Assembly: GCA_964545345.1 (NCBI GenBank) | Contig: CAZJFE010000002.1 | Coordinates: 1-46,171, forward strand | Source of the DNA: an uncultured Candidatus Saccharibacteria bacterium | GTDB taxonomy: Bacteria > Patescibacteriota > Minisyncoccia > UBA6257 > WO2-44-18 | DNA length: 46,171 nucleotides | Direction of reading: 5' to 3' | Shown here: positions 1 through 46,171 of the stretch, piece by piece | Layout of the letters: every line of letters starts with the position of its first letter | Numbering within the stretch: the first letter of the stretch is position 1 | The notes under the pieces: model-generated | Told to the model about the DNA's origin: nothing | Databases searched by the model: none | The model's input: only the letters and a program-made list of their open reading frames with translations | Made by a program: the position numbers and the translations under genes

Positions 1-2
1 TT

Positions 3-431
3 TTGGGTGATTTCAAAGATGTTAAAGGATTTGCCGAAAGCTACCTTTGGAAGAGTGGCGTGGAAGACAATGGTTTCGCGATGTTGCGGACCGCAGACAA
101 GAAAGTTGCTTCCATCCATGTTAGTTGGACTAACTGGAAATGGGTGCATAGTTTTGAATTGTACGGAGAGAATGGCTACTTAATTGTTGATGGTTTGGAT
201 CAGCGTTATGTGGGGCCGGAACGATTAACCATTGGAAAACGTGATCCGGAATTTAAAGCTCCGCCGGAAGAGCAAGTGGTTGTTTTTGATAAGGAACAAA
301 AAGAAGATTCTTTCGCGCGAGAGCTGAAAGAGCTTGCGTCGGCGGTTTCCGAGAAACGCAATCCGTTAACTTCCGGAGTTGACGCATTGGAAGCTATGAA
401 AATTGTTAAAAAAATTTATAAGGGTAAGTAG
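3..431 (+). CDS. Gfo/Idh/MocA-family oxidoreductase, C-terminal fragment (5' end outside window)
   Basis: ORF open to the window edge. The translation (SIHVSWTNWKWVHSFELYGENGYLIVDGL...) resembles the C-terminal alpha/beta domain of Gfo/Idh/MocA sugar oxidoreductases. Confidence 0.6.
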   Translation: MGDFKDVKGFAESYLWKSGVEDNGFAMLRTADKKVASIHVSWTNWKWVHSFELYGENGYLIVDGLDQRYVGPERLTIGKRDPEFKAPPEEQVVVFDKEQKEDSFARELKELASAVSEKRNPLTSGVDALEAMKIVKKIYKGK

Positions 432-489
432 TTGCTTTCAATTGGTTTTCGTGGCAAAATAGCGCCGGGCCTTTGAAAAGGAGAATGTT

Positions 490-1236
490 GTGAGGAAACC
501 AATCGCTGGCGTGGTTTTTGATCTTGAAGGAACTGTTATGGATATGGAGCCCGCGCATCATGAAGCGCATCTTCGAGCGGCCAAAGTAATTGGAGTAGAG
601 CTCACGTTGGAGCAATGCCTGGACGGCAAGACAGTCCCGCATTTTATCGGCGGTCCCGATGAAGTTGTCGCCAAGGAAATCGCTAATTTGATTCCGGGCA
701 TCGAGGTTGGTAGTGAGCAATGGCAGGATTCGGTCAGAATGTTTTCGGCGAACGATAAAGAAATCTACGAGCGTTTGATGAAGCAAAGATCATTTGATCC
801 ACGACCTGGTTTCTGGGATGTGTTAGGTCAGCTGAAGAATGATATTGGTTATCCGGTGGCGATCGGATCTTCTACTCCTCCGGAGTATGCCGAGATTTTA
901 CTTGGCCGCAGCGGACTATTGGAGAGTTTTTCCCGGGACCGGATCGTCCTCGGCCAGAAAGTGAAAGACGGCAAGGCAATTCCTGATGTTTGGGTTGAGT
1001 GCGCGAAGCGTATGAATGTTTCTCCGGATCAGCTCCTAGTTTTTGAAGATTCTCCACGCGGTATCATGGGAGCGGTTCAGGTTGGCGCCGATTGCATTGG
1101 TATGCCGGTCTATAACAAGCCTTCGGTGATTCAGAAACTGTTGGAGGCCGGCGCCGTTCGAGTTTTCATGGATTGGAAGGAGATGAATGTTTACGAAATG
1201 ATTGTCAACCTGGAGAATGAGCGCGCTAAGCCCTGA
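490..1236 (+). CDS. HAD-IA family hydrolase (beta-phosphoglucomutase/sugar-phosphatase-like)
   Basis: GTG start 8 nt after AAGGAG. HAD motif I-like VVFDLEGTV, a C-terminal FEDSPRG motif and 248 aa length fit the family. Confidence 0.75.
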   Translation: MRKPIAGVVFDLEGTVMDMEPAHHEAHLRAAKVIGVELTLEQCLDGKTVPHFIGGPDEVVAKEIANLIPGIEVGSEQWQDSVRMFSANDKEIYERLMKQRSFDPRPGFWDVLGQLKNDIGYPVAIGSSTPPEYAEILLGRSGLLESFSRDRIVLGQKVKDGKAIPDVWVECAKRMNVSPDQLLVFEDSPRGIMGAVQVGADCIGMPVYNKPSVIQKLLEAGAVRVFMDWKEMNVYEMIVNLENERAKP

Positions 1237-1244
1237 AAATTTTC

Positions 1245-1276
1245 AGCTCCCAGTCAATTGACTGGGAGCTTTTTTG
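1245..1276 (+). terminator. Rho-independent terminator
   Basis: Perfect hairpin AGCTCCCAGTCAATTGACTGGGAGCT followed by TTTTTT, directly after the stop at 1236. Confidence 0.85.
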
Positions 1277-1296
1277 TTGCTTAATTTAGGAAGTCT

Positions 1297-1417
1297 ATGA
1301 AATCCCGTTAGAAATTCTACTCAACCGAGTTAGGAGGACTAATGGGTAGTCTGCTAATATGAGACAAATGTATTTTATAAAGTCGTTGTTTGGTCAATAT
1401 TTCTAACGGGATGAAAT
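1297..1417 (+). promoter_or_regulatory. Start-codon-masking long-range inverted repeat, copy 1 (ATGAAAT direct repeats, 14-bp stem, 83-nt loop, mini-ORF MKSR*)
   Basis: ATCCCGTTAGAAAT (1302-1315) is the exact reverse complement of ATTTCTAACGGGAT (1399-1412). The 3' arm ends in the ATG at 1411. ATGAAAT occurs at 1297-1303 and 1411-1417. Confidence 0.7.
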
Positions 1418-2550
1418 CTTCTAAAGGAATGGTTTTAGTTACCGGTGGAGCCGGTTTTATCGGCTCTCACCTGGTTGATGGCTTAATCAACGCCGGATAT
1501 AGCGTCCGTGTTTTGGATTCACTCAATCCGCCGACCCATAACGGAAAAGTTCCGGAGTGGTTCAACAAAAAAGCTGAATTGATTAAGGGAGATGTTCGTG
1601 ATCGGAAAACTCTGGAAAAAGTTTTAGCGGGCGTGGACTATGTTTTCCACTTAGCCGCTTATATGGATTTCCTCCCCGATTTCAGCACTTATTTCACCAC
1701 CAACACCGCCAGCACCGCTTTGATCTATGAAATAATCGTTGAAAAGAAGCTGCCGGTGAAAAAAGTTATCATCACTTCTTCGCAGTCAGTTTATGGAGAG
1801 GGGAAATATCGTTGCGCCAAGCATGGAGAGATGTATCTGAAACATCGGAGCGAGTCGCAATTGAAGAAAAAAGATTGGGAAATGCATTGCCCGCAGGATG
1901 GCAGTGTCGTTCAGCCGGTGGCGGAAAATGAAGACGATATTTTAAGTCCGCAAATTCCTTATGGGATTTCTAAGCTGGCCGCGGAAAAAGTGGCGGTGAT
2001 TTTGGGGAAAATCTACAATATTCCGACTGTTTCGGTCAGATATTCTATTGTTCACGGCATTCGCCAGTCTTTCCGGCATTTTTATTCCGGCGCGCTTCGC
2101 TCTTTCGCGGTGCAGGCGCTTTCCGGAAAGCCGCTGACTATTCATGAAGACGGGAAACAGATCCGTGATTTTGTGAATATAAAAGACGTCACTTCCGCTC
2201 ATCTATTGTTGTTAGAAAATTCAAAAGCTGATTACGAGGCCTTCAACATTGGCAGTGGTCAGGTGACGACCGTTTTGGATGTGGCTAAGCTGGTTGCCAA
2301 AGAAGCCGGGATTAAATTCCAACCCAAATTGACTGGAGAATACCGGCTGAACACCCCTCGGCATCAGATTATGAATATTGATAAGTTGAAGAAACTTGGC
2401 TGGAAACCGAAATACACCTTATCGGATAATGTAAAAGAGTATGTGCAGTGGGTCAGCAATTATCCGGAAGCAATTAAATATTTTCAGCTGAGTGACAAAG
2501 TGCTGAAAAAGGCGAAAATAATAAAAATAAACCGATATTTAAATGGCTGA
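1411..2550 (+). CDS. NAD-dependent epimerase/dehydratase (extended SDR, nucleotide-sugar modifying)
   Basis: N-terminus MKSSKGMVLVTGGAGFIGSHLV carries the Rossmann GxxGxxG. A YGISK (YxxxK) motif is present. ATG 1411 is preferred over the track's TTG 1390, which adds a non-conserved extension. Confidence 0.85.
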   Translation: MKSSKGMVLVTGGAGFIGSHLVDGLINAGYSVRVLDSLNPPTHNGKVPEWFNKKAELIKGDVRDRKTLEKVLAGVDYVFHLAAYMDFLPDFSTYFTTNTASTALIYEIIVEKKLPVKKVIITSSQSVYGEGKYRCAKHGEMYLKHRSESQLKKKDWEMHCPQDGSVVQPVAENEDDILSPQIPYGISKLAAEKVAVILGKIYNIPTVSVRYSIVHGIRQSFRHFYSGALRSFAVQALSGKPLTIHEDGKQIRDFVNIKDVTSAHLLLLENSKADYEAFNIGSGQVTTVLDVAKLVAKEAGIKFQPKLTGEYRLNTPRHQIMNIDKLKKLGWKPKYTLSDNVKEYVQWVSNYPEAIKYFQLSDKVLKKAKIIKINRYLNG

Positions 2551-3397
2551 ATTACTAAAAAATAAAAAGGCAGTAATTACCGGCGGCAGCCGGGGGATCG
2601 GCAAGGTTGTTGCTAAACTCTTTTTGGAAAACGGCGCGGAGGTTTTATTATTTGCCCGGAATTCAAATGAATTATCGGAGGCGCAAAAAGAGTTGTCTGC
2701 TCTGGGGAAGGTTGAGGTTATTGCAGGCGATGTCTCTAATGTTAAAGATGTTGATGAAGTGGCAAAAAAAGCCAAGTCGCTTTGGGGTGAGGCAGATATA
2801 TTGGTTAATGCCGCGGGAATTTATGGTCCGATCGGTCCGGTCACGGAGGTGGACCCAGGAGAGTGGCGTAAGGTTATTGATGTTAACTTGATCGGTACTT
2901 TTTTAATGATTCGGGCGATTGCTCCATTAATGAAGACCAAGAAGATCGGGAAGATCATTAATTTTTCCGGTGGCGGAGAAGCGGCTTTCCCGAACTTTAC
3001 AGGTTATGTAGCTTCCAAGGGTGGCGTGTTGCGATTGAATGAGACCGTGGCGGCCGAGCTGAAGGATTTTAATATTGACGTCAATGCAATCACTCCGGGT
3101 CCGGTTAATACGAAATTTTTAGATGATCTTCTGAAGGCTGGTCCGGAAAAAGTCGGGAAAGATATGTATGACCGTTCCTTAAAGCAAAAGGAAACTGGCG
3201 GGGTGCCACCGGAGAGAGGCGCCGAGCTTTGTTTGTTTTTGGCATCAGCGGCTTCGGACGGAATTAGCGGGAAGATGCTTTCCGCCGTTTGGGACAATTA
3301 TCCGAAACTTCCCGAACATCTTCAGGAACTGATGTCGTCAGATGTTTATACTATGCGCCGGGTGAAGCCGGAGCATCGGGGTATGAAGTTTGATTAA
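2543..3397 (+). CDS. Short-chain dehydrogenase/reductase (classical SDR)
   Basis: KKAVITGGSRGIGK cofactor motif and YVASKGG (YxxxK) catalytic motif. The start overlaps the upstream stop by 8 nt, indicating an operon. Confidence 0.85.
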   Translation: MAELLKNKKAVITGGSRGIGKVVAKLFLENGAEVLLFARNSNELSEAQKELSALGKVEVIAGDVSNVKDVDEVAKKAKSLWGEADILVNAAGIYGPIGPVTEVDPGEWRKVIDVNLIGTFLMIRAIAPLMKTKKIGKIINFSGGGEAAFPNFTGYVASKGGVLRLNETVAAELKDFNIDVNAITPGPVNTKFLDDLLKAGPEKVGKDMYDRSLKQKETGGVPPERGAELCLFLASAASDGISGKMLSAVWDNYPKLPEHLQELMSSDVYTMRRVKPEHRGMKFD

Positions 3398-3420
3398 TTT
3401 GGTGTTATCTTAAAGAAACA

Positions 3421-4407
3421 ATGATCATCACTAGAACTCCTTTTCGTGTCACTTTGGGTGGTGGTGGAACTGACCTTCCTTCTTATTACGAAAAATATGG
3501 AGGGTTTATTTTTTCCGCTGGCTTGGATAAATATATGTATATTACTGTTAACCGCGCCTTGGAAGATGATCTAATACGGCTGAAATACTCCAAAACAGAA
3601 ACTGTTGAGCGAGTGGATCAACTGGAGCACGGTATTGCGCGGGAGGCTTTGCGAATGATGGGCATTGATAAGAAAATTGAGATTAGTTCGGTGGCGGATG
3701 TTTCTGCCGGCACCGGCCTCGGATCTTCCAGCTGCTATGCCGTCGGGGTCTTGAACGCTCTGCATACTTTGCGGCGTGATTACGTTTCGTTACAGCAGAT
3801 TGCCGAAGAAGATTTCAAATTGGAGAATCAAATTTTGAAGCGCCCGATCGGTAAACAAGATCCATATTTGGCGGCTTTTGGAGGGTTGACGGTTTTAGAT
3901 ATCGCTAAGGATGGGAAGGTTAAAGTCCGCAAGGCGAGTGTTTCTGAAGCTACGGCCGCTGATCTGAATCACAATCTGCTGTTGTTTTTTACCGGCGTGA
4001 CTAGAAGCGCTGATACAATCTTGAAAGAGCAATCCACATCGGTGAAAGATGACAAGAAAAGCGTAGTAGACAGTATGAACTACATTAAAGAATTGGGCTA
4101 TGAAATTTTAGAAGCGGTGGAAAGCGACAATATTTCTGAGGTGGGGCGGCTATTTGATGCCCATTGGCAACATAAGAAGAAAATTTCCAGCAAAATGTCT
4201 AATCCACAGTTTGATAAAATTTATAAGGACGCCAAAGCTAACGGCGCTTTGGGTGGAAAGATTTCCGGAGCGGGCGGCGGCGGTTTTTTCACCTTTTACG
4301 TTGAGAGCGATCACGCGAAGTTCCGGGAAGCGATGAAGAAGTGGGGACTGAAGGAGATGCGCTACAATTTTGATCATGAAGGATCAAAAGTTCTGGTTGA
4401 CTTGTAG
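3421..4407 (+). CDS. hddA: GHMP-family sugar kinase, D-glycero-alpha-D-manno-heptose-7-phosphate kinase-like
   Basis: N-terminus MIITRTPFRVTLGGGGTDLPSYY and GHMP motif GTGLGSSS. It sits among gmhA, gmhB and a nucleotidyltransferase gene. Confidence 0.75.
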   Translation: MIITRTPFRVTLGGGGTDLPSYYEKYGGFIFSAGLDKYMYITVNRALEDDLIRLKYSKTETVERVDQLEHGIAREALRMMGIDKKIEISSVADVSAGTGLGSSSCYAVGVLNALHTLRRDYVSLQQIAEEDFKLENQILKRPIGKQDPYLAAFGGLTVLDIAKDGKVKVRKASVSEATAADLNHNLLLFFTGVTRSADTILKEQSTSVKDDKKSVVDSMNYIKELGYEILEAVESDNISEVGRLFDAHWQHKKKISSKMSNPQFDKIYKDAKANGALGGKISGAGGGGFFTFYVESDHAKFREAMKKWGLKEMRYNFDHEGSKVLVDL

Positions 4408-4443
4408 GGCATTTTTGTAGCACAATCATACTTGCAATAAGTT

Positions 4444-5172
4444 ATGCCTATTAAGATCCACAATCTGAAAATAAAGATTTTCGCCGATGGGGCCGAAAAG
4501 GACGGTATGATTGAGCTCGCAAAAAAGCCATATATTCAAGGCTTTACTACTAACCCTACGTTAATGCGTAAGGCGGGTATTACCGATTATGTAAAATTTG
4601 CCAAAGAGGTTGTTGCCGCAATCCCGGATAAGCCGATTTCTTTTGAAGTTTTTTCCGATGATTTCAAAGAAATGGAGCGGCAGGCGAAAATTATTTCTTC
4701 TTGGGGTAAGAACGTTTATGTAAAAATTCCGATTACCAACACCAAGCGGGAATCGGCGGTGCCTTTAATCGCTAAATTAGTTTCCGCTGGGATCAAAGTG
4801 AATGTTACGGCCGTTTTCACTGTTAAGCAGGTGGAGGAGGTTGCAAAGGTTCTTTCTAAGAAAATTCCTTCAGTTGTTTCAGTTTTTGCAGGCAGAATTG
4901 CGGATGCGGGGTATGATCCTAAGCATTATATGAAAAAAGCGAAAGCGATTCTGGATTCTAACCCCAAAGCGGAGCTTTTGTGGGCTAGTCCTCGGGAGCT
5001 TTGGAACGTCTACCAAGCGCACAAAGTTGGATGCGATATTATTACTGTTCCGCACGACATTCTTAAGAAAATGGAGAAGTTGGGTTACGATCTGGACGAA
5101 TTTTCTCTGGACACCGTGAAAATGTTTTACGAAGATGGCCAGAAAGTCGGTTACACGTTATACGAATCCTAA
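4444..5172 (+). CDS. tal: Transaldolase / fructose-6-phosphate aldolase family protein
   Basis: FADGA...GFTTNPTL and the Schiff-base lysine context NVYVKIPITN. Length 242 aa. Confidence 0.8.
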   Translation: MPIKIHNLKIKIFADGAEKDGMIELAKKPYIQGFTTNPTLMRKAGITDYVKFAKEVVAAIPDKPISFEVFSDDFKEMERQAKIISSWGKNVYVKIPITNTKRESAVPLIAKLVSAGIKVNVTAVFTVKQVEEVAKVLSKKIPSVVSVFAGRIADAGYDPKHYMKKAKAILDSNPKAELLWASPRELWNVYQAHKVGCDIITVPHDILKKMEKLGYDLDEFSLDTVKMFYEDGQKVGYTLYES

Positions 5173-5175
5173 ATT

Positions 5176-5796
5176 ATGTATAGAGATTACATTGATTCTT
5201 ACTTAAAAGAAGTTCAGCAAATTGTTGACCAGATAGATAAAAACTCAATCCATCAGGTGATTGATATTCTTAAAGGCGTTCGTGATCAGAAGGGTCGCCT
5301 ATTTATTATCGGAGTTGGCGGTAGCGCCGGTAACGCCAGCCACGCGGTTAATGATTTTCGAAAATTAGCGGGCATTGAAAGCTATGCGCCTACCGATAAC
5401 GTCCCAGAGCTTACCGCCCGAACTAACGACGAGGGCTGGCACACTGTGTTTGCTCAATGGCTGAAGGGAAGCTCCCTTAATAGTAAAGACGCGGTGATGG
5501 TGCTTTCGGTTGGTGGTGGCAATGTGGAAAAAAATGTCAGTATGAATATCGTTGAGTCTTTGAAGTTGGCGAAATCGGTTGGGGCAAAGATAGTTGGTCT
5601 GGTTGGTCGGGATGGCGGATATACTAAGCAGGTGGCTGACGCCTGTGTCGTAGTCCCGACAGTTAATCCGGAAACCGTTACGCCACACTCTGAAGCTTTT
5701 CAGGCAGTAGTCTGGCATTTGATCGTTTCACATCCAAAGTTCCGAGTTAACGAAGGAAAATGGGAAACAGTGCAAAAACCAACCAACCTCGTCTAG
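5176..5796 (+). CDS. gmhA: SIS-domain sedoheptulose-7-phosphate isomerase
   Basis: SIS motif FIIGVGGSAGNASHAVNDF, about 200 aa, in heptose pathway context. Confidence 0.8.
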   Translation: MYRDYIDSYLKEVQQIVDQIDKNSIHQVIDILKGVRDQKGRLFIIGVGGSAGNASHAVNDFRKLAGIESYAPTDNVPELTARTNDEGWHTVFAQWLKGSSLNSKDAVMVLSVGGGNVEKNVSMNIVESLKLAKSVGAKIVGLVGRDGGYTKQVADACVVVPTVNPETVTPHSEAFQAVVWHLIVSHPKFRVNEGKWETVQKPTNLV

Positions 5797-6362
5797 AAAC
5801 GGCGAAGGCCGTTTTTTTAGATCGCGATGGCACCCTCATTAAGCAGGTGGAGTTAATGCACAAAATAGCGGACTTGGAAGTTCTGCCGGGAGTCCCAGAA
5901 GCAGTTGCCCAATTAAACCAGTTGGGTTTCTTGACGGTCATTGTTACCAACCAACCGGTAGTGGCTCGCGGCGTTGCGACGCCGGGGGATATTGAAAAAG
6001 TAAATACCGAATTACTTAAACGTCTCGCGGTTGGCGGTGGGAAAGTTGATGCGGTTTATTTTTGCCCACACCACCCCGAGGCAACCCTTGAGCAATATCG
6101 TGTTGTTTGCGATTGCCGAAAGCCGGAGCCGGGAATGATTTTGAATGGGATCAAGGAATTCAATATTGATCCAAGGCAGAGCTTTATGATTGGGGATGCG
6201 ATTATTGATATAGTGGCTGGCCAAAAAGCGGGTTTAAAAACTATTTTGGTGAAAAGCGGCCCTGGGCATTCCGGCTTGGACAAAAAATATCCCGATGTTC
6301 ATCCGGATTGGGAGGCGGCCGATCTTAGCGAAGCGGTTGAAATTATTAGTCGTCAGTCGTAA
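5760..6362 (+). CDS. gmhB: D,D-heptose 1,7-bisphosphate phosphatase (HAD-IIIA)
   Basis: VFLDRDGTLI motif I, the CPHHP...CDCRKPEPGM zinc/HAD-IIIA signature and a GDAIIDI motif. It overlaps the gmhA 3' end by 37 nt. Confidence 0.8.
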   Translation: MGNSAKTNQPRLETAKAVFLDRDGTLIKQVELMHKIADLEVLPGVPEAVAQLNQLGFLTVIVTNQPVVARGVATPGDIEKVNTELLKRLAVGGGKVDAVYFCPHHPEATLEQYRVVCDCRKPEPGMILNGIKEFNIDPRQSFMIGDAIIDIVAGQKAGLKTILVKSGPGHSGLDKKYPDVHPDWEAADLSEAVEIISRQS

Positions 6363-6382
6363 GTTGGTAGTTATAAGTTATG
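6348..6382 (+). repeat. Tandem heptanucleotide repeat, 5 units (AGTCGTC AGTCGTA AGTTGGT AGTTATA AGTTATG) spanning the gmhB stop and the next start codon
   Basis: Period-7 register read directly from the sequence. The TAA stop (6360-6362) and the ATG (6380-6382) both lie inside units. Confidence 0.8.
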
Positions 6383-7105
6383 AGTAATATAAAACAGGCG
6401 GTCATTTTATGCGCCGGTTTGGGCACGCGATTGCGGCCCATCACGGACACAATCCCAAAACCGATGCTACCGATTCTCGGCAAGCCGCTTTTAGAATGGA
6501 ATATTGAGCAGTTCAAAAAGCATGGAGTAGTGGAGTTTTTTATCAATCTGCACTATCTGCCGGAGGCAATTAAAAATTATTTTGGCGATGGTTCAAAGTT
6601 GGGGGTAAAGATAAATTATTTTTTGGAAAAAAACATTCTTGGCACTGCCGGCGGAATAAAAAGTTTTGAGAATCAGTTGGATGATGTTTTCTTCTTGATT
6701 TACGGCGACATGATCAGCTTGGTGGATTATTCCAGAATGACTAATGATTTTTTCGGAAAGTCGGATGCTATCGGAATGCAAAGAATGCAGAAGACGGATA
6801 ATTATGCCGACGCGGATGTCGCCGAGCTTGCCGACGACGGCAGTTATCTCAAAATCCATCCCAAGCCGCACACAGAGCATTATTCCAACGCCTATCGCAT
6901 GAAGGGAATCTTTATTTTGAAAAAAGATATTTTGAATCATATTCCTCCGGATACTTTCTATGAGCTGGGGAAAAATCTTCTGCCCGAGGTAGTGAGTAAG
7001 GGCAAGAAGTTTTATAGTTACGAATGCGATGATTACTCTAAAGGTATTGATACGGAGGATAAATGGCGAGAAGTTGAGGAATATCTAAAAAAGAGCTCGG
7101 CGTAG
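6380..7105 (+). CDS. hddC: Sugar-1-phosphate nucleotidyltransferase (heptose-1-phosphate guanylyltransferase-like)
   Basis: AVILCAGLGTRLRPITDTIPKPMLPI nucleotidyltransferase signature. It follows gmhB. Confidence 0.75.
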   Translation: MSNIKQAVILCAGLGTRLRPITDTIPKPMLPILGKPLLEWNIEQFKKHGVVEFFINLHYLPEAIKNYFGDGSKLGVKINYFLEKNILGTAGGIKSFENQLDDVFFLIYGDMISLVDYSRMTNDFFGKSDAIGMQRMQKTDNYADADVAELADDGSYLKIHPKPHTEHYSNAYRMKGIFILKKDILNHIPPDTFYELGKNLLPEVVSKGKKFYSYECDDYSKGIDTEDKWREVEEYLKKSSA

Positions 7106-7266
7106 ACCCCGCACCGAGCCGAGCGCTTCGCTTTCTCATCGTTTCAGGTAGAACTATGATTTGTGTTCTCGGGGACAGGTAATGCGAACTCCGTTGTTTT
7201 CCTAAGGAAAGCGGGTAAACGATGCAGCGCTCGATCTGGTGACGGGGTAGACGCCGGGCCTTTTTT
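7095..7266 (+). other. Large structured element: a stem of about 28 base pairs closing a roughly 100-nt multi-hairpin core, followed by a T6 run (candidate ncRNA, complex terminator or MITE)
   Basis: 7095-7126 pairs with 7227-7259 (two small internal loops). The inner helix CATCGTTT (7137-7144) pairs with AAACGATG (7217-7224). Three local hairpins lie at 7150-7169, 7170-7193 and 7198-7210. TTTTTT is at 7261-7266. Confidence 0.6.
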
Positions 7267-7285
7267 GTTGTAAAATAACAGCATT

Positions 7286-8248
7286 ATGCAAGACCCTAAA
7301 TCTATTCTAGTAACGGGCGCCGCGGGTTTTATCGCGGGAAACTTTATAAGAAAATTTCAGAAAGAACATCCCAAAACCGAGATTGCGGGACTAGATAACT
7401 TCTTTAACAGCACTTCGGAGGCCGTTCCAGCCGGCATTACCTTCTACGAGGGATCAATCCGGGACGAGGCGATGCTGGAAAAGATTTTTTCCAAGCACAA
7501 ACCGGAATATGTTTTTAATTTTGCGGCGATGTCTTATGTACCATTAAGTGTTGCAAAGCCAGTAGAAACCAGTGATGTGAATATCGTTGGAACGATCCTG
7601 GTTTTTAAGAAAGCCAGTGAGCATGGAGTGAAAAGGGTGATCCATTCCTCCACCTCCGCTATTGTCGGTACGGCCAAGCACTATCCTACTAATGAAAAAG
7701 ACAATCCACCGGATCCGTTGTCTCCATACGCCGCTCAGAAGCTTGCTTGCGAACCCTTCGCGAAGATTTTTGGAAATCTTTATGGGTTAGATGTGGTTTG
7801 TCTTAGGTATTTTAACGTCTTTGGTCCGGGCCAGTACGGCGTTTCTCCGTATTCAACGGTTATCTCTGCTTGGTTAGAGGCAATATATTTCCCCAAGAAT
7901 AAAAAAGCGGTTCTTTTCGGAGATGGTGAGAATCGCCGAGATTATTGTCATGTTGATGACGTCGTTGACGCTAACATCGGCGCCATGAAGTACGACGGAA
8001 AGTTTAATGGGGAAGTTTTCCATATTGGCACCGGTACTTATTTTTCTGTAAATAAAGTTTTAGAGATGATTGAGAAGATTACCGGCAAGCCCGTAAATCC
8101 GGATCGTCAGATGTCGAGGCCAGGAGATGCAAAAGATACTCTAGCGGATTATTCCAAAGCCAAGGAGTGGTTTGGTTATGAGCCGAAAGTAAGTTTTGAA
8201 GATGGTTTGAAGCGGACGATTGCCTGGTTTGAGCAGAGAAAAAAATAA
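7286..8248 (+). CDS. NAD-dependent epimerase/dehydratase (UDP-/GDP-sugar 4-epimerase-like)
   Basis: ILVTGAAGFIAGNF Rossmann motif and SPYAAQK (YxxxK). Length 320 aa. Confidence 0.85.
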   Translation: MQDPKSILVTGAAGFIAGNFIRKFQKEHPKTEIAGLDNFFNSTSEAVPAGITFYEGSIRDEAMLEKIFSKHKPEYVFNFAAMSYVPLSVAKPVETSDVNIVGTILVFKKASEHGVKRVIHSSTSAIVGTAKHYPTNEKDNPPDPLSPYAAQKLACEPFAKIFGNLYGLDVVCLRYFNVFGPGQYGVSPYSTVISAWLEAIYFPKNKKAVLFGDGENRRDYCHVDDVVDANIGAMKYDGKFNGEVFHIGTGTYFSVNKVLEMIEKITGKPVNPDRQMSRPGDAKDTLADYSKAKEWFGYEPKVSFEDGLKRTIAWFEQRKK

Positions 8249-8251
8249 CCA

Positions 8252-9604
8252 GTGCGAACAATTTTTGTCACAATTTTTCAGGGCGCGGAAGCCAAAAATA
8301 TTCTGCGTACTGATGTATATAAGCATCTGATCGTCAATCCGGAGCTAAGGTTGGTTTTTTTGGCGGGCAATCAGGATCGGATTGATTATTACCGGAAAGA
8401 GTTCAACGCTCCGAATGTAGTTTATGAAGTAGCCGAGATGGGGAAAATGGGTTTTTGGAATCGATTTTTTTCCAATCTGAAATTCCACCTTTTAAATACG
8501 GAAACGGCGGATTTGCGGAGAGAAATGATTTTTGAGGAGACTCATAATCGCCGCCGTTATCGCATCAGCCGACTAGTTAACCGTGTTTTTGCCAGACCGA
8601 TAGTTCGGAAATTAGTTAGGTTATTAGATTACTTTTTAGTTCGCGATCAGTTTTTCGCCGCTCTATTTGATAAGTACGAACCCTCTTTAGTTTTTTGCGC
8701 GCATTTATTTGACGATCAGGAGACCCAGCTTTTGCGCGAGGCGAAGCGCCGAGGAGTTAAAACAATCGGTTTTGTGAACTCCTGGGATAAGATGACTGCT
8801 CGCGGTATCGTGCGTCTTTTACCGGACCGATTGGTTGTGTTTAATGAACTAGTGAAAGCGGAGGCAATTCGTTATGCCGATATGCCTGCCGGCAAAATAG
8901 TGATCGCCGGGATCCCACAATATGATTGGCATGTTAACTATCAACCTCTAAGCAAAGGAGAGTTTTTCCGTAAGAAGAATTTGGATGTCTCCAAAAAATT
9001 AGTGGTATACGCCCCGATGGGAAAAACTTTCAGCAATTCTGACTGGGACATAATTGATCTTTTGCATAATTGGATGGCGGATGGCCAAATCCGGAGCGCC
9101 CAGTTGATGGTGCGATTCCAACCCAATGATTTTTTTGATGAAGCAGAGATGCAGAAGCGTCCGTGGCTGATTTATGATCGTCCCGGTATCCGATTCTCCA
9201 AGGAACGCGGCGTTGATTGGGATATGAGCTTTGATGATATTCGCGGGCTGACTGACACCTTGGCCAACGCCGACTTATTTATTTGCTATGCCTCCAGCAT
9301 GAGTGTGGACGCGGCGGTTTTTGATAAACCGGTGATTAATATTGATTTTGAAGTCCGTCCGAAAGAATTGATGTCTAAATCGCCGACTTATTTTTATAAG
9401 ATGACGCATTATGCCAAAGCCGCGCGGACTGGAGGCATTCGCTATCCGGAGAGCAAGGAGGAATTTTTGAAGGATATTAATGATTATCTGGATAATCCGA
9501 AGCTGGATGATTTGGGCCGGCATAGATTGGTCGGGGAGCAATGCTGGAAATTGGATGGCCATTCCAGCGAACGGGTCGCCAAGATAATTTTAGAAAACGC
9601 TTAA
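8252..9604 (+). CDS. Putative GT-B-fold transferase (TagF/CDP-glycerol glycerophosphotransferase- or capsule-biosynthesis-like)
   Basis: 450-aa soluble ORF with a GTG start. The C-terminal half (VVYAPMGKTF...CYASSMSVDAAVFDKPVINIDF) resembles TagB/TagF-type transferases. The function call is weak. Confidence 0.4.
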   Translation: MRTIFVTIFQGAEAKNILRTDVYKHLIVNPELRLVFLAGNQDRIDYYRKEFNAPNVVYEVAEMGKMGFWNRFFSNLKFHLLNTETADLRREMIFEETHNRRRYRISRLVNRVFARPIVRKLVRLLDYFLVRDQFFAALFDKYEPSLVFCAHLFDDQETQLLREAKRRGVKTIGFVNSWDKMTARGIVRLLPDRLVVFNELVKAEAIRYADMPAGKIVIAGIPQYDWHVNYQPLSKGEFFRKKNLDVSKKLVVYAPMGKTFSNSDWDIIDLLHNWMADGQIRSAQLMVRFQPNDFFDEAEMQKRPWLIYDRPGIRFSKERGVDWDMSFDDIRGLTDTLANADLFICYASSMSVDAAVFDKPVINIDFEVRPKELMSKSPTYFYKMTHYAKAARTGGIRYPESKEEFLKDINDYLDNPKLDDLGRHRLVGEQCWKLDGHSSERVAKIILENA

Positions 9605-9605
9605 A

Positions 9606-9953
9606 ATGAAAAGCATCGGAATAGACATTGTTGAAGTAAAAAGATTTCGAAATGTCCCATACAAAAAGGGCAGCGTTTTTTATTCCAAAATCTTCAGCGA
9701 TGCCGAAATCAAATATTGTTTATCTAAAGATGACCCCTACCCGCACTTCGCCGCGCGCTTCGCCGCGAAAGAAGCGGTTTTGAAGTGTTTGAAGAGCACA
9801 ATCTATAAAATAAAGGAGGTGGAGATTCTTAACGATAAGAAGGGCGTTCCGTTTGTCCGACTTCACGGTCGTAAGTCGTTAGTCGTTAGTCGTTTCTTGA
9901 TTTCGCTATCGCACACTAAAGATCAGGCCGCCGCCATCGCATTCTTACAATGA
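9606..9953 (+). CDS. acpS: Holo-[acyl-carrier-protein] synthase (4'-phosphopantetheinyl transferase)
   Basis: IGIDIVEVKRF, FAARFAAKEAVLKC and ISLSHT motifs. Length 115 aa. Confidence 0.85.
   Translation: MKSIGIDIVEVKRFRNVPYKKGSVFYSKIFSDAEIKYCLSKDDPYPHFAARFAAKEAVLKCLKSTIYKIKEVEILNDKKGVPFVRLHGRKSLVVSRFLISLSHTKDQAAAIAFLQ
9867..9894 (+). repeat. Tandem heptanucleotide repeat inside acpS (GGTCGTA AGTCGTT AGTCGTT AGTCGTT)
   Basis: Read directly from the sequence. It encodes RKSLVVSRF. The stop triplets created by the repeat (9872, 9880, 9887) all fall in the two non-coding frames. Confidence 0.8.
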
Positions 9954-11431
9954 TTAAATTAGTTCAAGAATATTTTTCGGAATCGGCTAGAAAATATCCT
10001 GACCATCCGGCGGTAGTTTTTGGCGAACGGCGCCCAACCTTCAGCGAGTTAGAGAAATCTTCTAATCAGTTCGCGAGGTTTTTGCGAGATAAGGGAGTTA
10101 GAAAGGGAGATCGGGTGGCTTTTTGTCTGTCGAAATCAGTTGAGGCCATTGAATCGATTTTGGGAATCTTGAAGGCTGATGCGGTTTATGTGCCACTCAA
10201 TGCAAAAGCTCCTAAGGCTCGGATGTCGCAGATCATTGAAGATGCCAGGCCCGCTTTAGTTATTTGCGATATGGATACTTCAAAGTTAGTCGGGGAGGTA
10301 AAGATTTTTAATATCCAGACCGACCGTTCTTCTATTTTGGGATTTGAAGATCGCGCCGTTGATTATCAAAATGCTGGTTCGGATCCGGCTTATATTCTAT
10401 ATACCTCCGGATCTACTGGCGTCCCGAAAGGCGTGATGATTACTCACGACAATATTATCAATGCTACCGATTGGGCGGTGGATGAATTCGGAATTTCTCA
10501 TGGTGACCGACTCTCTCAGCACCCACCCTTGTATTTTGATCTCTCCACCTTTGATTTGTATTGCGCTTTTAGCGCCGGAGCTACCTTGTTTCTAGTGCCG
10601 GAGTCGCTTTCAATCTTCCCCGGTCAGCTGATGAGATTCATTGAGGAGAACGAACTGACGATTTGGGACTCCGTGCCATCGGTGATGGTTTATTTGTCCA
10701 ATGCTGATGTTGTGAAGGCGGGAAGAATGCCGAGTGTTCGAAAGATATTTTTCAATGGAGAGGGTTTCCCGGCCCGGTTTCTAGCGGAGTGGATGAAAAC
10801 TTTTCCAGAAAAAGAATTTATTAATATGTATGGTCCAACCGAGACCACCGTGCAGTGTACTTTTTATCGCATTCCTGAACCGCCGCAAGATTTAACGAAG
10901 TTGGTTCCGATTGGGAAAGCTTGTCGCGGAGTGGAAGTTTTTGATGTTGAGGGAGAGTTGTACGTGGCTGGAAAGGGTGTCGGTAAGGGTTATTGGAATA
11001 ATTCCGAAAAGACCAAAGCGTCTTTTGTGCCTGACGCGCGTCCGGGGAAGTCGGGGTTGGTTTATAAAACCGGAGATTTAGTTAGTTTGCGCGAGGACGG
11101 CAATTACGAATTCATTGGCCGGAAAGATTTCCAGGTAAAGATTATGGGAAATCGGATAGAGTTGGGCGATGTTGAGGCAGCCCTACTGGCCCTGCCTTGC
11201 GTTGCTGAGGCGGCAGTAATTGCAGTGGCGGTGAATGAAACTGACGGAAGCGAAATGGTCGGCTTTGTTAAGCTCAAGGAGGCGCGAGAAGAATCATTGA
11301 TCAAAGCCGATTTAGCTAATTTGATCCCTAGTTATATGATCCCGGCAAAGATTGTAGTTCAAGATTTTTTGCCCAGAACTAGCACCGGCAAGGTGGATAG
11401 GAATAAATTAAAAGATGGATATAAAGTCTAA
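9950..11431 (+). CDS. Adenylate-forming enzyme, amino acid/aryl acid--carrier protein ligase (DltA-like, stand-alone A domain)
   Basis: AMP-binding core motifs LYTSGSTGVPKGV, YGPTE, YKTGDL and GRKDFQVKIMGNRIELGDVE, plus a terminal GKVDR motif. The ATGA overlap with the acpS stop indicates coupling. Confidence 0.85.
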   Translation: MIKLVQEYFSESARKYPDHPAVVFGERRPTFSELEKSSNQFARFLRDKGVRKGDRVAFCLSKSVEAIESILGILKADAVYVPLNAKAPKARMSQIIEDARPALVICDMDTSKLVGEVKIFNIQTDRSSILGFEDRAVDYQNAGSDPAYILYTSGSTGVPKGVMITHDNIINATDWAVDEFGISHGDRLSQHPPLYFDLSTFDLYCAFSAGATLFLVPESLSIFPGQLMRFIEENELTIWDSVPSVMVYLSNADVVKAGRMPSVRKIFFNGEGFPARFLAEWMKTFPEKEFINMYGPTETTVQCTFYRIPEPPQDLTKLVPIGKACRGVEVFDVEGELYVAGKGVGKGYWNNSEKTKASFVPDARPGKSGLVYKTGDLVSLREDGNYEFIGRKDFQVKIMGNRIELGDVEAALLALPCVAEAAVIAVAVNETDGSEMVGFVKLKEAREESLIKADLANLIPSYMIPAKIVVQDFLPRTSTGKVDRNKLKDGYKV

Positions 11432-11654
11432 ACTCAAGGCATTTTTGGAAAAAGAAACCCAAAAGGAAATTTCCGATGATTCGGAGAATTTACTTGCATC
11501 TAACATTTTAGATTCTTTTTCTATGATTAAGATTATCGGCTTTGTGGAATCGGAATTAGGAATTAAGCCGAATATGGAGGAGCTAACACCGGATAATTTT
11601 AATTCCGTGGCAACCATCAGTCAGATGATTGAAAAATGGAAATCAGGAAAATAA
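11415..11654 (+). CDS. Acyl/peptidyl (D-alanyl-type) carrier protein
   Basis: 79 aa with the phosphopantetheine attachment context ILDSFSMIKIIGFVE. It overlaps the ends of both neighbours. Confidence 0.75.
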   Translation: MDIKSKLKAFLEKETQKEISDDSENLLASNILDSFSMIKIIGFVESELGIKPNMEELTPDNFNSVATISQMIEKWKSGK

Positions 11655-12676
11655 AAAAATCAGAGTGGGAGAAACTGCAGGCCTTCAACGCGGCGGAATA
11701 TAAGGCCGACCATATTTTAACCAACAAAGTTTATTACGATTGGCAGTTTGACGCGCCTTGGAATTCGGATAAAGAAACTTATGAAACGCTGGGAATGTTT
11801 GACAGCAAGGGAAACTTAATCGGAACCTTCGGGCTTTTTTCCACGCCGCACAATCATCGCGGGACTATGATACTTGGGACTCAGCTTTGCAATTTGATTG
11901 TCAAAAAAGAGCTGCGCGCTTTGGGCTATGGATATCTTTTATTGGATAAAGCATCAACGGTCAACAAAATTACTATTGATCACACGATCAACGATTCGGC
12001 CTGGCCGATGTTTGAAAAGTCGGGTTGGCAGAAAGAAAATTTGAAGCGTTGGATTCACATTATCAAACCCGACAACGATCTTTACTCTCTCTCGGCTTCG
12101 GCGATCAAGCCGATTATGAAAAATGGCTGGCACTTTGATCAAGTTTCGCAATTTGGCGAAGAGATGGATGAATTTTGGAATCGCGCGAAGAAGCGCTACC
12201 CGATAACCCTTGAACGCACAGCGGAATATTTAAATTGGCGGTTCGCGAAGAACCCACTGGTGAAATATCTTATGTTTGTAGTTAAAGGCGAAGAGAAAAT
12301 TAGGGGATTGGTGGTTGCTCGGTCCGAGAGCGTCAAAAACGAGAAGGGGCCGCTGGGTGTGAAGGTATTGAGGATCATTGATCTCATAGTTGATGAAGAT
12401 GCCGAGGGATTTGCCTGCTCACGAATTGCCGAGTGCGCGCGCGAAAACAATTTTGATTTCGTGGAATATTTCTCTAGCGGCGCTTTTCACGATCAAGGAC
12501 TGGAGGCGGCCGGATTTGAGAATGGCAACAAGGGAATTTTCGCCCGTTTACCAATTTTGTTTAACCCGGTCAGCTTCAAGCGTACTCATTTGAATTTTGC
12601 CGTTAAAACTAAAGACAAAAAGGATCTTTCTGATTGGTACACAACCAAAGGTGGGGGTGATCAGGATCGGGCTTAA
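11636..12676 (+). CDS. GNAT-fold acyl/aminoacyl transferase, two-domain
   Basis: GNAT motif A-like LRALGYGYLLLDKA in the N-terminal half. The 346-aa ORF is translationally coupled to the carrier protein gene. Confidence 0.55.
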   Translation: MEIRKIKKSEWEKLQAFNAAEYKADHILTNKVYYDWQFDAPWNSDKETYETLGMFDSKGNLIGTFGLFSTPHNHRGTMILGTQLCNLIVKKELRALGYGYLLLDKASTVNKITIDHTINDSAWPMFEKSGWQKENLKRWIHIIKPDNDLYSLSASAIKPIMKNGWHFDQVSQFGEEMDEFWNRAKKRYPITLERTAEYLNWRFAKNPLVKYLMFVVKGEEKIRGLVVARSESVKNEKGPLGVKVLRIIDLIVDEDAEGFACSRIAECARENNFDFVEYFSSGAFHDQGLEAAGFENGNKGIFARLPILFNPVSFKRTHLNFAVKTKDKKDLSDWYTTKGGGDQDRA

Positions 12677-12681
12677 TCTCA

Positions 12682-12711
12682 TTGACCAAGAGCTTATTTT
12701 AAGGTTATATA
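12682..12711 (+). promoter_or_regulatory. Candidate sigma70-type promoter (TTGACC -17/18 nt- TATATA)
   Basis: TTGACC at 12682-12687 and TTATAT/TATATA at 12705-12711, about 13 nt upstream of the ATG at 12724. Confidence 0.45.
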
Positions 12712-12723
12712 TAGGTACTTTTG

Positions 12724-13896
12724 ATGAGTAAACTATCTAAGCCTAAACGGAAAATTTGCTTCCCAATTATGAGCCGTATCCACTACGCGCGGCAGAAGCA
12801 TTTAATGGGCTTGATCCAAAAAAGTTCCAAGTTGGATCTTCAGCTGGTGGTAGGCGGATCGGTTTTGCTGGATAAGCACGGTGAGCGGTTTTTGCCGGCA
12901 ATGGCGGAAGCCGGTTTTAACGTTAACGAAACTTTATTCAACGTGATTGACGGCGGCAATCATATCGCCATGGCGAAGACCTCCGGCCTCGCCGCCCTGG
13001 AATTTTCCAACTCACTTTATAAATTAAATCCCGATATTGTTTTGATTCGCGGCGACCGCTTTGAACAATTAGCGTTGGCGATGGTAGCGGCCTATTTAAA
13101 TAAAACCATTGCCCACATTGAAGGCGGTGATCTGACCGGTACGATTGATGAAAGTGTTCGGCACGCTATTACAAAACTCGCGCATGTTCATTTTGTGACC
13201 AACGAAGACGCCCGCAAGAGGGTAATTCAAATGGGTGAGAATCCCCGCATGGTTTTCAATGTCGGATCGCCCGATGTGGAGTTCGCGGCTCTAGTAGATA
13301 AGAAAAACGATGGCCGAGCCGTTAATAAAAGTGGTATGGGTTATGAAATTGATGTGAATAAGCAATTTCTGATGGTGATGCAGCACCCGGTGACGACCGA
13401 AAAAAATAACCGGAAGAATTTTGAAGAAACTTTGAAGGCGGTGGACGCGTTGAATCTGCCGACTGTTTGGTTTTGGCCGAACAGCGATGCCGGTACTAAC
13501 GAAATTTCTAAAGCGATCCGTGTTTATCGCGAGCATGGGAAGTTGAAGAATAAAAAAATTCGTTTTGTTACTGATCTTTTGCCGGATGATTTTATCGCGT
13601 TGTTACGCAGAGCGAGCGTGATGATCGGCAATTCCTCCGCGGGGATCAAAGAGTCTTCTTATTTAGGAGTACCGGTAGTGAATGTCGGCACACGTCAGGC
13701 CAACCGTTTGCGATCGGAGAACGTTGCTGATGCAGGGTACAAAGCTGATGTGATCAAGAAAGCCATTCAGAAGCAGTTAACTCATGGAGCGTATAAAAAA
13801 TCCGATCTTTACTACAAGGCCGGCTCCAGCCGGAAAATTGTTGAGGTTCTATCAAAGATAAAACTTAATCCGCAGAAAAAGTTTTACACCATTTAA
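12724..13896 (+). CDS. neuC: UDP-N-acetylglucosamine 2-epimerase (hydrolysing), NeuC/LegG-type
   Basis: RGDRFEQLALAMVAAYLNKTIAHIEGGDLTGTIDESVRHAITKLAHVHF is the NeuC signature region. ATG 12724 is preferred over the adjacent TTG at 12721. Confidence 0.85.
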   Translation: MSKLSKPKRKICFPIMSRIHYARQKHLMGLIQKSSKLDLQLVVGGSVLLDKHGERFLPAMAEAGFNVNETLFNVIDGGNHIAMAKTSGLAALEFSNSLYKLNPDIVLIRGDRFEQLALAMVAAYLNKTIAHIEGGDLTGTIDESVRHAITKLAHVHFVTNEDARKRVIQMGENPRMVFNVGSPDVEFAALVDKKNDGRAVNKSGMGYEIDVNKQFLMVMQHPVTTEKNNRKNFEETLKAVDALNLPTVWFWPNSDAGTNEISKAIRVYREHGKLKNKKIRFVTDLLPDDFIALLRRASVMIGNSSAGIKESSYLGVPVVNVGTRQANRLRSENVADAGYKADVIKKAIQKQLTHGAYKKSDLYYKAGSSRKIVEVLSKIKLNPQKKFYTI

Positions 13897-14621
13897 TGGC
13901 AAAAATTTTGGGAGTTATCACCGCGCGGGGTGGCTCTAAGGGAATCCCGGGTAAAAACATTAAGCCGCTGTTAGGTAAGCCGTTAATCGCTTACACGATT
14001 GAAGCCGCCAAAGCATCAAGCGTGGTTGATCGTTTGATTCTTTCTACCGACGATCTGGAAATTGCTGAAGTGGCGAAGCAATACGGTTGTGAGGTCCCAT
14101 TTATTCGTCCAGCTGACATCGCCGACGATAAAGCCGCGCATTTACCGGTATTGCAACACGCGATTAAAGCTTTGAAAGAAAAGGACGGTTATGAGCCGGA
14201 CTATGTTTTGTTGCTCCAACCGACCTCTCCGGCCCGGCAATCCTTTCATATCAAGGAAGCCGTGGAGTTGATAGAGAAAAGCGGCGCGGATTCCGTTTTG
14301 AGCGTGGCGGAAATCCCGGAGAATTTTCATTACAAGAAAGCGATGGCCGTTAATGAAGATGGAGTTTTGCGGTTAGTTAAGGATTCCGGGCCAATTTATA
14401 ACCGAGTGGCCCGTCGCCAAGATTTGGAAAAAAACTACTGGAGCGTTGGTTCTATTTATCTTTTCAAAACTAGTTTGTTGTTTGATCAGGTAAAGCCGAA
14501 TTTTTATGGCGAAAAAACTATGCCCTACGTGATAGACGCGAAGTATGTCGTGGATATTAATGTTCCCGCGGATTGGGAAGTGGCCGAAAAAGTGATCAAA
14601 CGACTAACGACTAACGACTAA
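13896..14621 (+). CDS. neuA: Acylneuraminate (nonulosonate) cytidylyltransferase
   Basis: ITARGGSKGIPGKNIKPLLGKPLIAYTIEAA is the CMP-NulO synthetase N-terminal signature. The start overlaps the neuC stop. Confidence 0.85.
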   Translation: MAKILGVITARGGSKGIPGKNIKPLLGKPLIAYTIEAAKASSVVDRLILSTDDLEIAEVAKQYGCEVPFIRPADIADDKAAHLPVLQHAIKALKEKDGYEPDYVLLLQPTSPARQSFHIKEAVELIEKSGADSVLSVAEIPENFHYKKAMAVNEDGVLRLVKDSGPIYNRVARRQDLEKNYWSVGSIYLFKTSLLFDQVKPNFYGEKTMPYVIDAKYVVDINVPADWEVAEKVIKRLTTND

Positions 14622-14626
14622 CGACT
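14599..14626 (+). repeat. Perfect tandem heptanucleotide repeat (AACGACT)x4, containing the neuA stop and abutting the next ATG
   Basis: Four exact units. It is the reverse complement of the AGTCGTT repeat found at the other loci. TAA recurs every 7 nt, so stops occur in all three frames. The ATG at 14627 follows immediately. Confidence 0.9.
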
Positions 14627-15562
14627 ATGAAAATTTTAATTACCGAGCCGCAGGATTATTCCAAGAAAGCTGTTGAGATGTATAAATCTCACGGCGATGT
14701 GGTTTTAGGTGGTGAGCCGGACGCGGAGACGGGGGTGATAGCGATTCGGTTAAAACACAAGATTGATAAGAGCTGGATGGATAAAATGCCGAATTTAAAA
14801 ATTATTGCTTCACCAACTACCGGATTGAATCACATAGATATCGCCGAGGCGGAGAAGCGGGGCATTAAATTGATCACTTTACGTGGACATACCGACTTTT
14901 TGGATAAGATCACTTCTACCGCCGAAGAAACTTTGGGATTGATACTGGCTCTAGTTCGCAAGATTCCGCAAGCGCACGAGCATGTTAAGGGCGGAGGATG
15001 GAATCGCGACGCTTTCCGAGGTTATCAGTTGGCCGGTCAAACACTCGGCATATTAGGATTGGGTCGGCTTGGTCGGATGGTGGCGCGTTATGCAAAATCA
15101 ATGGACATGAAAGTAGTCGCCGCTGATCCCGGTATTACCGGAGAGGAAATGAGCAAGCAAGGAGTAACAAAAGTTAGCCACGAAGAATTATTCAAAAATT
15201 CCGACATTCTTTCTTTGCACGTGATGTTGACCGATAATACTAAGAATTTAGTGAAAGAGGGAGATTTGAAGTTAATGAAGCCGTCGGCTTTGTTAGTGAA
15301 TACGGCTCGGGCGGAAATTATGGAAAAGGGAGCTTTAGAAAAAGCATTGAGAGAAAAATGGATCGCCGGGGCGGCGGTAGATGTGATGTGGGACGAAGAG
15401 GGTAGTGGCGCGCATTTGGCCAAGAGTGAACTCTGGGATATGGCAAAAAGCGGTCAGCATAATTTGATTATCGTTCCGCATATCGGGGGCGCCACTTATG
15501 ACGCCATGCAAATCACCGAAGAATTTATCGCCGATTTAGTGAAAAAAGAATTAACAAAGTAA
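14627..15562 (+). CDS. D-isomer-specific 2-hydroxyacid dehydrogenase, NAD-binding
   Basis: GILGLGRLGRMVARY dinucleotide motif and the catalytic-His context VPHIGGAT. Length 311 aa. Confidence 0.8.
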   Translation: MKILITEPQDYSKKAVEMYKSHGDVVLGGEPDAETGVIAIRLKHKIDKSWMDKMPNLKIIASPTTGLNHIDIAEAEKRGIKLITLRGHTDFLDKITSTAEETLGLILALVRKIPQAHEHVKGGGWNRDAFRGYQLAGQTLGILGLGRLGRMVARYAKSMDMKVVAADPGITGEEMSKQGVTKVSHEELFKNSDILSLHVMLTDNTKNLVKEGDLKLMKPSALLVNTARAEIMEKGALEKALREKWIAGAAVDVMWDEEGSGAHLAKSELWDMAKSGQHNLIIVPHIGGATYDAMQITEEFIADLVKKELTK

Positions 15563-15990
15563 TGAATAATTGCGTTTTAGTTCGCAAGGAAGATATTGAT
15601 AAAACTTTAGCGACGGCGCCGGTTCAGGGGAAAAAATTACTGGAGCCATTGAAATCTTTGGCGGCGGCCAACAAAATGCCGCTGAATATTTTGGAAGATA
15701 AAGAAGTTTTGAGTAACGACGCGGAAGTCCATATGCATGAGGCGGATTTGTGGCTTTGCTTGGAAGGGGAGGTGAAATTTATTTATGGCGGCGAGATGGC
15801 GGACCCCTGGTTTAAGAAGAATGCCGACGGCAGCGAAGATCAGCGCGAGATTAAAGCAAAATCAATTCGCGGCGGTACTGAATCGGTATTAAAACCGGGC
15901 GACTGGCTCTGGGTTCCCGCCGGACAGCCACACCAGCATTTGTGCGAAGGCACTGCTAGGTTAGCGATCATTAAAGTCCCGAAGGTGTAG
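15562..15990 (+). CDS. Cupin-domain protein
   Basis: 142 aa. HMHE...PGDWLWVPAGQPHQH fits the cupin metal motifs. The start overlaps the upstream stop. Confidence 0.6.
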   Translation: MNNCVLVRKEDIDKTLATAPVQGKKLLEPLKSLAAANKMPLNILEDKEVLSNDAEVHMHEADLWLCLEGEVKFIYGGEMADPWFKKNADGSEDQREIKAKSIRGGTESVLKPGDWLWVPAGQPHQHLCEGTARLAIIKVPKV

Positions 15991-16006
15991 ACATTCGGGA
16001 CTTTTT
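15975..16006 (+). terminator. Rho-independent terminator overlapping the cupin stop
   Basis: AAGTCCCGAA / TTCGGGACTT hairpin followed by TTTT. Confidence 0.7.
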
Positions 16007-16016
16007 GTTCTATAAT
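15988..16016 (+). promoter_or_regulatory. Candidate promoter TAGACA -17 nt- TATAAT
   Basis: TAGACA at 15988-15993 and TATAAT at 16011-16016, upstream of the AGGAGG Shine-Dalgarno and the GTG at 16057. Confidence 0.5.
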
Positions 16017-16056
16017 CTTCGCGGTTGTTTCAAAACTCTTTCTAAGGAGGAGCGTC

Positions 16057-17049
16057 GTGGGAAAGGTTGTGATCGGTGAGAAGTGGATGAAGTGGACGTT
16101 GTTGGAGGCCGGAACAAGAACCGGATCTAAGCTGTTGCAGAAAGTGATCGGACTCGCCGCGCCTACTTTTGCCTTTAACGTTGTTGCTTCGTTTGTCGTT
16201 GGTTTGATGCAAACATTAGCCGGTTTCCTGGCAGTGAAGAAGCAGGGTAAGTCGTTTTTCCCGAACCGTCAGCAGGTCTGGGGATCGATCGCCTTTGGAA
16301 CACTGGCGACTTTTTCAACGATTGTGCCTTTCACGATTTTTTATCTTGGCGGCGATATTGGCGTAAACACCTTTATCATCACTCTTTCTATTGTTCCCGG
16401 AGCGTTCATTGACCGAATCTTTTTCGGTCACAAGCTAACCGGTCGTCAGTGGGCGGGAGTGGGAATGGCGGTAATAGCTGGCTACTCTGTTCTCGGGTGG
16501 CCGACTGCTCAGGGATTTTTTTCCCTGCCGTTGTGGGTCTGGCTGTCGTTCGCGGTTATGATGGCAAATGCGGTTAATCAAGGAATCACTCAGAAAGTTA
16601 AAGATGTTGATCCGATGGTGAAGAACTTCTGGGGCGGGTTTACCAATGTGGCGCTTTCGCTGGGAGTGCTCGCGTTTATTGGCTCACTTGGCGCCCTGTT
16701 TGATTTTTCGCCCCAGCTCCGCAAGCTCTGGCTAGCGGCCCCGTTGGTTGGTGGAATCGTGATCGCCATGTGGAGTTTTAACCTCCTGAGTTACAAGGGC
16801 GGCGCCAGTATCGCGCTTAAGAAACTAGTGATGAACGGCACTTATCTTACCGCGGTGATGGTGCTTAGCGTCCTGATCCCTTATTTCAAAGAATCAATGA
16901 CTTGGGGTAAGGCGATTGGTATTCCGCTCTACTTTGTCGCCTTTGCTTTGATGGATAACGGCACCTGGAATTATGTTTCCAGCTGGTTTTGTAAGGAAAC
17001 GGTCAAGTCCGGATCCGACGCCCCCGTGAAGGTCCCGACAAAAGTTTAA
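16057..17049 (+). CDS. Polytopic inner-membrane protein (DMT/transporter-like)
   Basis: 330 aa with about 9-10 hydrophobic segments. The GTG start lies 7 nt after GGAGG. Confidence 0.6.
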   Translation: MGKVVIGEKWMKWTLLEAGTRTGSKLLQKVIGLAAPTFAFNVVASFVVGLMQTLAGFLAVKKQGKSFFPNRQQVWGSIAFGTLATFSTIVPFTIFYLGGDIGVNTFIITLSIVPGAFIDRIFFGHKLTGRQWAGVGMAVIAGYSVLGWPTAQGFFSLPLWVWLSFAVMMANAVNQGITQKVKDVDPMVKNFWGGFTNVALSLGVLAFIGSLGALFDFSPQLRKLWLAAPLVGGIVIAMWSFNLLSYKGGASIALKKLVMNGTYLTAVMVLSVLIPYFKESMTWGKAIGIPLYFVAFALMDNGTWNYVSSWFCKETVKSGSDAPVKVPTKV

Positions 17050-17054
17050 TCTTC

Positions 17055-17085
17055 GGCCCCCGCGTAAAACGCGGGGGCCTTTTTG
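17055..17085 (+). terminator. Rho-independent terminator
   Basis: GGCCCCCGCG TAAAA CGCGGGGGCC hairpin followed by TTTTT. Confidence 0.9.
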
Positions 17086-17086
17086 T

Positions 17087-17092
17087 TAAACT
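17087..17092 (+). promoter_or_regulatory. -10-like box TAAACT placed 6 nt before ATG 17099 (leaderless layout)
   Basis: No Shine-Dalgarno sequence. The block TTTGTTAAACTTTAwTTATGTTC is duplicated at 18011-18033. Confidence 0.45.
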
Positions 17093-17098
17093 TTATTT

Positions 17099-18007
17099 AT
17101 GTTCATCTGGTTTGTTTTGGCTTTGGGTTCGGCGATTTCTAATTCCGCTACTCAAGTTATTCAAAAGTGGGCAATCAGCGCCGGGCGTCTTTCCAAAATC
17201 TCTATAACGTTTTTGTCTTCGCTGACCGCTTCTTTAATATTGTTTGCGCTTTCCGGACTTGTAATTGGCGTTCCGGTGATCCAGCCGGGATTTTGGCTGG
17301 CCATCTTCATTACCAGCATATTAAACGCGATTGCTTTCCCGATAATGTTGAAGGCGTATTCGCTGGGAGAATTTTCCACGGTTTATTCAATGATTCTGCT
17401 GACGCCGGTATTTCTGGTCTTTACTTCGTTCTTTTTCCTGGGAGAAGTTCCGACTTTACCGGGACTGGTTGGCGTAGTCCTGACGGTGGTCGGTTTATCG
17501 GTAGTGACTTTGAGCGGCCACAGGCATACGCAGGTACCGAATTTCAAAAAAGGGAATTGGTTGGGAATATTAGTGGCTTTGATTTGGTCGGTGACGGTTA
17601 ATTTTGATAAATTGTCCGCCCGGTATACCGATGCTTTCTTTGCTCCCGCTGTGAGTTTCGGTATTCTGGCGTTTTGCTTCGCATCTTATTTACTCATTCG
17701 GCATCGGAGTTTATTGGTGCGCGCGCCGAGACTCCCGGATATAGAAGAGCCGATGCCGCCAGCCGGTTCTATTAAGGCGGGGTTGTTAATCGTGTTACTA
17801 CTCGGTTTGTCGCTGGCGTTGGGGAACATTTTGCATAATTCCGCGTTATTGCACGGCCCGGCTTCTTACACGATCGCCATCAAGCGTACCGGAGTCTTGT
17901 TCGGCGTGATTTGGGGCTGGCTGTTCTTCAAAGAAAAAAATATTGCCGGGAAAGCTTTGGGCGCCGCGATTGCTATCGGTGGAGTAGTTTTGATCCTGTG
18001 GTCTTAG
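17099..18007 (+). CDS. EamA/DMT-family transporter
   Basis: 302 aa with 10 predicted TM segments. The C-terminal motif GVIWGWLFFKEK...GAAIAIGGVVLILWS is shared with the next gene. Confidence 0.75.
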   Translation: MFIWFVLALGSAISNSATQVIQKWAISAGRLSKISITFLSSLTASLILFALSGLVIGVPVIQPGFWLAIFITSILNAIAFPIMLKAYSLGEFSTVYSMILLTPVFLVFTSFFFLGEVPTLPGLVGVVLTVVGLSVVTLSGHRHTQVPNFKKGNWLGILVALIWSVTVNFDKLSARYTDAFFAPAVSFGILAFCFASYLLIRHRSLLVRAPRLPDIEEPMPPAGSIKAGLLIVLLLGLSLALGNILHNSALLHGPASYTIAIKRTGVLFGVIWGWLFFKEKNIAGKALGAAIAIGGVVLILWS

Positions 18008-18015
18008 GTTTTTGT

Positions 18016-18021
18016 TAAACT
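18016..18021 (+). promoter_or_regulatory. -10-like box TAAACT placed 6 nt before ATG 18028 (leaderless layout)
   Basis: Same block as at 17087. Confidence 0.4.
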
Positions 18022-18027
18022 TTAATT

Positions 18028-18945
18028 ATGTTCTCTTGGCTTTTTTATTCACTCGGTTCGGCTGTCACCACCTCTCTCACTCAAGTTTTTTCTAAAGAGG
18101 CGATTTTAGACCGCCGATATTCTAATGTGGCGATCAAGTTCGTCTCGGCTTTGGTGGCTTCCGTGCTCCTATTTGTAGTTGCCTACCTTTATGGATTTCC
18201 AAATTTGGATCCTCGTTTTTGGCCGGCGGTGATTATTACCGGAGCAATTAACAATGTTTCCGCGTTGATGTATTTGCGCGCTTACCAAGTCGGAGAATTT
18301 TCATCTGTTTATTCAATGAGTCTGATGACGCCGATCTTTCTTTTATTGACTTCTTTTGTTCTATTGGGAGAGAAGCCAACTCTGCTGGGTGCCGTCGGAG
18401 TGTTTTTGACGATTATCGGTTTGTGGGTGGCATTTAGGAAAAATACGGCGCAGAAAAACGTGCAAGATTTTACTAAGGGCAATTTGCTTGGCTTGTCGGT
18501 CGCCCTACTCTCTTCCTTGAGTGTCAATTTTGATAAAGCCGCCGCGTTGTATTCCAACCGGATTTTTGCTCCCGCGGCCACGCTGGCTTTCATGGCAATC
18601 AGTTACGGATTGTATTTGTTGGTTAGGCGTCAACGTTTCTTTGTTGCCGAATCCCTGCCTACCGGCAGGCAGGGCCTACAGGATGAATTGGCGCGAAAGG
18701 CGCCCTGGTGGTTTGCCGGCATGCCGCTTTTGCTACTAATGGGAGTTTTGAGCGCCGGCGGTACGGTGCTTTATAACTCTGCTCTGCTGGGTGGCTTCGC
18801 CTCTTACACGATCGCCGTGAAGCGGGTCGGCGTTTTGCTTGGTGTTATCTGGGGTTGGTTATTTTTTAAGGAAAAAGATTTGGGTAAAAAACTGCTCGGC
18901 GCCGCTATTGCCATTGCCGGCGTGGTTGCTATATTGTGGTCATAA
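18028..18945 (+). CDS. EamA/DMT-family transporter, tandem paralog
   Basis: About half of the residues are identical by eye to the 17099-18007 product, over the full length. Confidence 0.75.
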   Translation: MFSWLFYSLGSAVTTSLTQVFSKEAILDRRYSNVAIKFVSALVASVLLFVVAYLYGFPNLDPRFWPAVIITGAINNVSALMYLRAYQVGEFSSVYSMSLMTPIFLLLTSFVLLGEKPTLLGAVGVFLTIIGLWVAFRKNTAQKNVQDFTKGNLLGLSVALLSSLSVNFDKAAALYSNRIFAPAATLAFMAISYGLYLLVRRQRFFVAESLPTGRQGLQDELARKAPWWFAGMPLLLLMGVLSAGGTVLYNSALLGGFASYTIAVKRVGVLLGVIWGWLFFKEKDLGKKLLGAAIAIAGVVAILWS

Positions 18946-20078
18946 TGAAATACACCTCGGATAGCATCTGGGAGAAGATAAGCAAAGGAGTATTTATAAT
19001 CGCTGAAATCGGCAAGAATTTTATTCAAACCGAAGAGCCGCAATCGGTAGAAACCTATTTAAAAAATGCTAGGCAGTTAGTAGATGAGGCAGTTGCCGCG
19101 GGAGCGGATGCAGTCAAAATCCAGACGCATAACGTTGAGGACGAAATTTTAAATATTAGCTTCGTTTCCCCTCATTTCCCGAATTGGAAGAGTGGCGATC
19201 GCTATGGCTGGGTAAAGCGGAATACTTTAGGCACGCCGGTCAAAGAGTTTTTGTTGCCGTTGAAGAAATATTGCGAGGAAAAGGGAATTTTCTTTTTTTC
19301 TACACCAATGAGTCGGGGAGCGGCTAAGATTTTGCATGAAGAAGTAGACACCCAGCTTTGGAAAATCGGATCAGGCGATATTTTGGATTTCGTAGCGTTG
19401 GATTACATGCGGAATACTGACAAGCCGATTATCTTGTCTTCCGGGATGAGCACGATTGAAGAGGTGGAGCAGGCGGTAAAATTTTTGCGGGCAAAGAATC
19501 CTCGCGTGGCGCTAATGCATTGCGTTTCCAAGTATCCTTGCCCGCCGGAGGATTTGCATTTGAGCACGATGAACTTATACCGGAAGAAATTTGATATGCC
19601 AATCGGATTCTCCGACCATTCCATCGGTATTGAGCCGGATATTTTGGCAGTAGCGATGGGAGCAACTATTTTAGAAAAACATTTTTCTATGGCGCGGGAC
19701 ATTTGGGGTCCGGATCATAAAGTTTCTATGACTCCGGCGGAATTAAAGGATTTGGTCCAAGGAGTGCGGGAGTTAGAAAAAAACCTGGGCAAGAAGCAGG
19801 AAGTCTTGGAGAGCGATTATGGCAAACGAGGGATGGGTAGCGAAGCAAAAATTTTACAAGAAGGCGAAACTGTTTTTCGTCCGCTTTTCCGCAAGGCGTT
19901 GATGGCTGGGCAAGATATTCCGGCTGGCGTCGTAGTTACCAAAGAGATGCTTTACGCCATGCGTCCGCAAGCGATGGCCGGTGGATTGCCATCGGAAAAA
20001 TATGAGGACGTTTTAGGCAAGCAAACTAAAGTTGCCCTGAAGAAGTTTGATCCGATAACATTTGACATTCTAGTCTAA
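18945..20078 (+). CDS. neuB: N-acylneuraminate (nonulosonate) synthase, NeuB family with C-terminal SAF domain
   Basis: IIAEIGKNF N-terminal signature, a TIM-barrel body and a SAF-like C-terminus (GQDIPAGVVVTKEMLYAMRP). ATG 18945 overlaps the upstream TAA (TAATG). Confidence 0.8.
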   Translation: MKYTSDSIWEKISKGVFIIAEIGKNFIQTEEPQSVETYLKNARQLVDEAVAAGADAVKIQTHNVEDEILNISFVSPHFPNWKSGDRYGWVKRNTLGTPVKEFLLPLKKYCEEKGIFFFSTPMSRGAAKILHEEVDTQLWKIGSGDILDFVALDYMRNTDKPIILSSGMSTIEEVEQAVKFLRAKNPRVALMHCVSKYPCPPEDLHLSTMNLYRKKFDMPIGFSDHSIGIEPDILAVAMGATILEKHFSMARDIWGPDHKVSMTPAELKDLVQGVRELEKNLGKKQEVLESDYGKRGMGSEAKILQEGETVFRPLFRKALMAGQDIPAGVVVTKEMLYAMRPQAMAGGLPSEKYEDVLGKQTKVALKKFDPITFDILV

Positions 20079-20105
20079 ATCGGATATTATCTAGCCAGCT
20101 TTGTT

Positions 20106-20128
20106 CCATGCATAAGTGTTATGCGTGG
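20106..20128 (+). repeat. REP-like hairpin CCATGCATAA-GTG-TTATGCGTGG followed by GAT
   Basis: A 10-bp stem with one G-U pair. The arm sequence resembles the arms at 26706-26732 and 37062-37082 / 37158-37178. Confidence 0.55.
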
Positions 20129-20164
20129 GATTCATTAAAAGATTTATACATGGAGGAGGCCTAG

Positions 20165-21217
20165 GTGATCGTTACGCTAATCGCTCGAGATGTGGCGCCG
20201 TCGCAGATTTTGGAGAAGGTGCGGGTAGAATTACACGCGCGCGAGAGGCATGAAGTGCGGGCGTTACTTGCTCATGGGAAGCCGCTGGATGATTTCTCTG
20301 TTGAGTCAATTCAGGCCATGGTGCTTACTTCCAACCTGGTTTTGGCCGGTATGTCGTCTTCTGAAAAGTTGTCCAAGGAAGAAATCGTCGCTGTTCAGAC
20401 CGCAATGGATAACGACATTCCTTATGGGTTCGTTAACGATATTTTTGACTGCTACAAACGTCCCTGGTTCGCTCCCTTCCGGGAGAAGGCCAGTAAGTTG
20501 TTCGTGGTGGCTCCCGATGAAATTCCGGAAGCAAAAACGCTGTTTCCGAACGCGGACGTAGTGGCAAGCGGCAATCCCTGTTGGGAAGACTATTTTGACC
20601 CGACAATGCCCAAGTCCGAAGTCCGCAAGCTGTTGGGAATTCCTGATGAGCACAAAGTTGTTTTGTGTGTTGGCGGTAAGGATCCGATCGGGAATATGAT
20701 TTACGGCGATACGATTCGGGCTATGACTGAAATCGCGGGCACGTTTGATCCTGCTTACACAGTGGTTCTCGCGCCACACCCCGGAGATCCAGTGAAGCCG
20801 GAAAATTATGAATGTTTCGCGGAGTTCAGCAAATTCCCGGTGGTGAAAATTGCCAAACCGGGAGTGATTCCGACCCGGGATCTGATTGCTGCTTCCGACG
20901 TTTTAGTGGTGTTGGCTTCTAATCTTGGAATTGAGGCGGCCTGCCAGCGTAAGCCGGTGATCCACTACTTCCATGAGCTTTACGAAAATAAGGTCCGGAA
21001 TTCCGGTGGTTGGCCCTGGAAGCCGATAGATATGCGGATTGCGGCCGGAGCGGGTAGGATTTCATGGCTGGCAGAAGAGATAGAGTTCTTTCTTGATCAG
21101 TATGCTGATTCCCAGATGCGTCATCGTCAGGAAGAAGTCTTCCCGACCGTAACTGAAAAAGGCGTCGCGGCTCGAAAGATTTGTGATGCGTTGGAGTCCG
21201 ATGTCGTGAAGAAGTAA
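20165..21217 (+). CDS. Hypothetical protein, possibly a GT-B-like glycosyltransferase
   Basis: 350 aa with a GTG start after GGAGGAGG. The alternating alpha/beta pattern and an APHPGDP motif are the only hints. It looks more GC-rich than its neighbours and carries long shadow ORFs. Confidence 0.5.
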   Translation: MIVTLIARDVAPSQILEKVRVELHARERHEVRALLAHGKPLDDFSVESIQAMVLTSNLVLAGMSSSEKLSKEEIVAVQTAMDNDIPYGFVNDIFDCYKRPWFAPFREKASKLFVVAPDEIPEAKTLFPNADVVASGNPCWEDYFDPTMPKSEVRKLLGIPDEHKVVLCVGGKDPIGNMIYGDTIRAMTEIAGTFDPAYTVVLAPHPGDPVKPENYECFAEFSKFPVVKIAKPGVIPTRDLIAASDVLVVLASNLGIEAACQRKPVIHYFHELYENKVRNSGGWPWKPIDMRIAAGAGRISWLAEEIEFFLDQYADSQMRHRQEEVFPTVTEKGVAARKICDALESDVVKK

Positions 21218-21224
21218 AAAATAC

Positions 21225-21259
21225 GACCCATTATCATACGATAATGGGTCTTTTATTTT
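21225..21259 (+). terminator. Rho-independent terminator
   Basis: GACCCATTATC ATAC GATAATGGGTC hairpin followed by TTTTATTTT. Confidence 0.9.
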
Positions 21260-21289
21260 CCCAAATTCTACGCTACACTATCTTAGTTA

Positions 21290-21324
21290 TCCGTAATTCA
21301 TAATTCGTTATTCATCATTCAATG
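21290..21324 (+). repeat. Degenerate heptanucleotide repeat (TCCGTAA TTCATAA TTCGTTA TTCATCA TTCAATG) ending in the start codon
   Basis: Period-7 register read directly. The last unit contains the ATG at 21322. The unit TTCGTTA differs by 1 nt from GTCGTTA. Confidence 0.6.
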
Positions 21325-22239
21325 AACAGTCTAAAACTTGGCGTAATTGGTGTCGGTTGGGTGGGCGCCCAGCTCAAGCGATACTTTGAAGAATTTAAGG
21401 GCTACAAAGCGGGGGAGGATCTGATGCTTTACGATATTGATCCCGCAAAATGCGCCGGCGATATTAATCTGGCCGACGTGGTTTTTGTTGCCGTGCCAAC
21501 GCCGCGCGACCCGAAAACGGGCGGTTGCGATACTTCTATCGTTGAAGATGCCGCTAGTAAAATTAAAGGTGAAAAAATAGTGGTTTTAAAATCAACTATT
21601 ACTCCCGGCACTACCGAAAAATTGCAGCAACGTTATCCCCAGCACAAGTTTTTGTTCAACCCGGAATTCTTGAGTGAAAAAACCGCTTGGAGCGATATGT
21701 TGCACCCCGACCGGCAGATTGTCGGTTTTACTGAAAAGAGCATGGACGCGGCGCACTTAGTCCTGTCTTTGTTGCCGCGCGCGCCTTTTATGTCTCCCTG
21801 GGGGGTCAATACTTATAAGCACACTCGCATCAGCGCTACTGAAGCCGAGATTATTAAATATGCCGGCAATGTTTATTTTTCACAGAAAGTGAATTGGGCT
21901 AATGCTTTAGCAAGAGTCTCTGAAAAAATGGGAGCTAATTATGAAAATGTTCGCCAAGGAATGTCCGCAGACCATCGAATCGGGGATTCTCACCTTGATG
22001 TGACTCATGGCGGTTATCGCGGCTTTGGTGGCTACTGTTTCCCCAAAGATACCTCCGCGTTTATGACGTTCGCGAAAGAAAATGGGCTAGAAGATGTGCA
22101 TAATTTACTAATGGCGGCCTGGAAGTTTAATGAGAATTTGCTTGCCGAACAGGGTTTAACTTATGACGACGTGAGTAAACATATTAGCGATCTTGAAGCT
22201 TTAGAAAAAAAGAAAAAGGCGCAGGAGAACAAAAACTAA
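21322..22239 (+). CDS. UDP-glucose/GDP-mannose dehydrogenase family protein, short form lacking the C-terminal domain
   Basis: N-terminal GVIGVGWVG, FNPEFLSEKTAWSD and the catalytic-Cys context GFGGYCFPKD. It is only 305 aa and ends in a Lys-rich tail. Confidence 0.7.
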   Translation: MNSLKLGVIGVGWVGAQLKRYFEEFKGYKAGEDLMLYDIDPAKCAGDINLADVVFVAVPTPRDPKTGGCDTSIVEDAASKIKGEKIVVLKSTITPGTTEKLQQRYPQHKFLFNPEFLSEKTAWSDMLHPDRQIVGFTEKSMDAAHLVLSLLPRAPFMSPWGVNTYKHTRISATEAEIIKYAGNVYFSQKVNWANALARVSEKMGANYENVRQGMSADHRIGDSHLDVTHGGYRGFGGYCFPKDTSAFMTFAKENGLEDVHNLLMAAWKFNENLLAEQGLTYDDVSKHISDLEALEKKKKAQENKN

Positions 22240-24438
22240 ATGAACGCCCAGGCCTTGAAGAATTATTATGTTTGGGGCATTAAAGCCCTGATGTTTGTGA
22301 TTCCATTTCTTTCATTTTGGATTTCTAAATCCATGTTTTTCCCTTATATCTCCGGGAGAAATTTTGCTTTTCGGATTTTGGTAGAAATCGCTTTCGCTCT
22401 TTGGCTTGGTCTGATCTTTCTCAACAAAGAATACCGACCCAAGCTCACTCCTATTGTTTTGGCAATTTTGGCCTTTGTGGCGGTCATCGGGTTAGCGGAC
22501 TTGCTCGGCGTTGATCCTTACCATAGCTTCTGGTCTCGACTGGAGCGCATGGAGGGGTATATGATGGTTTTGCATCTCGCGGCCTACTTCTTAGTTTTAA
22601 CCAGCGTTTTTCGCACGAAAAAGGAGTGGCTGCAATTTTTTAATTTATTTGTAGTAGCCGGAATTTTAGTGGGAGCTTATGGAGTTTTGCAGGTGTTTGG
22701 ATTAAAAGAAGCAATCCAGGGAGGAAATTTTCGTATTGATGGAACCATCGGCAATCCGACCTATTTGGCCGCCTATCTGACGCTGGTTATTACTTTGGCG
22801 TTGGTCTTGATGGCTAATGTTGCCAACCGAGCCGCGAAATATTTCTACGGGGTGGTGATTGCTTTCAATTTGATTATCATGTTTTTTACCGCTACCCGAG
22901 GCGTTACCTTGGCTTTGGTATTGGCTGTTCCCTTATTCCTTGTCCTCTATTTAATTTTTGACCGCACTCAGGGCGAGCAGAGACTTAGAAAAATAATTTT
23001 GTGGGTGTTGGTAGCGGCAGTATTGCTGCCGGTTGGGTTGTGGCTCATCCGCGGTACTGATTTAGTGCAAAACAATCAGGTTTTGTCTCGTCTGACCTCC
23101 ATTTCTTTGGGGGAGCGGACTATTAAATCCCGATTCGCGATCTGGGGCCTAGGTCTGCAGGCGTTCAAAGAGCGGCCGATTTTAGGATGGGGGCAGGAAA
23201 ATTTTCTTTATGCCTTTTCCAAATATTACAATCCTAAGCTTTATGATCAGGAGCCATGGTTTGATCGGCCTCACAACATCCTGTTTGAGTGGTTACTCAA
23301 CGGCGGAATCTTGGGACTGCTATCTTATTTATCTTTATTCGGCGCTTTGATTTGGTGCTTGATTATTCTGGGTAGGAATAAGCTTCTTAGCATTAAGGAA
23401 ACTTTGATTTTGGCAGTGGCGGCGTTTGCCTATCTTTTTCAAAACCTTTTTGTGTTTGATAATTTTAATACCTACGTCATCTTTTTCGCTTTGCTGGCTT
23501 ATGTCAACCGGATGTCTGAGGGGGTATTCCCGGATGGGCTAATCAAAGTTAGAGATTTCTATTTCCCCGAGAACCCAAAAATTTCCAAAATTTTTTTCGC
23601 GGCGAGCTTGGTGCCGGTCGCTTTCATAATTTATTTCGCTAGCGTCCGCCCTATCGTGCAAAGTCGGGGGATTATCGCTGCCCTTCAAGCCACCACTAGC
23701 CAAACCGATCCTATCAACAAAACATTGGGAGAATTCCATAAAGCCCTGGAGTTGAACACTTTTGCTAACACGGAAACCCTGGAACAGCTTGCCAGAGTCG
23801 CCGGATTGTTAATCGGCAATGGTAGTTATCCGCTGGACGCCAAGAAAAATTTTATTGAGTACACTACTGAGAAAATTGAAGATTTTTTGGAAAAACATAA
23901 TCAGCAGATTCGCCTCCATTTGATGGCCGCGAATTTGTATCAATCAGCGCGGTCGTATGACCCGTCATATTTCGGCAAGGCCCGCTATCATTTGGAGTTC
24001 GCTAGAAGCTTAAGTCCAAACAAACAACAGATTTTATTCTTGCTCGCGGATAATTATTTACTAACCAATGAAATTGATAAAGCTTTGGAAGCGCTGAAAA
24101 CAGCGGTTGATTTGGAGCCGAGCTACAGAGACGCGCAATTAAACTACGCCACGTTGGCGATCTTTATGCAGAAAAACGACATCGTTCAGCAGGTGGTGAA
24201 AAATCTTAACGACATTCGCTTGAATTCAGTAGACACCAAGCTTCCGCACGCTCCCTTGTGGAATTTTATCAATGATTTGAAGCGATTATTTGATGTTTAT
24301 ATGCGCGCCGGTCAGCCACAAAATGCTCGAGCTATCTACGATTACACGCTAAAGTTGAAGACCGACGTTGAGCAGTATGGTATTGAGATTTCGTACGGAA
24401 CTGTAGTGAAAGCGATGCAGGACACCCTCCGAGAATAG
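22240..24438 (+). CDS. O-antigen ligase/Wzy_C-domain membrane protein fused to C-terminal TPR repeats (candidate oligosaccharyltransferase/ligase)
   Basis: About 12 TM segments, GNPTYLAAYL and RPHNILFEWLLNGGILG motifs, and a TPR-like C-terminal 250 aa. Confidence 0.75.
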   Translation: MNAQALKNYYVWGIKALMFVIPFLSFWISKSMFFPYISGRNFAFRILVEIAFALWLGLIFLNKEYRPKLTPIVLAILAFVAVIGLADLLGVDPYHSFWSRLERMEGYMMVLHLAAYFLVLTSVFRTKKEWLQFFNLFVVAGILVGAYGVLQVFGLKEAIQGGNFRIDGTIGNPTYLAAYLTLVITLALVLMANVANRAAKYFYGVVIAFNLIIMFFTATRGVTLALVLAVPLFLVLYLIFDRTQGEQRLRKIILWVLVAAVLLPVGLWLIRGTDLVQNNQVLSRLTSISLGERTIKSRFAIWGLGLQAFKERPILGWGQENFLYAFSKYYNPKLYDQEPWFDRPHNILFEWLLNGGILGLLSYLSLFGALIWCLIILGRNKLLSIKETLILAVAAFAYLFQNLFVFDNFNTYVIFFALLAYVNRMSEGVFPDGLIKVRDFYFPENPKISKIFFAASLVPVAFIIYFASVRPIVQSRGIIAALQATTSQTDPINKTLGEFHKALELNTFANTETLEQLARVAGLLIGNGSYPLDAKKNFIEYTTEKIEDFLEKHNQQIRLHLMAANLYQSARSYDPSYFGKARYHLEFARSLSPNKQQILFLLADNYLLTNEIDKALEALKTAVDLEPSYRDAQLNYATLAIFMQKNDIVQQVVKNLNDIRLNSVDTKLPHAPLWNFINDLKRLFDVYMRAGQPQNARAIYDYTLKLKTDVEQYGIEISYGTVVKAMQDTLRE

Positions 24439-24734
24439 TATTTTCATATTTTCCAATTCAATAGCAGCGAGGTTTTTGCGTAATTCCGAACGAGATTCCG
24501 AGACGTAGCCCCGCGCGAATAGAGATTTTTTCGGGGACCCTTTAGGGCCGGGAAAATATCGTGAAATGAGCGCGTTTCGGCCGTCGAAGGTCGAGAGAGG
24601 AGTTAGGCAAAGGCCGAGCGAATAGTTATCCACAGGGATTATTTGCATTCTTTCTTTGCTCATTTATAATTAAGGTAATTTAAAAACCCGTCGAATTTTA
24701 TTATTAAATAAAAAATAAATTTTTAGTTACCAAA

Positions 24735-25505
24735 ATGTCTAGTTTCAGCTTGAGCGGTCGTCAGTTGTTGTCGGTTTTATTATCGGTCGTAATCTCCGTG
24801 ATGGCCATTTCTTTTATGGCTGACGCGGTTAGCTACATTGATGCGGACAGCATCGGTGTTGCTACTGCAACTCCAGGTGTTGCCTTAGGCGTCAAAGGAG
24901 CGGCTCACGTTGATGGTTTCTTGGTAGTTGATTATATTCGCGCTACTTCTACGACTGCGTCTTCTTTCGGATCTACTTCTCCCGGTGGCTACGTTTTGGC
25001 GGTCGGCGGTTTTGGTTCGGTTAAAGGAAACTGGAACGTTGAAGGCACCTCCACTATTTCTTCCGTGGTTGCCACTTCCACTCTGTCGGTAGGTAGCAGC
25101 TCTCCGGATATGGCCTTTAGCGTGATTGGAGATTCTCTGATCAATGGCGCTTTGGCGTTAGGCGGCTTGTTGGATGTCCAAGGAACTGCGACTTCCACAA
25201 TCGACGGCGGGTTACAGGTTGATTATGATACCTTGGTAGTTGATTCTGCCGCTAACAGTGTTGCTATCGGCACTACAACCACTTCGGGTGCCGAAGATAT
25301 TACTGGCCCAGCTCCGAAATTGATTGTCGGTACAGGCAGCGCTTCTACCACTGTTGCCATTACTGGTGGCGCGGAAGTCGGAGGAGCTTTGCTCTTGAAA
25401 TCGTCTGATGGAGATGGCTGCATTTTGATCAGCCCGAGCCAACTTGAAGCTGACGCTGATGGAACCATTGCTCTTGTTGGCAAGGTGGTTAGCTGCCCAG
25501 AGTAA
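24735..25505 (+). CDS. Secreted/anchored Gly-Ser-Thr-Val-rich repetitive surface protein
   Basis: N-terminal hydrophobic anchor (LLSVLLSVVISVMAISFMA), then low-complexity beta-rich repeats. Confidence 0.6.
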   Translation: MSSFSLSGRQLLSVLLSVVISVMAISFMADAVSYIDADSIGVATATPGVALGVKGAAHVDGFLVVDYIRATSTTASSFGSTSPGGYVLAVGGFGSVKGNWNVEGTSTISSVVATSTLSVGSSSPDMAFSVIGDSLINGALALGGLLDVQGTATSTIDGGLQVDYDTLVVDSAANSVAIGTTTTSGAEDITGPAPKLIVGTGSASTTVAITGGAEVGGALLLKSSDGDGCILISPSQLEADADGTIALVGKVVSCPE

Positions 25506-25522
25506 GGACTTCTTTAATAGTC

Positions 25523-25528
25523 TAAGTT
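25523..25528 (+). promoter_or_regulatory. -10-like box TAAGTT placed 6 nt before ATG 25535 (leaderless layout)
   Basis: No Shine-Dalgarno sequence between the box and the ATG. Confidence 0.35.
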
Positions 25529-25534
25529 AATCTA

Positions 25535-26683
25535 ATGAAAAAAGTTCTAACAACTTTAATAGCTTTAGCTACAATGTCGGGTGTGGCGTTGGCCGCTTAC
25601 AACGATGTCCAATTGTCTACCTCCTCGGCGACAATCCTGCAAGTTACGCTAGATGGTAGTGTCTACAATCTTGGTGTAACCCAGGGCAACGTTGAATCAA
25701 TAAACACCAATGCCGGTAGTCTGACCTTTGTGATGGGTTCAGCTTCCGTTCTCCAGATTACTTCAAGTGATCGGTTGGATTACACGACTTCTTTGGGTGA
25801 TGCAGTTAAAACTTTCACCTGTGGAGCGTCTTCTTCTGATCTCCACATTGAATACTCTGGCAGCGGTACTAACAGCGTAACCGTTACTCCTACCGGAGTC
25901 TGTTCCACTGCTAGCTCTGGTGGCGGAGGCGGTAGTGGAGGTGGCGGAGGGGGTGGATCTTCCCCAAGTCCGTCTCCTAGTCCAACCCCAACCCCAGCGC
26001 CAGCTCCGACTCCGGCTCCAAGTCCGACTCCAGCCCCCGCACCGGTTCCAGCCGTTGCCGTGGTTGCTACGACTCCAGCTGCTGTTAATGCCGCCGCTCC
26101 CGCGCAGTTAGTTTCCCCAGTATTTAACACAAATTTAAGCGTTGGATCCAAGGGAGACGACGTTAAGAGATTACAGCAACTTTTAGCTTCGGATAAAGAA
26201 ATTTATCCCGAAGGTCAGGTTACCGGATATCTTGGTAATTTAACCAAGGCCGCTATTCGAAAATTTCAGCTCAAGTACGGAGTTATCAAGAAAGCGACTG
26301 ACCCCGGAAACGGAAATCTTGGTCCAAAGACCCGAGCTAAAATGAAAGAGGTTTATGGTAGTGGAACAGCGGCTCCCGCCCCTGCTTCCGGCGCCCAAGC
26401 TACTTTGGACGCTCTCAACAAACAGTTGCAAGAGTTGCAAGCGAAAGCCGCTAAACCAACTCCTGCTCCAGTTCCAGCCCCCGCTCCGTCTACATCTGCT
26501 CAACAGGCCCAATTGGATTCTCTGACAAAGATATTGCAGGAGTTGCAAGCAAAAGCCGCGGCGAAACCGGCTCCCGCGCCAGCTCCGACCCCCGCCCCGT
26601 CTTCCAATGCTGCATTGCAATCCCAATTGGATGCCGCGCTGAAAGCGTTGAAGGAACTACAGGCCAAAGCGGCGGCTCAATAG
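25535..26683 (+). CDS. Secreted protein with Gly run, Pro/Ser/Thr/Ala linker, peptidoglycan-binding (PG_binding_1-like) domain and three C-terminal coiled repeats
   Basis: Signal peptide MKKVLTTLIALATMSGVALA, an SPSPSPSPTPTPAPAP linker, and a GDDVKRLQQLL...GYLGNLTKAAIRKFQ domain. Confidence 0.75.
   Translation: MKKVLTTLIALATMSGVALAAYNDVQLSTSSATILQVTLDGSVYNLGVTQGNVESINTNAGSLTFVMGSASVLQITSSDRLDYTTSLGDAVKTFTCGASSSDLHIEYSGSGTNSVTVTPTGVCSTASSGGGGGSGGGGGGGSSPSPSPSPTPTPAPAPTPAPSPTPAPAPVPAVAVVATTPAAVNAAAPAQLVSPVFNTNLSVGSKGDDVKRLQQLLASDKEIYPEGQVTGYLGNLTKAAIRKFQLKYGVIKKATDPGNGNLGPKTRAKMKEVYGSGTAAPAPASGAQATLDALNKQLQELQAKAAKPTPAPVPAPAPSTSAQQAQLDSLTKILQELQAKAAAKPAPAPAPTPAPSSNAALQSQLDAALKALKELQAKAAAQ
26395..26680 (+). 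repeat. Three in-frame tandem repeats (about 108-114 nt) encoding LDxLxKxLQELQAKAA plus a Pro/Ala spacer
   Basis: Repeat starts are near 26399, 26507 and 26621, seen at both the DNA and the protein level. Confidence 0.7.
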
Positions 26684-26691
26684 ATCCGAAT

Positions 26692-26756
26692 AAAATCCCC
26701 CCTTGTCCCTTACATAAGGTTTATGTGAGGGATAGACTACGGGGGGATTTTGTTTT
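26692..26756 (+). terminator. Compound terminator: an 11-bp outer stem (AAAATCCCCCC/GGGGGGATTTT) enclosing a 12-bp REP-like hairpin
   Basis: Outer arms at 26692-26702 and 26741-26751. Inner hairpin TCCCTTACATAA-GGT-TTATGTGAGGGA at 26706-26732. A T-rich tail follows. Confidence 0.7.
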
Positions 26757-26761
26757 ACGAT
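26756..26761 (+). promoter_or_regulatory. -10-like box TACGAT placed 7 nt before the upstream ATG at 26769
   Basis: The spacing is the same as at the other leaderless-layout genes in the window. Confidence 0.3.
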
Positions 26762-26768
26762 TCAGGAA

Positions 26769-26900
26769 ATGAATCCCGTTAGAAACAGCCAAACCTAAAT
26801 AACCATGACAATTAATATGCAAAAATCAGTCGTGAATAAAAAAGTAGTATGTGTGCCACGGGTACGCCCGGCAGGCGCACCCTGCTTCTAACGGGATGAA
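26769..26900 (+). promoter_or_regulatory. Start-codon-masking long-range inverted repeat, copy 2 (12+3 bp stem, about 93-nt loop, mini-ORF MNPVRNSQT*)
   Basis: ATCCCGTTAGAA (26773-26784) pairs with TTCTAACGGGAT (26886-26897), extended by CAG/CTG after one mismatch. The 3' arm ends in the ATG at 26896. ATGAA lies on both flanks. Confidence 0.7.
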
Positions 26901-27597
26901 AGGAGTTATCTTAGCGGGTGGCTTAGGGACTCGGCTTCACCCGGTGACCTTGGAAATGCCCAAGCCATTATTGACCGTTAAGCGGCGGCCGATTTTGAAT
27001 CACTTATTAGATTTGTTTAAGAAACACGGCATTGATCAGCCGACGATTTTGATTAACAAAGGCCACCTTGAAGATTACCAGTGGTGGCAGAGGCGTTATG
27101 AGAAAGAAGTGCCGGCGAATTTGGAATTAGTTGTGGAGCCGGAACCGCTGGGCACTTTCGGTGGATTAAAGATTGTTAAAGAGCGTCTGACGGAACCGTT
27201 TATTTTGTCTAACGGCGATGAGCTAAAGGATTTTGATTTAGGGGCGCTGGTCAAGGCGCACAGAGAAAATCCTACCAAACCGGTGGCGACGATCGCCCTT
27301 GTTGAAGTAGAAAACCCATCCGATTATGGAGTACCGGTTTTAGATGGAGATAAAATAAAAGAATTTTTAGAAAAACCGCAAAATCCGCCGTCCAATTTTA
27401 TTTCTTCCGGCCTCTACGTGGTGGAACCGGAGATTTTTCAATACGCGGATTGGTCAAAAAACTTTCTAATGATTGAAAGGGATATTTTCCCGAAAGTAGC
27501 CGCTGCCGGCAAATTGGCCGGTTACAAAGTTAAAAACGGCAAATGGTATGACTGCGGGACGTTTAGCCGCTGGGAAAAAGCTATTAAAGAGTGGTAG
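26896..27597 (+). CDS. Sugar-1-phosphate nucleotidyltransferase (mannose/glucose-1-phosphate)
   Basis: MKGVILAGGLGTRLHPVTLEMPKPLL signature begins at ATG 26896. The track's start at 26851 adds 15 non-conserved residues. Confidence 0.85.
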   Translation: MKGVILAGGLGTRLHPVTLEMPKPLLTVKRRPILNHLLDLFKKHGIDQPTILINKGHLEDYQWWQRRYEKEVPANLELVVEPEPLGTFGGLKIVKERLTEPFILSNGDELKDFDLGALVKAHRENPTKPVATIALVEVENPSDYGVPVLDGDKIKEFLEKPQNPPSNFISSGLYVVEPEIFQYADWSKNFLMIERDIFPKVAAAGKLAGYKVKNGKWYDCGTFSRWEKAIKEW

Positions 27598-27607
27598 TGT
27601 TTTTTTG

Positions 27608-28930
27608 TTATCTAACCAATCTTGTCAAGAAGCGGAGATAAAATCCGAATTGCGGCCAGATGTGGAGGCGGTGAATAGAATTCATCTTGCGCCAGATCAG
27701 GAAGTTGGTGATCAGTTGTGTGATCAGGGTGGAGATAGCGGCGCCTTCAATGCCCCAGATTGGGATCAGGAGGAAGTTGAGTAATATGTTCCCGACAGCG
27801 GAAACCATCACGAACCAGACAAAACTTTTTTGCGCGTCGAAGGCGAAAATAGCATTACCGATTATGGCGGATGGGTAGACGATTAAGACGGTGAAGATCA
27901 GGATGCGGAAGGTGTTGATAGCCGGGAAATATTCCGGTCCGAATAGGATATTGATAATCGGGCCGGCGAAGATCACTCCCAAAATTACAACCGGGATAGC
28001 GCACAGAATCACTCCGGCAATCGCTTTCTCCAACAGGGCGGCCACTGCCCCGGGAAAGGTTTTGGCCATCCGCGCCATTACCGGGAAAATGCTGGAAGCA
28101 AGAAGAGTTGGGATGATGTATAGAAGCAATACCGGCTTTTGGGCGGCGGAATAAAATCCGACCTCCGCGGCCGAACGCATCCAGCCAACCATAATAATAT
28201 CGGTGTTCAGATTGATTGCTCCCATCAGGCCCATTAAGCCAAATGGCCAGGCGGTCGCCAAGATATCTTTCACGAGCTTTTTATCAAAATTAGAAAAGAT
28301 ATTTCCGAAATATTCTCGTAGGACGAACCAAATCGCCAACAATCCCAATCCGCTACCTATCGCATAGGCGTAAGCCAACGACTGGCTGGTGGGAGTAAAG
28401 GTTAAGAAGATAAATCCCAGAACAACAATGGCTAGGTTGGTGAAGACTCCGATCAAGGATTCTATTTCCATTTTTTCCATCGCCCGACTAATGGCGGATC
28501 CTAGGTCGCGCAGGGTATCAAAGGCGAAGACAAACATCAGAATTGGCATGATAATCGCCGCCTCCGGGATGTTGGTGAGATAGGGCAGCGCAACAGCCAC
28601 TCCGGCGATTAACAGGCCCAGCAAGACTAATTTCGTCCAAAAAGCAGTGGCGATGTATTTATTCCTGAGTTCCGGGTTGCGTGAGGTTTCTTTGGTGATT
28701 AGGGCATTGATTCCGATATCGGAGAAAATGGTTAAAAAGGCCGCCAAACCCAGAGCGTAAGAGAAGGCGCCCCAACTGGCCGCGCCGAGTACTCGGGCGG
28801 CGTAAATTACAATCGCGGCGCGGAACAGGCGTCCGGTAATTTGACCGAAAAATAACCAGAAAGTGTTTTTAGCGATGGTTTGACCGACTGTCCTGTTTTT
28901 CAGCAGGAAGTTAAAAAGAAATTTGAACAT
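27608..28930 (-). CDS. wzx: Polysaccharide flippase (Wzx, MOP superfamily)
   Basis: 440 aa with about 12-14 TM segments and a typical Wzx N-terminus (NTFWLFFGQITGRLFRAAIVIYAARVLG). Confidence 0.75.
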   Translation of the reverse strand: MFKFLFNFLLKNRTVGQTIAKNTFWLFFGQITGRLFRAAIVIYAARVLGAASWGAFSYALGLAAFLTIFSDIGINALITKETSRNPELRNKYIATAFWTKLVLLGLLIAGVAVALPYLTNIPEAAIIMPILMFVFAFDTLRDLGSAISRAMEKMEIESLIGVFTNLAIVVLGFIFLTFTPTSQSLAYAYAIGSGLGLLAIWFVLREYFGNIFSNFDKKLVKDILATAWPFGLMGLMGAINLNTDIIMVGWMRSAAEVGFYSAAQKPVLLLYIIPTLLASSIFPVMARMAKTFPGAVAALLEKAIAGVILCAIPVVILGVIFAGPIINILFGPEYFPAINTFRILIFTVLIVYPSAIIGNAIFAFDAQKSFVWFVMVSAVGNILLNFLLIPIWGIEGAAISTLITQLITNFLIWRKMNSIHRLHIWPQFGFYLRFLTRLVR

Positions 28931-30301
28931 TTACTTGAGGTTAGTGAACAAGTACTTAACCGTGCGAAGAAGAATAATGAAATCCAGGGTAATGGAGCGG
29001 TTTTTCAGGTAATACATGTCATATTGGAGTTTTTCGTAGGCGTCTTCCACCGAAGCTCCATATTTGTAATTTATTTGGGCCCAGCCGGTGATTCCGGGGC
29101 GAACCAACAAGCGTAACTCAAAATATGGAACATCTTTTTTGAGATGGGTGACGAATTCCGGACGCTCGGGGCGCGGACCGACAAAGGACAGATCGCCGCG
29201 GATAATGTTGATCAATTGCGGGATTTCATCCAGGTGACTGCTACGGAGGAATCTTCCGATCAAGGTGGTGCGATCATCGTTCGGCTTCGCCCATTGCGGG
29301 CCATCTTTCTCCGCGTCGGCGCGCATGGTTCGGAATTTATGGATCATGAATTCCTGCTCGTTCCGGCCGCTACGTTTTTGCTGGAAGAGGGCCGGCCCCT
29401 TAGAGGTGATCGCTACCAGCAGTCCTAATAAAGCGGCAATCGGCGATAAGATGATCGCCAACAAGGTTGCTAAAATTACCTCAGTAGGACGCTTGATGAA
29501 TTCATAGACCTTATGACTTTTGGATAAGTTTTCCAGAAACCAGACCTCTTCCAGTTCGGCGAGCGGCAGTTTTTGGAAGACTTTTTCATAAAGTTCCGCC
29601 AAGTCCATCACTTCAATTCCTAAAACCAGGTTTTTGTAGATTAGGCGCGCCGCTTTGGAATTTTTCTTGATATGCGCCGGTACGACAATCAAGTTGATGT
29701 TGTTGGTGAGGATAATTTGGGCGAGATGTTCAAACTCTTTATCTTGCAGGCCTTCTTTCATCCAAAATTTTGTTTCATAGCCAAGTTGGGGGTTTTTGGC
29801 GATGTGGTCGGTTAGGTCTTCAACGGTTTTATTGTAGCCGATCATCAGGATTCGGTTCTCGGGGGCGCCGGAGCTAAGCAGGGTGTTATAGAAAGTGCGC
29901 CAGAAATAGCTGGCCAGGCCGAAGATTAAGAGAGCAGTGAAAAGATTAGTCTTCGGTGTAATGCCTAAGATTGGTAAAAAGTAGAAGAGGAGCGTGGCGA
30001 TTACGCCGTTGAGGATCAACAGCGAGACGAATTTTTTATAAAAATCCAAGTCGTTTTTTAAGCTACGCAAATCGTACAAACCGCCAATGTAAAAACTCAA
30101 TAGCCAGATGAAAAAGATAGCCGTGAACGGCCAAAAATGAAGGTCAATAATCACCCGATTAAGTTCGCCATAGCGAATAAATAGGGTAATTGTCAGAGAT
30201 GCGTATAAAATAAGAACATCTCCTAAAAGGAGAGTGATCTGCTTAAGCTTTACACCTAAGTCCATTGACCTTATATTAGATAAAGTATGGAGGATAGTCA
30301 A
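28931..30301 (-). CDS. Polyprenyl-phosphate sugar-phosphate transferase (WbaP/EpsB-type initiating enzyme)
   Basis: C-terminal bacterial sugar transferase domain (KFRTM...PRPERPEF...PGITGWAQINYKY). The true start may be the internal ATG at 30265, because 30301 overlaps the divergent gene. Confidence 0.85.
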   Translation of the reverse strand: MTILHTLSNIRSMDLGVKLKQITLLLGDVLILYASLTITLFIRYGELNRVIIDLHFWPFTAIFFIWLLSFYIGGLYDLRSLKNDLDFYKKFVSLLILNGVIATLLFYFLPILGITPKTNLFTALLIFGLASYFWRTFYNTLLSSGAPENRILMIGYNKTVEDLTDHIAKNPQLGYETKFWMKEGLQDKEFEHLAQIILTNNINLIVVPAHIKKNSKAARLIYKNLVLGIEVMDLAELYEKVFQKLPLAELEEVWFLENLSKSHKVYEFIKRPTEVILATLLAIILSPIAALLGLLVAITSKGPALFQQKRSGRNEQEFMIHKFRTMRADAEKDGPQWAKPNDDRTTLIGRFLRSSHLDEIPQLINIIRGDLSFVGPRPERPEFVTHLKKDVPYFELRLLVRPGITGWAQINYKYGASVEDAYEKLQYDMYYLKNRSITLDFIILLRTVKYLFTNLK

Positions 30302-30982
30302 AAAGCCCCAAAAGACATTTTATTGCCAGGCAGCATCATTGTGGCCGCTCTTTTGATTTCCGGAGCGCTGGTTTATAACATTGGTTCCCGGTCTTTGGAC
30401 CCGGCGGTGCCTGAGGCCCAAGCTGATGTTACTAAGATGGATCTGGTGGATGACGATGTTATCGTGGGGAGCGCCGACGCGCCGGTTACAATCGTGGAAT
30501 TTGGTGATTACCAGTGTCCGTTTTGCGCGAGATTTTTCACTGACGTTGAGCCGAGGTTGCGGGAGGATTATATCAAGACTGGCAAAGCCCGAATGGTCTA
30601 TCGCGACTTCGCCTTTTTAGGCCCGGAATCGGCTGACGCGGCTATGGCTTCTCAATGCGCGGCTGAGCAAAAAGCATTTTGGAGTTTTCATGATGCCCTG
30701 TTTGCTACCGAAGTCAGAGATGGCGTAGAGCACAATGGCAATCTTAATGAGCAGTTGTTTAAAACTATCGCTTCCGGCCTGAAGCTGGACCGCGCCCTTT
30801 TTGATAACTGCCTTTCTTCCAAGAAATATTTCAAGGAAATTGAAAAAGATTATAACGACGGTATTGCCGCGGGGGTACGGGGAACTCCGGCTACCTTCAT
30901 CAACGGGAAAATGATTTCCGGAGCGGCTAGCTATGATTCCTTTAAGTCCGCGGTTGATGAAGCATTAAAGGCGGTTAAGTAA
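30287..30982 (+). CDS. DsbA-family thiol:disulfide oxidoreductase, membrane-anchored
   Basis: N-terminal TM segment and the thioredoxin-fold motif FGDYQCPFCARF. Confidence 0.8.
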   Translation: MEDSQKAPKDILLPGSIIVAALLISGALVYNIGSRSLDPAVPEAQADVTKMDLVDDDVIVGSADAPVTIVEFGDYQCPFCARFFTDVEPRLREDYIKTGKARMVYRDFAFLGPESADAAMASQCAAEQKAFWSFHDALFATEVRDGVEHNGNLNEQLFKTIASGLKLDRALFDNCLSSKKYFKEIEKDYNDGIAAGVRGTPATFINGKMISGAASYDSFKSAVDEALKAVK

Positions 30983-30988
30983 CAACGG

Positions 30989-32587
30989 ATGGAGAAAATG
31001 TCCAAGAAAAGCGAAAAAGAGGTTGAGTTTCTGAAAAATCTGGAGGATCAGTTTGAAAAAGCTAAGCCGGTCAAGGAAGTCGCCGACAAGCTTTCGGAGC
31101 ATGGATTTGAGGCCTATCTCGTGGGCGGTTGCCTGCGCGATCTTTTGCTTGGGAAAACTCCTAAAGATTGGGATCTAACCACCGATGCCAAACCGGAAGA
31201 AATTCTGAAGGTTTTCCCGGATAGTGTTTATGAAAACCAGTTTGGCACGGTTGGAGTGAAAACTCGGTCTGATGATCCGGCAATGGCGTTGGTGGAGGTG
31301 ACTACTTTTCGGAAGGAAGGGAAGTATACCGATAAGCGGCATCCGGACGAAATTACTTTTGCAAAAACTGTTGAAGAAGATCTTTCCCGGCGTGATTTTA
31401 CTATCAACGCGATGGCTTACTTGGTGCATCCTGATAAGCGCCGCGCCGAAGGTTTAGTGGATCCGTTTGGCGGTAGGAAAGATTTAGAAGATGGGGTGAT
31501 CCGGGCGGTTGGAGAGCCAAAGGAGCGGTTTGAGGAAGACGCGCTTCGTTTGATGCGAGCTGTCCGATTCGCCGGCCGATTGGGTTTTTCTGTTGAGGAA
31601 AAAACCGCCCAGGCGATTAAAGAAAAAGCCGGTTTGTTGGAATTTATCGCCAAAGAGAGAATTCGGGAAGAATTCTGCAAGTTAGTAATGACCGACAACG
31701 CGGCCGAAGGAGTGCGTCGCATGGAAGAGCTGGATCTGTTGCGTTATGTGATGCCGGAATTACGCGAGGGCGTCGGGATGGATCAGAACATGCACCATGT
31801 CTACACTGTCTTTGAGCACAACGTTAACGCGATGGCTTACGCGGCGGATGAAAAATTTCCGCTGTATCTTCGTCTGGCGGCTTTATTGCACGACGTAGGC
31901 AAACCGAAATCTCGCGAGTGGAAGGCGAAGCCCACAGGCACTCGAACGCATAATGGGCAAAAAGGCGAGTGGACCTTTCTTCAGCACCAATATATCGGAA
32001 AGAAAATGGTGATCCCGATGTTGGATAAACTAAAGTTCCCTAAAAAAGAGATTGAAAAAATCGCTCTTTTGGTGCGCGAGCATATGTTCGCTTTTGACGC
32101 GGATCTGGGAACCGCTCGGGGCGCGCGCCGTTTTGTGAACCGAGTCGGTCAGGATAATGTTGAGGATTTGATGAAGCTACGCGAGTGTGATCGTATCGGC
32201 TCGGGCACTGAAGTGGCGGTGCCGATGCGTCTTCGTAAATTTAAGGCGATGATTGAGATCGCCATGAAGGATCCGATTAGCGCCAAAACCTTGAAGATTA
32301 ACGGCGGGGACGTTATGAAATTGTTGAAGATTACTCCCGGGCCGAAAGTTGGCGCGGTTTTGGCTGTGCTTCTTGAAAAAGTTTTGGATAATCCGAAGCT
32401 CAACGAGAAGGCCAAGCTTTTAAAAGAGGCGGAGAAGTTGGGGAAATTAGACGACAAAGAACTTTTGGGATTGCGGGAAAAAGCTAGGAAAGAAATAGAA
32501 GAGGCGCAGAAAAGAGTTGACGAAGGGGTAATGGACCAGTATGGTGTTAAGGGTCCGATGGCTAGACCTCCAAAGAGGAAAAAGTAA
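30989..32587 (+). CDS. cca: CCA-adding tRNA nucleotidyltransferase with HD domain
   Basis: YLVGGCLRDLLLGKTPKDWDLTT, RDFTINAMA, and an HD region LHDVGKP. Length 532 aa. Confidence 0.85.
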   Translation: MEKMSKKSEKEVEFLKNLEDQFEKAKPVKEVADKLSEHGFEAYLVGGCLRDLLLGKTPKDWDLTTDAKPEEILKVFPDSVYENQFGTVGVKTRSDDPAMALVEVTTFRKEGKYTDKRHPDEITFAKTVEEDLSRRDFTINAMAYLVHPDKRRAEGLVDPFGGRKDLEDGVIRAVGEPKERFEEDALRLMRAVRFAGRLGFSVEEKTAQAIKEKAGLLEFIAKERIREEFCKLVMTDNAAEGVRRMEELDLLRYVMPELREGVGMDQNMHHVYTVFEHNVNAMAYAADEKFPLYLRLAALLHDVGKPKSREWKAKPTGTRTHNGQKGEWTFLQHQYIGKKMVIPMLDKLKFPKKEIEKIALLVREHMFAFDADLGTARGARRFVNRVGQDNVEDLMKLRECDRIGSGTEVAVPMRLRKFKAMIEIAMKDPISAKTLKINGGDVMKLLKITPGPKVGAVLAVLLEKVLDNPKLNEKAKLLKEAEKLGKLDDKELLGLREKARKEIEEAQKRVDEGVMDQYGVKGPMARPPKRKK

Positions 32588-32589
32588 GT

Positions 32590-32738
32590 TTGCGGGCTGT
32601 AAGCAAAGCTTTCGGCCCATCACTCGGAGAAAGCGCACAAGTAAGCTTGTCCGATTCTCCTTCGTTCGGGCTGTAAGCAGAGCTTGCAGCCCATCATTCG
32701 GAAGAAGCGTACAAGCGAGCTAGTACGATCTTCCTTCA
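32590..32738 (+). repeat. Two tandem 74-75-nt units, each folding into two hairpins, sharing the 5' sequence TTCGGGCTGTA with the tRNA that follows
   Basis: Unit A spans 32590-32664 and unit B 32665-32738, about 80 percent identical. The stem of hairpin 2 changes GGAGAA/TTCTCC to GGAAGA/TCTTCC, which is compensatory. Confidence 0.7.
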
Positions 32739-32740
32739 TT

Positions 32741-32919
32741 CGGGCTGTAGTATATCGGCAGTACACACGCCCCGCCCCCACACCAAAATTTCGGAGAGTA
32801 GTATATCGGCAGTACACACGCTTCGGGTGCGTGAAGGCCGGGTTCGATTCCCGGCTCTCCGACGGTGTGGTGTGGGGGTGAAGGTGCGTGAGGGCTGGGT
32901 TCGATTCCCAGCAGCCCGA
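32741..32919 (+). tRNA. Interrupted tRNA-Pro-like gene (outer): intact acceptor, D, anticodon-stem and T arms, but 115 nt in place of the 7-nt anticodon loop
   Basis: The 5' part is CGGGCTG TA GTAT ATCGGCA GTAC A CACGC (32741-32770). The 3' part is GCGTG AGGG CTGGG TTCGATT CCCAG CAGCCCG A (32886-32919). C1-G72 and A73 match the Pro signature. No identifiable NGG loop. Confidence 0.6.
32792..32862 (+). tRNA. tRNA-Pro (anticodon CGG), 71 nt, no encoded CCA
   Basis: Manual cloverleaf: CGGAGAG/CTCTCCG acceptor, D arm GTAT-ATCGGCA-GTAC, anticodon arm CACGC-TTCGGGT-GCGTG, 4-nt variable loop, T arm CCGGG-TTCGATT-CCCGG, and A73. Confidence 0.85.
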
Positions 32920-32930
32920 CTAAACAAAAG

Positions 32931-32950
32931 CAGGCCCTATGGCCTGTTTT
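32931..32950 (+). terminator. Rho-independent terminator after the tRNA locus
   Basis: CAGGCC CTAT GGCCTG hairpin followed by TTTT. Confidence 0.75.
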
Positions 32951-33022
32951 TGTTTGCTGCCTCTATCCGTAATCTGTTAGACTGTGGGCGTTCTTTGAAA
33001 TTATTAGAAAGAGAGGCCTTCC

Positions 33023-34207
33023 GTGAAAGTAAAGATTTACGACGACATCCACTATTTGACCATTTTGCATTGTTTGCATGATTTGGAGTTTGATCCAGAG
33101 GTCACCGAAGAAAATACGGAGGCGATCTTTGTTCGTTCCAAAGATTTGAAGAAAATGACCCTACCGAGGACCTTAGTGGCGATTGGCAGGGCCGGTTCCG
33201 GTGTGGATAACATTCCGCTTGACTGGTGTAGCCGAAATGGCGTGGCGGTGTTTAACGCTCCGGGCGGCAATTCTAACGCGGTCAAGGAAATGGTATTGGC
33301 GGCGCTAGTGATGGCGGCTCGTCCGATGTTTCAGGCGGCGAACGCATTAGCCAAAGACCCGAAAAATCCCGAAAAACTAAAGAAAGAGTTTAAGGGAAAT
33401 GAATTGGCGGGAAAGCCCATCCTGATTTTAGGAATGGGCGCAATCGGTTCTCGGGTTGCCAAGATGTGTTTGGCTTTGGATATGGAGGTCATCGCTCATG
33501 ATCCGTTTGTTGACCGAAAGAATTTTGATCCGGTAATCAAATTTGTGGATTCTCTGGACGAGGCGGCGGAGTTGTGTCCGAGGTTCATCACCATTCATTC
33601 CGCGTTGACCGATCAGAATCGGGAAATGGTGAATGAAAGATTTTTCCGAGGCGGAGTCGGTATCATCAATTTCGCTCGGGCGGAGTTCGTCGCTGAGCAA
33701 GATCTTTGCGACGAACTGAAGACCGGCAGGGTGGGCGCCTACATTTCCGATTTTGTCCCGAAGAAAATTCCGATTGAGGAATTTTTGAAAACTGGCCGCG
33801 CTGTTTTCTTCCCCCATCTTGGCGCTTCTACCTGGGAAGCTGAAACTCTCGCTACCGAAATCGTTGGAGAACGGATCAATAATTTTTTCTACTACGGAAT
33901 TTGTCGGGGTTCGGTAAATTTTCCGGATATGCCGGATGAAAAAGTTCAGGAAGGGCGAATGCGTTTGCTGGTGAGTAATCACGACGCGCCCGGGCTAATC
34001 AAAAAAATTAGCGAGACGATTAGCGCCGCCGGATTGAATATCGGCTCCATGACTAATCGGAGTCGCAAGGATAGTGGACTCGCCCTGAATTACGTTGATG
34101 TTGATACTCAGCCATCCGATGAGCGTTTGCGGAAAGTCGTTGAAGAAATTGGGCAGATCCCCGGCGTTACTCGCGCCAGGATTTGCGATCCAAATTCAAG
34201 ATATTGA
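33023..34207 (+). CDS. serA: D-3-phosphoglycerate dehydrogenase with C-terminal ACT domain
   Basis: 2-hydroxyacid dehydrogenase core (ILGMGAIGSRVAK) plus an ACT-like tail (RLLVSNHDAPGLIKKISETISAAGLNIGSM). GTG start. Confidence 0.8.
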   Translation: MKVKIYDDIHYLTILHCLHDLEFDPEVTEENTEAIFVRSKDLKKMTLPRTLVAIGRAGSGVDNIPLDWCSRNGVAVFNAPGGNSNAVKEMVLAALVMAARPMFQAANALAKDPKNPEKLKKEFKGNELAGKPILILGMGAIGSRVAKMCLALDMEVIAHDPFVDRKNFDPVIKFVDSLDEAAELCPRFITIHSALTDQNREMVNERFFRGGVGIINFARAEFVAEQDLCDELKTGRVGAYISDFVPKKIPIEEFLKTGRAVFFPHLGASTWEAETLATEIVGERINNFFYYGICRGSVNFPDMPDEKVQEGRMRLLVSNHDAPGLIKKISETISAAGLNIGSMTNRSRKDSGLALNYVDVDTQPSDERLRKVVEEIGQIPGVTRARICDPNSRY

Positions 34208-34214
34208 GGATTAT

Positions 34215-34248
34215 AATTCCCCGCCATTGACGGGGAATTTATTTTTTG
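34215..34248 (+). terminator. Rho-independent terminator
   Basis: AATTCCCCG CCATTGA CGGGGAATT hairpin followed by TATTTTTT. Confidence 0.8.
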
Positions 34249-34284
34249 TATGATATAGCTGGTTTCATTGATAAGGAGAAAGCA

Positions 34285-35385
34285 GTGAAAATTCAAGCGG
34301 AATATATTTGGTTGGATGGTCAGGGGAAGAAAAAGCAGCCAGGAAATTTTGATCAAATGGCCGAATTGCGTTCTAAGACGCAGATCGTCTCTGTCCCGGA
34401 TCTAAAGCATCTTTATCCGGATCAGCTCCCGATTTTGTACTTGGGTGAACAAGTTGGTAATTGGGGGTTTGATGGTTCTAGTACGGAACAGGCCCTTGGA
34501 GGCGACAGTGATTGCGCTCTGAAGCCGGTCGCGGTTTACAGAGACCCGATTAGAGGTGGTTCCAATATCTTGGTGATGTGTGAAGTGTTGCAGCCCAACG
34601 GCCGTCCGCACTGGAGTAATACTCGGAGGAAGCTGGCGAATGCCGCTCTCAAGCATAGGGATGCCATGTCCCTTTTCGGTATTGAACAGGAGTACACTCT
34701 TTTTGCCCGGGATATGAAACCCCTGGCTTGGGCGATGCTCGGCGCGGATCCGGTAGCGCAAGGTCGCTATTATTGCGGAGTTGGCGCTGACAGAATTTTT
34801 GGCCGAGAGCTAATGGAACGTCACACTAAAGCTTGTATTGATGCCGGCTTGAAGATTGCCGGAACAAACTGGGAAGTGATGCCCGGGCAGGCGGAATTCC
34901 AAATTGGACCACTGCCCGCTCCGGAGGTCGCGGATCAGTTGTGGGTTGCTCGTTGGTTAATCCAGCGTATCGGCGAGGATTTGGGAATTGTTGTTTCATT
35001 CCATCCGAAACCGATGGGGAAGGACGCGGACTGGAACGGCGCCGGCGCTCATACTAACTACAGCACTGGGACGATGATGGAAAAGGAAGGTGGCTGGAAG
35101 GCAATCAATGAGGCATGCAAGCGTCTCGAGGCCAGTCATAATGAACACATTAAAGTTTATGGAGAGCGCAATGATCAGCGTTTGAGCGGAAAGCATGAAA
35201 CCTGCAAAATCACGGAGTTCTGTTATGGCGTAAGTGATCGAGGCGCTTCGGTGCGTATTCCAATGGGAACGGCGAAGAAGAAGTGCGGATACATTGAAGA
35301 CCGTCGTCCGGCGGCGAACATGGATCCATATTTAGTTTGCCGCGCTATTTTGGAAACGGTTTGCGGCGAAGGATTTAAGAAATAA
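34285..35385 (+). CDS. glnII: Glutamine synthetase type II (eukaryote-like GSII)
   Basis: KIQAEYIWLDG N-terminus and GTNWEVMPGQAEFQIGP signature. GTG 34285, 6 nt after AAGGAG, is preferred because the track's TTG 34246 lies inside the serA terminator. Confidence 0.85.
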   Translation: MKIQAEYIWLDGQGKKKQPGNFDQMAELRSKTQIVSVPDLKHLYPDQLPILYLGEQVGNWGFDGSSTEQALGGDSDCALKPVAVYRDPIRGGSNILVMCEVLQPNGRPHWSNTRRKLANAALKHRDAMSLFGIEQEYTLFARDMKPLAWAMLGADPVAQGRYYCGVGADRIFGRELMERHTKACIDAGLKIAGTNWEVMPGQAEFQIGPLPAPEVADQLWVARWLIQRIGEDLGIVVSFHPKPMGKDADWNGAGAHTNYSTGTMMEKEGGWKAINEACKRLEASHNEHIKVYGERNDQRLSGKHETCKITEFCYGVSDRGASVRIPMGTAKKKCGYIEDRRPAANMDPYLVCRAILETVCGEGFKK

Positions 35386-35391
35386 AGACAT

Positions 35392-35416
35392 GCCCCGTGT
35401 TCTCACGGGGCTTTTT
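35392..35416 (+). terminator. Rho-independent terminator
   Basis: GCCCCGTG TTCT CACGGGGC hairpin followed by TTTTT. Confidence 0.9.
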
Positions 35417-35433
35417 AATTTGGAAAAACGAAT

Positions 35434-35439
35434 TATAAT
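35434..35439 (+). promoter_or_regulatory. TATAAT box placed 6 nt before ATG 35446 (leaderless layout)
   Basis: Consensus -10 hexamer with no Shine-Dalgarno sequence. Confidence 0.5.
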
Positions 35440-35445
35440 GAAGTA

Positions 35446-35628
35446 ATGAAATGGCTTAGTTGGGCGATGCTGGTTATGGGGATTTGGCTGATTCTTTCAC
35501 CTTTTGTTTTGGGTTATTGGGGCGTTACTTCGGCTCTCTGGGTTCAGTTGGTAGTCGGAGTGTTGGTAGGTTTGTCCGCCATCTGGCAGTTAGTGGATAC
35601 AAATGACAATACTAATAGCGATCTATAA
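35446..35628 (+). CDS. Small two-TM membrane protein (SPW-repeat-like)
   Basis: 60 aa. The LILSPFVLGYWG motif resembles SPW repeat proteins. Confidence 0.5.
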   Translation: MKWLSWAMLVMGIWLILSPFVLGYWGVTSALWVQLVVGVLVGLSAIWQLVDTNDNTNSDL

Positions 35629-35637
35629 CAAACATCC

Positions 35638-35871
35638 ATGGCAAAAATAATTATTTACTCAACTCCGACCTGCGTCTATTGCAAGATGGCGAAGGATTTT
35701 TTCAAGGCAAATAATCTTGCTTATGAAGAGCATGATGTGGCGTCCGATATGAAAGCTCGCGAGGAGATGGTTCAGAAGTCCGGTCAGCTGGGTGTTCCGG
35801 TAATTGATATTGATGGGAAGATCATGGTTGGTTTTGATGAGGAGGAGCTTCGGCAGGCGCTTGGTTTATAA
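35638..35871 (+). CDS. Glutaredoxin-family protein (NrdH/Grx-like)
   Basis: 77 aa. IIIYSTPTCVYCKMAKDFF carries a CxxC motif. A GVPVIDIDG motif is present. Confidence 0.85.
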   Translation: MAKIIIYSTPTCVYCKMAKDFFKANNLAYEEHDVASDMKAREEMVQKSGQLGVPVIDIDGKIMVGFDEEELRQALGL

Positions 35872-35912
35872 CTGATGCATATTTAAACATTTAAATATTG
35901 AAATATTTTTTT

Positions 35913-36854
35913 ATGTACGATCTTGTAATTATCGGCGGCGGCCCGGGCGGGATAGCGGCCGGCGTGTACGCCGCTCGGAAGAAAATAAAATCTGCCATTG
36001 TGGCGGGGGATTTCGGAGGCGCTTCAAAAGTATCGGCTGACATCCAGAATTGGATCGGAACGAAATCAATTTCCGGTTATGACTGGTCCAAGACGTTGGA
36101 GGGGCACCTGCGGGCTCAACAGGGAATTGACGTGATTCATCCGGATTTGGTTGAGAAGGTGGAAAAAATAGATGCCGGTTTTTCCATTAAGACCAAAAGC
36201 GGGAAGTTATTGGAATCAAAGACTATTCTGGTAACTACCGGTAGCGCGCGGAAAAAGTTAAATATTCCCGGAGAAAAAGAATTTGACGGCAAAGGAGTAG
36301 TTTATTGTTCAACTTGCGACGCTCCGATTTTCGCCGGGAAAACGGTGGCGGTAGTGGGCGGAGGAAATGCCGGACTAGAGGCGGTTTTGGATGCCGATCC
36401 GTACGCGACCAAAATTTATATTTTGGAATTTTCCGATCAATTGAAGGGAGACGCCGTGACGCAGGAGAAATTGCGAGCCAATCCGAAAGTGGAAATCATT
36501 ACCGGCGCTAAAACGTTGGAAATCATCGGAGATAAATTCGTCAGCGGTTTGAAGTATGAAGATATAAAGAGCGGCGAGGTAAAGGAATTAAAGTTGGAGG
36601 GGGTTTTCGTTGAGATTGGAGCTTATCCGAATGTCGGCTTTGTAAAAGAATTGGTTAAGACGAACGATTTCGGAGAAATTGTAGTGGATCATAAAACCCA
36701 AGCCACTTCTATGCCGGGAATTTGGGCGGCCGGCGACGCCTCAGATGTTTTGTACAAACAAAACAATATTTCTTCGGGTGACGCGATTAAGGCGGTTTTA
36801 AACATTGTTGACCATCTCAACAAAACCGAATCTCAGAGGGAATATTCAAAATAG
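35913..36854 (+). CDS. trxB: Thioredoxin-disulfide reductase
   Basis: MYDLVIIGGGPGGIAAGVYAAR (FAD motif), the redox CSTC motif, VAVVGGGNAGLE (NADPH motif) and GIWAAGDA. ATG 35913 is preferred over TTG 35898. Confidence 0.85.
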   Translation: MYDLVIIGGGPGGIAAGVYAARKKIKSAIVAGDFGGASKVSADIQNWIGTKSISGYDWSKTLEGHLRAQQGIDVIHPDLVEKVEKIDAGFSIKTKSGKLLESKTILVTTGSARKKLNIPGEKEFDGKGVVYCSTCDAPIFAGKTVAVVGGGNAGLEAVLDADPYATKIYILEFSDQLKGDAVTQEKLRANPKVEIITGAKTLEIIGDKFVSGLKYEDIKSGEVKELKLEGVFVEIGAYPNVGFVKELVKTNDFGEIVVDHKTQATSMPGIWAAGDASDVLYKQNNISSGDAIKAVLNIVDHLNKTESQREYSK

Positions 36855-37007
36855 ATGGCGCCACAACAAAATCTGGTTAAATTTCAGCTCCAGTACGCTT
36901 CCGGCGAGTTTCATAGATTTATTAATTTAGTCGTGGAATACAAGTGGTGGATTCTTGGCGGCATCGTTGTCTTCTTATTGCTTCTCCGTTGGCTGTGGCG
37001 CCGGTAG
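36855..37007 (+). CDS. Unlisted small ORF, 50 aa, C-terminal TM helix (tail-anchored)
   Basis: The ATG abuts the trxB stop (TAGATG). The translation is MAPQQNLVKFQLQYASGEFHRFINLVVEYKWWILGGIVVFLLLLRWLWRR. It is below the 60-aa cutoff of the ORF track. Confidence 0.4.
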   Translation: MAPQQNLVKFQLQYASGEFHRFINLVVEYKWWILGGIVVFLLLLRWLWRR

Positions 37008-37041
37008 CCCTTCTATTTGGGGATAAGCTAAAAATGTGATC

Positions 37042-37050
37042 TGGTATAAT
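37042..37050 (+). promoter_or_regulatory. Extended -10 promoter TGgTATAAT, 7 nt before the upstream ATG at 37058
   Basis: TG at 37042-37043 and TATAAT at 37045-37050. The predicted transcription start falls at or next to A37058. Confidence 0.55.
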
Positions 37051-37057
37051 TAAGTTA

Positions 37058-37181
37058 ATGAATCCCACACATAACAAAGAGTGCCGTGGGATCGTAATAG
37101 TCGTCGGGCGTAATTTATAAACATAAAAAATAATTAAAGACAGAGAGCGAATAAATAACTCTTTGTTATGTGTGGGATGAA
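37058..37181 (+). promoter_or_regulatory. Start-codon-masking long-range inverted repeat, copy 3 (21-bp perfect stem, 75-nt loop, mini-ORF of 20 codons)
   Basis: ATCCCACACATAACAAAGAGT (37062-37082) is the exact reverse complement of 37158-37178. The 3' arm ends in the ATG at 37177. ATGAAT lies on both flanks. The uORF (MNPTHNKECRGIVIVVGRNL*) spans 37058-37120. Confidence 0.75.
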
Positions 37182-37587
37182 TAAAAAAATGCTTCTTTGG
37201 TTAGTGGTTGCCGCTGTTTTGTTGGTCGGAGGGTATTTAGTTTTTGGTCCGGGTAAATCCGTAGTTCCCCTACCAGGTCTGGGAACATCACCGACTCCAA
37301 GCACTCAGCCGTCGCCCGCTCCGACTACCGGAGGATTAGTTCAGGTAGCGATTCGCGGATTCTCGTTTGTAGGAGCAAGTACTAAGGTGGTGCCTGGCAC
37401 TACTGTCGTTTGGAAGAATTTTGATGATGTGAATCACAGCGTTGTTGGAGCTAGTTTCCAGAGTAAAATTTTGGGTAAGGGGGGATCTTATTCCTATAAG
37501 TTTACTAAAGAAGGCACCTATCCCTATTACGACGGTCTCCACCCTGAAACCAAAGGTGAGATCATCGTTCGGAACAGTAATTTCTAG
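37177..37587 (+). CDS. Membrane-anchored cupredoxin-fold protein (plastocyanin/amicyanin-like) lacking the canonical Cys ligand
   Basis: N-terminal TM segment, a Pro/Thr linker, then VVWKNFDDVNHSV...GTYPYYDGLHPETKGEIIV. In the position of Y-C-x-x-H-x-x-M the sequence reads Y-D-G-L-H-P-E-T. Confidence 0.65.
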   Translation: MNKKMLLWLVVAAVLLVGGYLVFGPGKSVVPLPGLGTSPTPSTQPSPAPTTGGLVQVAIRGFSFVGASTKVVPGTTVVWKNFDDVNHSVVGASFQSKILGKGGSYSYKFTKEGTYPYYDGLHPETKGEIIVRNSNF

Positions 37588-37608
37588 GTTTTTAAGGTTA
37601 GACAGTTA

Positions 37609-37644
37609 AAAAAATAATTGCTAAACTCTTAGCAATTATTTTTT
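37609..37644. terminator. Bidirectional A/T-flanked terminator hairpin
   Basis: A 16-bp stem AAAAAATAATTGCTAA / TTAGCAATTATTTTTT with loop ACTC. It abuts the ATG at 37645. Confidence 0.8.
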
Positions 37645-38499
37645 ATGGCGAAACTCTTTTATTTGGGATCGGTTCTGGCATTTGGCGCGATCATCATTGG
37701 AGTTTCTCTTGACCGCGGTTTGTTGTTTTCGGAAAAATCCGGTCTGACGGCAGGATTCAAATTAGTGGCGGAGATTCCGGTTGTTGGTGAGAGGCCAAAG
37801 ACCAATGGCTCACAACCTACGACGACGAAACCGGAAATTAAGAAAGTTTTTGCCGTTGCCAAAGTCGCGCCACATCCAACTCCTATTTCGGCTCCAGCGC
37901 CAGCAGTAGCTCCGGCCACTAATGTTGCTGTGACTTCGGCGCCGGCTCCCCAGCCGACGCCAACTCCATTACCTGCGCCGGCCCCGTTGCCGGTACCGAC
38001 TTCATCACCCACTCCCGCCTCGGCGTCCACTCCCGCGCCAGAACCGACTCCCGTCCCAACGTCTTCGCCAGCGGAGCCGACCCCGCCACCAGCTCCTGAA
38101 CCGGTTCCCGCGCCCGTTCCTCCGCCACAGCCCGCTATTGTTGATCCGGTGATCAGCGAAATTTTATTTGACGCGGTTGGCTCTGATTCCGGAAAAGAGT
38201 TTATAAAAATTTATAATTCAAACAATACCGATCTCAATTTAGAAAATTGGTCGCTCAAAAATGGAGACAGTTCTTTGGTGAAAATTGGTTCAAAGTCGGA
38301 AGATGTTTTGGTGGTCAGGGCGAATAGCTACCTAATCGTTGGATTGTCCGGAAATACCGATGCCGACATAACGCGCTCCGCGTCTCTGCCTAATGGGGTG
38401 GCTACCATTGTATTAATTAATGAAGCGGGCGCGATTATTGATTCCGTATCATACGACGGAGCCAATTTTGCGGAGGGGCAAAGTTGGGTAAGGCCTTAG
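37645..38499 (+). CDS. Membrane-anchored lamin-tail-domain (LTD) protein with a long Pro/Ala/Thr linker
   Basis: N-terminal TM segment, about 100 aa of P/A/T-rich linker, and a C-terminal ISEILFDAVGSDSGKEFIKIYN...NWSLKNGDSS region typical of LTD. Confidence 0.7.
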   Translation: MAKLFYLGSVLAFGAIIIGVSLDRGLLFSEKSGLTAGFKLVAEIPVVGERPKTNGSQPTTTKPEIKKVFAVAKVAPHPTPISAPAPAVAPATNVAVTSAPAPQPTPTPLPAPAPLPVPTSSPTPASASTPAPEPTPVPTSSPAEPTPPPAPEPVPAPVPPPQPAIVDPVISEILFDAVGSDSGKEFIKIYNSNNTDLNLENWSLKNGDSSLVKIGSKSEDVLVVRANSYLIVGLSGNTDADITRSASLPNGVATIVLINEAGAIIDSVSYDGANFAEGQSWVRP

Positions 38500-38909
38500 G
38501 GTTTCGGGCAGGAGTTTTCGGTGACGCTGGAGATAACTTTTGCAGTCACTACTTCGGTAATTTTACTGACCAGAGTTGGATTGTTTTGGATTTCTGATAT
38601 TTCCTTGACGATTTCTCGGGTTCGTTGAACGGTTTTAATATCCGAGGTTGGCTGTTCGGAATATTTTTGGATAATGCTTTCTATCGTCTCAAAATTGTCG
38701 TCTAACTCCTCAATTAAAATCTCCCGCTGATATTTCGGCGTCGCGTATAAGTTTTCTGCCGCTTTCTTAATCTCCAGCGGAATGTAATTTTGGTCGTTGA
38801 GATAGGCCAGTCCCTGTTCTTTAATAGAATCCGGGGCGAAGTAAAAAGCCGCGCCGGCCACGACGCTAGCGATCGCCAGAAGTATCAACAGCCGGATTAG
38901 TCCAAACAT
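38496..38909 (-). CDS. Hypothetical membrane-anchored protein
   Basis: 137 aa with an N-terminal TM segment (LILLAIASVVAGAAFYF), then a charged helical region. Confidence 0.55.
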   Translation of the reverse strand: MFGLIRLLILLAIASVVAGAAFYFAPDSIKEQGLAYLNDQNYIPLEIKKAAENLYATPKYQREILIEELDDNFETIESIIQKYSEQPTSDIKTVQRTREIVKEISEIQNNPTLVSKITEVVTAKVISSVTENSCPKP

Positions 38910-38957
38910 GGTTCTATTATAGCATCGCCGATAGCTATTTTCTTTAATGATTTAGTT

Positions 38958-38966
38958 TGCTAAAAT
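38958..38966 (+). promoter_or_regulatory. Extended -10 TGcTAAAAT, 7 nt before ATG 38974 (leaderless layout)
   Basis: The same nonamer TGCTAAAAT recurs at 45108-45116, before rpe. Confidence 0.5.
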
Positions 38967-38973
38967 ATTTTTT

Positions 38974-39606
38974 ATGCTCTACAAAATCTTGGCCGGATTA
39001 GTTTTAGCGGTGGTGGTAGTGGTCGGAGTTTATTTAGTAGCGGCAGACGTGGCGGGTGAGTCAAAAGAAAATTTATCAGAAAATTCTATGGAAAATAATT
39101 TACCAAAATATGATTTCCCGAATGCCGTAATTGAAACCAGCATTGGAGCCGTTGTGGTCAAACTTTATCCCGAGGATGCTCCTAAGACCGTGGAAAACTT
39201 TAAAAAGCTAGCCGGGGAGCAATATTACGACGGCCTGACCTTCCATCGGGTGATCCCTGGTTTTATGGTTCAGGGCGGCGATCCGAATTGCACTTCGGAG
39301 CGCAGTAAAGGGTCTTGCGGCAGTGGTGGTCCGGGATACAAATTCGCGGATGAACTGAATCCGAATACCGCTTCCGCCAAGGAGGGCTACAAGAAGGGTG
39401 TACTAGCGATGGCGAACGCCGGGCCGAATACCAACGGCAGTCAGTTCTTTATTATGGTCGCCGATGTTCCGTTGCCCCACAACTACACGATTTTTGGAAA
39501 GGTGGTTTCTGGTCAGGAGATAGCTGACAAAATTAGCATGGTCAAAACAGGGATGAATGATCGGCCAGTGGAAGCGGTGGTTATTAATAAAATTACTGCA
39601 CAGTAA
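38974..39606 (+). CDS. ppiB: Cyclophilin-type peptidyl-prolyl cis-trans isomerase, membrane-anchored
   Basis: FHRVIPGFMVQGGDP and NTNGSQFFI signatures, with an N-terminal TM segment. Confidence 0.9.
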   Translation: MLYKILAGLVLAVVVVVGVYLVAADVAGESKENLSENSMENNLPKYDFPNAVIETSIGAVVVKLYPEDAPKTVENFKKLAGEQYYDGLTFHRVIPGFMVQGGDPNCTSERSKGSCGSGGPGYKFADELNPNTASAKEGYKKGVLAMANAGPNTNGSQFFIMVADVPLPHNYTIFGKVVSGQEIADKISMVKTGMNDRPVEAVVINKITAQ

Positions 39607-39613
39607 AAAAAAT

Positions 39614-39639
39614 AAACCCCCGACTCGGGTCGGGGGTTT
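39614..39639. terminator. Bidirectional terminator between convergent genes
   Basis: AAACCCCCGAC TCGG GTCGGGGGTTT hairpin flanked by A and T runs. Confidence 0.85.
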
Positions 39640-39642
39640 TGG

Positions 39643-40242
39643 TTATTCTTCTTTGCTTAAGAGCGGGATTACCTTACAATCAACGAAAGCTCGGATTTCT
39701 TGTTTCAAGAATTCTCTATCGTTGAAGTTATTATCAATTTTCCAATCAGCTTCGGCGCCGATTGTTCTGATTAGCTTTTCTGTTGGCGACTCGTCTTTTT
39801 TCAGAAATTCTTCGTAGGATATATTTTGATCGTCGGGTTTGTCGCTACTGGCGAGACCGCGTTTCCAGCGAACTTCCGGAAGAGCAGTCACGTATAGAAG
39901 AAGATTATTACTTTGCTGTCTGAGGGCATCCTTGTCGGTAAGCCAGCGGATGCTATCTACCATCCTAACGGTGGACCGATCTTCTCGGACAACGTTGAAG
40001 ATTCTCTCGGTGATCCGGCCCTCTCCGAAGTTAGAATCCATGAGGACCGCGAATTTCATGCGATTTTCTCTGGATTCAAAAACTCCATATTCTCTGAGGG
40101 TTTTGGCAATGGCGTCAGAGGTACTAAAGGAAGCGACTGACAACACTCCGTATTCACGCAGAACTTCCCGCATGAGGGTTTGCGATGTCCCTTTTCCGCC
40201 CCGTTTTTCCCCGACAAAGCCGATTACAACCACGTTTCTCAT
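39643..40242 (-). CDS. P-loop NTPase, deoxynucleoside-monophosphate-kinase-like
   Basis: N-terminus VVVIGFVGEKRGGKGT resembles the GxxGxKxSGKDT loop of phage T4 gp1-type dNMP kinases. The function call is weak. Confidence 0.45.
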   Translation of the reverse strand: MRNVVVIGFVGEKRGGKGTSQTLMREVLREYGVLSVASFSTSDAIAKTLREYGVFESRENRMKFAVLMDSNFGEGRITERIFNVVREDRSTVRMVDSIRWLTDKDALRQQSNNLLLYVTALPEVRWKRGLASSDKPDDQNISYEEFLKKDESPTEKLIRTIGAEADWKIDNNFNDREFLKQEIRAFVDCKVIPLLSKEE

Positions 40243-40874
40243 TTCAGTCTCCTATCCAGTATTTTCAAAATGTCCGACAGGGATTTTACCACGAAATCCG
40301 GCCTTTTCGCAACCAGTAATTTACGGGTATTGTAGCCGCCGGTAAAGGCGATTGAGATGATCCCGGCTAGATTAGCGTCTACTATGTCAGAAGCGGTGTC
40401 GCCGATGTAGAAAGCTTGCTGGGGCGGGATTCGGAATTTATCCAGCATTTCTAAGAAAGCAATCCGCTTATTTTCCCGTCCGCCAACTAGAAAATCAAAA
40501 TGCTTTTGGAGGTTCATTTGCTCCACTCTTTTTTCAAAGAGCGGCTGGTTCAGGGCGCTGACGATGCCGGTGATAATTTTCCTCTCACGCAGCGCATGAG
40601 CTACGGCAATGGCGTCCGGGCGCAGTTTTGATTTGTCCCAGATGGGGTCTTCCGTAGCGCTGAATGTTTCCTTCAGCTCTTCTTCGGTGACGCTTTCCGG
40701 TAATCCTTGCGAGCGGTACCAGGCGGTGTTGATCGGAGCGGCATTTCGGAATGCCCGCAAAGACGGCGGCTTCAATTTATATTTGTGAAATACCGAGGAC
40801 GTCCTCGCATAAAGCACATGCATGTCGTCAACCAACGTTCCATTGAAATCAAACATTGCCAGTTTGTATTCCAC
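40239..40874 (-). CDS. HAD-family hydrolase (phosphoglycolate-phosphatase-like)
   Basis: Motif I-like LAMFDFNGTLVDD and a late YIGDTASDI motif. Length 211 aa. Confidence 0.7.
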   Translation of the reverse strand: MEYKLAMFDFNGTLVDDMHVLYARTSSVFHKYKLKPPSLRAFRNAAPINTAWYRSQGLPESVTEEELKETFSATEDPIWDKSKLRPDAIAVAHALRERKIITGIVSALNQPLFEKRVEQMNLQKHFDFLVGGRENKRIAFLEMLDKFRIPPQQAFYIGDTASDIVDANLAGIISIAFTGGYNTRKLLVAKRPDFVVKSLSDILKILDRRLK

Positions 40875-40901
40875 CCACTGATCCTTTTGAGGAACTGGCT
40901 G

Positions 40902-40907
40902 TATAAT
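40902..40907 (+). promoter_or_regulatory. TATAAT box placed 6 nt before ATG 40914 (leaderless layout)
   Basis: Consensus -10 hexamer with no Shine-Dalgarno sequence. Confidence 0.5.
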
Positions 40908-40913
40908 AAACTA

Positions 40914-41384
40914 ATGGTGGCGATTTTGCATAGTGTCCGCAGTCTTCACAACGTCGGTTCTATTTTCCGCACGGCGGACGCCGCCGGAATTGAAAAATTG
41001 TATTTGTGCGGAATTACTCCGACGCCATTTGATAGATTCGGCGCCGTAAGACAGCAAGTAGGGAAAGTTTCCTTAGGAGCGGAAAAAACCGTGCCATGGG
41101 AAAAGATCGCTTCTACTACTCGGCTTATTGATAAGCTAAAAAAGGAGGGATATAAGATTTTTGCTCTGGAACAATCAACCAAATCCATTCCGTATAACAA
41201 AGTTGGCGCTTTGACGCGTCAAAGCAGGGTAGCTTTAGTTGTTGGGCATGAGGTCAAGGGTCTGCCGGCGGCAATTTTGAAGAAAGCTGATAGAATTCTA
41301 GAGATACCGATGGTTGGCGAAAAAGAATCTCTAAACGTGGCAGTCGCCTTCGGAATAATGGCCTTCAGATTAATCCATGGCTAA
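40914..41384 (+). CDS. SpoU/TrmH-family RNA 2'-O-methyltransferase
   Basis: MVAILHSVRSLHNVGSIFRTADAAG, LVVGHEVKGL and IPMVGEKESLNVAVAFGI motifs. The track's start at 40707 would overlap the divergent HAD gene by 168 nt. Confidence 0.8.
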   Translation: MVAILHSVRSLHNVGSIFRTADAAGIEKLYLCGITPTPFDRFGAVRQQVGKVSLGAEKTVPWEKIASTTRLIDKLKKEGYKIFALEQSTKSIPYNKVGALTRQSRVALVVGHEVKGLPAAILKKADRILEIPMVGEKESLNVAVAFGIMAFRLIHG

Positions 41385-41832
41385 AACTTTTTTACTTTCA
41401 CTTTTAATATTCTTGGTAGTGGCCTTGTGGGCGTTGCTTTCCTGGATTGGAAAAGTACCGCTGGAATCTTTGCGGAAAACCGAGATTATTCTCGGAGGAA
41501 AAACTTTCAAAGTAGATGTGGCGGAGAGCTTCTCTACCCGAGCGACTGGTCTTTCTGGTCGGTCGGTTTTGGGTGAGGATGAAGGGATGTTGTTTATTTT
41601 TCCATTTCCCGGAATTTATAGTTTTTGGATGCGAGGAATGAATTTTCCTTTGGACATAGTCTGGATTAGCGGCAATCGGATAGTCGGCATCGCGGAGAAC
41701 GTTCCGGTGTCTTCAGGTTTAAGTTTACCGACCTATTCACCCCCCGGCCCTATTGATAAAGTAGTAGAATTAAACGCAGGAGTAGCCAGTAAGCTAGAGC
41801 TCAAGATTGGCGATAGCATTTCTATTAAATGA
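41377..41832 (+). CDS. DUF192-family protein, N-terminal TM segment
   Basis: GLSGR...EGMLFIF...FWMRGMNFPLDIVWI is typical of DUF192 (COG1430). Confidence 0.7.
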   Translation: MAKTFLLSLLIFLVVALWALLSWIGKVPLESLRKTEIILGGKTFKVDVAESFSTRATGLSGRSVLGEDEGMLFIFPFPGIYSFWMRGMNFPLDIVWISGNRIVGIAENVPVSSGLSLPTYSPPGPIDKVVELNAGVASKLELKIGDSISIK

Positions 41833-42215
41833 CAATCGTTTTAAGAAAAGGGGACAAGTTTTCGGAAAAATTTAGGGGATTTCTGGAGAAGAATCGGGTT
41901 AACAGCGGTTTTTTCTTTGGCTTGGGAGGCTTTCAGAAGGTAGAGATCGCTTTCTATGATTTGCGGACTAAAAAATATAATAGGAAAAAATTTATCGGGC
42001 CGTTTGAGGTATTGAGCTTGATCGGGAATGTCGCACAAAACGGTGATGAAATTATGGTTCACGCGCATGTTGTTTTGGGAGATAAGAATTTTAAAACTTT
42101 TGGCGGGCACTTAGTGGATGGAGTGGTGGGTGGCACGTTGGAGATAAATTTAAATGAGTCGGGAATGATGGAGAGGAAGTTTGATGACGAAACCGGTTTG
42201 AATCTGCTAAAGTAA
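41829..42215 (+). CDS. PPC/DUF296-domain protein
   Basis: 128 aa. The FFGLGGFQKVEIAFYD...HAHVVLGD...GGHL pattern matches the PPC (DUF296) fold. Confidence 0.6.
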   Translation: MTIVLRKGDKFSEKFRGFLEKNRVNSGFFFGLGGFQKVEIAFYDLRTKKYNRKKFIGPFEVLSLIGNVAQNGDEIMVHAHVVLGDKNFKTFGGHLVDGVVGGTLEINLNESGMMERKFDDETGLNLLK

Positions 42216-42238
42216 TAAGGATTTAAAAATAAAAACTT

Positions 42239-43279
42239 ATGGCAAAAATTGCGATTAACGGTTTCGGCAGGATCGGGCGGTTATTTTTTCGTCAGGCATT
42301 CGGTCAGAAGGGTATAGATATTGTCGCTATCAACGATTTGGGCGACATTGAGAACCTCGCCTATTTATTAAAATACGATTCGGTTTATAGAGCTTACGAT
42401 AAAGAGGTTTCTTTTGATCGCGATGCCAGCGGTGTTGGCGGTCATTTGATTGTCGGCGGAAAAAAGATTCAGGTCATTCAGGAAAAAGAGATGGCCAAGC
42501 TTCCTTGGGGAGCTTTGAAAATTGACGTGGTGGTTGAATCCACGGGAGCTTTTGAATCTTTTGAGAAATCGGCCCCGCATGTCACGGCGGCGGGCGCGAA
42601 ACGGGTAGTGATCTCTGCTCCAGCTAAAGATGCTGAGGGAGTTGCCGGAGGAAAAACTATTTTGATGGGTATCAATGATGATCAGTTAGGAACTTGCCAG
42701 GTTTCTTCCAACGGTTCTTGCACCACCAATGCCACTTCCCCGGTGGTTGCGGTCCTTCATGAAGCTCTAGGAATTCAAAAAGCGATGCTTTCTACCACGC
42801 ATGCTTATACCGCCACGCAAAACCTTACCGACTCTCCGACCAAAGGAAAAGATTTCCGTCGCGGTAGGGCGGCGGCAAATAATATCGTCCCGTCTTCTAC
42901 CGGAGCGGCAGTCTCGGTGACTCGCGGAATTCCAGAGTTGAAAGGAAAGTTTGATGGAATTGCTTTGCGGGTTCCGGTAGTTACCGGTTCACTTGCCGAT
43001 ATTACTATGTTGGTCAAAAGGAAAACGACTGTTGAGGAGGTTAATTCTATTTTGAAAGTTGCGGCTGAGAGCAAGCGTTGGAAGGGAATCCTGGAATACA
43101 CCGATGAGCAATTGGTTTCCTCTGACACTATTGGTATGGTCCACGCCGCTTTAGTAGATTCTCAATACACGAAAGTGGTTGATGGTGATTTAGTGAAGGT
43201 GCTTTCCTGGTATGACAACGAGTGGGGGTACGTGACTACGCTTGTAGATCATGTTAGAAAGGCAGCTGATTCAACATAA
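42239..43279 (+). CDS. gap: Glyceraldehyde-3-phosphate dehydrogenase, type I
   Basis: KIAINGFGRIGR, the active-site motif SNGSCTTN, and WYDNEWGY. Confidence 0.95.
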   Translation: MAKIAINGFGRIGRLFFRQAFGQKGIDIVAINDLGDIENLAYLLKYDSVYRAYDKEVSFDRDASGVGGHLIVGGKKIQVIQEKEMAKLPWGALKIDVVVESTGAFESFEKSAPHVTAAGAKRVVISAPAKDAEGVAGGKTILMGINDDQLGTCQVSSNGSCTTNATSPVVAVLHEALGIQKAMLSTTHAYTATQNLTDSPTKGKDFRRGRAAANNIVPSSTGAAVSVTRGIPELKGKFDGIALRVPVVTGSLADITMLVKRKTTVEEVNSILKVAAESKRWKGILEYTDEQLVSSDTIGMVHAALVDSQYTKVVDGDLVKVLSWYDNEWGYVTTLVDHVRKAADST

Positions 43280-43281
43280 AG

Positions 43282-44133
43282 ATGATAAAAAAGATTCTTG
43301 TTTTATTAGCGGCGGGAGTGGTTGTGGCTTCGGTGGCGGGGGTGGGGGTCAGATATGTTTTGGAAAGTAGCCGTCAGCCAGAGTCGTTAGTTTTAGCGAC
43401 CGCTTGTAATGCGGATTTCCGAGACGTCGAAGGGAGGCAAATTGTGGGGTCAAATCTTTTGAAATTATCAGCCCCATCTATCTGGGAGCAACAGCAACCC
43501 AATCCTGATTTTGATGAGAGAGTATTACATTTCCTTTATAGAGGCGACCCGCGTAGAGATAGCGCCAAGTTAAACGCGAGGTTTGTTATAAATACAAGTA
43601 GAGAATTTCTGGACGATCCTTTTGATCCTAAAGGTGTTAAGGCAACCCTTGACGCGCTGGGTAAGATATATGACAAGCGCTCACTAGCTGGAGTTGGCGA
43701 TAAGGAATCATTAGAGATACCCATCGGCCCTATTGCTCAAATTATTCTTCCGGGGTCCTATGAATATTTGGAATCTTCCGATGGGGCTTGGAGGGGCTAT
43801 TACTACATTACTTTATACGTAACGCAGGACGCCGATCGCCACGAGCCTTATGCTCAGTTCATTCTGTTCAATAAAAATTCTGTCGGTTCTCCGGTATTGT
43901 CGGGCACGGTAGACCTAGAAACCTCGGAAAGGTTATCTCTCGATCAGCGATTGGATAATTACTTTAAAAATGATTCTCAAAAAGATTCCGATAATAAGTT
44001 ATACGAATTGATTAACAAAGATATCGGCGCGGCCAATCAGGCAATCCGAGACGGAAGAATCACAAAGGAATTTGCCTGTCAGCTGGATAACTTTAAATCC
44101 GTGATTAAGAGCATTAAAGTTACTCAAAAATAA
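43282..44133 (+). CDS. Hypothetical membrane-anchored protein
   Basis: 283 aa with an N-terminal TM segment (ILVLLAAGVVVASVAGVGV). No recognisable motif. Confidence 0.55.
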   Translation: MIKKILVLLAAGVVVASVAGVGVRYVLESSRQPESLVLATACNADFRDVEGRQIVGSNLLKLSAPSIWEQQQPNPDFDERVLHFLYRGDPRRDSAKLNARFVINTSREFLDDPFDPKGVKATLDALGKIYDKRSLAGVGDKESLEIPIGPIAQIILPGSYEYLESSDGAWRGYYYITLYVTQDADRHEPYAQFILFNKNSVGSPVLSGTVDLETSERLSLDQRLDNYFKNDSQKDSDNKLYELINKDIGAANQAIRDGRITKEFACQLDNFKSVIKSIKVTQK

Positions 44134-44139
44134 GTTTTT

Positions 44140-44577
44140 ATGAAGATTTACCTCGGAGGCGATCATGCCGGTCTACAACTGAAAGATAAAGTTAAGGCGG
44201 TACTTGCGGAGTGGGGGTACGAGGTCAAAGACTTCGGGCCGTTTGAGTTTAATAACGACGATGATTATCCGGATTTTGTTAAGCCGGTAGCGGAAGCAGT
44301 CGCCAAAGAGCCGGAGAATAGCCGAGGGATTTTGTTTGGCGGTTCTGGGCAAGGCGAGGCGATGGTGGCGAATCGGTATAAAAAAATCAGGGCCACGGTC
44401 TTTTATGGCGGGCCGGAGGATATCGTCTCGCTATCTCGTCAACACAATAATGCCAACATTCTTTCTATCGGGGTGCGGTTCATTGAAGAAAAGGAGGCGA
44501 TGCGTGTGATAAAAATGTGGCTAGAAGCAAAGTTTCCGGCTGAGGAGCGGCATAAACGCAGAATAGACAAATTTTAG
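44140..44577 (+). CDS. rpiB: Ribose-5-phosphate isomerase B
   Basis: MKIYLGGDHAGLQLK N-terminus and a GSGQGEAMVANR motif. Length 145 aa. Confidence 0.9.
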   Translation: MKIYLGGDHAGLQLKDKVKAVLAEWGYEVKDFGPFEFNNDDDYPDFVKPVAEAVAKEPENSRGILFGGSGQGEAMVANRYKKIRATVFYGGPEDIVSLSRQHNNANILSIGVRFIEEKEAMRVIKMWLEAKFPAEERHKRRIDKF

Positions 44578-44617
44578 AAATTTCAGTATTATCTTAGCAG
44601 TTCATTGAGGAGGATGT

Positions 44618-45091
44618 ATGGCTGATCCCATCGTCATTTCTCCAGTTTCCGGAAAACTTACCTGTAAGTGTGTTGGCTCCATTCTTGAATTTGGCGGAAA
44701 GATTCTGATGCTGGATCGTCGTAAGGGCGTACTGGGCTGGGCCTGTCCGGCTGGACATATGGATATTCATGGTGAGGATTGGTCTGACTGTGAGTCGCGC
44801 GAGGTAATGGAAGAGGTTGGCATCAATTTTTATACGAATTCGTGTAAGCCAAGATCTAGCTTTGATGCAGATATCAATAATCAGTGCAGTCGTGGAGCCG
44901 CCGGGCATTGGTGGCGCGTGAATCATTATGTTTTTAATCAAGAGCCGATGATAAAGCTTGGTGAGCCCGACAAGCACAAGGGCATTGGGTGGTTTCGTCC
45001 TGAGGAGCTGGAAATGATGGAACTTGAACCCGTTTGGAGAGCTATTTTGCAGAGAGTTGGTATCTTGAAGAATTATGTTGATCCGGCGTAA
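44618..45091 (+). CDS. NUDIX-family hydrolase (divergent, Cys-rich)
   Basis: Nudix-box-like GHMDIHGEDWSDCESREVMEEVGI (E-x7-REvxEEvGi). A GAGGAGG Shine-Dalgarno sequence lies upstream. Confidence 0.6.
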   Translation: MADPIVISPVSGKLTCKCVGSILEFGGKILMLDRRKGVLGWACPAGHMDIHGEDWSDCESREVMEEVGINFYTNSCKPRSSFDADINNQCSRGAAGHWWRVNHYVFNQEPMIKLGEPDKHKGIGWFRPEELEMMELEPVWRAILQRVGILKNYVDPA

Positions 45092-45106
45092 AGCCGGATT
45101 TTTTTT
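45081..45106 (+). terminator. Rho-independent terminator overlapping the stop codon
   Basis: ATCCGGC GTAAA GCCGGAT hairpin followed by TTTTTTT. Confidence 0.8.
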
Positions 45107-45107
45107 A

Positions 45108-45116
45108 TGCTAAAAT
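45108..45116 (+). promoter_or_regulatory. Extended -10 TGcTAAAAT, 6 nt before ATG 45123 (leaderless layout)
   Basis: The nonamer is identical to the one at 38958-38966. Confidence 0.5.
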
Positions 45117-45122
45117 TCACTT

Positions 45123-45764
45123 ATGCAAGTAATTCCCGGTATAGAAGGAGCGGATGCCGAATCCGTCAAAGAGCAATATGAGAAAGTTAAAGATTTGAAT
45201 CCTGATGGTTGGGTTCATTTAGATATTACCGACGGAAAGTTTACACCGGCGGTGAATTGGGGCTCGCCAGAAGGGCTTAAGTCCTTAGTCCCTAGTCGTA
45301 AGTCGTTAGTCGAGCTACACCTGATGGTGGAGGATGTGGAAAAATCTATAGATAGTTGGTTGAAGACAGGACTGATCAAGCGGGTGATTGTTCACCTAGA
45401 GGCGATGTCTGATCCGGTTTTTGTGATTCAAAAATGTAAGGAATATGAAGTTGAGCCGATGTTAGCAATTAAGCCGGAGACGGAGGTTGAGCGTTTATTC
45501 GCGCACAAAGATGATTTTCGCGCTTTTCAGATCTTGGCGGTTAATCCGGGTTGGTCGGGTCAGAAGTTTAATGAGGATTCTTTGGCAAAAATAGAGTGGA
45601 TTAAGGCCAAAATACCGAATGCTATAATAGAAATAGACGGGGGCGTCAATCCGGAGGTAGCTAGGAAGTGTTACCAGGCCGGAGCAAACGTCTTAATCTC
45701 AACTTCTTATATCCAAAAGAGCCAGAGTCCTCAAGATGCATACAAGGAACTATTCAATGATTGA
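45123..45764 (+). CDS. rpe: Ribulose-phosphate 3-epimerase
   Basis: HLDITDGKFTP, ELHLMV, AVNPGWSGQKF and EIDGGVN motifs. Length 213 aa. Confidence 0.85.
   Translation: MQVIPGIEGADAESVKEQYEKVKDLNPDGWVHLDITDGKFTPAVNWGSPEGLKSLVPSRKSLVELHLMVEDVEKSIDSWLKTGLIKRVIVHLEAMSDPVFVIQKCKEYEVEPMLAIKPETEVERLFAHKDDFRAFQILAVNPGWSGQKFNEDSLAKIEWIKAKIPNAIIEIDGGVNPEVARKCYQAGANVLISTSYIQKSQSPQDAYKELFND
45280..45314 (+). repeat. Tandem heptanucleotide repeat inside rpe (AGTCCTT AGTCCCT AGTCGTA AGTCGTT AGTCGAG)
   Basis: Read directly from the sequence. It encodes KSLVPSRKSLVE. The repeat-generated stop triplets (45286, 45293, 45299, 45307) all avoid the coding frame. Confidence 0.8.
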
Positions 45765-46171
45765 GCCATTGCACGAAAAAAAGTTAAAATTTCTTGAAGA
45801 AAAAGCGAACCAGATTCGTGAAGATTTGATTGAGACTCTTCTTGAGGCGGGCTCCGGGCATTCCGCCGGGCCGCTTGGAATGGCGGATATTTTCACCGCG
45901 CTGTATTTCCATGTGATGAATTACGATCCGAAGAAACCGGATTGGCCGGAACGGGATCGGTTGGTGCTATCTAACGGCCACATTTGCCCAATCCGTTACG
46001 TCACAATGGCGCACGCCGGATTTTTTCCTTTGGAAGAGTTGAAGACTTTGCGAAAGATTAACTCCCGCCTGCAGGGGCATCCACATAGAACCGCTCTTCC
46101 AGGTTCGGAAACCACATCCGGACCTTTGGGATCCGGTCTTTCGCAAGCGGTAGGCATGGCGCTCGCGGCTC
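45757..46171 (+). CDS. tkt: Transketolase, N-terminal subunit (3' end outside window)
   Basis: Not in the ORF track because it runs off the window edge. The translation is MIEPLHEKKLKFLEEKANQIREDLIETLLEAGSGHSAGPLGMADIFTALYF...LSNGH. The ATG overlaps the rpe 3' end. Confidence 0.85.
   Translation, partial: MIEPLHEKKLKFLEEKANQIREDLIETLLEAGSGHSAGPLGMADIFTALYFHVMNYDPKKPDWPERDRLVLSNGHICPIRYVTMAHAGFFPLEELKTLRKINSRLQGHPHRTALPGSETTSGPLGSGLSQAVGMALAA

Follow-up and report, generated by a model that had tools for sequence, protein, structure and literature searches.

Inverted repeats across start codons in Patescibacteria: probable short copies of a mobile element family whose full-length form encodes a small GIY-YIG nuclease

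Why should a perfect inverted repeat lie across the start codon of an epimerase gene, and why does the same arrangement recur in front of unrelated genes of the same contig? The window analyzed here is a 46,171-nucleotide stretch of DNA from an uncultured Candidatus Saccharibacteria bacterium, for which a first-pass annotation had described three such structures and offered a translational switch, MITE-like insertions or invertible promoter segments as explanations. By reading the sequence and searching for inverted repeats, we found all three elements at the positions it gave, and the AGTCGT hexamer reported in each loop is present (1381, 26828 and 37099). Taken as a whole, the evidence makes it highly probable that copies 1 to 3 are non-autonomous, MITE-like members of a tiny mobile element family of the CPR/Patescibacteria. 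All three have terminal repeats, a target duplication, a small size and no transposition gene of their own; in addition, empty sites were found for copies 1 and 2, and a longer protein-coding element shares the same ends and target.

Copy 1 (1297-1417) lies on the forward (+) strand, as do all features given below. Its perfect 14-bp arms (1302-1315 and 1399-1412) enclose 83 nt, ATGAAAT is found on both flanks (1297-1303 and 1411-1417) and a mini-ORF reading MKSR and a stop exists at 1297-1311, all as first described; AGGAAG (1288-1293) does precede the ATG at 1297, with a spacing of 3 nt and not 4 nt. By our own estimate 46 kb should contain only ~0.03 perfect inverted repeats of 14 bp within 150 nt, and the arms recur in at least 120 other genomes, so that a chance origin of the arms is ruled out. 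The anatomy that fits best is a TCCCG…CGGGA core between TGAAA direct repeats. An element core of 109 bp (TCCCGTTAGAAAT…ATTTCTAACGGGA, 1303..1411), delimited by reading, repeat search and the family scan, lies between a left target-site duplication at 1298..1302, which agrees with the duplication statistics of the family, and a right one at 1412..1416, and it begins and ends with terminal inverted repeats at 1303..1315 and 1399..1411. The 3′ repeat holds a TAA stop (1404-1406), and its last base, the A at 1411, is the A of the rebuilt ATG (1411-1413) of the NAD-dependent epimerase/dehydratase gene (1411..2550). That this ATG is the real start, as had been claimed, is borne out by orthologues that begin MKDKGLVLVTGG or MKGLVLV at the equivalent ATG; gene callers had stretched the ORF into the arm, to 386 aa from a TTG start. 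The site is empty in L126 and L127, where the protein is 93% identical, and in L128, and these orthologues read …cgtATGAAGGAT…, with ATGAA uninterrupted. The ATG at 1297..1299 is the ancestral epimerase start codon, now cut off from its gene and opening only MKSR.

Upstream, the HAD-hydrolase gene ends in an intrinsic terminator (1245..1270, an 11-bp stem followed by a T run), and the epimerase gene therefore needs its own promoter between 1271 and 1411. Promoter scanning of the region returned no two-hexamer promoter, and an extended -10-like box, TGCTAATAT, can be read within the element at 1352..1360; its position suggests that a transcript could start near the in-frame ATG at 1368. The mini-ORF of copy 1 (1359..1406, encoding MRQMYFIKSLFGQYF) runs to the TAA of the arm and so stops 4 nt short of the gene's ATG, as judged by the ORF check and the frame statistics of the family.

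Copies 2 and 3 have the same architecture with longer arms. In copy 2 these are 16 nt long and 94% complementary (26773-26788 and 26882-26897), and the 123-bp core (TCCCGTTAGAAAC…GCTTCTAACGGGA, 26774..26896) lies between TGAA duplications at 26770..26773 and 26897..26900, with the ancestral ATG at 26769-26771 and the rebuilt one (26896-26898) opening a nucleotidyltransferase gene (26896..27597). These boundaries come from reading, repeat search and comparison with empty sites in L147, where the protein is 94% identical and the site reads ttcaggcaATGAAAGGAGTT, and in L149. Within the core, a mini-ORF encoding MTINMQKSVVNKKVVCVPRVRPAGAPCF (26805..26891) ends at the arm TAA at 26889-26891, in agreement with the frame statistics. 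Copy 3 belongs to another arm subfamily, with 28-nt arms that are 89% complementary (37055-37082 and 37158-37185), the inner 24 bp being perfect, and a 115-bp core (TCCCACACATAACAAAGAGT…ACTCTTTGTTATGTGTGGGA, 37063..37177) between TGAA duplications read at 37059..37062 and 37178..37181; its rebuilt ATG (37177-37179) opens a gene for a cupredoxin-like membrane protein that extends to 37587. An extended -10 box, TGGTATAAT (37042..37050), stands 7 nt before the ancestral ATG at 37058-37060, in line with the family-wide -10 peak, suggesting a leaderless promoter at the site where copy 3 inserted. The three cores hold mini-ORFs of at most 28 codons. Exact-protein look-ups of the epimerase read from ATG 1411 and of the gene behind copy 3 returned no match because gene callers had picked other starts. 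The window also contains a split tRNA-Pro at 32741-32925, for which no clean insertion boundaries or duplication could be derived; related elements may hit tRNA genes and bring a replacement tRNA, and this locus is a possible example.

Scanning genomes for the arms placed them in at least 120 species-level genomes, nearly all of them CPR MAGs, from lineages such as Saccharibacteria, Nomurabacteria, Kaiserbacteria, Paceibacterota and Levyibacteriota. The 120 loci were chosen by an exact-arm pattern, so one subfamily is over-represented; an 11-nt arm core, TCCCGTTAGAA, is common to 131 copies, and the interiors of different copies are unrelated. Insertion takes place between an A and TGNA, with TGNA duplicated, and the site is overwhelmingly the start codon of a host gene: 129 of 139 copies (93%) adjoin an ATG heading an ORF of 60 codons or more, compared with only 26% of all ATGs, and the first ATG of such an ORF accounts for only 2.8% of the TGNA sites present in these loci. 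Most duplications are 4 bp of the form T-N-N-A (TGAA in 75 copies, TGGA in 16, TGTA in 5, TAAA in 3, and others), with a length that is not fixed but varies from 3 to 5 bp across the family, copy 1 itself having 5 bp. An A precedes the duplication in 106 of 126 copies, and the terminal A of the element together with the duplicated TG rebuilds the host ATG. At several loci only the downstream start is still ATG, the upstream one having decayed to ACG, CTG, ATA or GTG. The hexamer TAnnnT is most frequent 6-7 nt ahead of the upstream ATG, where 44 of 126 copies have it and the background is 3-4 per position; by this motif spacing about one-third of the target sites are predicted leaderless starts whose -10 box stands at that distance. 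Two copies at different genes of one contig (L043) are 96.6% identical, a degree of similarity that marks recent movement. When phage carriage was checked, the short and long element patterns were absent from 2.9 million viral contigs.

The same ends also flank a protein-coding form of the element. Full-length elements measure 277-281 bp, use the same TGAA target and contain a single ORF of 93-95 aa (typically 94). Those at L107, L140, L143, L157 and L162 each show the same inverted repeats and TGAA duplication; in the gene calls at L140, L143, L157 and L162, the last of which precedes smpB, the host gene overlaps the nuclease ORF by 4 nt (ATGA or GTGA), and at L107 an open reading frame can be read after the rebuilt ATGA. 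The ORF matches the Pfam GIY-YIG family (PF01541, E = 1e-16), its best sequence match among structures is 1zg2 (E = 6e-11), and its best fold matches are 1zg2 and then Slx1, with TM ~0.6. From these comparisons, the predicted product is a GIY-YIG nuclease of UPF0213/Slx1 type, and it scores far below the cutoff of the NCBIfam group I intron endonuclease model. It consists of the catalytic core and one basic C-terminal helix, with no separate DNA-binding domain. Residues Y11, Y13, Y24, G26, R32, H38, E70 and N84, which we take to be the GIY-YIG catalytic motifs, are invariant across sequences that average 55% identity.

This ORF is built into the element from end to end. Its first and last codons lie within the 11-14-bp terminal inverted repeats (TCCCGTTAGAG…CTCTAACGGGA), and it has neither a start nor a stop codon of its own. 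The ORF opens with the original ATG of the host gene (MNPVRD…), and thus uses the host's promoter, and its stop is supplied by the duplicated target, as a TGA that overlaps the rebuilt ATG of the host gene (ATGA). Among the best 120 homologue clusters, 89 have the MNPVR start and 95 the LSLTG end, and in ~90 both termini are encoded by the repeats. The nuclease gene was not found in the 46-kb window. Long and short copies occur together on contigs L105 and L107, and nhmmer matched the 3′ subterminal sequence of short copies to the 3′ end of the nuclease gene in the same orientation. The similarity is weak and limited to the last 20-35 nt, and we rejected the idea that the short interiors are simple deletion derivatives of the nuclease gene.

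How a host gene would remain expressed behind such an element is suggested by the reading frames. Short copies, which in this window have lost the nuclease gene, retain the ends, lie in the same orientation as the full-length ORF and contain a mini-ORF closed by the TAA of the 3′ arm, 4 nt short of the host ATG. The frame leading to this TAA has a mean open length of 20.3 codons, as opposed to 7.6 and 12.7 in the other frames and ~12 codons on the reverse strand and in shuffled interiors, and the TAA closes an ATG-initiated ORF of 10 codons or more in 55 of 126 copies but in only 8.7% of shuffles. In about half of the short copies the favored frame has no ATG-initiated ORF of that length, and copy 3 has no mini-ORF ending beside its ATG in the ORF check, indicating that coupling is not universal. 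The uORF switch proposed in the first-pass annotation holds in part: the frame leading to the arm TAA is conserved, but MKSR is not the conserved feature, since of 112 uORFs opening at the upstream ATG only 33 extend as far as the 3′ arm, and coupling through such a uORF was discarded. An outward promoter in the 3′ arm was also considered and rejected, as the arm read by eye has no match to a -10 box at the right distance.

In the mechanism that we propose, the arms would pair in the transcript and bury the host AUG, and ribosomes moving along the mini-ORF, or along the nuclease ORF of a full-length copy, would open the helix, terminate next to the host AUG and re-initiate there, so that translational coupling would keep the host gene expressed. 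The GIY-YIG nuclease may mobilize both long and short copies, probably by acting on the hairpin or cruciform that the arms make. Slx1 is a eukaryotic structure-specific nuclease that cuts branched and stem-loop DNA, an activity that suits element ends capable of folding into a hairpin or cruciform. That the 94-aa Slx1/UPF0213-type nuclease is itself the mobilizing enzyme of a previously unrecognized class of prokaryotic transposable element is a proposal we make tentatively, giving it somewhat less than an even chance.

GIY-YIG enzymes are hydrolytic nucleases and are not known to carry out strand transfer, and a 4-bp target duplication is typical of DDE transposases, which makes a transposase encoded elsewhere a candidate. 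The short elements would then be ordinary MITEs moved by a conventional (for example DDE) enzyme, with the GIY-YIG ORF as cargo or a selfish passenger, and the combination of a 4-bp duplication with perfect terminal inverted repeats is indeed classically DDE, while short-copy interiors are mostly unrelated to the nuclease gene. We nevertheless regard this as unlikely: in 940 kb of element-bearing loci, all matching arm pairs lie 100-281 bp apart and no transposase-sized gene was found between them, the nuclease ORF is the only long form, with its termini encoded by the repeats in most of the best clusters, and its presumed catalytic residues are conserved. Far less probable is an immobile RNA leader (a thermosensor, riboswitch or uORF switch) selected for masking the AUG. 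The hairpin of copy 1 has a computed fold of -32.8 kcal/mol (z = -2.9), the predicted helix buries two of the three AUG bases, and the conserved mini-ORF frame does indicate that translation through the element matters. The ligand or temperature part of the switch idea finds no support in the loops, which are unrelated between copies, or in Rfam, which gave nothing for copy 1 and chance-level matches only for copy 2 at E up to 10, and tRNA only across the whole window at the gathering threshold. An RNA leader also leaves aside that the elements are missing at orthologous sites of relatives with 93-94% identical proteins, that target duplications flank them and that they share their ends with a nuclease-coding element. 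The compensated stems, earlier read as a sign of selection on RNA structure, say nothing in its favor, because the arms are transposon terminal inverted repeats and as such complementary by construction; 116-120 of 125 copies have Watson-Crick pairs at arm positions 12-13, and the mismatches (5 G·U vs 8 A·C) show no sense-strand G·U bias.

Invertible segments, which a site-specific recombinase would turn over and so switch promoters of surface-polysaccharide genes, would account for an AT-rich segment with -10-like boxes between inverted repeats, for two of the three window copies preceding sugar-nucleotide genes and for the 10 of 79 scorable copies whose interior is in the opposite orientation. 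We give this reading very little credence, as the other 69 copies share one orientation relative to the gene (a bias of 36:1 by interior BLAST), the orthologous insertions L038 and L116 agree in orientation, target duplications and empty sites are not expected of it, no recombinase was found among the 20 window ORFs scanned, and segments of 75-100 bp are very short for recombinase synapsis. Lowest in our estimation stands translational hopping, in which the initiator tRNA would detach from the upstream AUG and pair anew with its identical counterpart at the base of the hairpin. Ribosome bypass has precedents in T4 gene 60 and the mitochondrial 'byp' elements, an identical AUG(N)A does stand on both sides of a compact hairpin, and many upstream AUGs would be at the 5′ end of leaderless transcripts, judging from the -10 box spacing; against it, the upstream start has decayed at several loci where the downstream ATG is kept, the element of 100-125 nt is twice the gene-60 gap, and in full-length copies the nuclease ORF clearly begins at the upstream AUG. 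Hammerhead ribozymes, integron attC sites and archaeal bulge-helix-bulge introns were weighed against the sequence and set aside because of a mismatch in core motifs, arm order or cut geometry. It is the MITE-like insertion that target-site duplications, empty sites, hundreds of copies and the longer protein-coding relative with the same ends consistently bear out.

Full-text literature searches on the arm sequences, CPR MITEs, GIY-YIG proteins with inverted repeats, start codons, target-site duplication and UPF0213/YhbQ found no description of this family. A GIY-YIG domain protein has been listed among genes transferred from Patescibacteria, with no element noted there (PMC12455944). If the nuclease drives the movement, a GIY-YIG class would be added to the transposase classes of prokaryotes, and the ~280-bp element, moving by means of a hairpin or cruciform of its own ends, would be the smallest autonomous prokaryotic transposable element and set a new lower size limit for autonomous mobile elements. 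The known transposase classes of prokaryotes are DDE, DEDD, HUH, serine, tyrosine and Cas1. Such an element would aim at start codons, especially leaderless ones, and borrow its promoter, start and stop from the target, while termination-reinitiation would leave the host gene expressed. CPR genomes have almost no spare intergenic space, and an element that inserts at the first codon, restores it and ties translation of the host gene to its own would show how selfish DNA can persist in tiny genomes. For annotation, the small 'GIY-YIG nuclease family proteins' of CPR MAGs and hairpins at gene starts would be one mobile family, and the promoters and 5′ ends of affected genes would be shifted by 100-280 nt. 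The link to -10 boxes 6-7 nt upstream would provide a marker of leaderless genes in an uncultured phylum, and the element could serve as a natural tool, a portable module for start-codon masking and coupling.

Among known systems, the Correia/NEMIS elements of Neisseria and the ERIC/IRU elements of enterobacteria resemble the CPR elements in their size (100-150 bp), in having terminal inverted repeats and a short target duplication, and in occurring many times per genome while being present in some strains and absent from others; they are also co-transcribed with neighboring genes, where their arms form mRNA hairpins, and some carry promoters. Unlike them, the CPR elements sit exactly on start codons with the ATG rebuilt, are biased in orientation relative to the gene and have a mini-ORF that stops 4 nt before it, and their only protein-coding relative encodes a GIY-YIG nuclease and not a DDE transposase. 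REPINs with their RAYT and the palindromes derived from IS200/IS605 are likewise hairpin-forming, non-autonomous repeats associated with a small non-DDE nuclease, but these rely on HUH-Y1 enzymes, make no target duplication and are intergenic without start-codon specificity.

GIY-YIG homing endonuclease genes (T4 Seg, I-TevI) are likewise selfish units with a GIY-YIG nuclease as their only product. However, they spread by double-strand-break repair into one cognate allele, have neither inverted repeats nor a target duplication and encode proteins of >200 aa with an extra DNA-binding domain, whereas the CPR element, with its inverted repeats and 4-bp duplication, is found in front of many unrelated genes and its 94-aa protein is structurally closest to UPF0213 and Slx1, not I-TevI. 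The small GIY-YIG proteins of UPF0213 (BH0048, EF2693) and Slx1, its nearest relatives by sequence and fold, are regarded as cellular genes and, unlike the CPR nuclease, are not known as mobile or flanked by inverted repeats.

The Rickettsia palindromic elements are also small palindromic selfish DNA of reduced genomes that spares host gene function. They do so in frame inside ORFs, being translated with the host protein, whereas the CPR elements stay outside the ORF, at the first codon, and would rely on translational coupling. That coupling has familiar parallels, as the nuclease ORF ends in an ATGA overlapping the host start, like other ATGA stop/start pairs, and the mini-ORF of short copies ends 4 nt upstream of a helix-paired AUG, as in the unmasking of structured starts by leader ORFs. 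Unlike coupling that evolved within operons, the coupling device of the CPR elements would be carried by a mobile element and created at the moment of insertion.

The window carries three hairpin elements, each at a gene start. By reading the sites and running an inverted-repeat scan, we placed the arms of copy 1 at 1302-1315 and 1399-1412 (perfect, 14 bp), those of copy 2 at 26773-26788 and 26882-26897, and those of copy 3 at 37055-37082 and 37158-37185, which bears out the positions in the first-pass annotation, the differing inner arm sequence of copy 3 and the ATGAA that borders each copy on its two outer sides. In all three cases the gene starts at the downstream ATG; the products are an epimerase (copy 1), a nucleotidyltransferase (copy 2) and a cupredoxin-like protein (copy 3). 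The RNA hairpin is predicted to be stable (-32.8 kcal/mol, z = -2.9), no Rfam family was matched by the elements, and a terminator (1245-1270) lies immediately upstream of copy 1. In public annotations the epimerase begins at TTG 1390, within the element (window 1390-2550, 386 aa), and not at ATG 1411; N-termini are systematically mis-annotated owing to the element. The window is part of a CPR contig, and its genes were also found in ENA ERZ27284378 and GCA_007376325.1. Another inverted repeat (4412-4431 and 4505-4524, 20 nt, 80% complementary) spans the start of a transaldolase-like gene at 4444; it has neither TCCC/GGGA ends nor a flanking duplication, and is probably due to chance.

The elements are mobile DNA. 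In close relatives from Hainich groundwater, the insertions are absent at exactly corresponding sites: an epimerase orthologue (93% identical) has the empty site …gccgtATGAAGGATAAAGGA…, and a nucleotidyltransferase orthologue (94%) reads …ttcaggcaATGAAAGGAGTT… where the window has …ttcaggaaATGAA[TCCCG…CGGGA]TGAAAGGAGTT…. The sites in the more distant orthologues L128 and L149 are likewise empty, and a single contig (L043) holds two copies, 96.6% identical, at different genes.

A search for ATCCCGTTAGAA-N75-105-TTCTAACGGGAT, with each species represented by a single genome, recovered the arm pattern in at least 120 stretches, nearly all from CPR/Patescibacteria MAGs of many lineages. Of 139 copies (listed loci plus window), 129 adjoin an ATG that begins a reading frame of 60 codons or more, whereas 26% of all ATGs begin one; of the TGNA sites in this DNA, just 2.8% are start codons of that kind. 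With the core taken as TCCC…GGGA, the flanks read as direct repeats, mostly of 4 bp (TGAA 75, TGGA 16, TGTA 5, also TGCA, TAAA, TTTA and TTAA; a few of 3 or 5 bp). The left repeat is preceded by A in 106 of 126 copies, which identifies a start codon, A|TGNA, as the original target; the new ATG is made of the last A of the core and the duplicated TG, and we regard this insertion geometry and the rebuilding of the ATG as established. Where the upstream copy reads GTG, ACG, CTG or ATA, as it does in a number of loci, the downstream one is ATG, indicating that selection acts on the downstream ATG. A sharp peak of the -10-like TAnnnT lies 6-7 nt upstream of the upstream ATG (44 of 126 copies; background 3-4 per position), and Shine-Dalgarno-like sequence was found in only 10 copies, so many targets are leaderless genes, as exemplified by copy 3 (TGGTATAAT, 7 nt, ATG).

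Two arm pairs among the loci are spaced 277-280 bp, instead of the usual ~110 bp, and enclose one ORF. In locus L107 this ORF (MNPVRDDEYYYVYVLRS…GKRFLKNRLKRFLSLTG, then stop) encodes a GIY-YIG nuclease (Pfam E = 1e-16), for which a protein search returned 2296 relatives. Among the best 120 clusters, the N-terminus is MNPVR in 89, encoded by ATG AAT CCC GTT AGA, where the target ATG runs into the 5′ arm; in 95 the C-terminus is LSLTG followed by TGA, formed by the 3′ arm together with the duplicated target. The nuclease ORF therefore takes both its start and its stop codon from the target. We read six independent full-length sites (L105, L107, L140, L143, L157 and L162), and all but L105, which lies in an intergenic TTAA, are start-codon insertions with TGAA duplicated. 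The overlap of nuclease ORF and host gene is ATGA or GTGA by gene calls at L140, L143, L157 and L162, and at L107 from sequence reading only; this overlap and the borrowed codons are also established. Host genes of recognised family include glycosyltransferase, sugar transferase and smpB. The nuclease has invariant residues that we assigned to the GIY-YIG catalytic motifs, its AlphaFold model has a pLDDT of 88, and its nearest match is UPF0213 BH0048, followed by Slx1, with I-TevI and UvrC behind. The wider family comprises 17,553 representative clusters at E ≤ 1e-3, and neither the short nor the full-length form was found in viral contigs.

In L162 (801-1085) and L045 (about 3911-4144), the extreme arm ends are C…G in place of T…A (CCCCGTTAGAG…CTCTAACGGGG) and the host start, smpB in L162, is rebuilt as GTG, not ATG; in L045 such elements stand in tandem. 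Some representatives of the family are far longer than 94 aa, with the GIY-YIG part N-terminal in P0277 (223 aa), P0280 (237 aa) and P0281 (600 aa) and internal in P0308 (655 aa); these may have arisen by read-through into the host gene at sites whose duplicated target is something other than TGA, or may be gene-calling artefacts. A different GIY-YIG gene, of ~90 aa and with 38-42% identity to the start-codon family, is found on the minus strand in L082 (5100-5600) and L004 (4380-4780), flanked by a tRNA 5′ fragment, which bears an odd arm (CCCGATGGSCATCGGG), and a complete tRNA-Gly(GCC) or tRNA-Ala(TGC), which suggests that a further type of GIY-YIG element has tRNA genes as its targets.

At window 32741-32925, a resident tRNA-Pro(CGG) is interrupted in its anticodon loop by a ~130-nt insert, CCCCCACACC-AAAATTT-[second complete tRNA-Pro(CGG), 32792-32863]-AC-GGTGTGGTGTGGGGG-TGAA. 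The resident gene is intact in the relative L155, and the same insert is present in the 95% relative L153. The insert has arms similar to TCCCCACACCTT, a MITE arm variant of L015, and its 3′ edge, GGGGG|TGAA, is like GGGA|TGAA; on these resemblances it may be a related element supplying its own replacement tRNA. Clear boundaries and a target duplication were not made out for the insert. At 32593-32749 there is a tandem repeat (period 74 nt, 2.1 copies, 83% identical) whose units are tRNA-sized, contain internal hairpins and each open with CGGGCTGTA, identical to nucleotides 1-9 of the resident tRNA-Pro. L155 lacks this repeat, and L153 has a single unit.

The interiors of short copies mostly show no mutual relation, and what they retain is polarity and reading frame. 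In 69 copies an asymmetric 4-nt bulge (WYCT) faces the gene, and in 10 it is on the distal side; by our reading, this bulge corresponds to two codons of the nuclease gene, TTC CTG, close to the C-terminus. Interior BLAST pairs share orientation in 36 cases versus 1, and nhmmer matches to the 3′ end of the nuclease gene are mostly in the same orientation. The orientation of short copies relative to the host gene is thus non-random. For the frame ending at the 3′-arm TAA (TTC TAA CGGG ATG), the mean open length is 20.3 codons, compared with 7.6 and 12.7 in the other two frames and ~12 on the reverse strand and in shuffled interiors, and conservation of this frame is established. Of 126 copies, 55 have an ATG-initiated ORF of at least 10 codons that ends at this TAA, a feature of 8.7% of shuffles; 25 of the 55 span the whole element from the upstream target ATG (MNPVR…F, stop), and others begin at an internal ATG, often after a -10-like or Shine-Dalgarno-like sequence. 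Copy 1 has such a mini-ORF at 1359-1406 (MRQMYFIKSLFGQYF, stop) with a -10-like box at 1352-1360 (TGCTAATAT), copy 2 has one at 26805-26891, and copy 3, of another arm subfamily, has no ORF ending at the arm TAA. In the interiors of 125 short copies (L004-L123 and the window), the pentamer AGTCG is present in 21 in sense and in 2 in antisense (dinucleotide shuffles: mean 5.3, maximum 11) at variable positions, including 1381, 26828 and 37099; the AGTCGT hexamer noted earlier is therefore part of a real motif. TATGAA (21 vs 3) and AACGGG (11 vs 2) are also strand-biased.

Taken together, target duplications, empty sites and a nuclease-coding relative with the same ends uphold the earlier suggestion of MITE-like insertion at gene starts, and the bias in orientation (69 versus 10, and 36 versus 1) argues strongly against invertible promoter segments. 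The compensated stems had been taken as a sign of selection on structure. Arm positions 12-13 (e.g., 1314-1315 and 1399-1400) vary among copies (A/G and T/C) and are Watson-Crick between a copy's own arms in 116-120 of 125, and the rare mismatches are not skewed towards G·U on the sense strand, which favours base pairing or symmetry of the DNA itself, such as a hairpin or cruciform intermediate. As independent mutation after insertion would unmatch the ends, the matched arms suggest that the copies are very recent or that some mechanism uses one arm as the template for its partner.

The proposed translational switch survives in altered form: the mini-ORF frame ending at the arm TAA is conserved, and the uORF originally named, MKSR, is not. 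We propose that the arms would pair in the mRNA and mask the host AUG, and that ribosomes on the nuclease ORF or mini-ORF would melt the helix, terminate at or beside that AUG and re-initiate there. The nuclease would also mobilise both the full-length and the short forms, and an Slx1-like structure-specific enzyme fits the hairpin or cruciform picture; alternatively, a conventional transposase encoded elsewhere may move the elements.

The window elements show every testable feature of a MITE, and we conclude that they are MITEs with an unusual parent. That this parent represents a new class of transposable element is a substantial possibility, though a less than even one; no description of the element was found in the full-text literature outside subscription journals. 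Correia and ERIC elements are similar in being co-transcribed hairpins, but the window elements differ from them in start-codon targeting, ATG regeneration, biased orientation and a conserved coupling ORF. The full-length form departs from homing endonuclease genes in its inverted repeats, target duplication and many unrelated target genes, and, unlike the usual homing endonuclease, its nuclease has no DNA-binding domain.

Follow-up and report, generated by a model that had tools for sequence, protein, structure and literature searches.

Five genes of an uncultured Candidatus Saccharibacteria bacterium, tightly packed and all in one direction at 8252-12676 of a 46,171-nt stretch of DNA (here called the window), may be a module for attaching an amino acid to a nonulosonic (sialic-acid-like) sugar. 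We think it rather probable that the cassette within this module loads an amino acid on its own carrier protein, the aminoacyl-S-carrier being the donor and a nonulosonic acid the acceptor. Sequence comparison and structure prediction indicate the identities and folds of the four cassette proteins, which are an AcpS-type phosphopantetheinyl transferase, an adenylation (A) enzyme, a carrier protein and a tandem-GNAT acyltransferase (GNATl). Comparative genomics suggests that loader, carrier and GNATl are functionally coupled and tied to nonulosonate genes. Which amino acid is loaded, which atom accepts it and whether transfer takes place on the free sugar, the CMP-sugar or the glycan are matters of inference.

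Organization of the gene cluster

The genes are listed in Table 1. An initial annotation had described four translationally coupled genes at 9606-12676, and the four ORFs were indeed found there on the plus strand with real start and stop overlaps. AcpS and the A enzyme share an ATGA at 9950-9953, and the ORF overlaps are 17 nt between A enzyme and carrier and 19 nt between carrier and GNATl. The same annotation took the cassette to be self-contained. The A enzyme, carrier and GNATl can be regarded as one functional unit, but the unit also includes the TagB/TagF-like gene, which terminates 1 nt ahead of AcpS and is conserved along with the cassette. It is located directly upstream of AcpS in L005, L006, L008, L009 and L011 (43-67% identity).

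Table 1. Genes of the five-gene module and of the nonulosonate locus, numbered from the first nucleotide of the window.
Predicted product	Position	Strand	Length and basis
TagB/TagF-like GT-B glycosyltransferase	8252..9604	+	450 aa; weak Glyphos_transf, weak BFO_1060 family
AcpS-type 4'-phosphopantetheinyl transferase	9606..9953	+	115 aa; PF01648, TIGR00556, TIGR00516
Stand-alone NRPS-type adenylation (A) enzyme, amino acid--carrier protein ligase	9950..11431	+	493 aa; AMP-binding, TIGR01733
Aminoacyl (peptidyl-type) carrier protein, Ser34	11415..11654	+	79 aa; PP-binding below gathering score, solved-PCP matches
Tandem-GNAT acyltransferase (GNATl), no named family	11636..12676	+	346 aa; AF2 fold, weak Acetyltransf_1
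NeuC-type hydrolysing UDP-N-acetylglucosamine 2-epimerase	12721..13896	+	TIGR03568 353.7 bits (cut-off 235.9)
CMP-nonulosonate synthetase (NeuA/PseF-like)	13896..14621	+	CTP_transf_3 1.2e-24
D-2-hydroxyacid dehydrogenase	14627..15562	+	2-Hacid_dh_C 1.4e-51
Small cupin	15562..15990	+	Cupin_2 2.8e-8
NeuB-family nonulosonate synthase	18936..20078	+	PF03102 3.8e-73, 246 bits

The cassette had also been placed between a GDP-heptose pathway and a NeuC/NeuA/NeuB module. NeuC and NeuA do come next, but NeuB is not adjacent, with the 2-hydroxyacid dehydrogenase, the cupin and three EamA transporters between NeuA and NeuB. On the other side, the interval from the heptose genes to the cassette also contains an SDR epimerase gene. 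As first proposed, this is not a dlt operon and contains no condensation domain: window ORFs of at least 110 aa gave no match to MBOAT/DltB, DltD or a condensation domain. The window holds neither the DltB and DltD of a dlt operon nor the condensation and/or thioesterase domains of a modular NRPS, and no thioesterase domain or other acyltransferase able to use the loaded carrier was found in it.

The adenylation enzyme, carrier and transferase

The A enzyme contains AMP-binding (3.3e-81) and AMP-binding_C domains and exceeds the cut-off of TIGR01733, 'amino acid adenylation domain' (376 bits, cut-off 317.4). All of its motifs were found (YTSGSTGVPKG, NMYGPTE, YKTGD, GRKDFQVKIMGNRIELGDVE and TGKVDR); among solved structures it is closest to LgrA A domains, PltF and DltA. 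Its D197 and K481 correspond to D235 and K517 of PheA, and these residues together with the AMP-binding core motifs A3-A10 place the protein among NRPS-type amino-acid adenylation domains. Since both equivalents are retained, an alpha-amino acid is favoured as donor; the hydroxy acid that had been named beside it is less so. The specificity code is predicted as DLFDFNMVQK (D197, L198, F201, D240, F267, N269, M293, V301, Q302 and K481), and as a control the extraction recovered the PheA code as DAWTIAAICK. We know of no specificity code equal to DLFDFNMVQK. The form DLF(D/N)FNMVQK is kept in 7 of 9 Patescibacteria orthologues, and the exceptions, DLFNLNLVQK in L008 and DLFNCNMVQK in L013, differ at one or two positions.

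The A enzyme had been called DltA-like, which holds for its architecture only. As a DltA it scored far too low (TIGR01734, 310 bits, cut-off 559.85; NF003417, 314, cut-off 476), and it has Asn269 where the D-Ala-selecting Cys (Cys268 of B. subtilis) is expected. The numbering of the DltA reference sequence in the code alignment (D196, C268, K491) agrees with that of B. subtilis DltA. DltA-like codes with the D-Ala Cys are present in the A enzymes adjoining GNATl in L028, L036 and L038.

AcpS has a single ACPS domain (PF01648, 1.8e-17, 63.8 bits, cut-off 25) and exceeds the curated cut-offs of TIGR00556 (78.8 bits, cut-off 45.35) and TIGR00516 (62.1 bits, cut-off 59.8), and thus belongs to the AcpS-type phosphopantetheinyl transferases. 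It is probably dedicated to the cassette's own carrier protein. All Patescibacteria loci, the two DPANN (Nanoarchaeota) loci and the Pseudomonadales MAG contigs L024 and L025 have AcpS in the cassette; in the other large-genome bacterial loci it was not detected, except for a weaker minus-strand match in L036.

Phosphopantetheine carriers are proteins of about 80 aa with four helices and a conserved Ser (DS motif) starting helix 2. The 79-aa protein scored 18.8 bits with Pfam PP-binding, under the gathering score of 20.8, and matched solved type II PCPs, CcbZ and DltC with E from 8.8e-7 to 5e-3. The Ser of LDS34FS, which the initial annotation had taken as the attachment site (DSFS), is invariant in 14 aligned carriers (10 A-type and 4 FkbH-type). 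On this combined evidence we accept the protein as a probable phosphopantetheine carrier with predicted attachment at Ser34.

The sequence signal of GNATl is borderline (Acetyltransf_1, 21.5 bits, cut-off 20.7), and comparison with Pfam, NCBIfam and PDB sequences gave nothing beyond weak GNAT matches. [quoted passage not shown] The top Foldseek matches are N-myristoyltransferases (NMT) and Eis-like enzymes (E ~1e-12, TM 0.5-0.58, identity 10-16%). Motif A of GNAT proteins (R/Q-x-x-G-x-G/A) binds the pantetheine pyrophosphate. In GNATl it reads R94-x-x-G97-x-G99; the Patescibacteria set shows no variation at any of these three residues, and for G99 this holds across phyla. Fold and motif A place the protein in the tandem-GNAT subclass of the GNAT superfamily. 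The C-terminus is K-G-x-G-D-Q-D-R, of which GDQDR is invariant across phyla, and most members end 1-2 residues past it. The family has 1,638 clusters at E<=1e-30 and no dedicated model, and its named members are annotated only as 'hypothetical' or 'GNAT family'. It may explain how many microbes produce unusual N-acyl variants of sialic-acid-like sugars.

Related loci and the nonulosonate genes

The order AcpS-A-carrier-GNATl recurs in at least nine other Patescibacteria loci (L005-L013, L041-L043; 37-77% identity), and NeuC/NeuA/NeuB lie within 10 kb of the Patescibacteria cassettes wherever the flank is long enough. Since synteny is kept in independent genomes, the arrangement is not due to chance. 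The initial reading depended on homologous cassettes being linked to sugar genes, and they adjoin NeuC/NeuA/NeuB in at least nine loci. GNATl relatives are also found beside a carrier and a loader in Neu/Leg-type loci of Nanoarchaeota, Verrucomicrobiota, Planctomycetota, Acidobacteriota, Fusobacterium nucleatum and Aliivibrio. The F. nucleatum and Aliivibrio homologues are WP_338941471.1 and WP_274440254.1. The loader is FkbH-like in 16 loci and an A domain elsewhere. Loader, carrier and GNATl are adjacent in about 30 loci with these two unrelated loader types, and FkbH-ACP-GNATl is a single ORF in two Planctomycetota (L019, 1,084 aa; L039, 1,076 aa). The donor module is swapped (A domain or FkbH-like glyceryl loader) and the transferase is kept. 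The cassette had first been linked to nonulosonate or heptose. Nonulosonate genes accompany its relatives across phyla, but heptose genes are absent from many of their loci, such as those of F. nucleatum, Aliivibrio and Verrucomicrobiota. Gene neighbourhood cannot tell a modified nonulosonate from another modified product of the locus.

With a NeuC-type epimerase, a NeuB-type synthase and a CMP-sugar synthetase, the window contains a nonulosonic acid biosynthesis locus. NeuC is 75-82% identical across related loci. The CMP-nonulosonate synthetase scored 87.8 bits with PF02348 and 185 bits with the PseF model (cut-off 205.7), and NeuB scored 269 bits with the NeuB_NnaB model and 207 bits with PseI, both under their cut-offs. 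Since the NeuB, PseI and PseF equivalogs are all below cut-offs, we do not assign the sugar to Neu, Leg or Pse. The dehydrogenase and cupin pair beside NeuA is kept in L001, L008 and L009, and in loci of Verrucomicrobiota and Planctomycetota the gene after NeuA is likewise the dehydrogenase.

The TagB/TagF-like protein matched Glyphos_transf weakly (6.4e-5, 22.5 bits) and the NCBIfam 'BFO_1060 family glycosyltransferase' well under its cut-off of 200 (4.5e-11, 42.5 bits); a sequence search gave no solved homologue. Transferases of the Tannerella Tanf_01245 type have a GT-B TagB-like domain with the sialyltransferase D/E-D/E-G and HP motifs. In Tannerella, genetic evidence has established TagB-like proteins as Pse/Leg transferases (PMC5420450). 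The window protein is a putative CMP-nonulosonate transferase.

Proposed acceptor of the aminoacyl group and closest known systems

In the proposed pathway, AcpS would turn the 79-aa carrier into its holo form at Ser34, and the A enzyme would adenylate a small, probably polar alpha-amino acid and thioesterify it to the carrier. The phosphopantetheine arm would be bound by the N-terminal GNAT domain of GNATl (R94xxG97xG99), and the nonulosonate produced by NeuC/NeuB/NeuA would then be aminoacylated by GNATl. A free amino group is the most likely target, which would give an N-aminoacyl nonulosonate. NMT and Eis employ their C-terminal carboxylate in catalysis, and the GDQDR tail of GNATl may join catalysis in the same way. 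The TagB-like enzyme would then put the CMP-activated sugar on a surface glycan.

All 16 FkbH-type loci, and the A-type loci L012, L013, L028, L036 and L038, encode a NodB-type deacetylase, whose company with GNATl fits removal of an N-acetyl group and addition of a new N-acyl group. A tblastn search with three deacetylase queries gave no such enzyme (Polysacc_deac_1) for the window or for the loci most closely related to it (L001, L005, L006, L008, L009 and L011), and no aminotransferase was found within reach in any of them. The window contains no de-N-acetylation/re-N-acylation module, so the encoded pathway would give an N-acetylated, Neu5Ac-like sugar without a free amine. No result supports the amino-group acceptor of the initial annotation or its nucleotide-activated sugar, though relatives in other lineages nearly always have the NodB-type enzyme, which would free an amine. 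N-alanyl and N-glyceroyl nonulosonates are chemically known, and in 2017 the genes for the glyceroyl form were expressly described as unknown (PMC7371886; PMC5378307).

The lack of an amine-creating enzyme in the window and its closest relatives is what would be expected if the acceptor were a hydroxyl of the nonulosonate or of the TagB-built glycan and the product an aminoacyl ester, with the same donor chemistry. The cassette would then be a cytoplasmic counterpart of teichoic acid D-alanylation, adding positive charge. The TagB/TagF-like gene, which is the cassette's invariant neighbour on the upstream side, is consistent with this, and tandem-GNAT enzymes such as the MprF synthase domain move aminoacyl groups to hydroxyls. 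We nevertheless consider a hydroxyl unlikely. The NodB-type deacetylase travels with the family in most other lineages, which points to an amine, and the window GNATl keeps every family-invariant residue, so different chemistry in its subgroup is not indicated. Moreover, L001 encodes a formyltransferase, an enzyme that depends on a free amine of the sugar, but no deacetylase nearby; amines can thus come from genes outside the locus. It is quite improbable that the acceptor is something other than a nonulosonate, namely a GDP-heptose-derived sugar, another lipid-linked glycan intermediate or a protein amino group. The heptose genes (3421-7105) are equally close to the cassette in the window and are kept upstream in L001, L005, L006 and L008, and the nearest folds are protein or aminoglycoside N-acyltransferases. 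However, those fold matches are distant, no aminotransferase was found in the heptose pathway, and the family accompanies NeuB/NeuC/NeuA-type genes across phyla, often without heptose genes.

GNATl could also be an ordinary acyl-CoA-dependent N-acetyltransferase of the sugar pathway, an analogue of PseH/LegH, with AcpS, A enzyme and carrier serving another enzyme or a small NRPS-like product. Its sequence-level annotation is limited to weak GNAT similarity, and a family member in an E. coli prophage stands beside a deacetylase, where the displayed region has neither a carrier nor a loader gene in its annotation. The fusions in two genomes, the adjacency of loader, carrier and GNATl with either loader type and the lack in the window of another acyltransferase, condensation or thioesterase domain for the loaded carrier make this very improbable. 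It is hardly credible, and largely refuted by gene content, that the cassette is a divergent dlt- or AlmEFG-type system acting outside the cytoplasm to aminoacylate a lipid or teichoic-acid-like polymer. Features that recall such systems are the stand-alone A enzyme, the small carrier, the weaker matches to DltA and DltC, and the TagF-like gene upstream. Against them, the window has no MBOAT/DltB, DltD or LpxL-type AlmG, A enzyme and carrier fall far short of the DltA and DltC equivalog cut-offs, Asn replaces the D-Ala-selecting Cys, and no signal peptide or membrane segment was seen by eye in the transferase sequence. We prefer a nonulosonate aminoacylated from the carrier by GNATl.

Like the Dlt system (DltA, DltC, DltB MBOAT and DltD; teichoic acid D-alanylation), the cassette has small, translationally coupled genes, a stand-alone A enzyme, a carrier of about 80 aa and a proposed role in surface-polymer decoration, but its transferase is a soluble tandem GNAT in place of DltB/DltD and its genomic partner is a nonulosonate pathway. 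AlmEFG of Vibrio cholerae (glycine on lipid A) similarly combines a DltA-like ligase with a small carrier in cytoplasmic glycolipid aminoacylation; its target is lipid A, and AlmG is an LpxL-family acyltransferase of which the window has no gene. In the wider GNATl family, as in NodB/NodA/NodF (Nod factor) and LpxC/LpxD (lipid A), a deacetylase would free an amine to which an acyl-S-carrier donates the N-acyl group. The folds of NodA and LpxD (a left-handed beta-helix) are unrelated to GNATl, their donors are fatty acyl groups, and the window has no deacetylase. NMT, Eis and FemX/MprF share with GNATl two fused GNAT domains and a donor in the N-terminal domain, but use acyl-CoA or aminoacyl-tRNA as donors and proteins, aminoglycosides, peptidoglycan precursors or lipids as acceptors.

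To our knowledge, no function has been demonstrated for FkbH modules in glycan loci. FkbH-type loaders of nonulosonate loci include cj1302 of Campylobacter jejuni, and an FkbH-domain gene has been noted in the flagellar glycosylation locus of this species (PMC7099621). In sister loci an FkbH-like loader, as in the glyceryl-ACP loading of methoxymalonyl-ACP and tetronate pathways, replaces the A enzyme beside carrier and GNATl; the window has an amino-acid A domain instead. In lincosamide (A domain LmbC/CcbC, carrier LmbN/CcbZ, and LmbD/CcbD) and butirosin (BtrI/BtrH) pathways, no canonical condensation domain is involved when a carrier-bound amino acid is joined to the amine of an amino sugar, and lincosamide CcbZ is among the solved carriers matching the window carrier. 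Those pathways make secondary metabolites with transferases of unrelated fold, whereas the target proposed here is a sugar of a surface glycan.

Organization of the cassette and its surroundings

The cassette consists of four plus-strand genes (AcpS, A enzyme, carrier and GNATl) that overlap in turn by an ATGA, by 17 nt and by 19 nt. The initial annotation had described them as translationally coupled genes for a phosphopantetheinyl transferase, an adenylation enzyme with all AMP-binding core motifs, a 79-aa carrier with a DSFS site and a two-domain GNAT-fold transferase. The ORFs, the overlaps, the domain matches and the tandem-GNAT model confirm this. The A enzyme is complete, with every core motif found. 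The carrier matches the solved type II peptidyl carrier proteins PltL, PigG, CcbZ and DltC (E down to 8.8e-7), and the serine of its LDS34FS motif is kept in all orthologues. GNATl had no match among solved structures by sequence search and only fold comparison was informative: a model built from an alignment of 46 homologues (pLDDT 94.3, pTM 0.91) is a tandem GNAT, with N-myristoyltransferases and Eis-like acetyltransferases as top structural matches (E ~1e-12, TM 0.5-0.58, 10-16% identity). The TagB/TagF-like gene, which encodes a putative CMP-nonulosonate transferase, is part of the cassette unit.

Coordinates of features in the window and in the loci compared
Sequence	Position	Strand	Feature	Remarks
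Window	8252-9604		TagB/TagF-like glycosyltransferase gene	Ends 1 nt before AcpS
Window	9606-9953	+	AcpS-type phosphopantetheinyl transferase, 115 aa	Scores above curated cut-offs
Window	9950-11431	+	Amino-acid adenylation (A) enzyme, 493 aa	TIGR01733 376 bits, cut-off 317; AMP-binding 3.3e-81
Window	11415-11654	+	Small carrier protein, 79 aa	PP-binding 18.8 bits, below Pfam threshold 20.8
Window	11636-12676	+	GNATl, 346 aa	Borderline GNAT signal by sequence
Window	14627-15990		D-2-hydroxyacid dehydrogenase (PGDH/glyoxylate-reductase-like) and cupin
Window	16057-18945		Three consecutive EamA-family genes	Drug/metabolite or nucleotide-sugar transporter-like; between cupin and NeuB
Window	20165-21217		ORF	No Pfam or PDB match
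Window	21322-22239		UDP-glucose/GDP-mannose dehydrogenase-like ORF, 305 aa
Window	22240-24438		Wzy_C (O-antigen ligase / O-oligosaccharyltransferase-like) protein, 732 aa	C-terminal TPR repeats
Window	24735-25505		Ser/Thr/Gly/Ala-rich protein, 256 aa	N-terminal hydrophobic segment
L001 (Patescibacteria)	9194-11946		Stacked donor modules	GNATl gene flanked by FolD and formyltransferase
L041 (Patescibacteria)	13240-15190		Stacked donor modules	Second AMP-binding enzyme, own 74-aa carrier
L042 (Patescibacteria)	11109-12931		Stacked donor modules	FkbH/carrier pair, then small GNAT
L014 (Nanoarchaeota)	7572-8825 and 8759-9355		FkbH-like gene in two frames	Frameshift or sequencing error
L016, L018, L021, L022	~5900-6900		2-Hydroxyacid dehydrogenase
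L039 (Planctomycetota)	3020-3931		2-Hydroxyacid dehydrogenase
L019 (Planctomycetota)	1903-5157		FkbH-carrier-GNATl fusion	1,084 aa
L039 (Planctomycetota)	7823-11053		FkbH-carrier-GNATl fusion	1,076 aa
L046 (E. coli FDAARGOS_1277, NZ_CP070103.1)	11962-14765		GNATl-family gene and polysaccharide deacetylase gene	Prophage

From position 3 to ~27600 nearly all genes lie on the plus strand and are sugar-related. A GFO/IDH/MocA gene is truncated at the left edge of the window, so the sugar island is cut there. It is followed by two SDRs, the genes read as a GDP-heptose pathway (GHMP kinase, transaldolase, SIS isomerase, HAD phosphatase and NTP transferase) and an epimerase, which precedes the TagB-like gene and the cassette. 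NeuC (TIGR03568 354, cut-off 236) and a CMP-sugar synthetase lie downstream. The placement of the cassette between a GDP-heptose pathway and a NeuC/NeuA/NeuB module holds for the heptose genes on one side and for NeuC and the synthetase on the other, but NeuB is some distance downstream: the 2-hydroxyacid dehydrogenase, the cupin and the three EamA transporters come first, and 6 kb separate it from the cassette. Such transporters are unusual within a nonulosonate operon, and L001 has two of them in the corresponding position. The minus strand encodes a flippase and an initiating phosphoglycosyltransferase. The Ser/Thr/Gly/Ala-rich protein may be a glycoprotein on which the locus acts as its substrate. 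The 305-aa dehydrogenase-like ORF may be truncated or degenerate: its N-domain match begins at profile position 73 and its C-terminal domain has no match.

The gene order NeuB-NeuC-NeuA-2-hydroxyacid dehydrogenase, with the dehydrogenase right after the CMP-sugar synthetase, occurs in Patescibacteria, Verrucomicrobiota and Planctomycetota loci, and the cupin behind it in Patescibacteria has 142 aa. Neither protein gave informative structural relatives. The dehydrogenase looks like an undescribed core step of the nonulosonate pathway, possibly a CMP-sugar oxidation or epimerisation by analogy with ElaA/ElaC (PMC13656337).

Recurrence of the cassette and distribution of GNATl

A homology search with GNATl gave ~67 clusters. 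The minority with a named source came from Patescibacteria/Parcubacteria-type MAGs or were labelled just "bacterium", and the proteins were called "hypothetical" or "GNAT family". Neighbourhoods and tblastn revealed the order AcpS, A enzyme, carrier, GNATl in at least nine further distinct loci with GNATl identities of 37-77%. Homologous cassettes are indeed linked to sugar genes, as NeuC, NeuA or NeuB was found within 10 kb wherever the flank was long enough; a TagB-like gene lies directly upstream in five of the further loci. Their remaining content is highly variable and includes second A-enzyme/carrier pairs, FkbH/carrier pairs, PEP mutase, DegT aminotransferases, small GNATs, methyltransferases, and FolD with a formyltransferase. 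In this variability they resemble the islands for flagellin glycosylation in Campylobacter and Aeromonas, whose published gene lists include ACP, AMP-dependent synthetase, deacetylase, GNAT and acyl-dehydratase but give no mechanism (PMC7874193; PMC7099621). Several donor modules are stacked in L041, L042 and L001, which suggests combinatorial decoration of one sugar. The second AMP-binding enzyme of L041 has the code TGYYVASHQK, without Asp235, and this locus also carries a PEP mutase (phosphonate).

A pattern scan of one genome per species detected GNATl relatives outside this group in Nanoarchaeota, Verrucomicrobiota, Planctomycetota, Acidobacteriota, Rhodothermales, Chloroflexia, Gemmatimonadales, Alpha- and Gammaproteobacteria and Desulfovibrio. 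Each has the C-terminal motif K-(G/S)-(D/G)-G-D-Q-D-R-(P/A)-x, with the stop codon directly behind it in 18 of the 22 distant members checked. Against 1.84 billion representative proteins, the GNATl profile matched 1,638 clusters at E<=1e-30 and 4,168 at E<=1e-10, and the best 150 matches were all full-length (~320-390 aa). The family has no Pfam or NCBIfam model, and its members in Fusobacterium nucleatum (WP_338941471.1), Aliivibrio sp. S2TY2 (WP_274440254.1), Magnetococcus marinus (Mmc1_0151), Paenibacillus durus (WP_042208826.1) and Psychrobacter (WP_201560440.1) carry no protein name. The GNATl of the window keeps all residues invariant across the family. At near-invariant sites it has three conservative changes: Tyr203 is replaced by Phe, Asp277 by Glu and the terminal Pro by Ala (346).

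The E. coli prophage gene of L046 matches the family profile at 99.5% (hhalign), with its C-terminus cut by IS1. It lies with its deacetylase gene just downstream of the prophage tail genes, a position typical of seroconversion genes, with a 2-kb hypothetical ORF between TipJ and the GNATl gene; the annotation of the region shown includes neither a carrier nor a loader gene. Both genes together were found in 2 of 5,426 complete E. coli genomes. A phage search matched IS1 alone, and a plasmid search gave one weak match (22% identity, 95% coverage, E=1e-13), to a Subdoligranulum variabile replicon of 267 kb.

Outside the A-type group, an FkbH-like loader (~600 aa) and a carrier of 76-88 aa lie upstream of GNATl in 16 distinct loci, often with a MaoC-type dehydratase, and all 16 contain a Polysacc_deac_1 (NodB-type) deacetylase. 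The order in F. nucleatum is FkbH, PP-binding, MaoC, SDR, Hexapep, GNATl, deacetylase, DegT, PglD-like, NeuB, NeuC-like, CMP-synthetase. Aliivibrio has a legionaminic-type set followed by FkbH, PP-binding, GNATl and deacetylase, and a Desulfovibrio MAG has CBS-NTP-transferase, A enzyme, B12-radical-SAM, PP-binding, GNATl and deacetylase. The nanoarchaeal locus L014, besides its split FkbH-like gene, contains deacetylase, AcpS, ACP, MaoC, GNATl and Neu genes. In two Planctomycetota MAGs a single uninterrupted ORF encodes FkbH, carrier and GNATl; these fusions would be good targets for structural work. The strongest argument for the carrier as the acyl donor of GNATl comes from this fusion and from the exchange of two unrelated loader types ahead of the same pair of carrier and GNATl. 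The adjacent deacetylase suggests that an N-acetyl group is removed and a different N-acyl group put on from the carrier protein. An AcpS gene is located within the locus in Patescibacteria, DPANN archaea and the Pseudomonadales MAG contigs L024 and L025; among the other large-genome bacterial loci, the one match was a weaker one on the minus strand of L036. This distribution would partly fit organisms that otherwise make little use of phosphopantetheine.

Donor, acceptor and the proposed reaction

The specificity code of the A enzyme was read by alignment to a PheA fragment, with DAWTIAAICK recovered as the control. It is DLFDFNMVQK (D197, L198, F201, D240, F267, N269, M293, V301, Q302, K481). 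Seven of nine Patescibacteria orthologues have DLF(D/N)FNMVQK, including loci merely 46-50% identical overall, and the other two (L008 and L013) have one or two substitutions, so the same single substrate is probably conserved. The enzyme keeps the equivalents of Asp235 and Lys517. The initial annotation had proposed loading of an amino or hydroxy acid; these residues favour an alpha-amino acid and speak against a hydroxy or fatty acid. Supply of a hydroxy acid by the nearby 2-hydroxyacid dehydrogenase was rejected, because the A enzyme retains the alpha-amino-binding Asp and the dehydrogenase also follows NeuA in FkbH-type loci. DLFDFNMVQK is not known to equal any described specificity code. 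The nearest is presumably that for Thr, at ~5 of 10 positions. The combination of bulky Phe, Phe and Met with polar Asn/Asp, Asn and Gln points to a substrate that is small and polar. The DltA reference has the code DLMTMCTVAK, and its D196/C268/K491 numbering is that of the B. subtilis enzyme; where DltA has its D-Ala-selecting Cys, the A enzyme of the window has Asn. DltA-like codes with Cys do occur beside GNATl in an alphaproteobacterium (DLHFLCLIAK), a "Bacillati" MAG (DLFFLCLIAK) and a Desulfovibrio MAG (DLIVFCSVSK). These enzymes would fit D-alanyl nonulosonates, which are known chemically, e.g. Leg5Ac7AcAla of Vibrio vulnificus (PMC7371886).

Judged from sequence and gene neighbourhood, the cassette probably transfers an aminoacyl group from the carrier to a nonulosonate; that the link formed is an amide has slightly less than an even chance. 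The family-wide neighbourhood argues for a nonulosonate amine as the acceptor. The family-conserved R229, R246, Y211, D277-equivalent, P306, P311 and GDQDR tail lie mostly in the C-terminal half, and their conservation while the donors vary would fit a common acceptor class. Amine-generating enzymes were searched for by tblastn with three deacetylase queries and by Pfam scans of every ORF of at least 110 aa. No deacetylase or aminotransferase is within reach in the window or in the loci most closely related to it (L001, L005, L006, L008, L009 and L011), and the ORF at 20165-21217 is not deacetylase-like by eye. NeuC, NeuB and NeuA as encoded would yield an N-acetylated, Neu5Ac-like sugar. The amine-generating enzyme may be encoded elsewhere, which would agree with the cut of the island at the left edge of the window and with L001, where a sugar-type formyltransferase also needs a free amine and yet has no visible source of one. 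It is also possible that the acyl group goes to a hydroxyl instead of an amine, as with MprF, a tandem GNAT that transfers from aminoacyl-tRNA to a hydroxyl, or that the acceptor is another sugar of the locus.

With the nonulosonate amine as acceptor, we tentatively propose, at rather less than even odds for the reading as a whole, that the GDQDR tandem GNATs are general, hitherto unrecognised N-acyl exchangers of nonulosonic acids. With a NodB-type deacetylase, the N-acetyl group would be swapped for the group on a dedicated carrier, glyceroyl where the loader is FkbH and aminoacyl where it is an A domain. Patescibacteria and DPANN loci would bring their own AcpS, possibly because phosphopantetheine may have few other uses there. 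If this is true, it would provide the genetic basis so far missing for Pse5Am7Gra, Pse7Gra, Leg5Ac7(Ac)Ala and similar sugars.

Nonulosonic acids (sialic, legionaminic, pseudaminic) cap flagella, S-layers, capsules and LPS of many microbes, and their N-acyl groups, of which chemists have catalogued alanyl, glyceroyl, hydroxybutyryl and further variants, set antigenicity and phage and lectin recognition. Friedrich et al. (2017) described the genes for N-glyceroyl substitution as unknown (PMC5378307). In the open-access literature, to which the search was confined, we found no carrier-protein-dependent nonulosonate acylation, nor any paper tying FkbH, acyl or aminoacyl carriers, or a tandem GNAT to such acylation; FkbH or ACP appears with nonulosonic, pseudaminic or legionaminic acid in annotation mentions only (Campylobacter cj1302; Aeromonas glycosylation islands), without mechanism. 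The window and its relatives suggest a concrete, testable enzyme set of loader, carrier and tandem GNAT, with or without deacetylase, and since family members occur in cultivable Fusobacterium, Aliivibrio, Psychrobacter, Paenibacillus and Magnetococcus, the module is directly testable. The window also indicates that candidate-phyla bacteria have elaborate modular sugar decoration with a probably dedicated phosphopantetheinyl transferase for it. To specialists, the recurrent putative loader-carrier-GNAT(-deacetylase) module, its fusions and the probably dedicated AcpS in ultra-small genomes should be noteworthy.

Comparison with known systems

The cassette is like Dlt and AlmEFG in its first two steps. 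Both, as well as an NRPS, were rejected on gene content: the window lacks DltB and DltD, with sub-threshold scores for the DltA and DltC models, and it also lacks AlmG and the condensation domain of a modular NRPS. The ORFs of at least 110 aa across the window contain no domain of the MBOAT, DltD, condensation, thioesterase, aminotransferase or deacetylase type, in line with the earlier view that this is not a dlt operon and has no condensation domain. The TagB-like neighbour is weakly similar to the genetically proven Pse/Leg transferases of Tannerella. NodB/NodA/NodF and LpxC/LpxD remove an N-acetyl group and add an N-acyl group, the same logic that the relatives of the cassette suggest, but the cassette is not a member of these families. 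The nearest precedents are the lincosamide (LmbC/LmbN/LmbD, CcbZ) and butirosin (BtrI/BtrH) systems, in which transfer from a carrier to an amino sugar proceeds without a condensation domain; the folds of their transferases are unrelated to that of GNATl. The chemistry would be of a known kind (adenylation, carrier, acyl transfer); what would be new is the family of the transferase and the target.

Follow-up and report, generated by a model that had tools for sequence, protein, structure and literature searches.

What is a perfect tandem array of seven-nucleotide units doing between two genes of a Patescibacteria genome, where it holds the stop codon of the first gene and runs up to the start codon of the second? 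The question is raised by a stretch of 46,171 nucleotides from an uncultured Candidatus Saccharibacteria bacterium, which we analysed as a whole and refer to as the window. Judged by source names, the closest homologs of its proteins come from Patescibacteria or Parcubacteria.

The junction array and its unit

The locus consists of three features.

13896-14621, forward strand: ORF of a NeuA-family cytidylyltransferase (Pfam CTP_transf_3, 1.2e-24; names of homologs)
14599-14626, forward strand: perfect (AACGACT)x4 array (TRF, 4.1 copies, 100% matches)
14627-15562, forward strand: ORF of a D-2-hydroxyacid dehydrogenase (Pfam 2-Hacid_dh_C, 1.4e-51)

The array encodes the final 7 codons (KRLTTND) and the TAA stop codon (14619-14621) of the NeuA-family ORF, and its last base directly precedes ATG 14627, with a 5-nt spacer from stop to start. 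On this arrangement the sequence and TRF agree with the initial annotation. ATG 14627 and the N-terminus of the dehydrogenase are conserved across all eight relatives that we examined. The surrounding genes form a glycan-biosynthesis cluster, with NeuB, NeuA-like, Wzy_C and flippase genes. It had been pointed out that no Shine-Dalgarno (SD) sequence precedes ATG 14627. Indeed, no GGAG-like motif was seen upstream of it, but this is nothing special, since SD-like motifs are missing from most genes in the window and the host rarely uses them. An independent ENA assembly carries the identical four-unit array, hence the array is not an assembly artefact. Among NeuA homologs a C-terminal tail of 4 residues is the commonest class (39/113). 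Since only 19 of these 39 fit a heptamer back-translation model, we regard the tail lengths as suggestive only.

The unit itself has unusual coding properties. The initial annotation held that three or more units place a stop in every frame, and this is true on both strands, with TAA in one sense and TAG in the other. Stops on both strands combined with the lack of a start codon are found in only 9.4% of heptamer classes; AACGACT and AAACCCT are among them. As a consequence, copies of the unit within ORFs need a point change, and in each such case one in-frame stop per 21 nt is mutated: TAG to AAG in the window, TAA to TAT in the AAACCCT unit of a relative.

No structure is predicted for the array's sense-strand RNA. 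In folding calculations (AACGACU)6 and (AAACCCU)6 both have a minimum free energy (MFE) of 0. The junction region reaches -0.9 kcal/mol (z = +1.44), and 190 of 200 shuffles fold equally well or better. No terminator-like site was found at the NeuA/dehydrogenase junction and no Rfam family matches there, a tRNA-Pro being the sole Rfam match in the window. Together with the weak folding, this rules out an intrinsic terminator or a structured RNA element. A slippery heptamer for programmed -1 frameshifting was also considered and rejected, as no rotation of AACGACT fits X XXY YYZ. AACGACU may be complementary over 6 nt to the 1494-1499 region of 16S rRNA, probably by chance.

Related arrays in the window and in relatives

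Four further tracts of period 7 occur in the window.

6348-6379, forward coordinates: degenerate array AGTCGTC AGTCGTA AGTTGGT AGTTATA AGTT, with the stop codon of a HAD-phosphatase gene (TAA 6360-6362) inside, ending at the ATG of a nucleotidyltransferase gene (6380)
9867-9894, forward coordinates: intragenic array GGTCGTA + (AGTCGTT)x3 (sequence, TRF and probe matches), within the ORF of holo-ACP synthase, AcpS (9606-9953, forward strand; Pfam ACPS, 1.8e-17)
21292-21321, forward coordinates: separate tract CGTAATT CATAATT CGTTATT CATCATT CA, between a -10-like box and ATG 21322
45280-45314, forward coordinates: degenerate intragenic array AGTCCTT AGTCCCT AGTCGTA AGTCGTT AGTCGAG, within the ORF of Rpe (45123-45764)

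That a single unit is dispersed through this DNA, as had been proposed, is confirmed by the probe counts. For the family and SIGNIFICANCE there are 9 matches in the window against 0.19 expected (two-unit probe, at most 2 mismatches), and 0 of 100 shuffles reach 9. With at most 1 mismatch, 6 matches stand against 0.00 expected, and 0 of 100 shuffles have any match. The AACGACT/AGTCGTT unit is common to 4 of the 5 period-7 tracts, a count for these 46 kb rather than a genome census. Besides the focal array, it occupies three sites with opposite-strand probe matches (9867-9894, 6348-6361 and 45294-45314). The initial annotation listed reverse-complement arrays at 6348, 9867 and 45280; the unit is present at all three, but 6348-6379 and 45280-45314 are degenerate. 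By placement, and in what is a small sample, one member is forward intergenic, one reverse intergenic and two are reverse intragenic.

The tract at 21292-21321, in front of a UDP-glucose dehydrogenase-like gene, belongs to a separate unit family. It had been described as an array of a one-nucleotide variant, TTCGTTA, starting at 21290. Its units are in fact CGTAATT, CATAATT, CGTTATT and CATCATT; one alone resembles TTCGTTA, and the AGTCGTT probe does not match any part of it. The tract is absent from the four relatives checked, whose upstream regions are shorter. It remains correct that three of the five tracts reach a start codon (6380, 14627 and 21322).

At two window junctions the array is the entire stop-to-start spacer. 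We relate the tendency of these arrays either to fill an intergenic spacer completely or to sit inside an ORF to the small and compact genome. The array at 6348-6379 is present also in one relative (L125) and missing in two others (L123 and L334), whose two genes overlap or adjoin directly. Within AcpS, the array is translated as GRKSLVVSRF, with AAG at the position of the in-frame TAG. L334 and L339 have it at identical codon positions; L122, L123 and L125 lack it, and their loop is 4 residues shorter. The Rpe array, in which AAG likewise replaces the in-frame TAG, encodes KSLVPSRKSLVE, a segment that closes helix 2 and forms the loop leading to strand 3. Rpe homologs are hypervariable here, in sequence as well as in length, and in an AlphaFold model of Rpe the 10-residue array block has a pLDDT of 82 against a mean of 92.

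The initial annotation had called for a comparison of orthologous junctions. Eight NeuA/dehydrogenase junctions could be assembled into a panel.

Window: AACGACT x4
L122: AACGACT x3.9
L339 and L341: AGCGACT/AGTGACT
L123: AAACCCT x4
L340: AATTAGG x4
L125: ACTAGGC-like tract
L334, the nearest relative: no array; ATGA overlap

A heptamer array of about 3-4 units is thus present in seven of the eight junctions, and the unit differs between genomes. The genomes that share a junction array of about 4 units have a DNA identity of only 72-82%. In the nearest relative, the place of the window array is taken by a single AAAATCT followed by the ATGA stop/start overlap.

Beyond this junction, arrays use each genome's own unit. 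In L339, the AcpS array (AGTCGCT)x3 repeats that genome's junction unit in reverse complement. A genome from Hainich has an AAACCCT tract in a loop of SpoU, its in-frame TAA changed to TAT, at a site where relatives have no array. L340 has a second tract of the AATTAGG type, and L336 has (AGTCGTT)x6 at its Rpe/transketolase junction. Arrays of relatives are also found at the rpiB junction and in further intragenic tracts. Within a genome, 8 of 22 array pairs have an identical unit (p = 0.00015, label permutation; 9 genomes, 21 arrays), in a sample that consists entirely of metagenome assemblies, offers only 11-46 kb per genome and has its dominant units assigned heuristically.

Half of the window members thus lie in ORFs (AcpS and Rpe), and relatives have intragenic tracts as well. 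The building of gene junctions, which was put forward as what the arrays do, is therefore not supported as their defining role. What the sites do share is tolerance: the family is found only in whole stop-to-start spacers, in surface loops and in the C-terminal tails of proteins.

Known heptanucleotide families and other phyla

Heptanucleotide families (STRR, TAACTGA and others) have been known in bacteria since 1990, and we know of nothing that has been identified as making or maintaining them. AACGACT/AGTCGTT is a new member of this known class, here in a Patescibacteria genome; heptamer repeats of Patescibacteria did not turn up in our literature search. The canonical STRR units are CCCCAGT, TTGGTCA and CAACAGT. 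AACGACT is not known to be one of them, and its host is not a (heterocystous) cyanobacterium. Nevertheless, the comparison with STRR that the initial annotation made is apt: both are tandem heptamer families with a species-specific unit, the STRR being mostly intergenic. Window arrays are short, unlike the cyanobacterial ones, which are often much longer. STRR of heterocystous cyanobacteria, and a general excess of heptanucleotide long simple-sequence repeats in prokaryotes, are treated by Mrazek et al. 2007, as outlined in PMC4679880 and PMC4692102. The excess is paralleled in our 704 kb of related DNA, where heptamers are the commonest repeat unit of 5-12 nt (8 arrays versus 0-4 for each other length).

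The closest parallel is TAACTGA. According to MacGregor 2015 (PMC4679880), TAACTGA direct repeats occur in marine Beggiatoaceae and also in some Cyanobacteria and Bacteroidetes, in sets of 2-6 copies, with one favoured unit per genome and related heptamers rarely repeated. The same paper describes most sets as intergenic and forward, an orientation that stops every frame. Most of them end a few nucleotides from a start codon (most commonly 1 nt upstream) and have no SD sequence; some overlap the upstream stop, and a minority lies inside ORFs in a translatable orientation. Hence the stop/start placement, which the initial annotation did not recognise from any known system, is already published there for Beggiatoaceae. 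The window array is likewise a short run of tandem heptamers. Read as TAACGAC, it ends 1 nt before the ATG with no SD sequence between, and it overlaps the stop of the upstream gene, as do some sets in PMC4679880. It differs in its unit (3 of 7 positions), in the phylum of its host, Patescibacteria, and in having stops on both strands; moreover, only 1 of the 4 window arrays shows the forward, before-start arrangement of the TAACTGA majority. What is added here is the turnover of the unit at an orthologous junction among relatives, a comparison that we did not find in the accessible part of that paper.

The GGGAATC and GGGGAYT repeats of Xanthomonas and Nostoc are intergenic heptamer families as well (Rehm et al. 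2015, PMC4692102). In two related species, heptamer repeats between the same genes were seen to vary widely in length and sequence (PMC4692102), a parallel to our panel of eight junctions. Those units are G-rich, quadruplex-forming and stop-free, in contrast to AACGACT with its predicted lack of structure.

Arrays of AACGACT exist outside the clade too. A scan of cellular genomes, which covered AACGACT itself alone and carries no claim of a unit favoured across bacteria, gave at least 120 stretches. In viral contigs three tandem AACGACT units were found 9 times, scrambles of equal composition 6, 1 and 4 times, and TAACTGA 107 times; with 9 against 1-6, there is no clear excess of AACGACT in viruses. 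Among the matches listed, 120 loci from other phyla have a perfect AACGACT block tight against a gene on one side, the distance to the neighbouring gene having a median of 15-20 nt versus 82-100 nt (MWU p = 1e-9 to 1e-14). Followed along the AACGACT strand, the listed arrays begin on the 5' side with a degenerate tail of about 60-100 nt and finish with the perfect units at the 3' end. The one-sided proximity is largely explained by this degenerate period-7 tail. A preference for gene strand in these phyla (array before a start, or stop inside the array) was dropped: shadow ORFs in GC-rich genomes can mislead ORF-based strand calls, so only the strand-independent result is relied on. The matches listed also include (AACGACT)x3 in genomes of Moorena, Richelia, Pleurocapsales and Xenococcaceae, beside AATGACC- and AATGACT-type units. 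At two loci (L014 and L039) TAACTGA and AACGACT arrays occur together.

What the arrays may be

With 4.1 copies of a unit in the range of 5-11 nt and no match in shuffled sequence, the focal array is a heptanucleotide long simple-sequence repeat beyond chance. We consider it somewhat probable that it belongs to a family of such repeats specific to its genome, kin to STRR and TAACTGA, that slippage maintains and that is tolerated as spacers free of structure and with stops in all frames. The arrays would arise, and each would stay internally uniform, by slipped-strand mispairing of 7-nt units. Ectopic templating, by gene conversion or template switching, would copy or homogenise the unit between sites. 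Junction arrays would then be retained for ending translation in any frame, and would leave a start-codon-free, structure-free leader for ribosome reinitiation in a mostly SD-less genome. In our view the arrays are spacer DNA, tolerated or of slight benefit, rather than a switch. The templating step is needed because slippage alone cannot account for a unit shared among the dispersed arrays of one genome, nor for how the unit reaches new sites, of which the SpoU loop in the Hainich genome is one. It is also the weak step, as arrays of 21-28 nt seem to us short for efficient homologous recombination. The keeping of about 4 units at one junction at such low DNA identity could reflect positive selection for some function.

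Alternatively, the arrays might be sequence-specific cis-elements. A protein or RNA encoded by the genome would bind the 7-nt motif, as RNA or DNA, and control SD-independent initiation or coupling; each genome would have its own unit because unit and trans-acting factor co-evolve. HutP and other ring proteins recognise (UAG-N4)x3. The genome-specific unit at dispersed sites fits this idea, as do the persistence of about 4 units at one junction in seven of eight species despite turnover of the unit sequence and, among the matches listed, the 120 loci of other phyla with their tight block, except that this polarity is mostly explained by the one-sided tail. The idea was proposed before for TAACTGA (PMC4679880) and for Nostoc heptamers (10.1101/2022.06.06.494920). 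We nevertheless consider the idea unlikely. With respect to transcription the arrays point either way and so do not present a single RNA motif. Several lie inside ORFs, where a regulatory role is improbable; the nearest relative manages with no array at the junction, and no candidate factor was identified.

A further suggestion, which we would call a long shot, is that each genome of the clade has a determinant of specificity acting in trans, be it template, enzyme or binding factor, that writes or selects one unit. Heptamers would then be a self-propagating "nano-satellite" that may invade junctions and protein loops, swap its unit genome-wide over evolution and grow from one end.

In another reading, a dedicated enzyme with a template would write heptamers at breaks or gene ends, and the arrays would be footprints of a tiny mobile element, in logic similar to REP/RAYT or telomerase. 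New lineage-specific tracts do carry the host's own unit where relatives have ordinary sequence, as in AcpS (the window, L334 and L339 lineages), SpoU (Hainich) and the 3' junction of Rpe (L336), and these tracts replace resident sequence of similar length. The listed arrays of other phyla are, moreover, polar. Yet no candidate enzyme was found beside any array, and a target-site signature was not seen. A DGR reverse transcriptase beside Rpe in L336 is without a syntenic counterpart in the window, L335 and L337, and in viral contigs AACGACT arrays are not notably more frequent than the scrambled controls. Recurrent local slippage with rare conversion could give the same pattern, and we find the dedicated mechanism improbable.

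The initial annotation raised a possible contingency mechanism inside a surface-glycan locus. In such a phase-variation locus, gain or loss of units would switch or tune the nonulosonic-acid glycan genes. The glycan cluster is a suggestive setting, and the array resembles the phase-variable heptanucleotide loci neuO and HMW1A of E. coli K1 and Haemophilus in its proximity to surface-glycan genes and in a unit that is not a multiple of three. Contraction would also have consequences. In simulated alleles, 3 units add 16 residues to NeuA and give a 50-nt gene overlap, 2 units fuse the NeuA-family and dehydrogenase genes, and 1 unit restores an ATGA stop/start overlap. With 4 or more units, however, both proteins are unchanged and the stop stays within the array, the spacer being 5 nt plus 7 nt per unit beyond four. 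There are only four units, placed outside any 5' coding region and promoter. Unlike in neuO and HMW1A, there is no frame-shift of a gene body, and copy number is low and conserved: two assemblies of the same strain (n = 2, assemblies only) are equal and show no copy-number polymorphism of the focal array, and seven of eight species keep about 3-4 units. Nor is the family tied to surface-glycan genes: the window has it in the housekeeping genes for Rpe and AcpS, and relatives add SpoU, the rpiB junction and the Rpe/transketolase junction. A switch at this locus is thus very improbable. That the array is due to chance or to faulty assembly, for which only the general risk of short repeats in metagenome assemblies could be cited, is already refuted by the shuffles (0 of 100 match), the identical second assembly and the orthologous arrays in genomes from different projects.

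Whatever the arrays are, this clade is a compact natural experiment, with small genomes, many sequenced relatives and one junction that bears a differing unit or none. Genetic methods exist for Saccharibacteria (PMC10633639). Since unrelated sites within a genome, enzymes included, carry the unit of that genome, the question of what heptamer repeats are for becomes testable. Does any gene vary together with the unit? Do arrays spread by copying from one site to another? And is the unit's own sequence important for SD-less translation downstream? For those who call or annotate genes in CPR genomes, the message is to expect C-terminal tails, loop replacements and stop/start junctions that are made of arrays. 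And if the "nano-satellite" suggestion were true, STRR, TAACTGA and other families would share a generating or reading machinery that is yet to be discovered.

The array at the NeuA junction

A short run of one heptamer connects the end of one gene with the start of the next:

14599-14626: (AACGACT)x4, four exact units
13896-14621: NeuA/CMP-nonulosonate synthetase-family ORF, assigned from Pfam CTP_transf_3 and homolog names

Homologs of this ORF are named acylneuraminate or legionaminate cytidylyltransferases in their source records. The array encodes the final seven NeuA codons (KRLTTND) and the TAA stop at 14619-14621; a D-2-hydroxyacid dehydrogenase gene opens at ATG 14627, five bases past that stop. 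The four units, the stop within them and the ATG directly behind are as the initial annotation had said. Scans of the junction found neither a terminator-like site nor an Rfam family there, and hence the array is internal to an operon. The absence of a Shine-Dalgarno (SD) sequence before this ATG is also correct, but unexceptional, since 36 of the 47 listed window starts have no GGAG-like motif within 30 nt. Many starts have a TAnAAT-like -10 box just 6-10 nt before the ATG (e.g. 7286, 17099, 18028, 38909 on the minus strand, 38974 and 45123). These close boxes, together with the few SDs, suggest that leaderless or very short-leader mRNAs are widespread in this organism.

The closest homologs come from sources named Patescibacteria, Parcubacteria or Harrisonbacteria. 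The window (46.4% G+C) combines a gene cluster for nonulosonic acid and polysaccharide (NeuB, UDP-GlcNAc 2-epimerase, Wzy_C, flippase, sugar transferase) with housekeeping genes (CCA-adding enzyme, thioredoxin reductase, ribulose-phosphate 3-epimerase). Three EamA-family transporter paralogs stand in succession within the glycan cluster (16057-18945), where relatives have one or two.

We simulated unit-number alleles of the junction.

Simulated alleles, by number of AACGACT units
1 unit: ATGA overlap, tail ...KRL-stop
2 units: NeuA reads in frame into the dehydrogenase (fusion)
3 units: 16 extra residues, 50-nt overlap
4 or more units: always the same 241-residue protein; spacer of 5, 12, 19... 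nt

It follows from the simulation that four units are the smallest expanded state with a clean gene end.

One junction, many units

The syntenic locus was compared in eight other assemblies; DNA identity of the window to the four longest relative loci (L122, L123, L125 and L334) is 72-82%.

Sequence past the conserved NeuA C-terminus
Window: A (AACGACT)x4 ATG
L122: (AACGACT)x3 AACGAAT ATG
L339: AGCGACT AGCGACT AGTGACT AGTAAAA CTT ATG
L341: AGCGACT AGTGACT AGCGACT AGTAAAA ACT ATG
L123 and L124: (AAACCCT)x4 ATTCTT ATG
L340: (AATTAGG)x4 AACTTCT ATG
L125 and L126: ACTAGGC ACTCGGC ACTAGAA GCT ATG
L334 (nearest relative): AAAATCT, then ATGA stop/start overlap

More distant homologs have a plain ATGA overlap (L255, L258), degenerate heptamers (L259, L262) or an octamer (L257). 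All versions of the junction retain a sense-strand stop (CTAA, CTAG or TTAG). The position is thus a recurrent home of about four 7-nt units, with turnover of the unit sequence.

A NeuA homolog with 71% identity, P0028, has a C-terminal tail of ATSHQPS x2.6 (ATSHQPSATSHQPSATSH), a period of 7 residues or 21 nt. Judged from the protein, this tail suggests a longer, stop-free heptamer array that is translated through.

The heptamer repeat family is real and not due to chance. A two-unit probe gives 9 window matches at up to 2 mismatches, versus 0.19 expected (no shuffle reaches 9), and 6 at up to 1 mismatch, versus 0.00 expected. Further probe-matched sites lie on the opposite strand at 6348-6361, 9867-9894 and 45294-45314.

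Other period-7 tracts in the window
6348-6379: degenerate array, contains the HAD phosphatase stop and reaches ATG 6380
9867-9894: array in holo-ACP synthase (AcpS), translated GRKSLVVSR
45280-45314: array in ribulose-phosphate 3-epimerase (Rpe), translated KSLVPSRKSLVE
21292-21321: tract of another unit (CGTAATT / CATAATT / CGTTATT / CATCATT), no match to the family probe

The earlier proposal that the family builds gene junctions holds for the focal array and for that at 6348-6379, which is indeed present up to its ATG, but degenerate. Of the four family members, two lie within genes, and the tract at 21290, taken for a 1-nt variant, does not belong to the family.

Perfect AGTCGTT repeats put a TAG into all frames; in the intragenic window arrays, the expected in-frame TAG reads AAG at three places out of three. 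The AcpS array replaces the turn between the last two strands, making it longer by 4 residues. That in Rpe spans the last part of helix 2 and the loop leading into strand 3, a segment that among 21 homologs is hypervariable in both sequence and length and is, with pLDDT 82, one of the two least confident 10-residue blocks of the AlphaFold model (mean 92.4). Intragenic arrays occupy tolerant places.

Sharing of units within a genome

Arrays elsewhere in each genome use the unit of that genome's own junction; the comparison covers 11-46 kb per genome, all from metagenome assemblies. AGTCGTT is found in the window at AcpS, Rpe and the HAD junction alike. The AcpS array of L339, (AGTCGCT)x3, lies at the same codons as the window's, and its unit is the exact reverse complement of the junction unit of L339, AGCGACT. 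The Hainich contig with the (AAACCCT)x4 junction has an AAACCCT tract 30 kb off, replacing a SpoU methyltransferase loop, with the in-frame TAA changed to TAT; relatives have ordinary sequence there. L340 has a second AATTAGG-type tract before another start codon. The genome of L122 and L336 (GCA_030646995.1) combines AACGACT at the junction with (AGTCGTT)x6 across the Rpe stop and transketolase start; a further ORF contains two AACGACT units. When genome labels of 21 arrays were permuted, the 8 identical pairs among 22 within-genome pairs gave p = 0.00015; for three genomes with distinct units, none of 27 between-genome pairs was closer than 2 mismatches.

Gain and loss of arrays are patchy. 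The window shares its AcpS array with L334 and L339, but L122, L123 and L125 lack it; the HAD-junction array is shared with L125 and missing from L123 and L334.

Other elements were seen in these loci. In L336, Rpe is directly preceded by a bAvd gene and a reverse transcriptase (RVT_1) at 8563-9910, the hallmark pair of a diversity-generating retroelement; the syntenic position has no counterpart of it in the window, in L335 or in L337. At about 1780-1810 of L338, a perfect GC-rich palindrome, CCCTGCCTGCCGGCAGGCAGGG, lies in frame in the heptamer-derived Rpe loop and encodes LPAGRQG. A near-identical one is intergenic in another CPR contig (L259), downstream of a NeuA homolog; it looks like a small dispersed palindromic element able to land in ORFs. 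In the window, a 74-bp unit is repeated 2.1 times at 32593-32790 (TRF score 216), each copy with a hairpin GGGCTGTAAGCA..TGCAGCCC. It is followed by a partial duplicate of the tRNA-Pro 5' half (gggctgtagtatatcggcagtacacacgc), directly upstream of the real tRNA-Pro (32792-32863). Integration events at the tRNA may have left the repeats and the duplicate behind.

The unit in other phyla and its possible origin

A species-representative genome collection has (AACGACT)x3 in at least 120 stretches, the matches listed including Cyanobacteria, Acidobacteriota, Gallionella, Gemmatimonadota, Omnitrophota, Bacteroidota, Patescibacteria and others. Among these listed matches, AACGACT arrays often adjoin arrays of related units (AACGACC, AATGACT, AACTACC, AACAACT), and in two loci TAACTGA arrays lie within the same fetched stretch. 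Scrambled units were compared in viral contigs, and there AACGACT (9 matches versus 1-6) has no clear excess; TAACTGA has 107. With ORF-based gene calls in the other phyla, the median distance to coding sequence in the 120 listed loci is 15-20 nt at the 3' end of the AACGACT strand and 82-100 nt at the opposite one (MWU p = 1e-9 to 1e-14, a result that withstands strand-calling filters). This polarity of the perfect block arises largely because a degenerate period-7 tail of about 60-100 nt extends on the 5' side only, the perfect block being at the 3' end, tight against the neighbouring gene. Arrays in these loci are about three times more frequent between convergent than divergent genes (30 versus 11).

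Predicted MFE is 0 for (AACGACU)6 and (AAACCCU)6, and the focal junction region folds no better than 190 of its 200 shuffles. AACGACT carries a stop on both strands and ATG, GTG or TTG on neither, as do 110 of 1170 heptamer classes (9.4%), AAACCCT included. Among unit lengths of 5-12 nt, seven is the most frequent in 704 kb of mostly CPR loci: 8 perfect arrays of at least 3 units have period 7, against 4 with period 8, 2 with period 5, 1 with period 6 and none with periods 9-12.

Octamers can also be found in such places. An AT-rich period-8 tract at 35872-35913 (ATATTTAA ACATTTAA ATATTGAA ATATTTTT; TRF 35879-35908, 3.8 copies) fills most of the gap from the stop of a small glutaredoxin-like ORF to the likely thioredoxin reductase ATG (35914), another short-period array serving as stop-to-start spacer. 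L257 has an octamer array at its NeuA junction, and L337 has one in its Rpe loop, (ACTCATCA)x3, which encodes LINSSTHQL.

We are highly confident that the focal array belongs to a heptanucleotide SSR family of the STRR/TAACTGA kind. As for mechanism, the best-supported, towards which we lean slightly, is that slippage maintains arrays that are tolerated or mildly useful spacers, with some copying between sites. Having a stop in every frame, no start codon and no structure, they could act as spacers in a host genome with few SD sites, and the copying would preserve one unit per genome. That the arrays are a sequence-specific cis-element with a co-evolving reader we consider rather unlikely, and a dedicated mechanism that wrote or mobilised them less likely still. 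Phase variation is very improbable; above four units only the spacer varies in the simulation. An artefact can practically be dismissed, the x4 array being identical in an independent ENA assembly.

Heptamer families of this kind have precedents. MacGregor 2015 (PMC4679880) describes 169 sets of TAACTGA repeats in one Beggiatoaceae genome, mostly forward and just upstream of start codons; sets that end 1 nt before the start form the commonest class. In thirteen sets the repeats overlap the stop of the gene upstream. SDs are scarce, and a minority of the sets is found within ORFs, in the orientation that can be read through. Repetition of related heptamers is rare in that genome; the function is given as unknown and a post-transcriptional regulator is proposed. 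Mrazek et al. 2007, as summarised in PMC4679880 and PMC4692102, found heptanucleotides the most frequent of the long SSRs and proposed slippage of the polymerase. In Xanthomonas, heptamer repeats between the same genes in two species vary extensively in length and sequence (Rehm et al. 2015, PMC4692102), and a Nostoc preprint has heptamers overlapping start codons (10.1101/2022.06.06.494920).

Our literature search found no heptamer repeats in Patescibacteria, so that, with these precedents, the focal feature adds a new unit and a new phylum to a known, unexplained kind. What may be novel here is the orthologous-junction panel with unit replacement, the sharing of a unit within a genome across non-orthologous sites, new intragenic tracts included, and the one-sided decay of the arrays.

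Follow-up and report, generated by a model that had tools for sequence, protein, structure and literature searches.

Does a start codon buried in one arm of an inverted repeat signal regulation of the gene, or the arrival of something mobile? The question is raised by a sugar-1-phosphate nucleotidyltransferase gene (26896..27597, 233 aa) in the window, by which we mean the whole 46,171-nt stretch of Patescibacteria DNA that was analysed; all coordinates are on its forward (+) strand. The protein matches Pfam NTP_transferase from residue 2, and most of its closest homologues are also 233 aa long. Two 12-nt arms, ATCCCGTTAGAA at 26773-26784 and its reverse complement at 26886-26897, are extended past one A-C mismatch by CAG/CTG into a helix of 16 nt with 94% complementarity, closing a loop of 93 nt. 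As defined by repeat search and folding, the 5' arm (ATCCCGTTAGAAACAG) occupies 26773..26788 and the 3' arm (CTGCTTCTAACGGGAT) 26882..26897; the latter holds a TAA (26889-91) plus the A and T of the gene's ATG. The 12-mer occurs four times in the window at one mismatch or fewer, against 0.31 expected, and none of 100 shuffles reached four. Within the segment, uORF1 (26769..26798, MNPVRNSQT*) runs from an upstream ATG (26769) across the 5' arm to a TAA at 26796-98. A second small frame, uORF2 (26805..26891, 28 codons, read from the sequence MTINMQKSVVNKKVVCVPRVRPAGAPCF beginning at 26774), opens at an internal ATG 6 nt past the uORF1 stop and closes at the TAA of the 3' arm, which precedes the gene ATG by 4 nt. 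A -10-like hexamer, TACGAT (26756..26761), lies 7 nt upstream of the first ATG.

The RNA of this segment (137 nt) is predicted to form the long-range helix in a fold of -43.9 kcal/mol (z = -5.1), which none of 200 shuffles matched. The fold also contains a subterminal GC-rich hairpin, GTGTGCC-A-CGGG-TACG-CCCG-GCA-GGCGCAC (26851..26880), which adjoins the gene-proximal arm and includes the shorter CGGG-TACG-CCCG hairpin that had been noticed in the loop. From this modelled structure, the gene AUG probably pairs in a stable helix with the 5' end of a transcript that is itself probably leaderless. The arms, the extended helix, the masked ATG, the loop length, uORF1, the hexamer and the existence of another copy with the same arms and an unrelated loop had all been described in a first-pass annotation of the window, and each is borne out by the sequence.

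A leader dedicated to the nucleotidyltransferase is expected to accompany it in relatives. This segment, copy 2 in the window, is lacking at the orthologous loci L123, L124 and L126 (94%, 77% and 76% identity), where the coding start is unchanged. In L123, which is syntenic (94% aa identity), everything corresponding to 26774-26900 is missing: the locus reads TACCAT-N7-ATGAAAGGAG, and ATGAA is present once only (...caggcaATGAAAGGAG). Across the junction, L123 has ...attttgttttaccattcaggcaATGAAAGGAG where the window has ATGAA[TCCC...GGGATGAA]AGGAG. Comparison with L123 thus shows TAC(G/C)AT-N7-ATG to be the native layout of the gene, of a putatively leaderless type. The pentamer ATGAA stands at both ends of copy 2 (26769-73 and 26896-900), a direct repeat that the annotation had not mentioned. 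Judged by the empty orthologous loci, the element itself, measured between the outer ends of its terminal inverted repeats (TIRs), is 123 bp long (TCCCGTTAGAA...TTCTAACGGGA, 26774..26896) and is flanked by target-site duplications TGAA at 26770..26773 and 26897..26900. It would have inserted into the TGAA of the host start ATGAA (A26769 plus TGAA), leaving a copy of these four bases on either side. The last base of the element is A (A26896), so the right junction rebuilds A+TG, and the gene keeps an intact, working start codon.

Three such elements are present in the 46-kb window, at 3 of its 49 genes. Copy 1 (1303..1411, 109 bp from TIR to TIR) precedes an epimerase gene (ATG 1411) and has the same 12-mer arms as copy 2 (1302-13 and 1401-12) around an unrelated loop; its flanks carry a 5-bp duplication, TGAAA (1298-1302 and 1412-1416). 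Its small ORFs comprise one at 1297-1311, one from ATG 1342, behind a Shine-Dalgarno (SD) AGGAGG at 1332-37, to TGA 1360-62, and one overlapping the previous, from ATG 1359 to TAA 1404-06. The third element (37063..37177) belongs to a sister family with different arms (TCCCACACATAACAAAGAGT...) and occupies the start (ATG 37177, leaderless-type in layout) of a gene for a cupredoxin-like protein. Its ends, likewise absent from the annotation, are those of copy 2 (ATGAA-TCCC...GGGA-TGAA, with hyphens at the junctions), and its TGAA duplication is at 37059-62 and 37178-81. For all three elements an empty site is found in close relatives, namely in L130 and L131 (91%) and L128 and L129 (93%) for copy 1 and in L135 and L136 (96%) and L132-L134 (81%) for the third.

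Many Patescibacteria lineages carry the exact arm pair, which was found in at least 120 stretches, often several per MAG (at least 4 in CAZLXA01), and the contigs carrying this invariant 12-mer pair are labelled Patescibacteria almost without exception, although the conservation of the arms across copies is in part imposed by the exact-match search. The elements are 85-133 bp long, their ORFs do not exceed 41 codons and the encoded peptides are not conserved. Their interiors are unrelated (83 clusters among 103 copies), and the TIRs TCCCGTTAGAA / TTCTAACGGGA are extended by two covarying pairs. In 87 of 101 copies the two ends carry an identical ATGNA pentamer, whose N differs with the host gene. 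Of 128 copies, 95 carry a target-site duplication of 4 bp, 9 one of 5 bp and 7 one of 3 bp; the duplicated sequence is TGNA, also TAAA or TTTA, mostly of 4 bp, and is single at empty sites. Two near-identical copies with few base differences in ~113 nt lie ~6 kb apart in L042, ahead of different genes, and tandem arrays of the element occur in L010 and L062. Small size (below ~400 bp) without a transposase gene, TIRs, a host-derived duplication, multiple copies and filled and empty sites are among the features by which miniature inverted-repeat elements (MITEs) are recognized, and these are present here. Copy 2 is therefore very probably one member of a Patescibacteria-wide family of MITE-like mobile elements. 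In the literature searched, the 12-mer was not found in such a context, nor was anything on MITEs or leaderless genes in Patescibacteria. Viral contigs gave no match to the element.

These results bear directly on the regulatory reading of the annotation, that of a conserved cis-regulatory leader, for instance one that senses temperature or a ligand, by which the start is masked and nucleotide-sugar genes are co-regulated. The helix, the uORF and the -10 box that inspired it are real, and two of the three window copies do precede sugar-nucleotide enzymes. However, the window is a glycan-biosynthesis region, so two copies beside sugar genes are no more than the base rate, and across the family the downstream genes fall into 119 Pfam families. 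Orthologues of the gene behind copy 2 (94%, 77% and 76%) keep identical coding starts without the leader, as do those of the genes behind copy 1 and the third element; the loops are unrelated between copies; and Rfam gave no match, either for the whole window at gathering thresholds or for the element and eight loci at E-value thresholds. With orthologues that lack the element and no core conserved beyond the closing helix, assignment to a riboswitch or other cis-regulatory class was rejected. Thus, the masking of the AUG in a long-range helix and the uORF through the 5' arm stand, a dedicated regulatory leader does not, and co-regulation of glycan-precursor supply is highly improbable.

The source of mobility was sought as arms 0.3-4 kb apart and as unpaired arms in ~0.95 Mb of fetched loci. 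No transposase was found in this search for an autonomous partner, which returned only neighbouring small copies, variants of 270-300 bp and solo remnants; one candidate (L118) was rejected, as it encloses three ordinary ORFs. Since the duplication is host-derived and has a variable N, it indicates staggered cuts and not site-specific recombination. Integron attC sites, which are hairpins of 57-141 nt defined by structure, combine conserved 7-nt inverted cores with variable centres and a conserved asymmetry, and the element does contain a GTTRRRY-like core, GTTAGAA. However, the order of the cores is reversed (GTTAGAA...TTCTAAC, against RYYYAAC...GTTRRRY in attC), and the element is found at the starts of genes, whereas attC sites follow cassettes. 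The attC reading was rejected on the host-derived duplication, as was REPIN / RAYT, a system of inverted REP doublets that has a conserved GTAG-type motif, a RAYT gene and no duplicated target.

Transposons of the piggyBac type excise precisely, which would fit the clean empty sites, and the duplication fits the T-N-N-A pattern shared with IS1380. In piggyBac the 4-bp duplication is TTAA in most cases and the ends begin CCC, with IS1380 as the prokaryotic relative (PMC10813416). The ends of the element are TCCC rather than CCC, and its duplication is TGNA rather than TTAA and sometimes 3 or 5 bp. As no transposase of any family was found, this kinship is only a lead. Bacterial MITEs such as Correia of Neisseria, Nezha of cyanobacteria, RUP and MITEAba12 are ~100-150 bp long, lack a transposase and are co-transcribed with their neighbours (PMC3184786). 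The element resembles them in its TIRs, target-site duplication, stable foldback and filled and empty sites in close relatives. It differs in its target, a TGNA within a start codon (against TA or intergenic targets) from which the last base of the element rebuilds ATG, in 12-bp ends that are identical superphylum-wide around unrelated interiors, in a strong orientation bias relative to the gene and in having no known parent IS. Neisseria REP2 and the Borrelia IR repeats are among the closest known systems. REP2 supplies its own promoter, ribosome-binding site and ATG but lacks both TIRs and a duplicated target; the present element contributes just the A of the ATG, and a canonical promoter was not found in copies 1 and 2.

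In 119 of 128 exact-arm copies (93%), an ORF of 60 codons or more starts at the ATG that the last A of the element forms with the host TG, whereas window counts of intergenic TGNA and ATGNA sites lead to an expected share of only 14-34%. Ascertainment bias, by which decayed intergenic copies would be missed, was considered, but few degenerate copies, with one or two mismatches allowed in each arm, exist, and 10 of 17 are at starts too. At least three of the six non-start copies examined (L086, L112 and L038) coincide precisely with a TAA stop codon. The observed share is far above what insertion tolerance alone predicts, and a model in which the element is simply a mobile leader leaves it unexplained.

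One way to account for this share is that insertion is actively aimed at ORF boundaries, at starts and sometimes at stops, through more than the tetranucleotide. DNA engaged in transcription or translation initiation could be the target; alternatively, ribosomes loaded at the first AUGNA might be passed across the foot of the hairpin onto the second (shunting or bypassing). Beside the 93% share, the degenerate copies and the copies on stop codons, this reading draws on the identity of the take-off and landing pentamers and on the nucleotidyltransferase start itself, which has been hit independently in another lineage (L138). The same start may carry an excision footprint in L137 (ACGAAATGAAAGG), a single anecdote; as a class, tandem ATGNAATGNA is no more frequent than at control spacings. 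Yet a -10 box at leaderless spacing is present at only 35-45% of targets, so that not every target is a transcription start. Neutral intergenic DNA is also scarce in these genomes (8%), and survivorship may therefore account for much of the start-codon bias. Although ssb has been hit 4 times, coincident gene-family pairs number 12, near the ~8 given by a rough estimate of chance, and hot-spot genes were rejected on this basis. We regard active aiming as very unlikely. The broader proposal of a Patescibacteria element that homes to ORF boundaries, with invariant ends that serve as a portable translation device by relay re-initiation or AUGNA hopping, is unlikely as well, if slightly less so. 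The parts of such a device may be the rebuilt ATG, the two-frame stop before it and the helix that brings the 5'-terminal AUG beside the gene AUG; if this were true, translation would pass through a mobile leader for a considerable fraction of the genes in these reduced genomes (3 of 49 here).

Orientation was read from an asymmetric subterminal motif, YTRY beside an arm and usually adjoining a hairpin. The motif stands next to the arm nearer the gene in 64 copies, next to the far arm in 8 and next to both arms in 8, so that the element is oriented ~10:1 in the sense of the gene. Consistent with this, the interior contains GGGA in 38 copies and TCCC in 5. The terminal helices are 14-21 bp long (z = -3 to -7), and stem pairs 13 and 14 covary (AU 45, GC 36 and CG 4; UA 58, CG 25 and AU 6), with a covariation score of 0.161 against 0.079 in shuffles, none of 500 of which reached 0.161, and at most 0.087 with slid partners.

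The orientation bias also weakens the reading of the element as an invertible DNA switch, in which a recombinase acting at the 12-mer arms would flip the 90-100 bp segment and turn surface-glycan genes on or off. Identical short inverted repeats do surround unrelated segments before glycan genes, an arrangement similar to that of the invertible promoters of Bacteroides, and both orientations of the asymmetric interior exist, albeit at different loci. However, the bias holds across loci, three independent assemblies of the copy 2 locus show one and the same orientation, housekeeping genes are among the targets, and both the direct repeats at the flanks and the exact empty sites speak for transposition and against inversion. 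In a metagenome collection from which the organism is absent, scans for the filled junction of this strain and for an empty or footprint allele both gave 0. Among 30 window proteins scanned, including the genes flanking all three copies, no recombinase or transposase domain was found. The switch was rejected, like attC, on the host-derived duplication, and we give it hardly any credence.

In the frame that ends at the 3'-arm TAA, the open stretch has a median length of 22 codons and reaches 25 codons or more in 55 of 119 copies; in the gene frame through the element, the median is 10 codons and that length is reached in 5 of 119. The uORF that starts at the host ATG is open across the whole interior in 31 of 95 copies, compared with 7-14 in other frames and a mean of 10 (maximum 20) in shuffles; counted by cluster, the figure is 25 of 83. 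Although the count covered 83 interior clusters, a few founder copies could account for part of this openness. Read-through in frame into the gene is seen in 0 of 25 and 0 of 28 cases in two counts. Copies 1 and 2 each present a chain of small ORFs that ends at the 3'-arm TAA. A conserved uORF peptide was considered and rejected, as only arm-encoded residues are common (MNPVR..., ...CF* or ...YF*). Taken together, the orientation bias, the stem covariation and the open frame to the arm TAA suggest an element shaped to keep the gene translatable. The annotation had named relatives with the same coding start and no leader as an observation that would refute its reading and favour a recent insertion with no function; the insertion is apparent, but that conclusion about function is not right for the element.

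Following insertion, the host promoter would still be used and the RNA would start at or near the left AUG. The arms would then pair and hide the real AUG until ribosomes from the 5' AUG, or from an internal AUG, traverse the element and melt the helix. They would stop at the 3'-arm TAA, 4 nt before the gene AUG, or at a TGA overlapping ATGA, leaving the gene AUG exposed so that a ribosome can re-initiate. In some copies the internal AUG has a GGGA(G) Shine-Dalgarno-like run upstream. As inferred here, the element is a portable translational-coupling leader and not a gene-specific regulator, and expression of the gene is probably both reduced by it and made contingent on translation upstream. 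The proposal resembles translational coupling and erm attenuators, where an upstream small ORF melts a helix over a downstream start, and termination-reinitiation, where the stop precedes or overlaps the start codon at such distances. It differs from coupling leaders in that the device is carried by a mobile element before unrelated genes, with neither a conserved leader peptide nor a known signal.

The genes downstream include ssb, ftsW, clpP, rplR, topA, ligA and aminoacyl-tRNA synthetases, so expression must survive insertion. Small palindromic insertions are tolerated inside expressed genes elsewhere, as with Rickettsia palindromic elements and with translational bypass elements (T4 gene 60 and the 'byps' of Magnusiomyces mitochondria), in the latter of which a hairpin separates a take-off codon from a matching landing codon. 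Unlike the Rickettsia elements, which are translated in frame as part of the protein, the present one avoids in-frame read-through (0 of 25).

A further possibility is that the insertion is purely selfish, that neither the helix nor the small ORFs contribute to expression and that the gene is expressed instead from an element-borne, gene-proximal promoter or after RNase III cleavage of the terminal helix, which would create a 5' end at or near the gene AUG and a secondary leaderless mRNA. Helices of this length and stability would be suitable, and transcribed Correia elements of Neisseria are RNase III substrates. About two-thirds of the host-ATG uORFs stop early, and ~9 copies have a mutated left ATG with an intact right one, so that an intact left ATG is no absolute requirement; moreover, arms of the gene-proximal side persist alone in L050 and L091. 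On the promoter side, however, no two-hexamer consensus promoter was found inside copies 1 or 2, and the hexamer at the proper distance from the gene ATG is TAYTTC or TGCTTC, without the final T that is normally required in sigma-70 -10 boxes. TAnnnT before internal ATGs is barely enriched (4 of 33, against 1.4 expected). The selfish reading also leaves the open TAA frame and the avoided in-frame read-through unexplained, and we consider it rather unlikely. In 52 of 119 elements there is no ATG-initiated ORF ending at the 3'-arm TAA, and with the early uORF stops this indicates that a relay is not the sole route to expression. The ribosome relay itself, as read from the reading-frame statistics, falls somewhat short of probable in our judgement. 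A mobile element that sits on the start codon, combined with a relay that keeps the gene expressed, is the overall account that we moderately favour.

Patescibacteria have reduced genomes in which many gene starts are leaderless-type or lack an SD sequence. In such compact genomes, an element that lands on a start codon and rebuilds it would represent a new lifestyle for mobile DNA, and it is tolerated even before core housekeeping families (ssb, ftsW, clpP and topA). Filled and empty alleles amount to a natural experiment on translation initiation, in which leaderless-type starts face a structured leader of 120 nt. The 12-mer pair can also serve as a marker for Patescibacteria. The element poses a problem for annotation, as starts are called inside it: gene callers place the nucleotidyltransferase start at GTG 26851, within copy 2, which gives 248 aa rather than 233 aa, and P0021 has a spurious ...DPSNGMK extension. 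N-termini in Patescibacteria protein catalogues are thus wrong wherever the element occurs.

The first-pass annotation had described copy 2 as an inverted repeat whose long-range helix masks the start codon of a sugar-1-phosphate nucleotidyltransferase gene, and this sequence observation was confirmed. The 12-mer arm ATCCCGTTAGAA is present at 26773-26784 with its reverse complement at 26886-26897, and a repeat finder reports a 16-nt arm helix with one mismatch around a 93-nt loop. Four matches to ATCCCGTTAGAA (≤1 mismatch) occur in the window, compared with 0.31 expected, and none of 100 shuffles gave four. The ATG at 26896, which ends the 3' arm, starts a 233-aa NTP_transferase with a Pfam match from residue 2, and the uORF MNPVRNSQT (with its stop codon) opens at ATG 26769 with TACGAT 7 nt upstream. 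Folding of the 137-nt RNA includes the long-range helix (-43.9 kcal/mol, z = -5.1). Two features had escaped the annotation: a direct repeat, ATGAA, at both ends of the structure, and a third inverted repeat (37055-37185) with quite different arms and the same ends (ATGAA-TCCC...GGGA-TGAA). Gene callers place the nucleotidyltransferase start inside copy 2, at GTG 26851 (248 aa) and not at ATG 26896 (233 aa), with the gene extending to 27597. Similarly, protein P0021, from the locus L138 of another genome (601-1356), carries a spurious N-terminal ...DPSNGMK that is the translated 3' arm. Wrong N-termini are likely at every site occupied by the element.

Relatives reveal the state of these sites without the element. 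At L123, a syntenic orthologue with 94% identity, the sequence reads ...ggggggattttgttttaccattcaggcaATGAAAGGAGTT, that is, terminator, -10-like box, 7 nt and gene; exactly at that junction, the window carries the 123-bp element (26774-26896) and a second TGAA. The site is also empty in orthologues at 77% and 76% identity. Copy 1 (1303-1411), which precedes an epimerase gene and has a 5-bp duplication, TGAAA, is absent in relatives at 93% and 91%, and the third element (37063-37177), at the start of a cupredoxin-like gene with the duplication TGAA, is absent in relatives at 96% and 81%. In other genomes, tandem insertion was seen at two loci (L010 and L062), with one element inside the ATGAA rebuilt by another, and a 70% relative (L138) has a different family member at the start of the same nucleotidyltransferase gene. 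L042 contains two nearly identical copies (few base differences, ~113 nt) before different genes ~6 kb apart, a case of recent copying. Precise insertion, empty sites, duplication and multiple copies are the defining features of MITEs, and we are highly confident that the element is mobile. It inserts in a MITE-like manner at the TGNA of a start codon, and the ATG is regenerated. A search of ~0.95 Mb of loci for an autonomous partner did not find one.

Some loci carry smaller traces. In a 91%-identical nucleotidyltransferase orthologue (L137, ~270-285), the sequence aggcaACGAAATGAAAGG repeats the target pentamer in tandem (a 5-nt duplication) exactly at the site occupied in the window, and the first of the two ATGs is mutated. 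This may be an excision footprint; such tandem pentamers showed no general enrichment. Solo 3' arms, (T/C)TCTAACGGGAT, which lack a 5' partner, immediately precede a gene ATG at L050 (2040-2051) and L091 (6255-6266); they resemble elements that have decayed except for the arm next to the gene. The gene following the L050 arm is again an NAD-dependent epimerase.

The spread of the family was assessed by searching one genome per GTDB species for both 12-mers, exact and 75-105 nt apart. The arm pair was found in at least 120 stretches, and among the matches listed nearly all carry Patescibacteria labels, as does the window organism. The lineages include Saccharibacteria, Paceibacteria, Nomura-, Kaiser-, Zambryski-, Jorgensen-, Moran-, Doudna-, Levyi- and Kerfeldbacteria, among others. 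Multiple copies are present in several MAGs, and loci identical to those of the window occur in GCA_007376325.1 and one ENA assembly. Sister families have other arms (TCCCGATAGTGTTA, TCCCGTACGAAATTTTA, TCCCGTTAGAGACA) with unchanged TCCC/GGGA ends and ATGNA junctions, as in the third element (L116 3070-3189 and 7853-7973; L120 5720-5797; L017 3196-3313; L029 3764-3881; L082 6018-6140).

Across 128 exact-arm copies, element length is 85-133 bp. With the element ends set as TCCC...GGGA, the direct target duplication is 4 bp in 95 of the 128 copies, 5 bp in nine and 3 bp in seven; the duplicated sequences are TGAA (68), TGGA (16), TGCA(A) (7), TGTA (5), TAAA (3) and TTTA (1). Since the variable base is identical on both sides and not complementary, the duplication cannot be a by-product of the helix. 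Past the 12 invariant pairs, the stem is lengthened by two pairs that covary (A-U/G-C/C-G, then U-A/C-G/A-U), with a conserved C·T mismatch after them; stem covariation is 0.161 versus 0.079 in shuffled sets, and none of 500 shuffles was as high. Interiors are largely unrelated (103 copies form 83 similarity clusters) but have some short features in common: AGTCG, a GGGA or CGGG run located ~35 nt from the 5' end, and either a hairpin in subterminal position or a longer stem.

In structure and behaviour the element matches a MITE. Its 4-bp T-N-N-A duplication and (T)CCC ends resemble those of the piggyBac/IS1380 superfamily (PMC10813416), although no transposase was identified here. Functionally, it resembles classical uORF-coupled, start-masking leaders as well as the Neisseria REP2 and Borrelia repeats, which give many genes start signals (PMC3184786). 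An attC site, a REPIN and a riboswitch were rejected as identities, as was an invertible switch on present evidence. No description of the element was found in Rfam 15 or the searchable literature.

The annotation had also proposed that copies 1 and 2 co-regulate nucleotide-sugar genes, and this part did not hold. In other genomes, 81 complete ORFs following elements match 119 Pfam families, including SSB (four times), FtsW, ClpP, L18, topoisomerase I, DNA ligase, UvrD, aminoacyl-tRNA synthetase domains, triosephosphate isomerase and SecDF. The window is itself a glycan-biosynthesis region (two NTP transferases, two epimerases, GHMP kinase, SIS, HAD, Wzy_C, flippase and Bac_transf), so two copies before sugar genes reflect the base rate. 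The regulatory interpretation is superseded by the broader one of a MITE family, widespread in Patescibacteria and resident on start codons.

For 119 of the 128 copies, the last A of the element and the host TG together make the initiation codon of an ORF that is 60 codons or longer. The window contains 31 wholly intergenic ATGNA sites, 99 such TGNA sites and 16 genes starting with ATGNA; under random insertion at ATGNA or TGNA sites with loss of intragenic insertions only, the expected start-codon share is 14-34%, compared with the 93% observed. Allowing ≤2 mismatches per arm added few copies, mostly at starts as well, and gave no sign of missed decayed intergenic copies. A TAnnnT box at leaderless spacing is present in only 35-45% of targets, and others are operon-internal starts, such as ftsW behind the stop of the preceding gene; thus, transcription start is not the common denominator. 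At least three of six examined non-start copies coincide exactly with the TAA stop codon of the gene upstream and have TAAA or TAA as the duplication (L086 6265-6364; L112 1266-1369; L038 5438-5556); the L086 and L112 bins carry labels from other phyla (Smithellaceae and Firestonebacteria). This start-codon bias, the main puzzle of the family, may come from active targeting or from survivorship where genomes contain hardly any neutral DNA.

The element is intrinsically polar: an asymmetric subterminal motif is gene-adjacent in 64 copies, on the far side in eight and on both sides in eight. The sense strand is A-rich. Of the three frames that run into the gene ATG, the one closed by the 3'-arm TAA (UAA-CGGG-AUG) has a median upstream open stretch of 22 codons; in 55 of 119 copies this stretch is 25 codons or longer, and in 39 it covers the element from end to end. 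The corresponding median for the frame of the gene is 10 codons, with 25 or more in only 5/119, and the third frame, closed by the TGA of ATGA, falls in between. The uORF from the host ATG meets no stop across the entire interior in 31 of 95 copies, versus 7-14 in the five control frames (shuffles: mean 10, maximum 20); counted separately, it extends to the 3' arm in 25 of 83 independent clusters. In-frame fusion to the gene was never seen (0/25 and 0/28 in two counts). An internal ATG starts a TAA-frame ORF in 42 copies (median 21 codons), some with a GGGAG- or AGGA-like run 6-12 nt before it. The window copies conform to this pattern. In copy 2, uORF1 (26769-26798) is followed by an ORF of 28 codons from ATG 26805 to TAA 26889-26891, after which comes the gene ATG (26896). 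The order in copy 1 is MKSR and a stop, AGGAGG-N4-ATG 1342 to TGA 1360-1362, an overlapping ATGA start at 1359 running to TAA 1404-1406, and the gene ATG at 1411. These features are signs of adaptation to transcription and translation. Two loci, L037 and L115, have in common an element before ftsW that is ~88% identical with perfectly conserved arms, in flanking coding DNA of ~78% identity, and L026 and L081 both have a 108-nt element at the clpP start with identical arms and unrelated interiors. Each of these patterns could reflect either old insertions that host-level selection maintains or several insertions that occurred independently.

A ribosome relay is the likeliest way in which occupied genes would be expressed. 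The host promoter would keep driving transcription, and the terminal helix would sequester the gene AUG; ribosomes from the 5' AUG or internal AUGs would melt the helix and stop translating at the TAA of the arm or the overlapping TGA, thereby exposing the gene AUG and permitting re-initiation. Such a relay would keep core housekeeping-family genes expressed, probably at a reduced level dependent on upstream translation. We hold this mechanism tentatively, at slightly below even confidence. An obvious complete relay is absent in about half of the copies, and thus a promoter carried by the element, or cutting of the helix by RNase III, is a serious alternative or parallel route.

Other repeats were also detected in the window. 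Four sites have tandem arrays of a heptamer, (AGTCGTN)n (6348-6360, 9867-9893 and 45294-45313 on the forward strand; 14600-14626 on the reverse), with nine matches to AGTCGTNAGTCGT versus 0.06 expected. Two of them, 9867-9893 and 14600-14626, lie 4.7 kb apart in inverted orientation, and one array stops 1 nt before ATG 14627. AGTCG is sense-biased in MITE interiors too (22 copies versus 5). Between the CCA-adding enzyme gene and tRNA-Pro(CGG) (32792-32863), a 74-nt unit is repeated 2.1 times (32593-32749), each unit with a GC-rich hairpin and a TACGAT box. Finally, a perfect 16-nt palindrome with a 4-nt loop (AAAAAATAATTGCTAA / TTAGCAATTATTTTTT; 37609-37644) lies between the cupredoxin-like and LTD-domain genes, with A and T runs on either side that resemble a bidirectional terminator.

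Follow-up and report, generated by a model that had tools for sequence, protein, structure and literature searches.

Organization of the locus downstream of cca

Within the window (the whole stretch of DNA that was analyzed, 46,171 nucleotides long), the gene for a CCA-adding enzyme is followed by two tandem repeat units, A and B, and then by one tRNA-Pro gene nested in another. The features are as follows.

30989–32587, + strand: cca, class II CCA-adding enzyme with an HD domain (532 aa), from the open reading frame and its translation; the stop codon TAA is at 32585–32587
32593–32624, + strand: module m1, hairpin 1 of unit A; CGGGCTGTA (nucleotides 1–9 of the outer tRNA), core AGCAAAGCTT, TCGGCCC (tRNA nucleotides 65–71 with two changes) and spacer ATCACT; folds alone with −14.8 kcal/mol (z −4.2)
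32625–32666, + strand: module m2, hairpin 2 of unit A; arms CGGAGAA...TTCTCC (CGGAGAG-type, acceptor-like), irregular inner stem and spacer TTCGTT; folds alone with −13.5 kcal/mol (z −3.0)
32667–32698, + strand: module m3, hairpin 1 of unit B; CGGGCTGTAAGC-AGA-GCTTGCAGCCC with 11 pairs, then spacer ATCATT; folds alone with −20.2 kcal/mol (z −6.2)
32699–32740, + strand: module m4, hairpin 2 of unit B; arms CGGAAGA...TCTTCC and spacer TTCATT, which adjoins C1 of the outer tRNA; folds alone with −14.0 kcal/mol (z −3.3)
32741–32774, + strand: 5′ half of the outer tRNA-Pro(CGG); acceptor strand CGGGCTG, D arm, 5′ strand of the anticodon stem and loop CCCG
32775–32882, + strand: insert of 108 nt in the outer anticodon loop; helix strands CCCCCACACC and GGTGTGGGGG around the inner tRNA
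32792–32862, + strand: inner tRNA-Pro(CGG), complete; found by ARAGORN and by Rfam (54.9 bits)
32883–32919, + strand: 3′ half of the outer tRNA-Pro; loop GGT, 3′ strand of the anticodon stem, T arm, acceptor strand CAGCCCG and discriminator A
32922–32955, + strand: terminator-like hairpin with a T-run, the sole one after cca; inverted repeat with 15-nt arms that are 93% complementary

Homologues of the cca product carry the domains PF01743/PF12627/PF01966/PF13735 and are named CCA tRNA nucleotidyltransferase; the relatives all come from metagenome-assembled genomes of groundwater CPR/Patescibacteria of the Parcubacteria type, and the window itself belongs to a genome of this kind. The repeats behind the gene are clear. 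For 32593–32749, Tandem Repeats Finder reports a 74-nt period (2.1 copies, 83% matches, score 216), and a repeat search aligns the 74-nt copies 32593–32666 and 32667–32740 without gaps at 81% identity. A preliminary description of this DNA had reported two tandem units of about 80% identity, each opening like the outer tRNA, and both statements hold: TTCGGGCTGTA is found at 32665 and 32739, and unit A opens with TTGCGGGCTGTA at 32590. The occurrence at 32739, which covers the first 9–11 nt of the interrupted outer tRNA-Pro, is a third and partial copy of the repeat. The natural sub-unit is one hairpin with its 6-nt spacer, and the region is made of four such modules and not of two indivisible units. 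Their general form is a T, then a hairpin running from C-GG to CC, a 6-nt spacer of the type (A/T)TC(A/G)(C/T)T, and the CGG of the next element. Module m1, for example, reads as the hairpin CGGGCTGTAAGC-AAA-GCTTTCGGCCC followed by ATCACT.

The repeat units are no assembly artefact, since Logan unitigs from two sequencing runs, X1 (depth ~18–19) and X2 (depth ~4), cover 32497–32846 with 0 differences. The runs that contain the region are groundwater metagenomes, and the exact sequence of the units is confined to these two runs of one study. Run X1 also holds a second strain in which 32589 is joined to 32647, a loss of 57 nt from unit A that removes m1 and half of m2; this 57-nt indel falls between the imperfect direct repeats AAGTAAGTTTG and AAGTAAGCTTG.

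Regarding the two tRNA genes, 32741–32774 joined to 32883–32919 is called by ARAGORN as a 71-nt tRNA-Pro(CGG). Automated annotation calls the inner tRNA only and misses the relics around it. Neither gene encodes CCA, as had been noted before: the inner tRNA ends ...CTCTCCGA and is followed by CGG, and the outer one ends ...CAGCCCGA and is followed by CTA. The adjacent CCA-adding enzyme is therefore essential for them. ARAGORN at a lowered threshold finds no tRNA in 32560–32760, and Rfam finds no family matching the units, at the gathering threshold or at E<=10. The units are thus not tRNA genes with a cloverleaf of D, anticodon and T arms; in these searches ARAGORN and Rfam return the inner tRNA alone.

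Several other simple identities of the units were also considered and dropped. The period of 74 is not a multiple of 3, so a unit has no coding potential; the period breaks the frame, and the region holds only spurious overlapping open reading frames. No terminator-like site lies on the + strand in 32588–32920, which bears out the earlier statement that cca and the tRNAs are not separated by a terminator. The units themselves do not form an intrinsic terminator (a G+C-rich hairpin with a U-run), as the U-run is absent and the hairpins run into ATCAYT or TTCRTT. A CRISPR-like array was rejected because there are two copies only, which are contiguous without spacers and derived from tRNA.

Folding and pairing of the repeat units

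Each unit folds into two hairpins, with −28.3 kcal/mol for unit A (z −3.6) and −34.2 kcal/mol for unit B (z −5.5), and for neither unit is any of 200 shuffled sequences as stable. When the four hairpins are folded singly, the z values range from −3.0 to −6.2, and C1 and the 6-nt tail are left single-stranded. Hairpin 1 of unit B has 11 pairs, ten Watson–Crick and one G·U, closed by the loop AGA. Hairpin 1 of unit A has 10 pairs, including one G·U, together with one T·T mismatch, and its loop is AAA. The proposed 11-bp hairpin built from both acceptor strands of the outer tRNA is therefore found in unit B but not in unit A. Hairpin 2 consists of six pairs, an internal loop and then five to seven pairs. 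The arms of hairpin 1 correspond to nucleotides 1–9 and 65–71 of the CGGGCTG-type tRNA-Pro with a short core between them, and those of hairpin 2 are similar to the acceptor of the inner tRNA, which is of the CGGAGAG type. Since hairpin 1 keeps G65 opposite U8 as a G·U pair, its 3′ arm copies the tRNA and is not a mere complement of the other arm.

The hairpins had been likened to the acceptor/T minihelix. A 12-bp stem with a T-loop is the feature that RNase P, RNase Z and CCA enzymes recognize. Neither hairpin 1 nor hairpin 2 has a 12-bp stem with a 7-nt T-loop (TTCRANY). C1 opposes A in hairpin 1 and T in hairpin 2, which leaves position 1:72 mismatched or the helix starting from G2. What remains of the comparison is a loose likeness, because the adenine described as unpaired is the one facing C1, the loop of 3 nt is short and the T-loop motif is absent.

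Of the 74 positions, 14 differ between units A and B, and these differences tend to spare the pairing. In hairpin 2, the change from GGAGAA/TTCTCC to GGAAGA/TCTTCC converts pair 37/65 from GC to AT and pair 38/64 from AT to GC, and both are compensated, as had been pointed out. A C·C mismatch in unit A corresponds to a T-A pair in unit B. Altogether, the units keep 23/25 and 24/25 pairs. In 200,000 simulations with 14 random substitutions, at least 24 pairs survive in 0.02% of cases (P ~2e-4). This is stronger support for selection on pairing than the preliminary description could provide. The pairing is maintained well beyond chance, which is genuine evidence of structural constraint. Furthermore, the wobbles in the hairpin 1 alignment are four G·U and no A·C when read on the + strand, and unit B folds 4 kcal/mol less stably on the minus strand than on the plus strand. 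The retained pairing, the restriction of wobbles to G·U and the weaker minus-strand fold together point to an RNA of the + strand. Quasi-palindrome correction at the DNA level may be an alternative cause of the kept pairing.

Comparison with related loci

The comparison covered 125 related loci and 65–71 distinct tRNA-Pro contexts. In this clade, cca followed by tRNA-Pro(CGG) within a few bases is the rule. The closest relatives (L001, L037 and L042, with cca 92–93% identical) show the cca stop, the 5 nt gtttg, a plain CGGGCTG-type tRNA-Pro(CGG) and a terminator, with no units; L113 (cca 79%) likewise has a plain tRNA-Pro. The first module of the window begins exactly where the plain tRNA starts in these relatives, which suggests that the units were added to a simple ancestral layout, and on this comparison they are lineage-specific additions. 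The gene order DsbA-like/cca/tRNA/2-hydroxyacid-dehydrogenase is the same in relatives without units; with the flanking genes unchanged, no large element or island lies between them. The modules are dispensable: the closest relatives do not have them, one strain carries the 57-nt deletion, and the exact sequence is known from the two runs of one study. Since no terminator separates cca from the tRNAs and their adjacency is conserved, it is reasonable to place both in one transcript.

Similar modules are present in only three other lineages (L115, L010 and L029) among the 65–71 tRNA-Pro contexts. First, L115 (cca 74%) has one module, CGGAGAGTAAGCAAATCTTGCTCTTC followed by TTCGTT, in front of a CGGAGAG tRNA with the same sequence as the inner tRNA of the window. 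Its spacer and arm type are also those of m2. The core TAAGCAAAtCTTG is that of the window, and the arms CGGAGAGTA/GCTCTTC fit its own CGGAGAG tRNA. Between hairpin 1 of the window and that of L115, 11 of 13 core nucleotides are alike and three arm pairs differ on both sides, and these arm differences mirror the two tRNA acceptor types. A similar core with different arms calls either for selection to match the local tRNA or for a conversion mechanism. Second, L010 (cca 57%) has two modules, of which the first hairpin is built from its own CGGAC(T/C)GTA and CGGTC strands. Third, L029, a member of the Campbellbacteria, has CGGGCGTATC…GATACGTCCC with TCGCT and then CGGAAAATCAG…CTGATTTTCC with TCACT. 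These modules lie directly before a tRNA-Pro(GGG) and downstream of an unrelated open reading frame, not adjacent to cca. L010 and L029 thus share the module design, each with its own acceptor sequence. By their positions, the modules are evidently tied to tRNA-Pro rather than to cca. Among RNA sequencing runs, none contains this region of the window; those that match L029 have reads over the tRNA body only, and these come from other organisms.

The alignments that include relatives are small. In the hairpin 1 alignment of three sequences, 93.9% of cells are paired and three pairs are changed on both sides, which 22 of 500 shuffles match. When units are aligned as a set of four sequences, changes on both sides are seen in 4 of 11 consensus pairs. 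The sequences are too few for a firm case of a conserved structured RNA, and the changes in the arms mirror the neighboring tRNA.

These distributions bear on the proposal, made in the preliminary description, that the hairpins are decoys, autoregulatory sites or processing signals for the CCA enzyme. Spelled out, binding or extension of these minihelix-like structures in the 3′ UTR of its own message would let the enzyme tune its expression or buffer its activity. The position of the hairpins immediately 3′ of cca with no terminator is consistent with the proposal, as are the acceptor-stem-like arms with A/T-TCA-like tails and the local need for the enzyme by tRNAs without encoded CCA; class II CCA enzymes can extend minihelices in vitro. 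Against it, the same architecture stands before the L029 tRNA-Pro(GGG), far from cca, and dozens of relatives keep the adjacency of cca and tRNA-Pro without units (~65 other cca–tRNA-Pro or tRNA-Pro contexts have none). The sequence of the arms follows the local tRNA-Pro and nothing in cca. In addition, the geometry is unlike that of the acceptor/T minihelix, with no 12-bp stem or T-loop, there is a mismatch at position 72, and the RNA would gain a free 3′ end only through processing. With the natural deletion strain added to these points, we consider the decoy proposal extremely improbable, and a CCA-specific role of the units is without support.

A second functional reading concerns tRNA-Pro itself. 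Here the modules would be an active family of RNA elements in tRNA-Pro leaders, serving as pseudo-substrates that RNase P cuts at T|CGG and that RNase Z may trim; they would punctuate a cca–tRNA precursor and stay behind as protective hairpins on the 3′ end of the cca mRNA or on the tRNA leader. Every hairpin is followed by (A/T)TC(A/G)(C/T)T|CGG, with a U at −1 and a single-stranded spacer of 5–6 nt. A strict module descriptor run over ~1.3 Mb matches only the window and L029, always directly before tRNA-Pro. The spacer motif TC(A/G)(C/T)T|CGG is present in 3 of 65 tRNA-Pro leaders, exactly the module-bearing ones, and is common to lineages in which cca is just 48–74% identical. Independent decay would not be expected to leave such a pattern, which speaks against the relic reading preferred below and suggests a genuine family of modules that has a function or arises by a specific mechanism. 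The conserved pairing with compensatory changes, the G·U wobbles on the + strand only and the missing terminator between cca and the tRNA also fit. On the other side, the modules are missing in the nearest relatives and in most tRNA-Pro loci, and a natural strain lives without part of unit A. The stems, of 10–11 bp with a 3–5-nt loop or of ~15 irregular bp, also fall short of the 12-bp stem with a T-loop. An active leader family is thus rather unlikely.

Further searches for copies gave little. With the units as query, blastn shows no further copy in the window or in 36 loci, and neither the units nor their core have a second copy elsewhere in the 46-kb window, in the 125 related loci or in viral contigs. 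For the sequence covered, this speaks against a dispersed repeat of the REP or MITE type, which would have many copies with terminal inverted repeats or a cognate transposase. A covariance model of hairpin 1, run over 565 kb, recovers the training copies and a weak but informative match upstream of the L029 tRNA-Pro(GGG). A loose scan for an acceptor 7-mer of the tRNA's own plus its complement gives 6 matches versus 7 in the control, and one lead from it, in L091, turned out to be a terminator. A relaxed module descriptor yields false positives only beyond the known loci. Scans of viral contigs for the insert helix and the module core yield chance matches with no tRNA context.

Relics of tRNA-Pro at the locus

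The window is not alone in having one tRNA inside another. The window, L008, L047 and L114 each have an older tRNA whose anticodon loop holds a tRNA-bearing insert, and L125 has a degraded version. The helix that brackets the insert covaries among them (CCCCCACACC/GGTGTGGGGG in the window, CCCCCACACTCAT/ATGAGTGTGGGGG in L008 and CCCCGCACTAAAATT/AATTTTTAGTGCGGGG in L047), and L002 has a helix of this type with no tRNA between its strands. In the window, the outer tRNA-Pro is orthologous to the plain tRNA of L001, L042 and L113, and the 37 nt of its 3′ half are identical to the 3′ half of the L001 tRNA. It is the ancestral gene of the locus; removal of 32775–32882 restores the 71-nt tRNA-Pro(CGG).

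Decay is visible in the outer copies: C1 has become T, A58 has become T, and a palindrome of 20 nt has entered the D-loop or T-loop; in L114 and L125, the small palindrome CCTGCCTGCCGGCAGGCAGG is inserted into loops of the relic tRNAs. Orphan 3′ halves of tRNA lie downstream in L005, L006, L009, L038, L120 and L017, and L007 and L118 have repeated tRNA 3′ ends. For the odd downstream segments of the relatives, Rfam at the gathering threshold and at E<=10 gives no match. A literature search on nested tRNAs or tRNA introns in CPR/Patescibacteria found nothing. These comparisons flag the cca–tRNA-Pro(CGG) locus of groundwater CPR bacteria as a probable hotspot of tRNA gene replacement, and this recurrent replacement of tRNA-Pro, including the nesting, is more striking than the units themselves.

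In such a relic-rich locus, the units could be purely neutral debris, that is, recent duplications of tRNA fragments under no constraint. Their lineage-specific occurrence, the strain variant with its partial deletion and the origin of the exact sequence from one aquifer population only would all agree with this. The pairs kept despite 19% divergence, with P ~2e-4 under random substitution, argue against it, as do the comparable hairpin modules in three other lineages. We therefore regard debris free of any constraint as highly improbable.

A further possibility is that the modules are footprints or parts of a process at the DNA level, with the hairpins kept complementary by template switching at quasi-palindromes rather than by selection on RNA. 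The module junction TT|CGGG has, perhaps by coincidence, the sequence of the tRNA-Pro(CGG) anticodon loop that holds the nested insert; in the loop TTCGGGT, the insert follows TTCG. The process could be a small mobile or site-specific recombination module that recognizes this hexamer (T-T|C-G-G-G) at the 5′ junction of tRNA-Pro, or repeated slippage between short direct repeats. The 9–11-nt direct repeats CGGGCTGTA that flank each 65-nt segment, the 57-nt indel between short repeats in the co-occurring strain, the patchy distribution among lineages with a common junction motif and the palindrome clearly inserted into relic tRNA loops are in line with such a process. However, no other copy of the unit or core exists in the window, the 125 loci or the viral contigs, no recombinase is nearby, the gene order is conserved and the units have no terminal inverted repeats. 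The asymmetry of G·U-only wobbles also favors pairing at the RNA level. A process acting on DNA is quite unlikely.

A broader version of these ideas joins the leader and the insert. The modules would then be an undescribed 'acceptor-stem mimic' family of tRNA-Pro leaders in CPR of the Parcubacteria type, with arms that stay matched to the neighboring tRNA-Pro owing to a function as RNA, or else the product of an insert-planting process. In the former case, stable minihelices released by RNase P and RNase Z might titrate a factor that reads the end of the tRNA-Pro acceptor, for instance ProRS, the CCA enzyme or a toxin that targets tRNA. In the latter, the modules might stem from the same sequence-specific process that planted the tRNA-bearing insert in the TTCGGG anticodon loop. 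We hold this version to be decidedly improbable.

Origin of the modules and relation to known systems

Our preferred reading, which we hold with about even confidence for and against, is that the units are leftovers of tRNA-Pro gene turnover that have been kept folded, and not a regulator of the CCA enzyme. The preliminary description had listed decayed tRNA duplications as one option, and this option is favored by the plain tRNA in the relatives with 92–93% identity, by arms that equal nucleotides 1–9 and 65–71 of the tRNA and by the other relics of the locus. In this scheme, each module would be an internally deleted copy of tRNA-Pro, in which the two strands of the acceptor stem remain with a short filler between them, followed by a leader-like spacer of 5–6 nt. 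A pair of modules, one of the CGGGCTG type and one of the CGGAGAG type, would then have been duplicated in tandem. They would have been born at a site where tRNA-Pro(CGG) is repeatedly duplicated, replaced and left as fragments, and would now occupy the untranslated spacer of a probable cca–tRNA co-transcript.

Selection would act on them only for staying folded as local hairpins in the + strand RNA. A folded relic would sequester its spare acceptor strand, which could then not mispair with the real tRNA; as a second plausible benefit, cleavage by RNase P would leave the cca message with a structured 3′ end. Such modules would be dispensable, lineage-specific and fast-evolving, with no dedicated partner in the CCA enzyme. 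A thermodynamic model of the L115 precursor illustrates the first benefit. When the 3′ arm of the module is destroyed, the tRNA acceptor stem forms with a probability of 0.001 instead of 0.67, because in the model the freed 5′ arm captures the 3′ strand of the tRNA. The same modeling of the window, where the pairing is nevertheless conserved, shows no insulation effect, so insulation is not the whole story there; another structural role or quasi-palindrome correction at the DNA level may act in the window.

We also compared the units with known elements. A close counterpart is a set of tandem 178-bp repeats reportedly described (~1980) distal to the tyrT tRNA-Tyr genes of E. coli, each carrying the tRNA 3′ end; these are said to be generated and reshuffled by unequal recombination, with a copy number that varies among strains. 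Both systems have tandem repeats that adjoin a tRNA gene and open with a terminal segment of the tRNA, and in the window the 74-nt unit occurs 2.1 times, each copy starting with tRNA nucleotides 1–9 (plus TT). An origin in unequal recombination and a copy number that differs among strains are counted as further likenesses. They differ in that the repeated end is the 3′ one, downstream, in tyrT and the 5′ one, upstream, in the window. Here each copy further contains the matching 3′ acceptor strand and so forms an acceptor-like hairpin, and the unit is 74 nt long instead of 178 bp and has no coding potential.

Integrases target tRNA genes and duplicate their 3′ part, and the locus resembles an att site in having direct repeats of a tRNA part beside an intact gene and orphan 3′ halves in many relatives. 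In contrast, the repeats are the 5′ end, only 65 nt lie between them, no integrase or island is present and the gene order is conserved, and the att-site reading was rejected. The minihelix or mascRNA type (Rfam RF01684) has in common with the modules the presence of both acceptor strands in the stem, with the tRNA's own 5′ nucleotides first, and U(−1) and a short single-stranded leader before it. The modules differ from it by a stem of 10–11 bp, a loop of 3–5 nt, the lack of a T-loop, the mismatched C1 and the lack of an Rfam match at E<=10. REP/BIME hairpins protect upstream mRNA from 3′ exonucleases, and REPs occur in hundreds of dispersed copies with a cognate RAYT transposase. Like them, the modules are stable hairpins that have no U-run, lie between the cistrons of a probable co-transcript, are dispensable and vary in copy number; unlike them, the modules lie only beside tRNA-Pro and are derived from tRNA-Pro. 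Taken together, the feature is mostly explained as a variant of tRNA-linked repeats and relics.

If the mimic-leader reading were true, the modules would represent a new class of tRNA-mimicking leader RNA in hosts whose RNA processing is almost unstudied. If the preferred reading of folded tRNA-Pro relics is true, the locus would provide a clean natural example of a duplicated tRNA gene decaying under structural constraint, in which the interior is lost and the acceptor strands must stay paired because they share a transcript with a working tRNA.

Recurrence of the nested tRNA-Pro arrangement

We compared the window with related loci (designated L; mostly contexts of tRNA-Pro and cca, the CCA-adding enzyme gene). 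The nesting of a tRNA-Pro(CGG) within a tRNA-Pro(CGG) recurs across these loci, and the window is thus not the sole case. In the nested arrangement, a complete tRNA-Pro(CGG) interrupts an older tRNA-Pro at its anticodon loop and is bracketed by a covarying helix with the consensus CCCC[C/G]CAC…/…GTG[C/G]GGGG.

Loci with the nested arrangement or its bracketing helix
Window, 32741-32919: nested tRNA-Pro locus
L008, about 4506-4686: nested tRNA-Pro locus
L047, about 2323-2510: nested tRNA-Pro locus
L114, about 2565-2707: nested tRNA-Pro locus
L125, about 2533-2725: nested-type tRNA-Pro locus
L002, about 4556-4870: insert-type helix, no tRNA between the strands

The halves of the older, outer tRNA-Pro carry marks of decay, namely C1>T, A58>T and palindrome insertions, and only the inner tRNA of the nested loci is called by annotation tools. 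In L002, the insert-type helix lies 3' of a broken CGGAGAG-type 5' half, and its strands are separated by ~120 nt containing no tRNA; the complete tRNA is located further on, with a different 14-bp helix on its flanks. The closest relatives of the window (cca 92-93%) have an uninterrupted tRNA-Pro gene. The window and L114 match exactly in the inner tRNA and in a 20-nt left flank, yet the cca identity between the two is only 76%.

Regarding the palindromes, the 20-nt sequence CCTGCCTGCCGGCAGGCAGG is found in the D-loop of the relic tRNA half in L114 (about 2578-2597) and in L125 (about 2545-2590 and about 2683-2702), where it occupies the T-loop of the relic 3' half and recurs 5' of the tRNA. 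This sequence appears to be a small palindromic mobile element.

The hexamer TTCGGG forms the T-T|C-G-G-G junction at the start of the outer tRNA (32739-32746) and at that of m3 (32664-32672), the first hairpin module of repeat unit B. It is also the anticodon-loop hexamer of tRNA-Pro(CGG), located at about 32822-32828 in the inner tRNA. The 108-nt tRNA-bearing insert is lodged in the TTCGGG anticodon loop, after TTCG in L008 and after CCCG in the window. The shared hexamer may be fortuitous or may mark a common target.

The 3' ends of tRNA-Pro were compared for encoded CCA in L010, L014, L017, L053 and L124. Part of the tRNA-Pro genes of the clade encode CCA (…CCGACCA); others lack it, among them those of the window and of its close relatives. 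At 3161/3162 of L010, a tRNA-Ala adjoins the tRNA-Pro with zero spacer.

Sequence upstream of the outer tRNA

A 123-nt unitig from the groundwater metagenome run X1 has a depth of 8.7, compared with about 19 for the main path, and shows eight differences across the last 93 nt of cca. Since 32589 is followed immediately by 32647 in this unitig, a strain co-occurring in X1 lacks 57 nt, comprising hairpin 1 of repeat unit A plus the 5' half of its hairpin 2. Two imperfect direct repeats, AAGTAAGTTTG and AAGTAAGCTTG, lie on either side of the deletion breakpoint.

A promoter-like TTGACG-17-TATGGT lies at 32517-32545, inside the 3' end of cca and about 45 nt upstream of its stop codon. From this predicted promoter, the tRNA could be transcribed separately from cca. 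L001-L003 share the site at the DNA level, but this conservation is uninformative, since the conserved peptide DEGVMDQYG is encoded across it.

Heptamer arrays

Three heptamer arrays are located elsewhere in the window.

Heptamer arrays in the window
9868-9894: GTCGTTA x3.9
14599-14627: AACGACT x4.1
45294-45312: AGTCGTA x2.7, short array

The GTCGTTA and AACGACT arrays are mutual reverse complements 4.7 kb apart, and the latter ends 2 nt upstream of the ATG at 14627.

Remnants downstream of tRNA-Pro

Several relatives have a reverse-oriented T-arm-like GC(C/T)GGGAATCGAACC 3' of the tRNA-Pro terminator, and many have orphan 3' half-tRNAs (T-arm and acceptor strand, e.g. GTTCGAATCCTGGGCAACCGA) shortly 3' of an intact tRNA-Pro.

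Downstream remnants in relatives
L118, 2853-3040: reverse T-arm-like segment region
L007, about 4600-4755: reverse T-arm-like segment region
L117, 2840-2906: reverse T-arm-like segment region
L001, 2618-2680: reverse T-arm-like segment region
L005, about 4640-4670: orphan 3' half-tRNA
L006, about 1815-1845: orphan 3' half-tRNA
L009, about 4515-4545: orphan 3' half-tRNA
L038, about 4200-4230: orphan 3' half-tRNA
L120, about 2838-2870: orphan 3' half-tRNA
L017, about 6300-6375: orphan 3' half-tRNA

In L118 and L007, the reverse element is followed by a structured segment of 170-200 nt, which closes with a second copy of the tRNA 3' terminus (GGCTCCCCGACAAA / GGCAGCCCGACTAAA), joined in L118 by a second terminator. 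An Rfam search gave no family matches for these downstream segments. Lastly, recurrent replacement of the 3' portion of the tRNA-Pro gene would be expected to leave this pattern of orphan 3' half-tRNAs.
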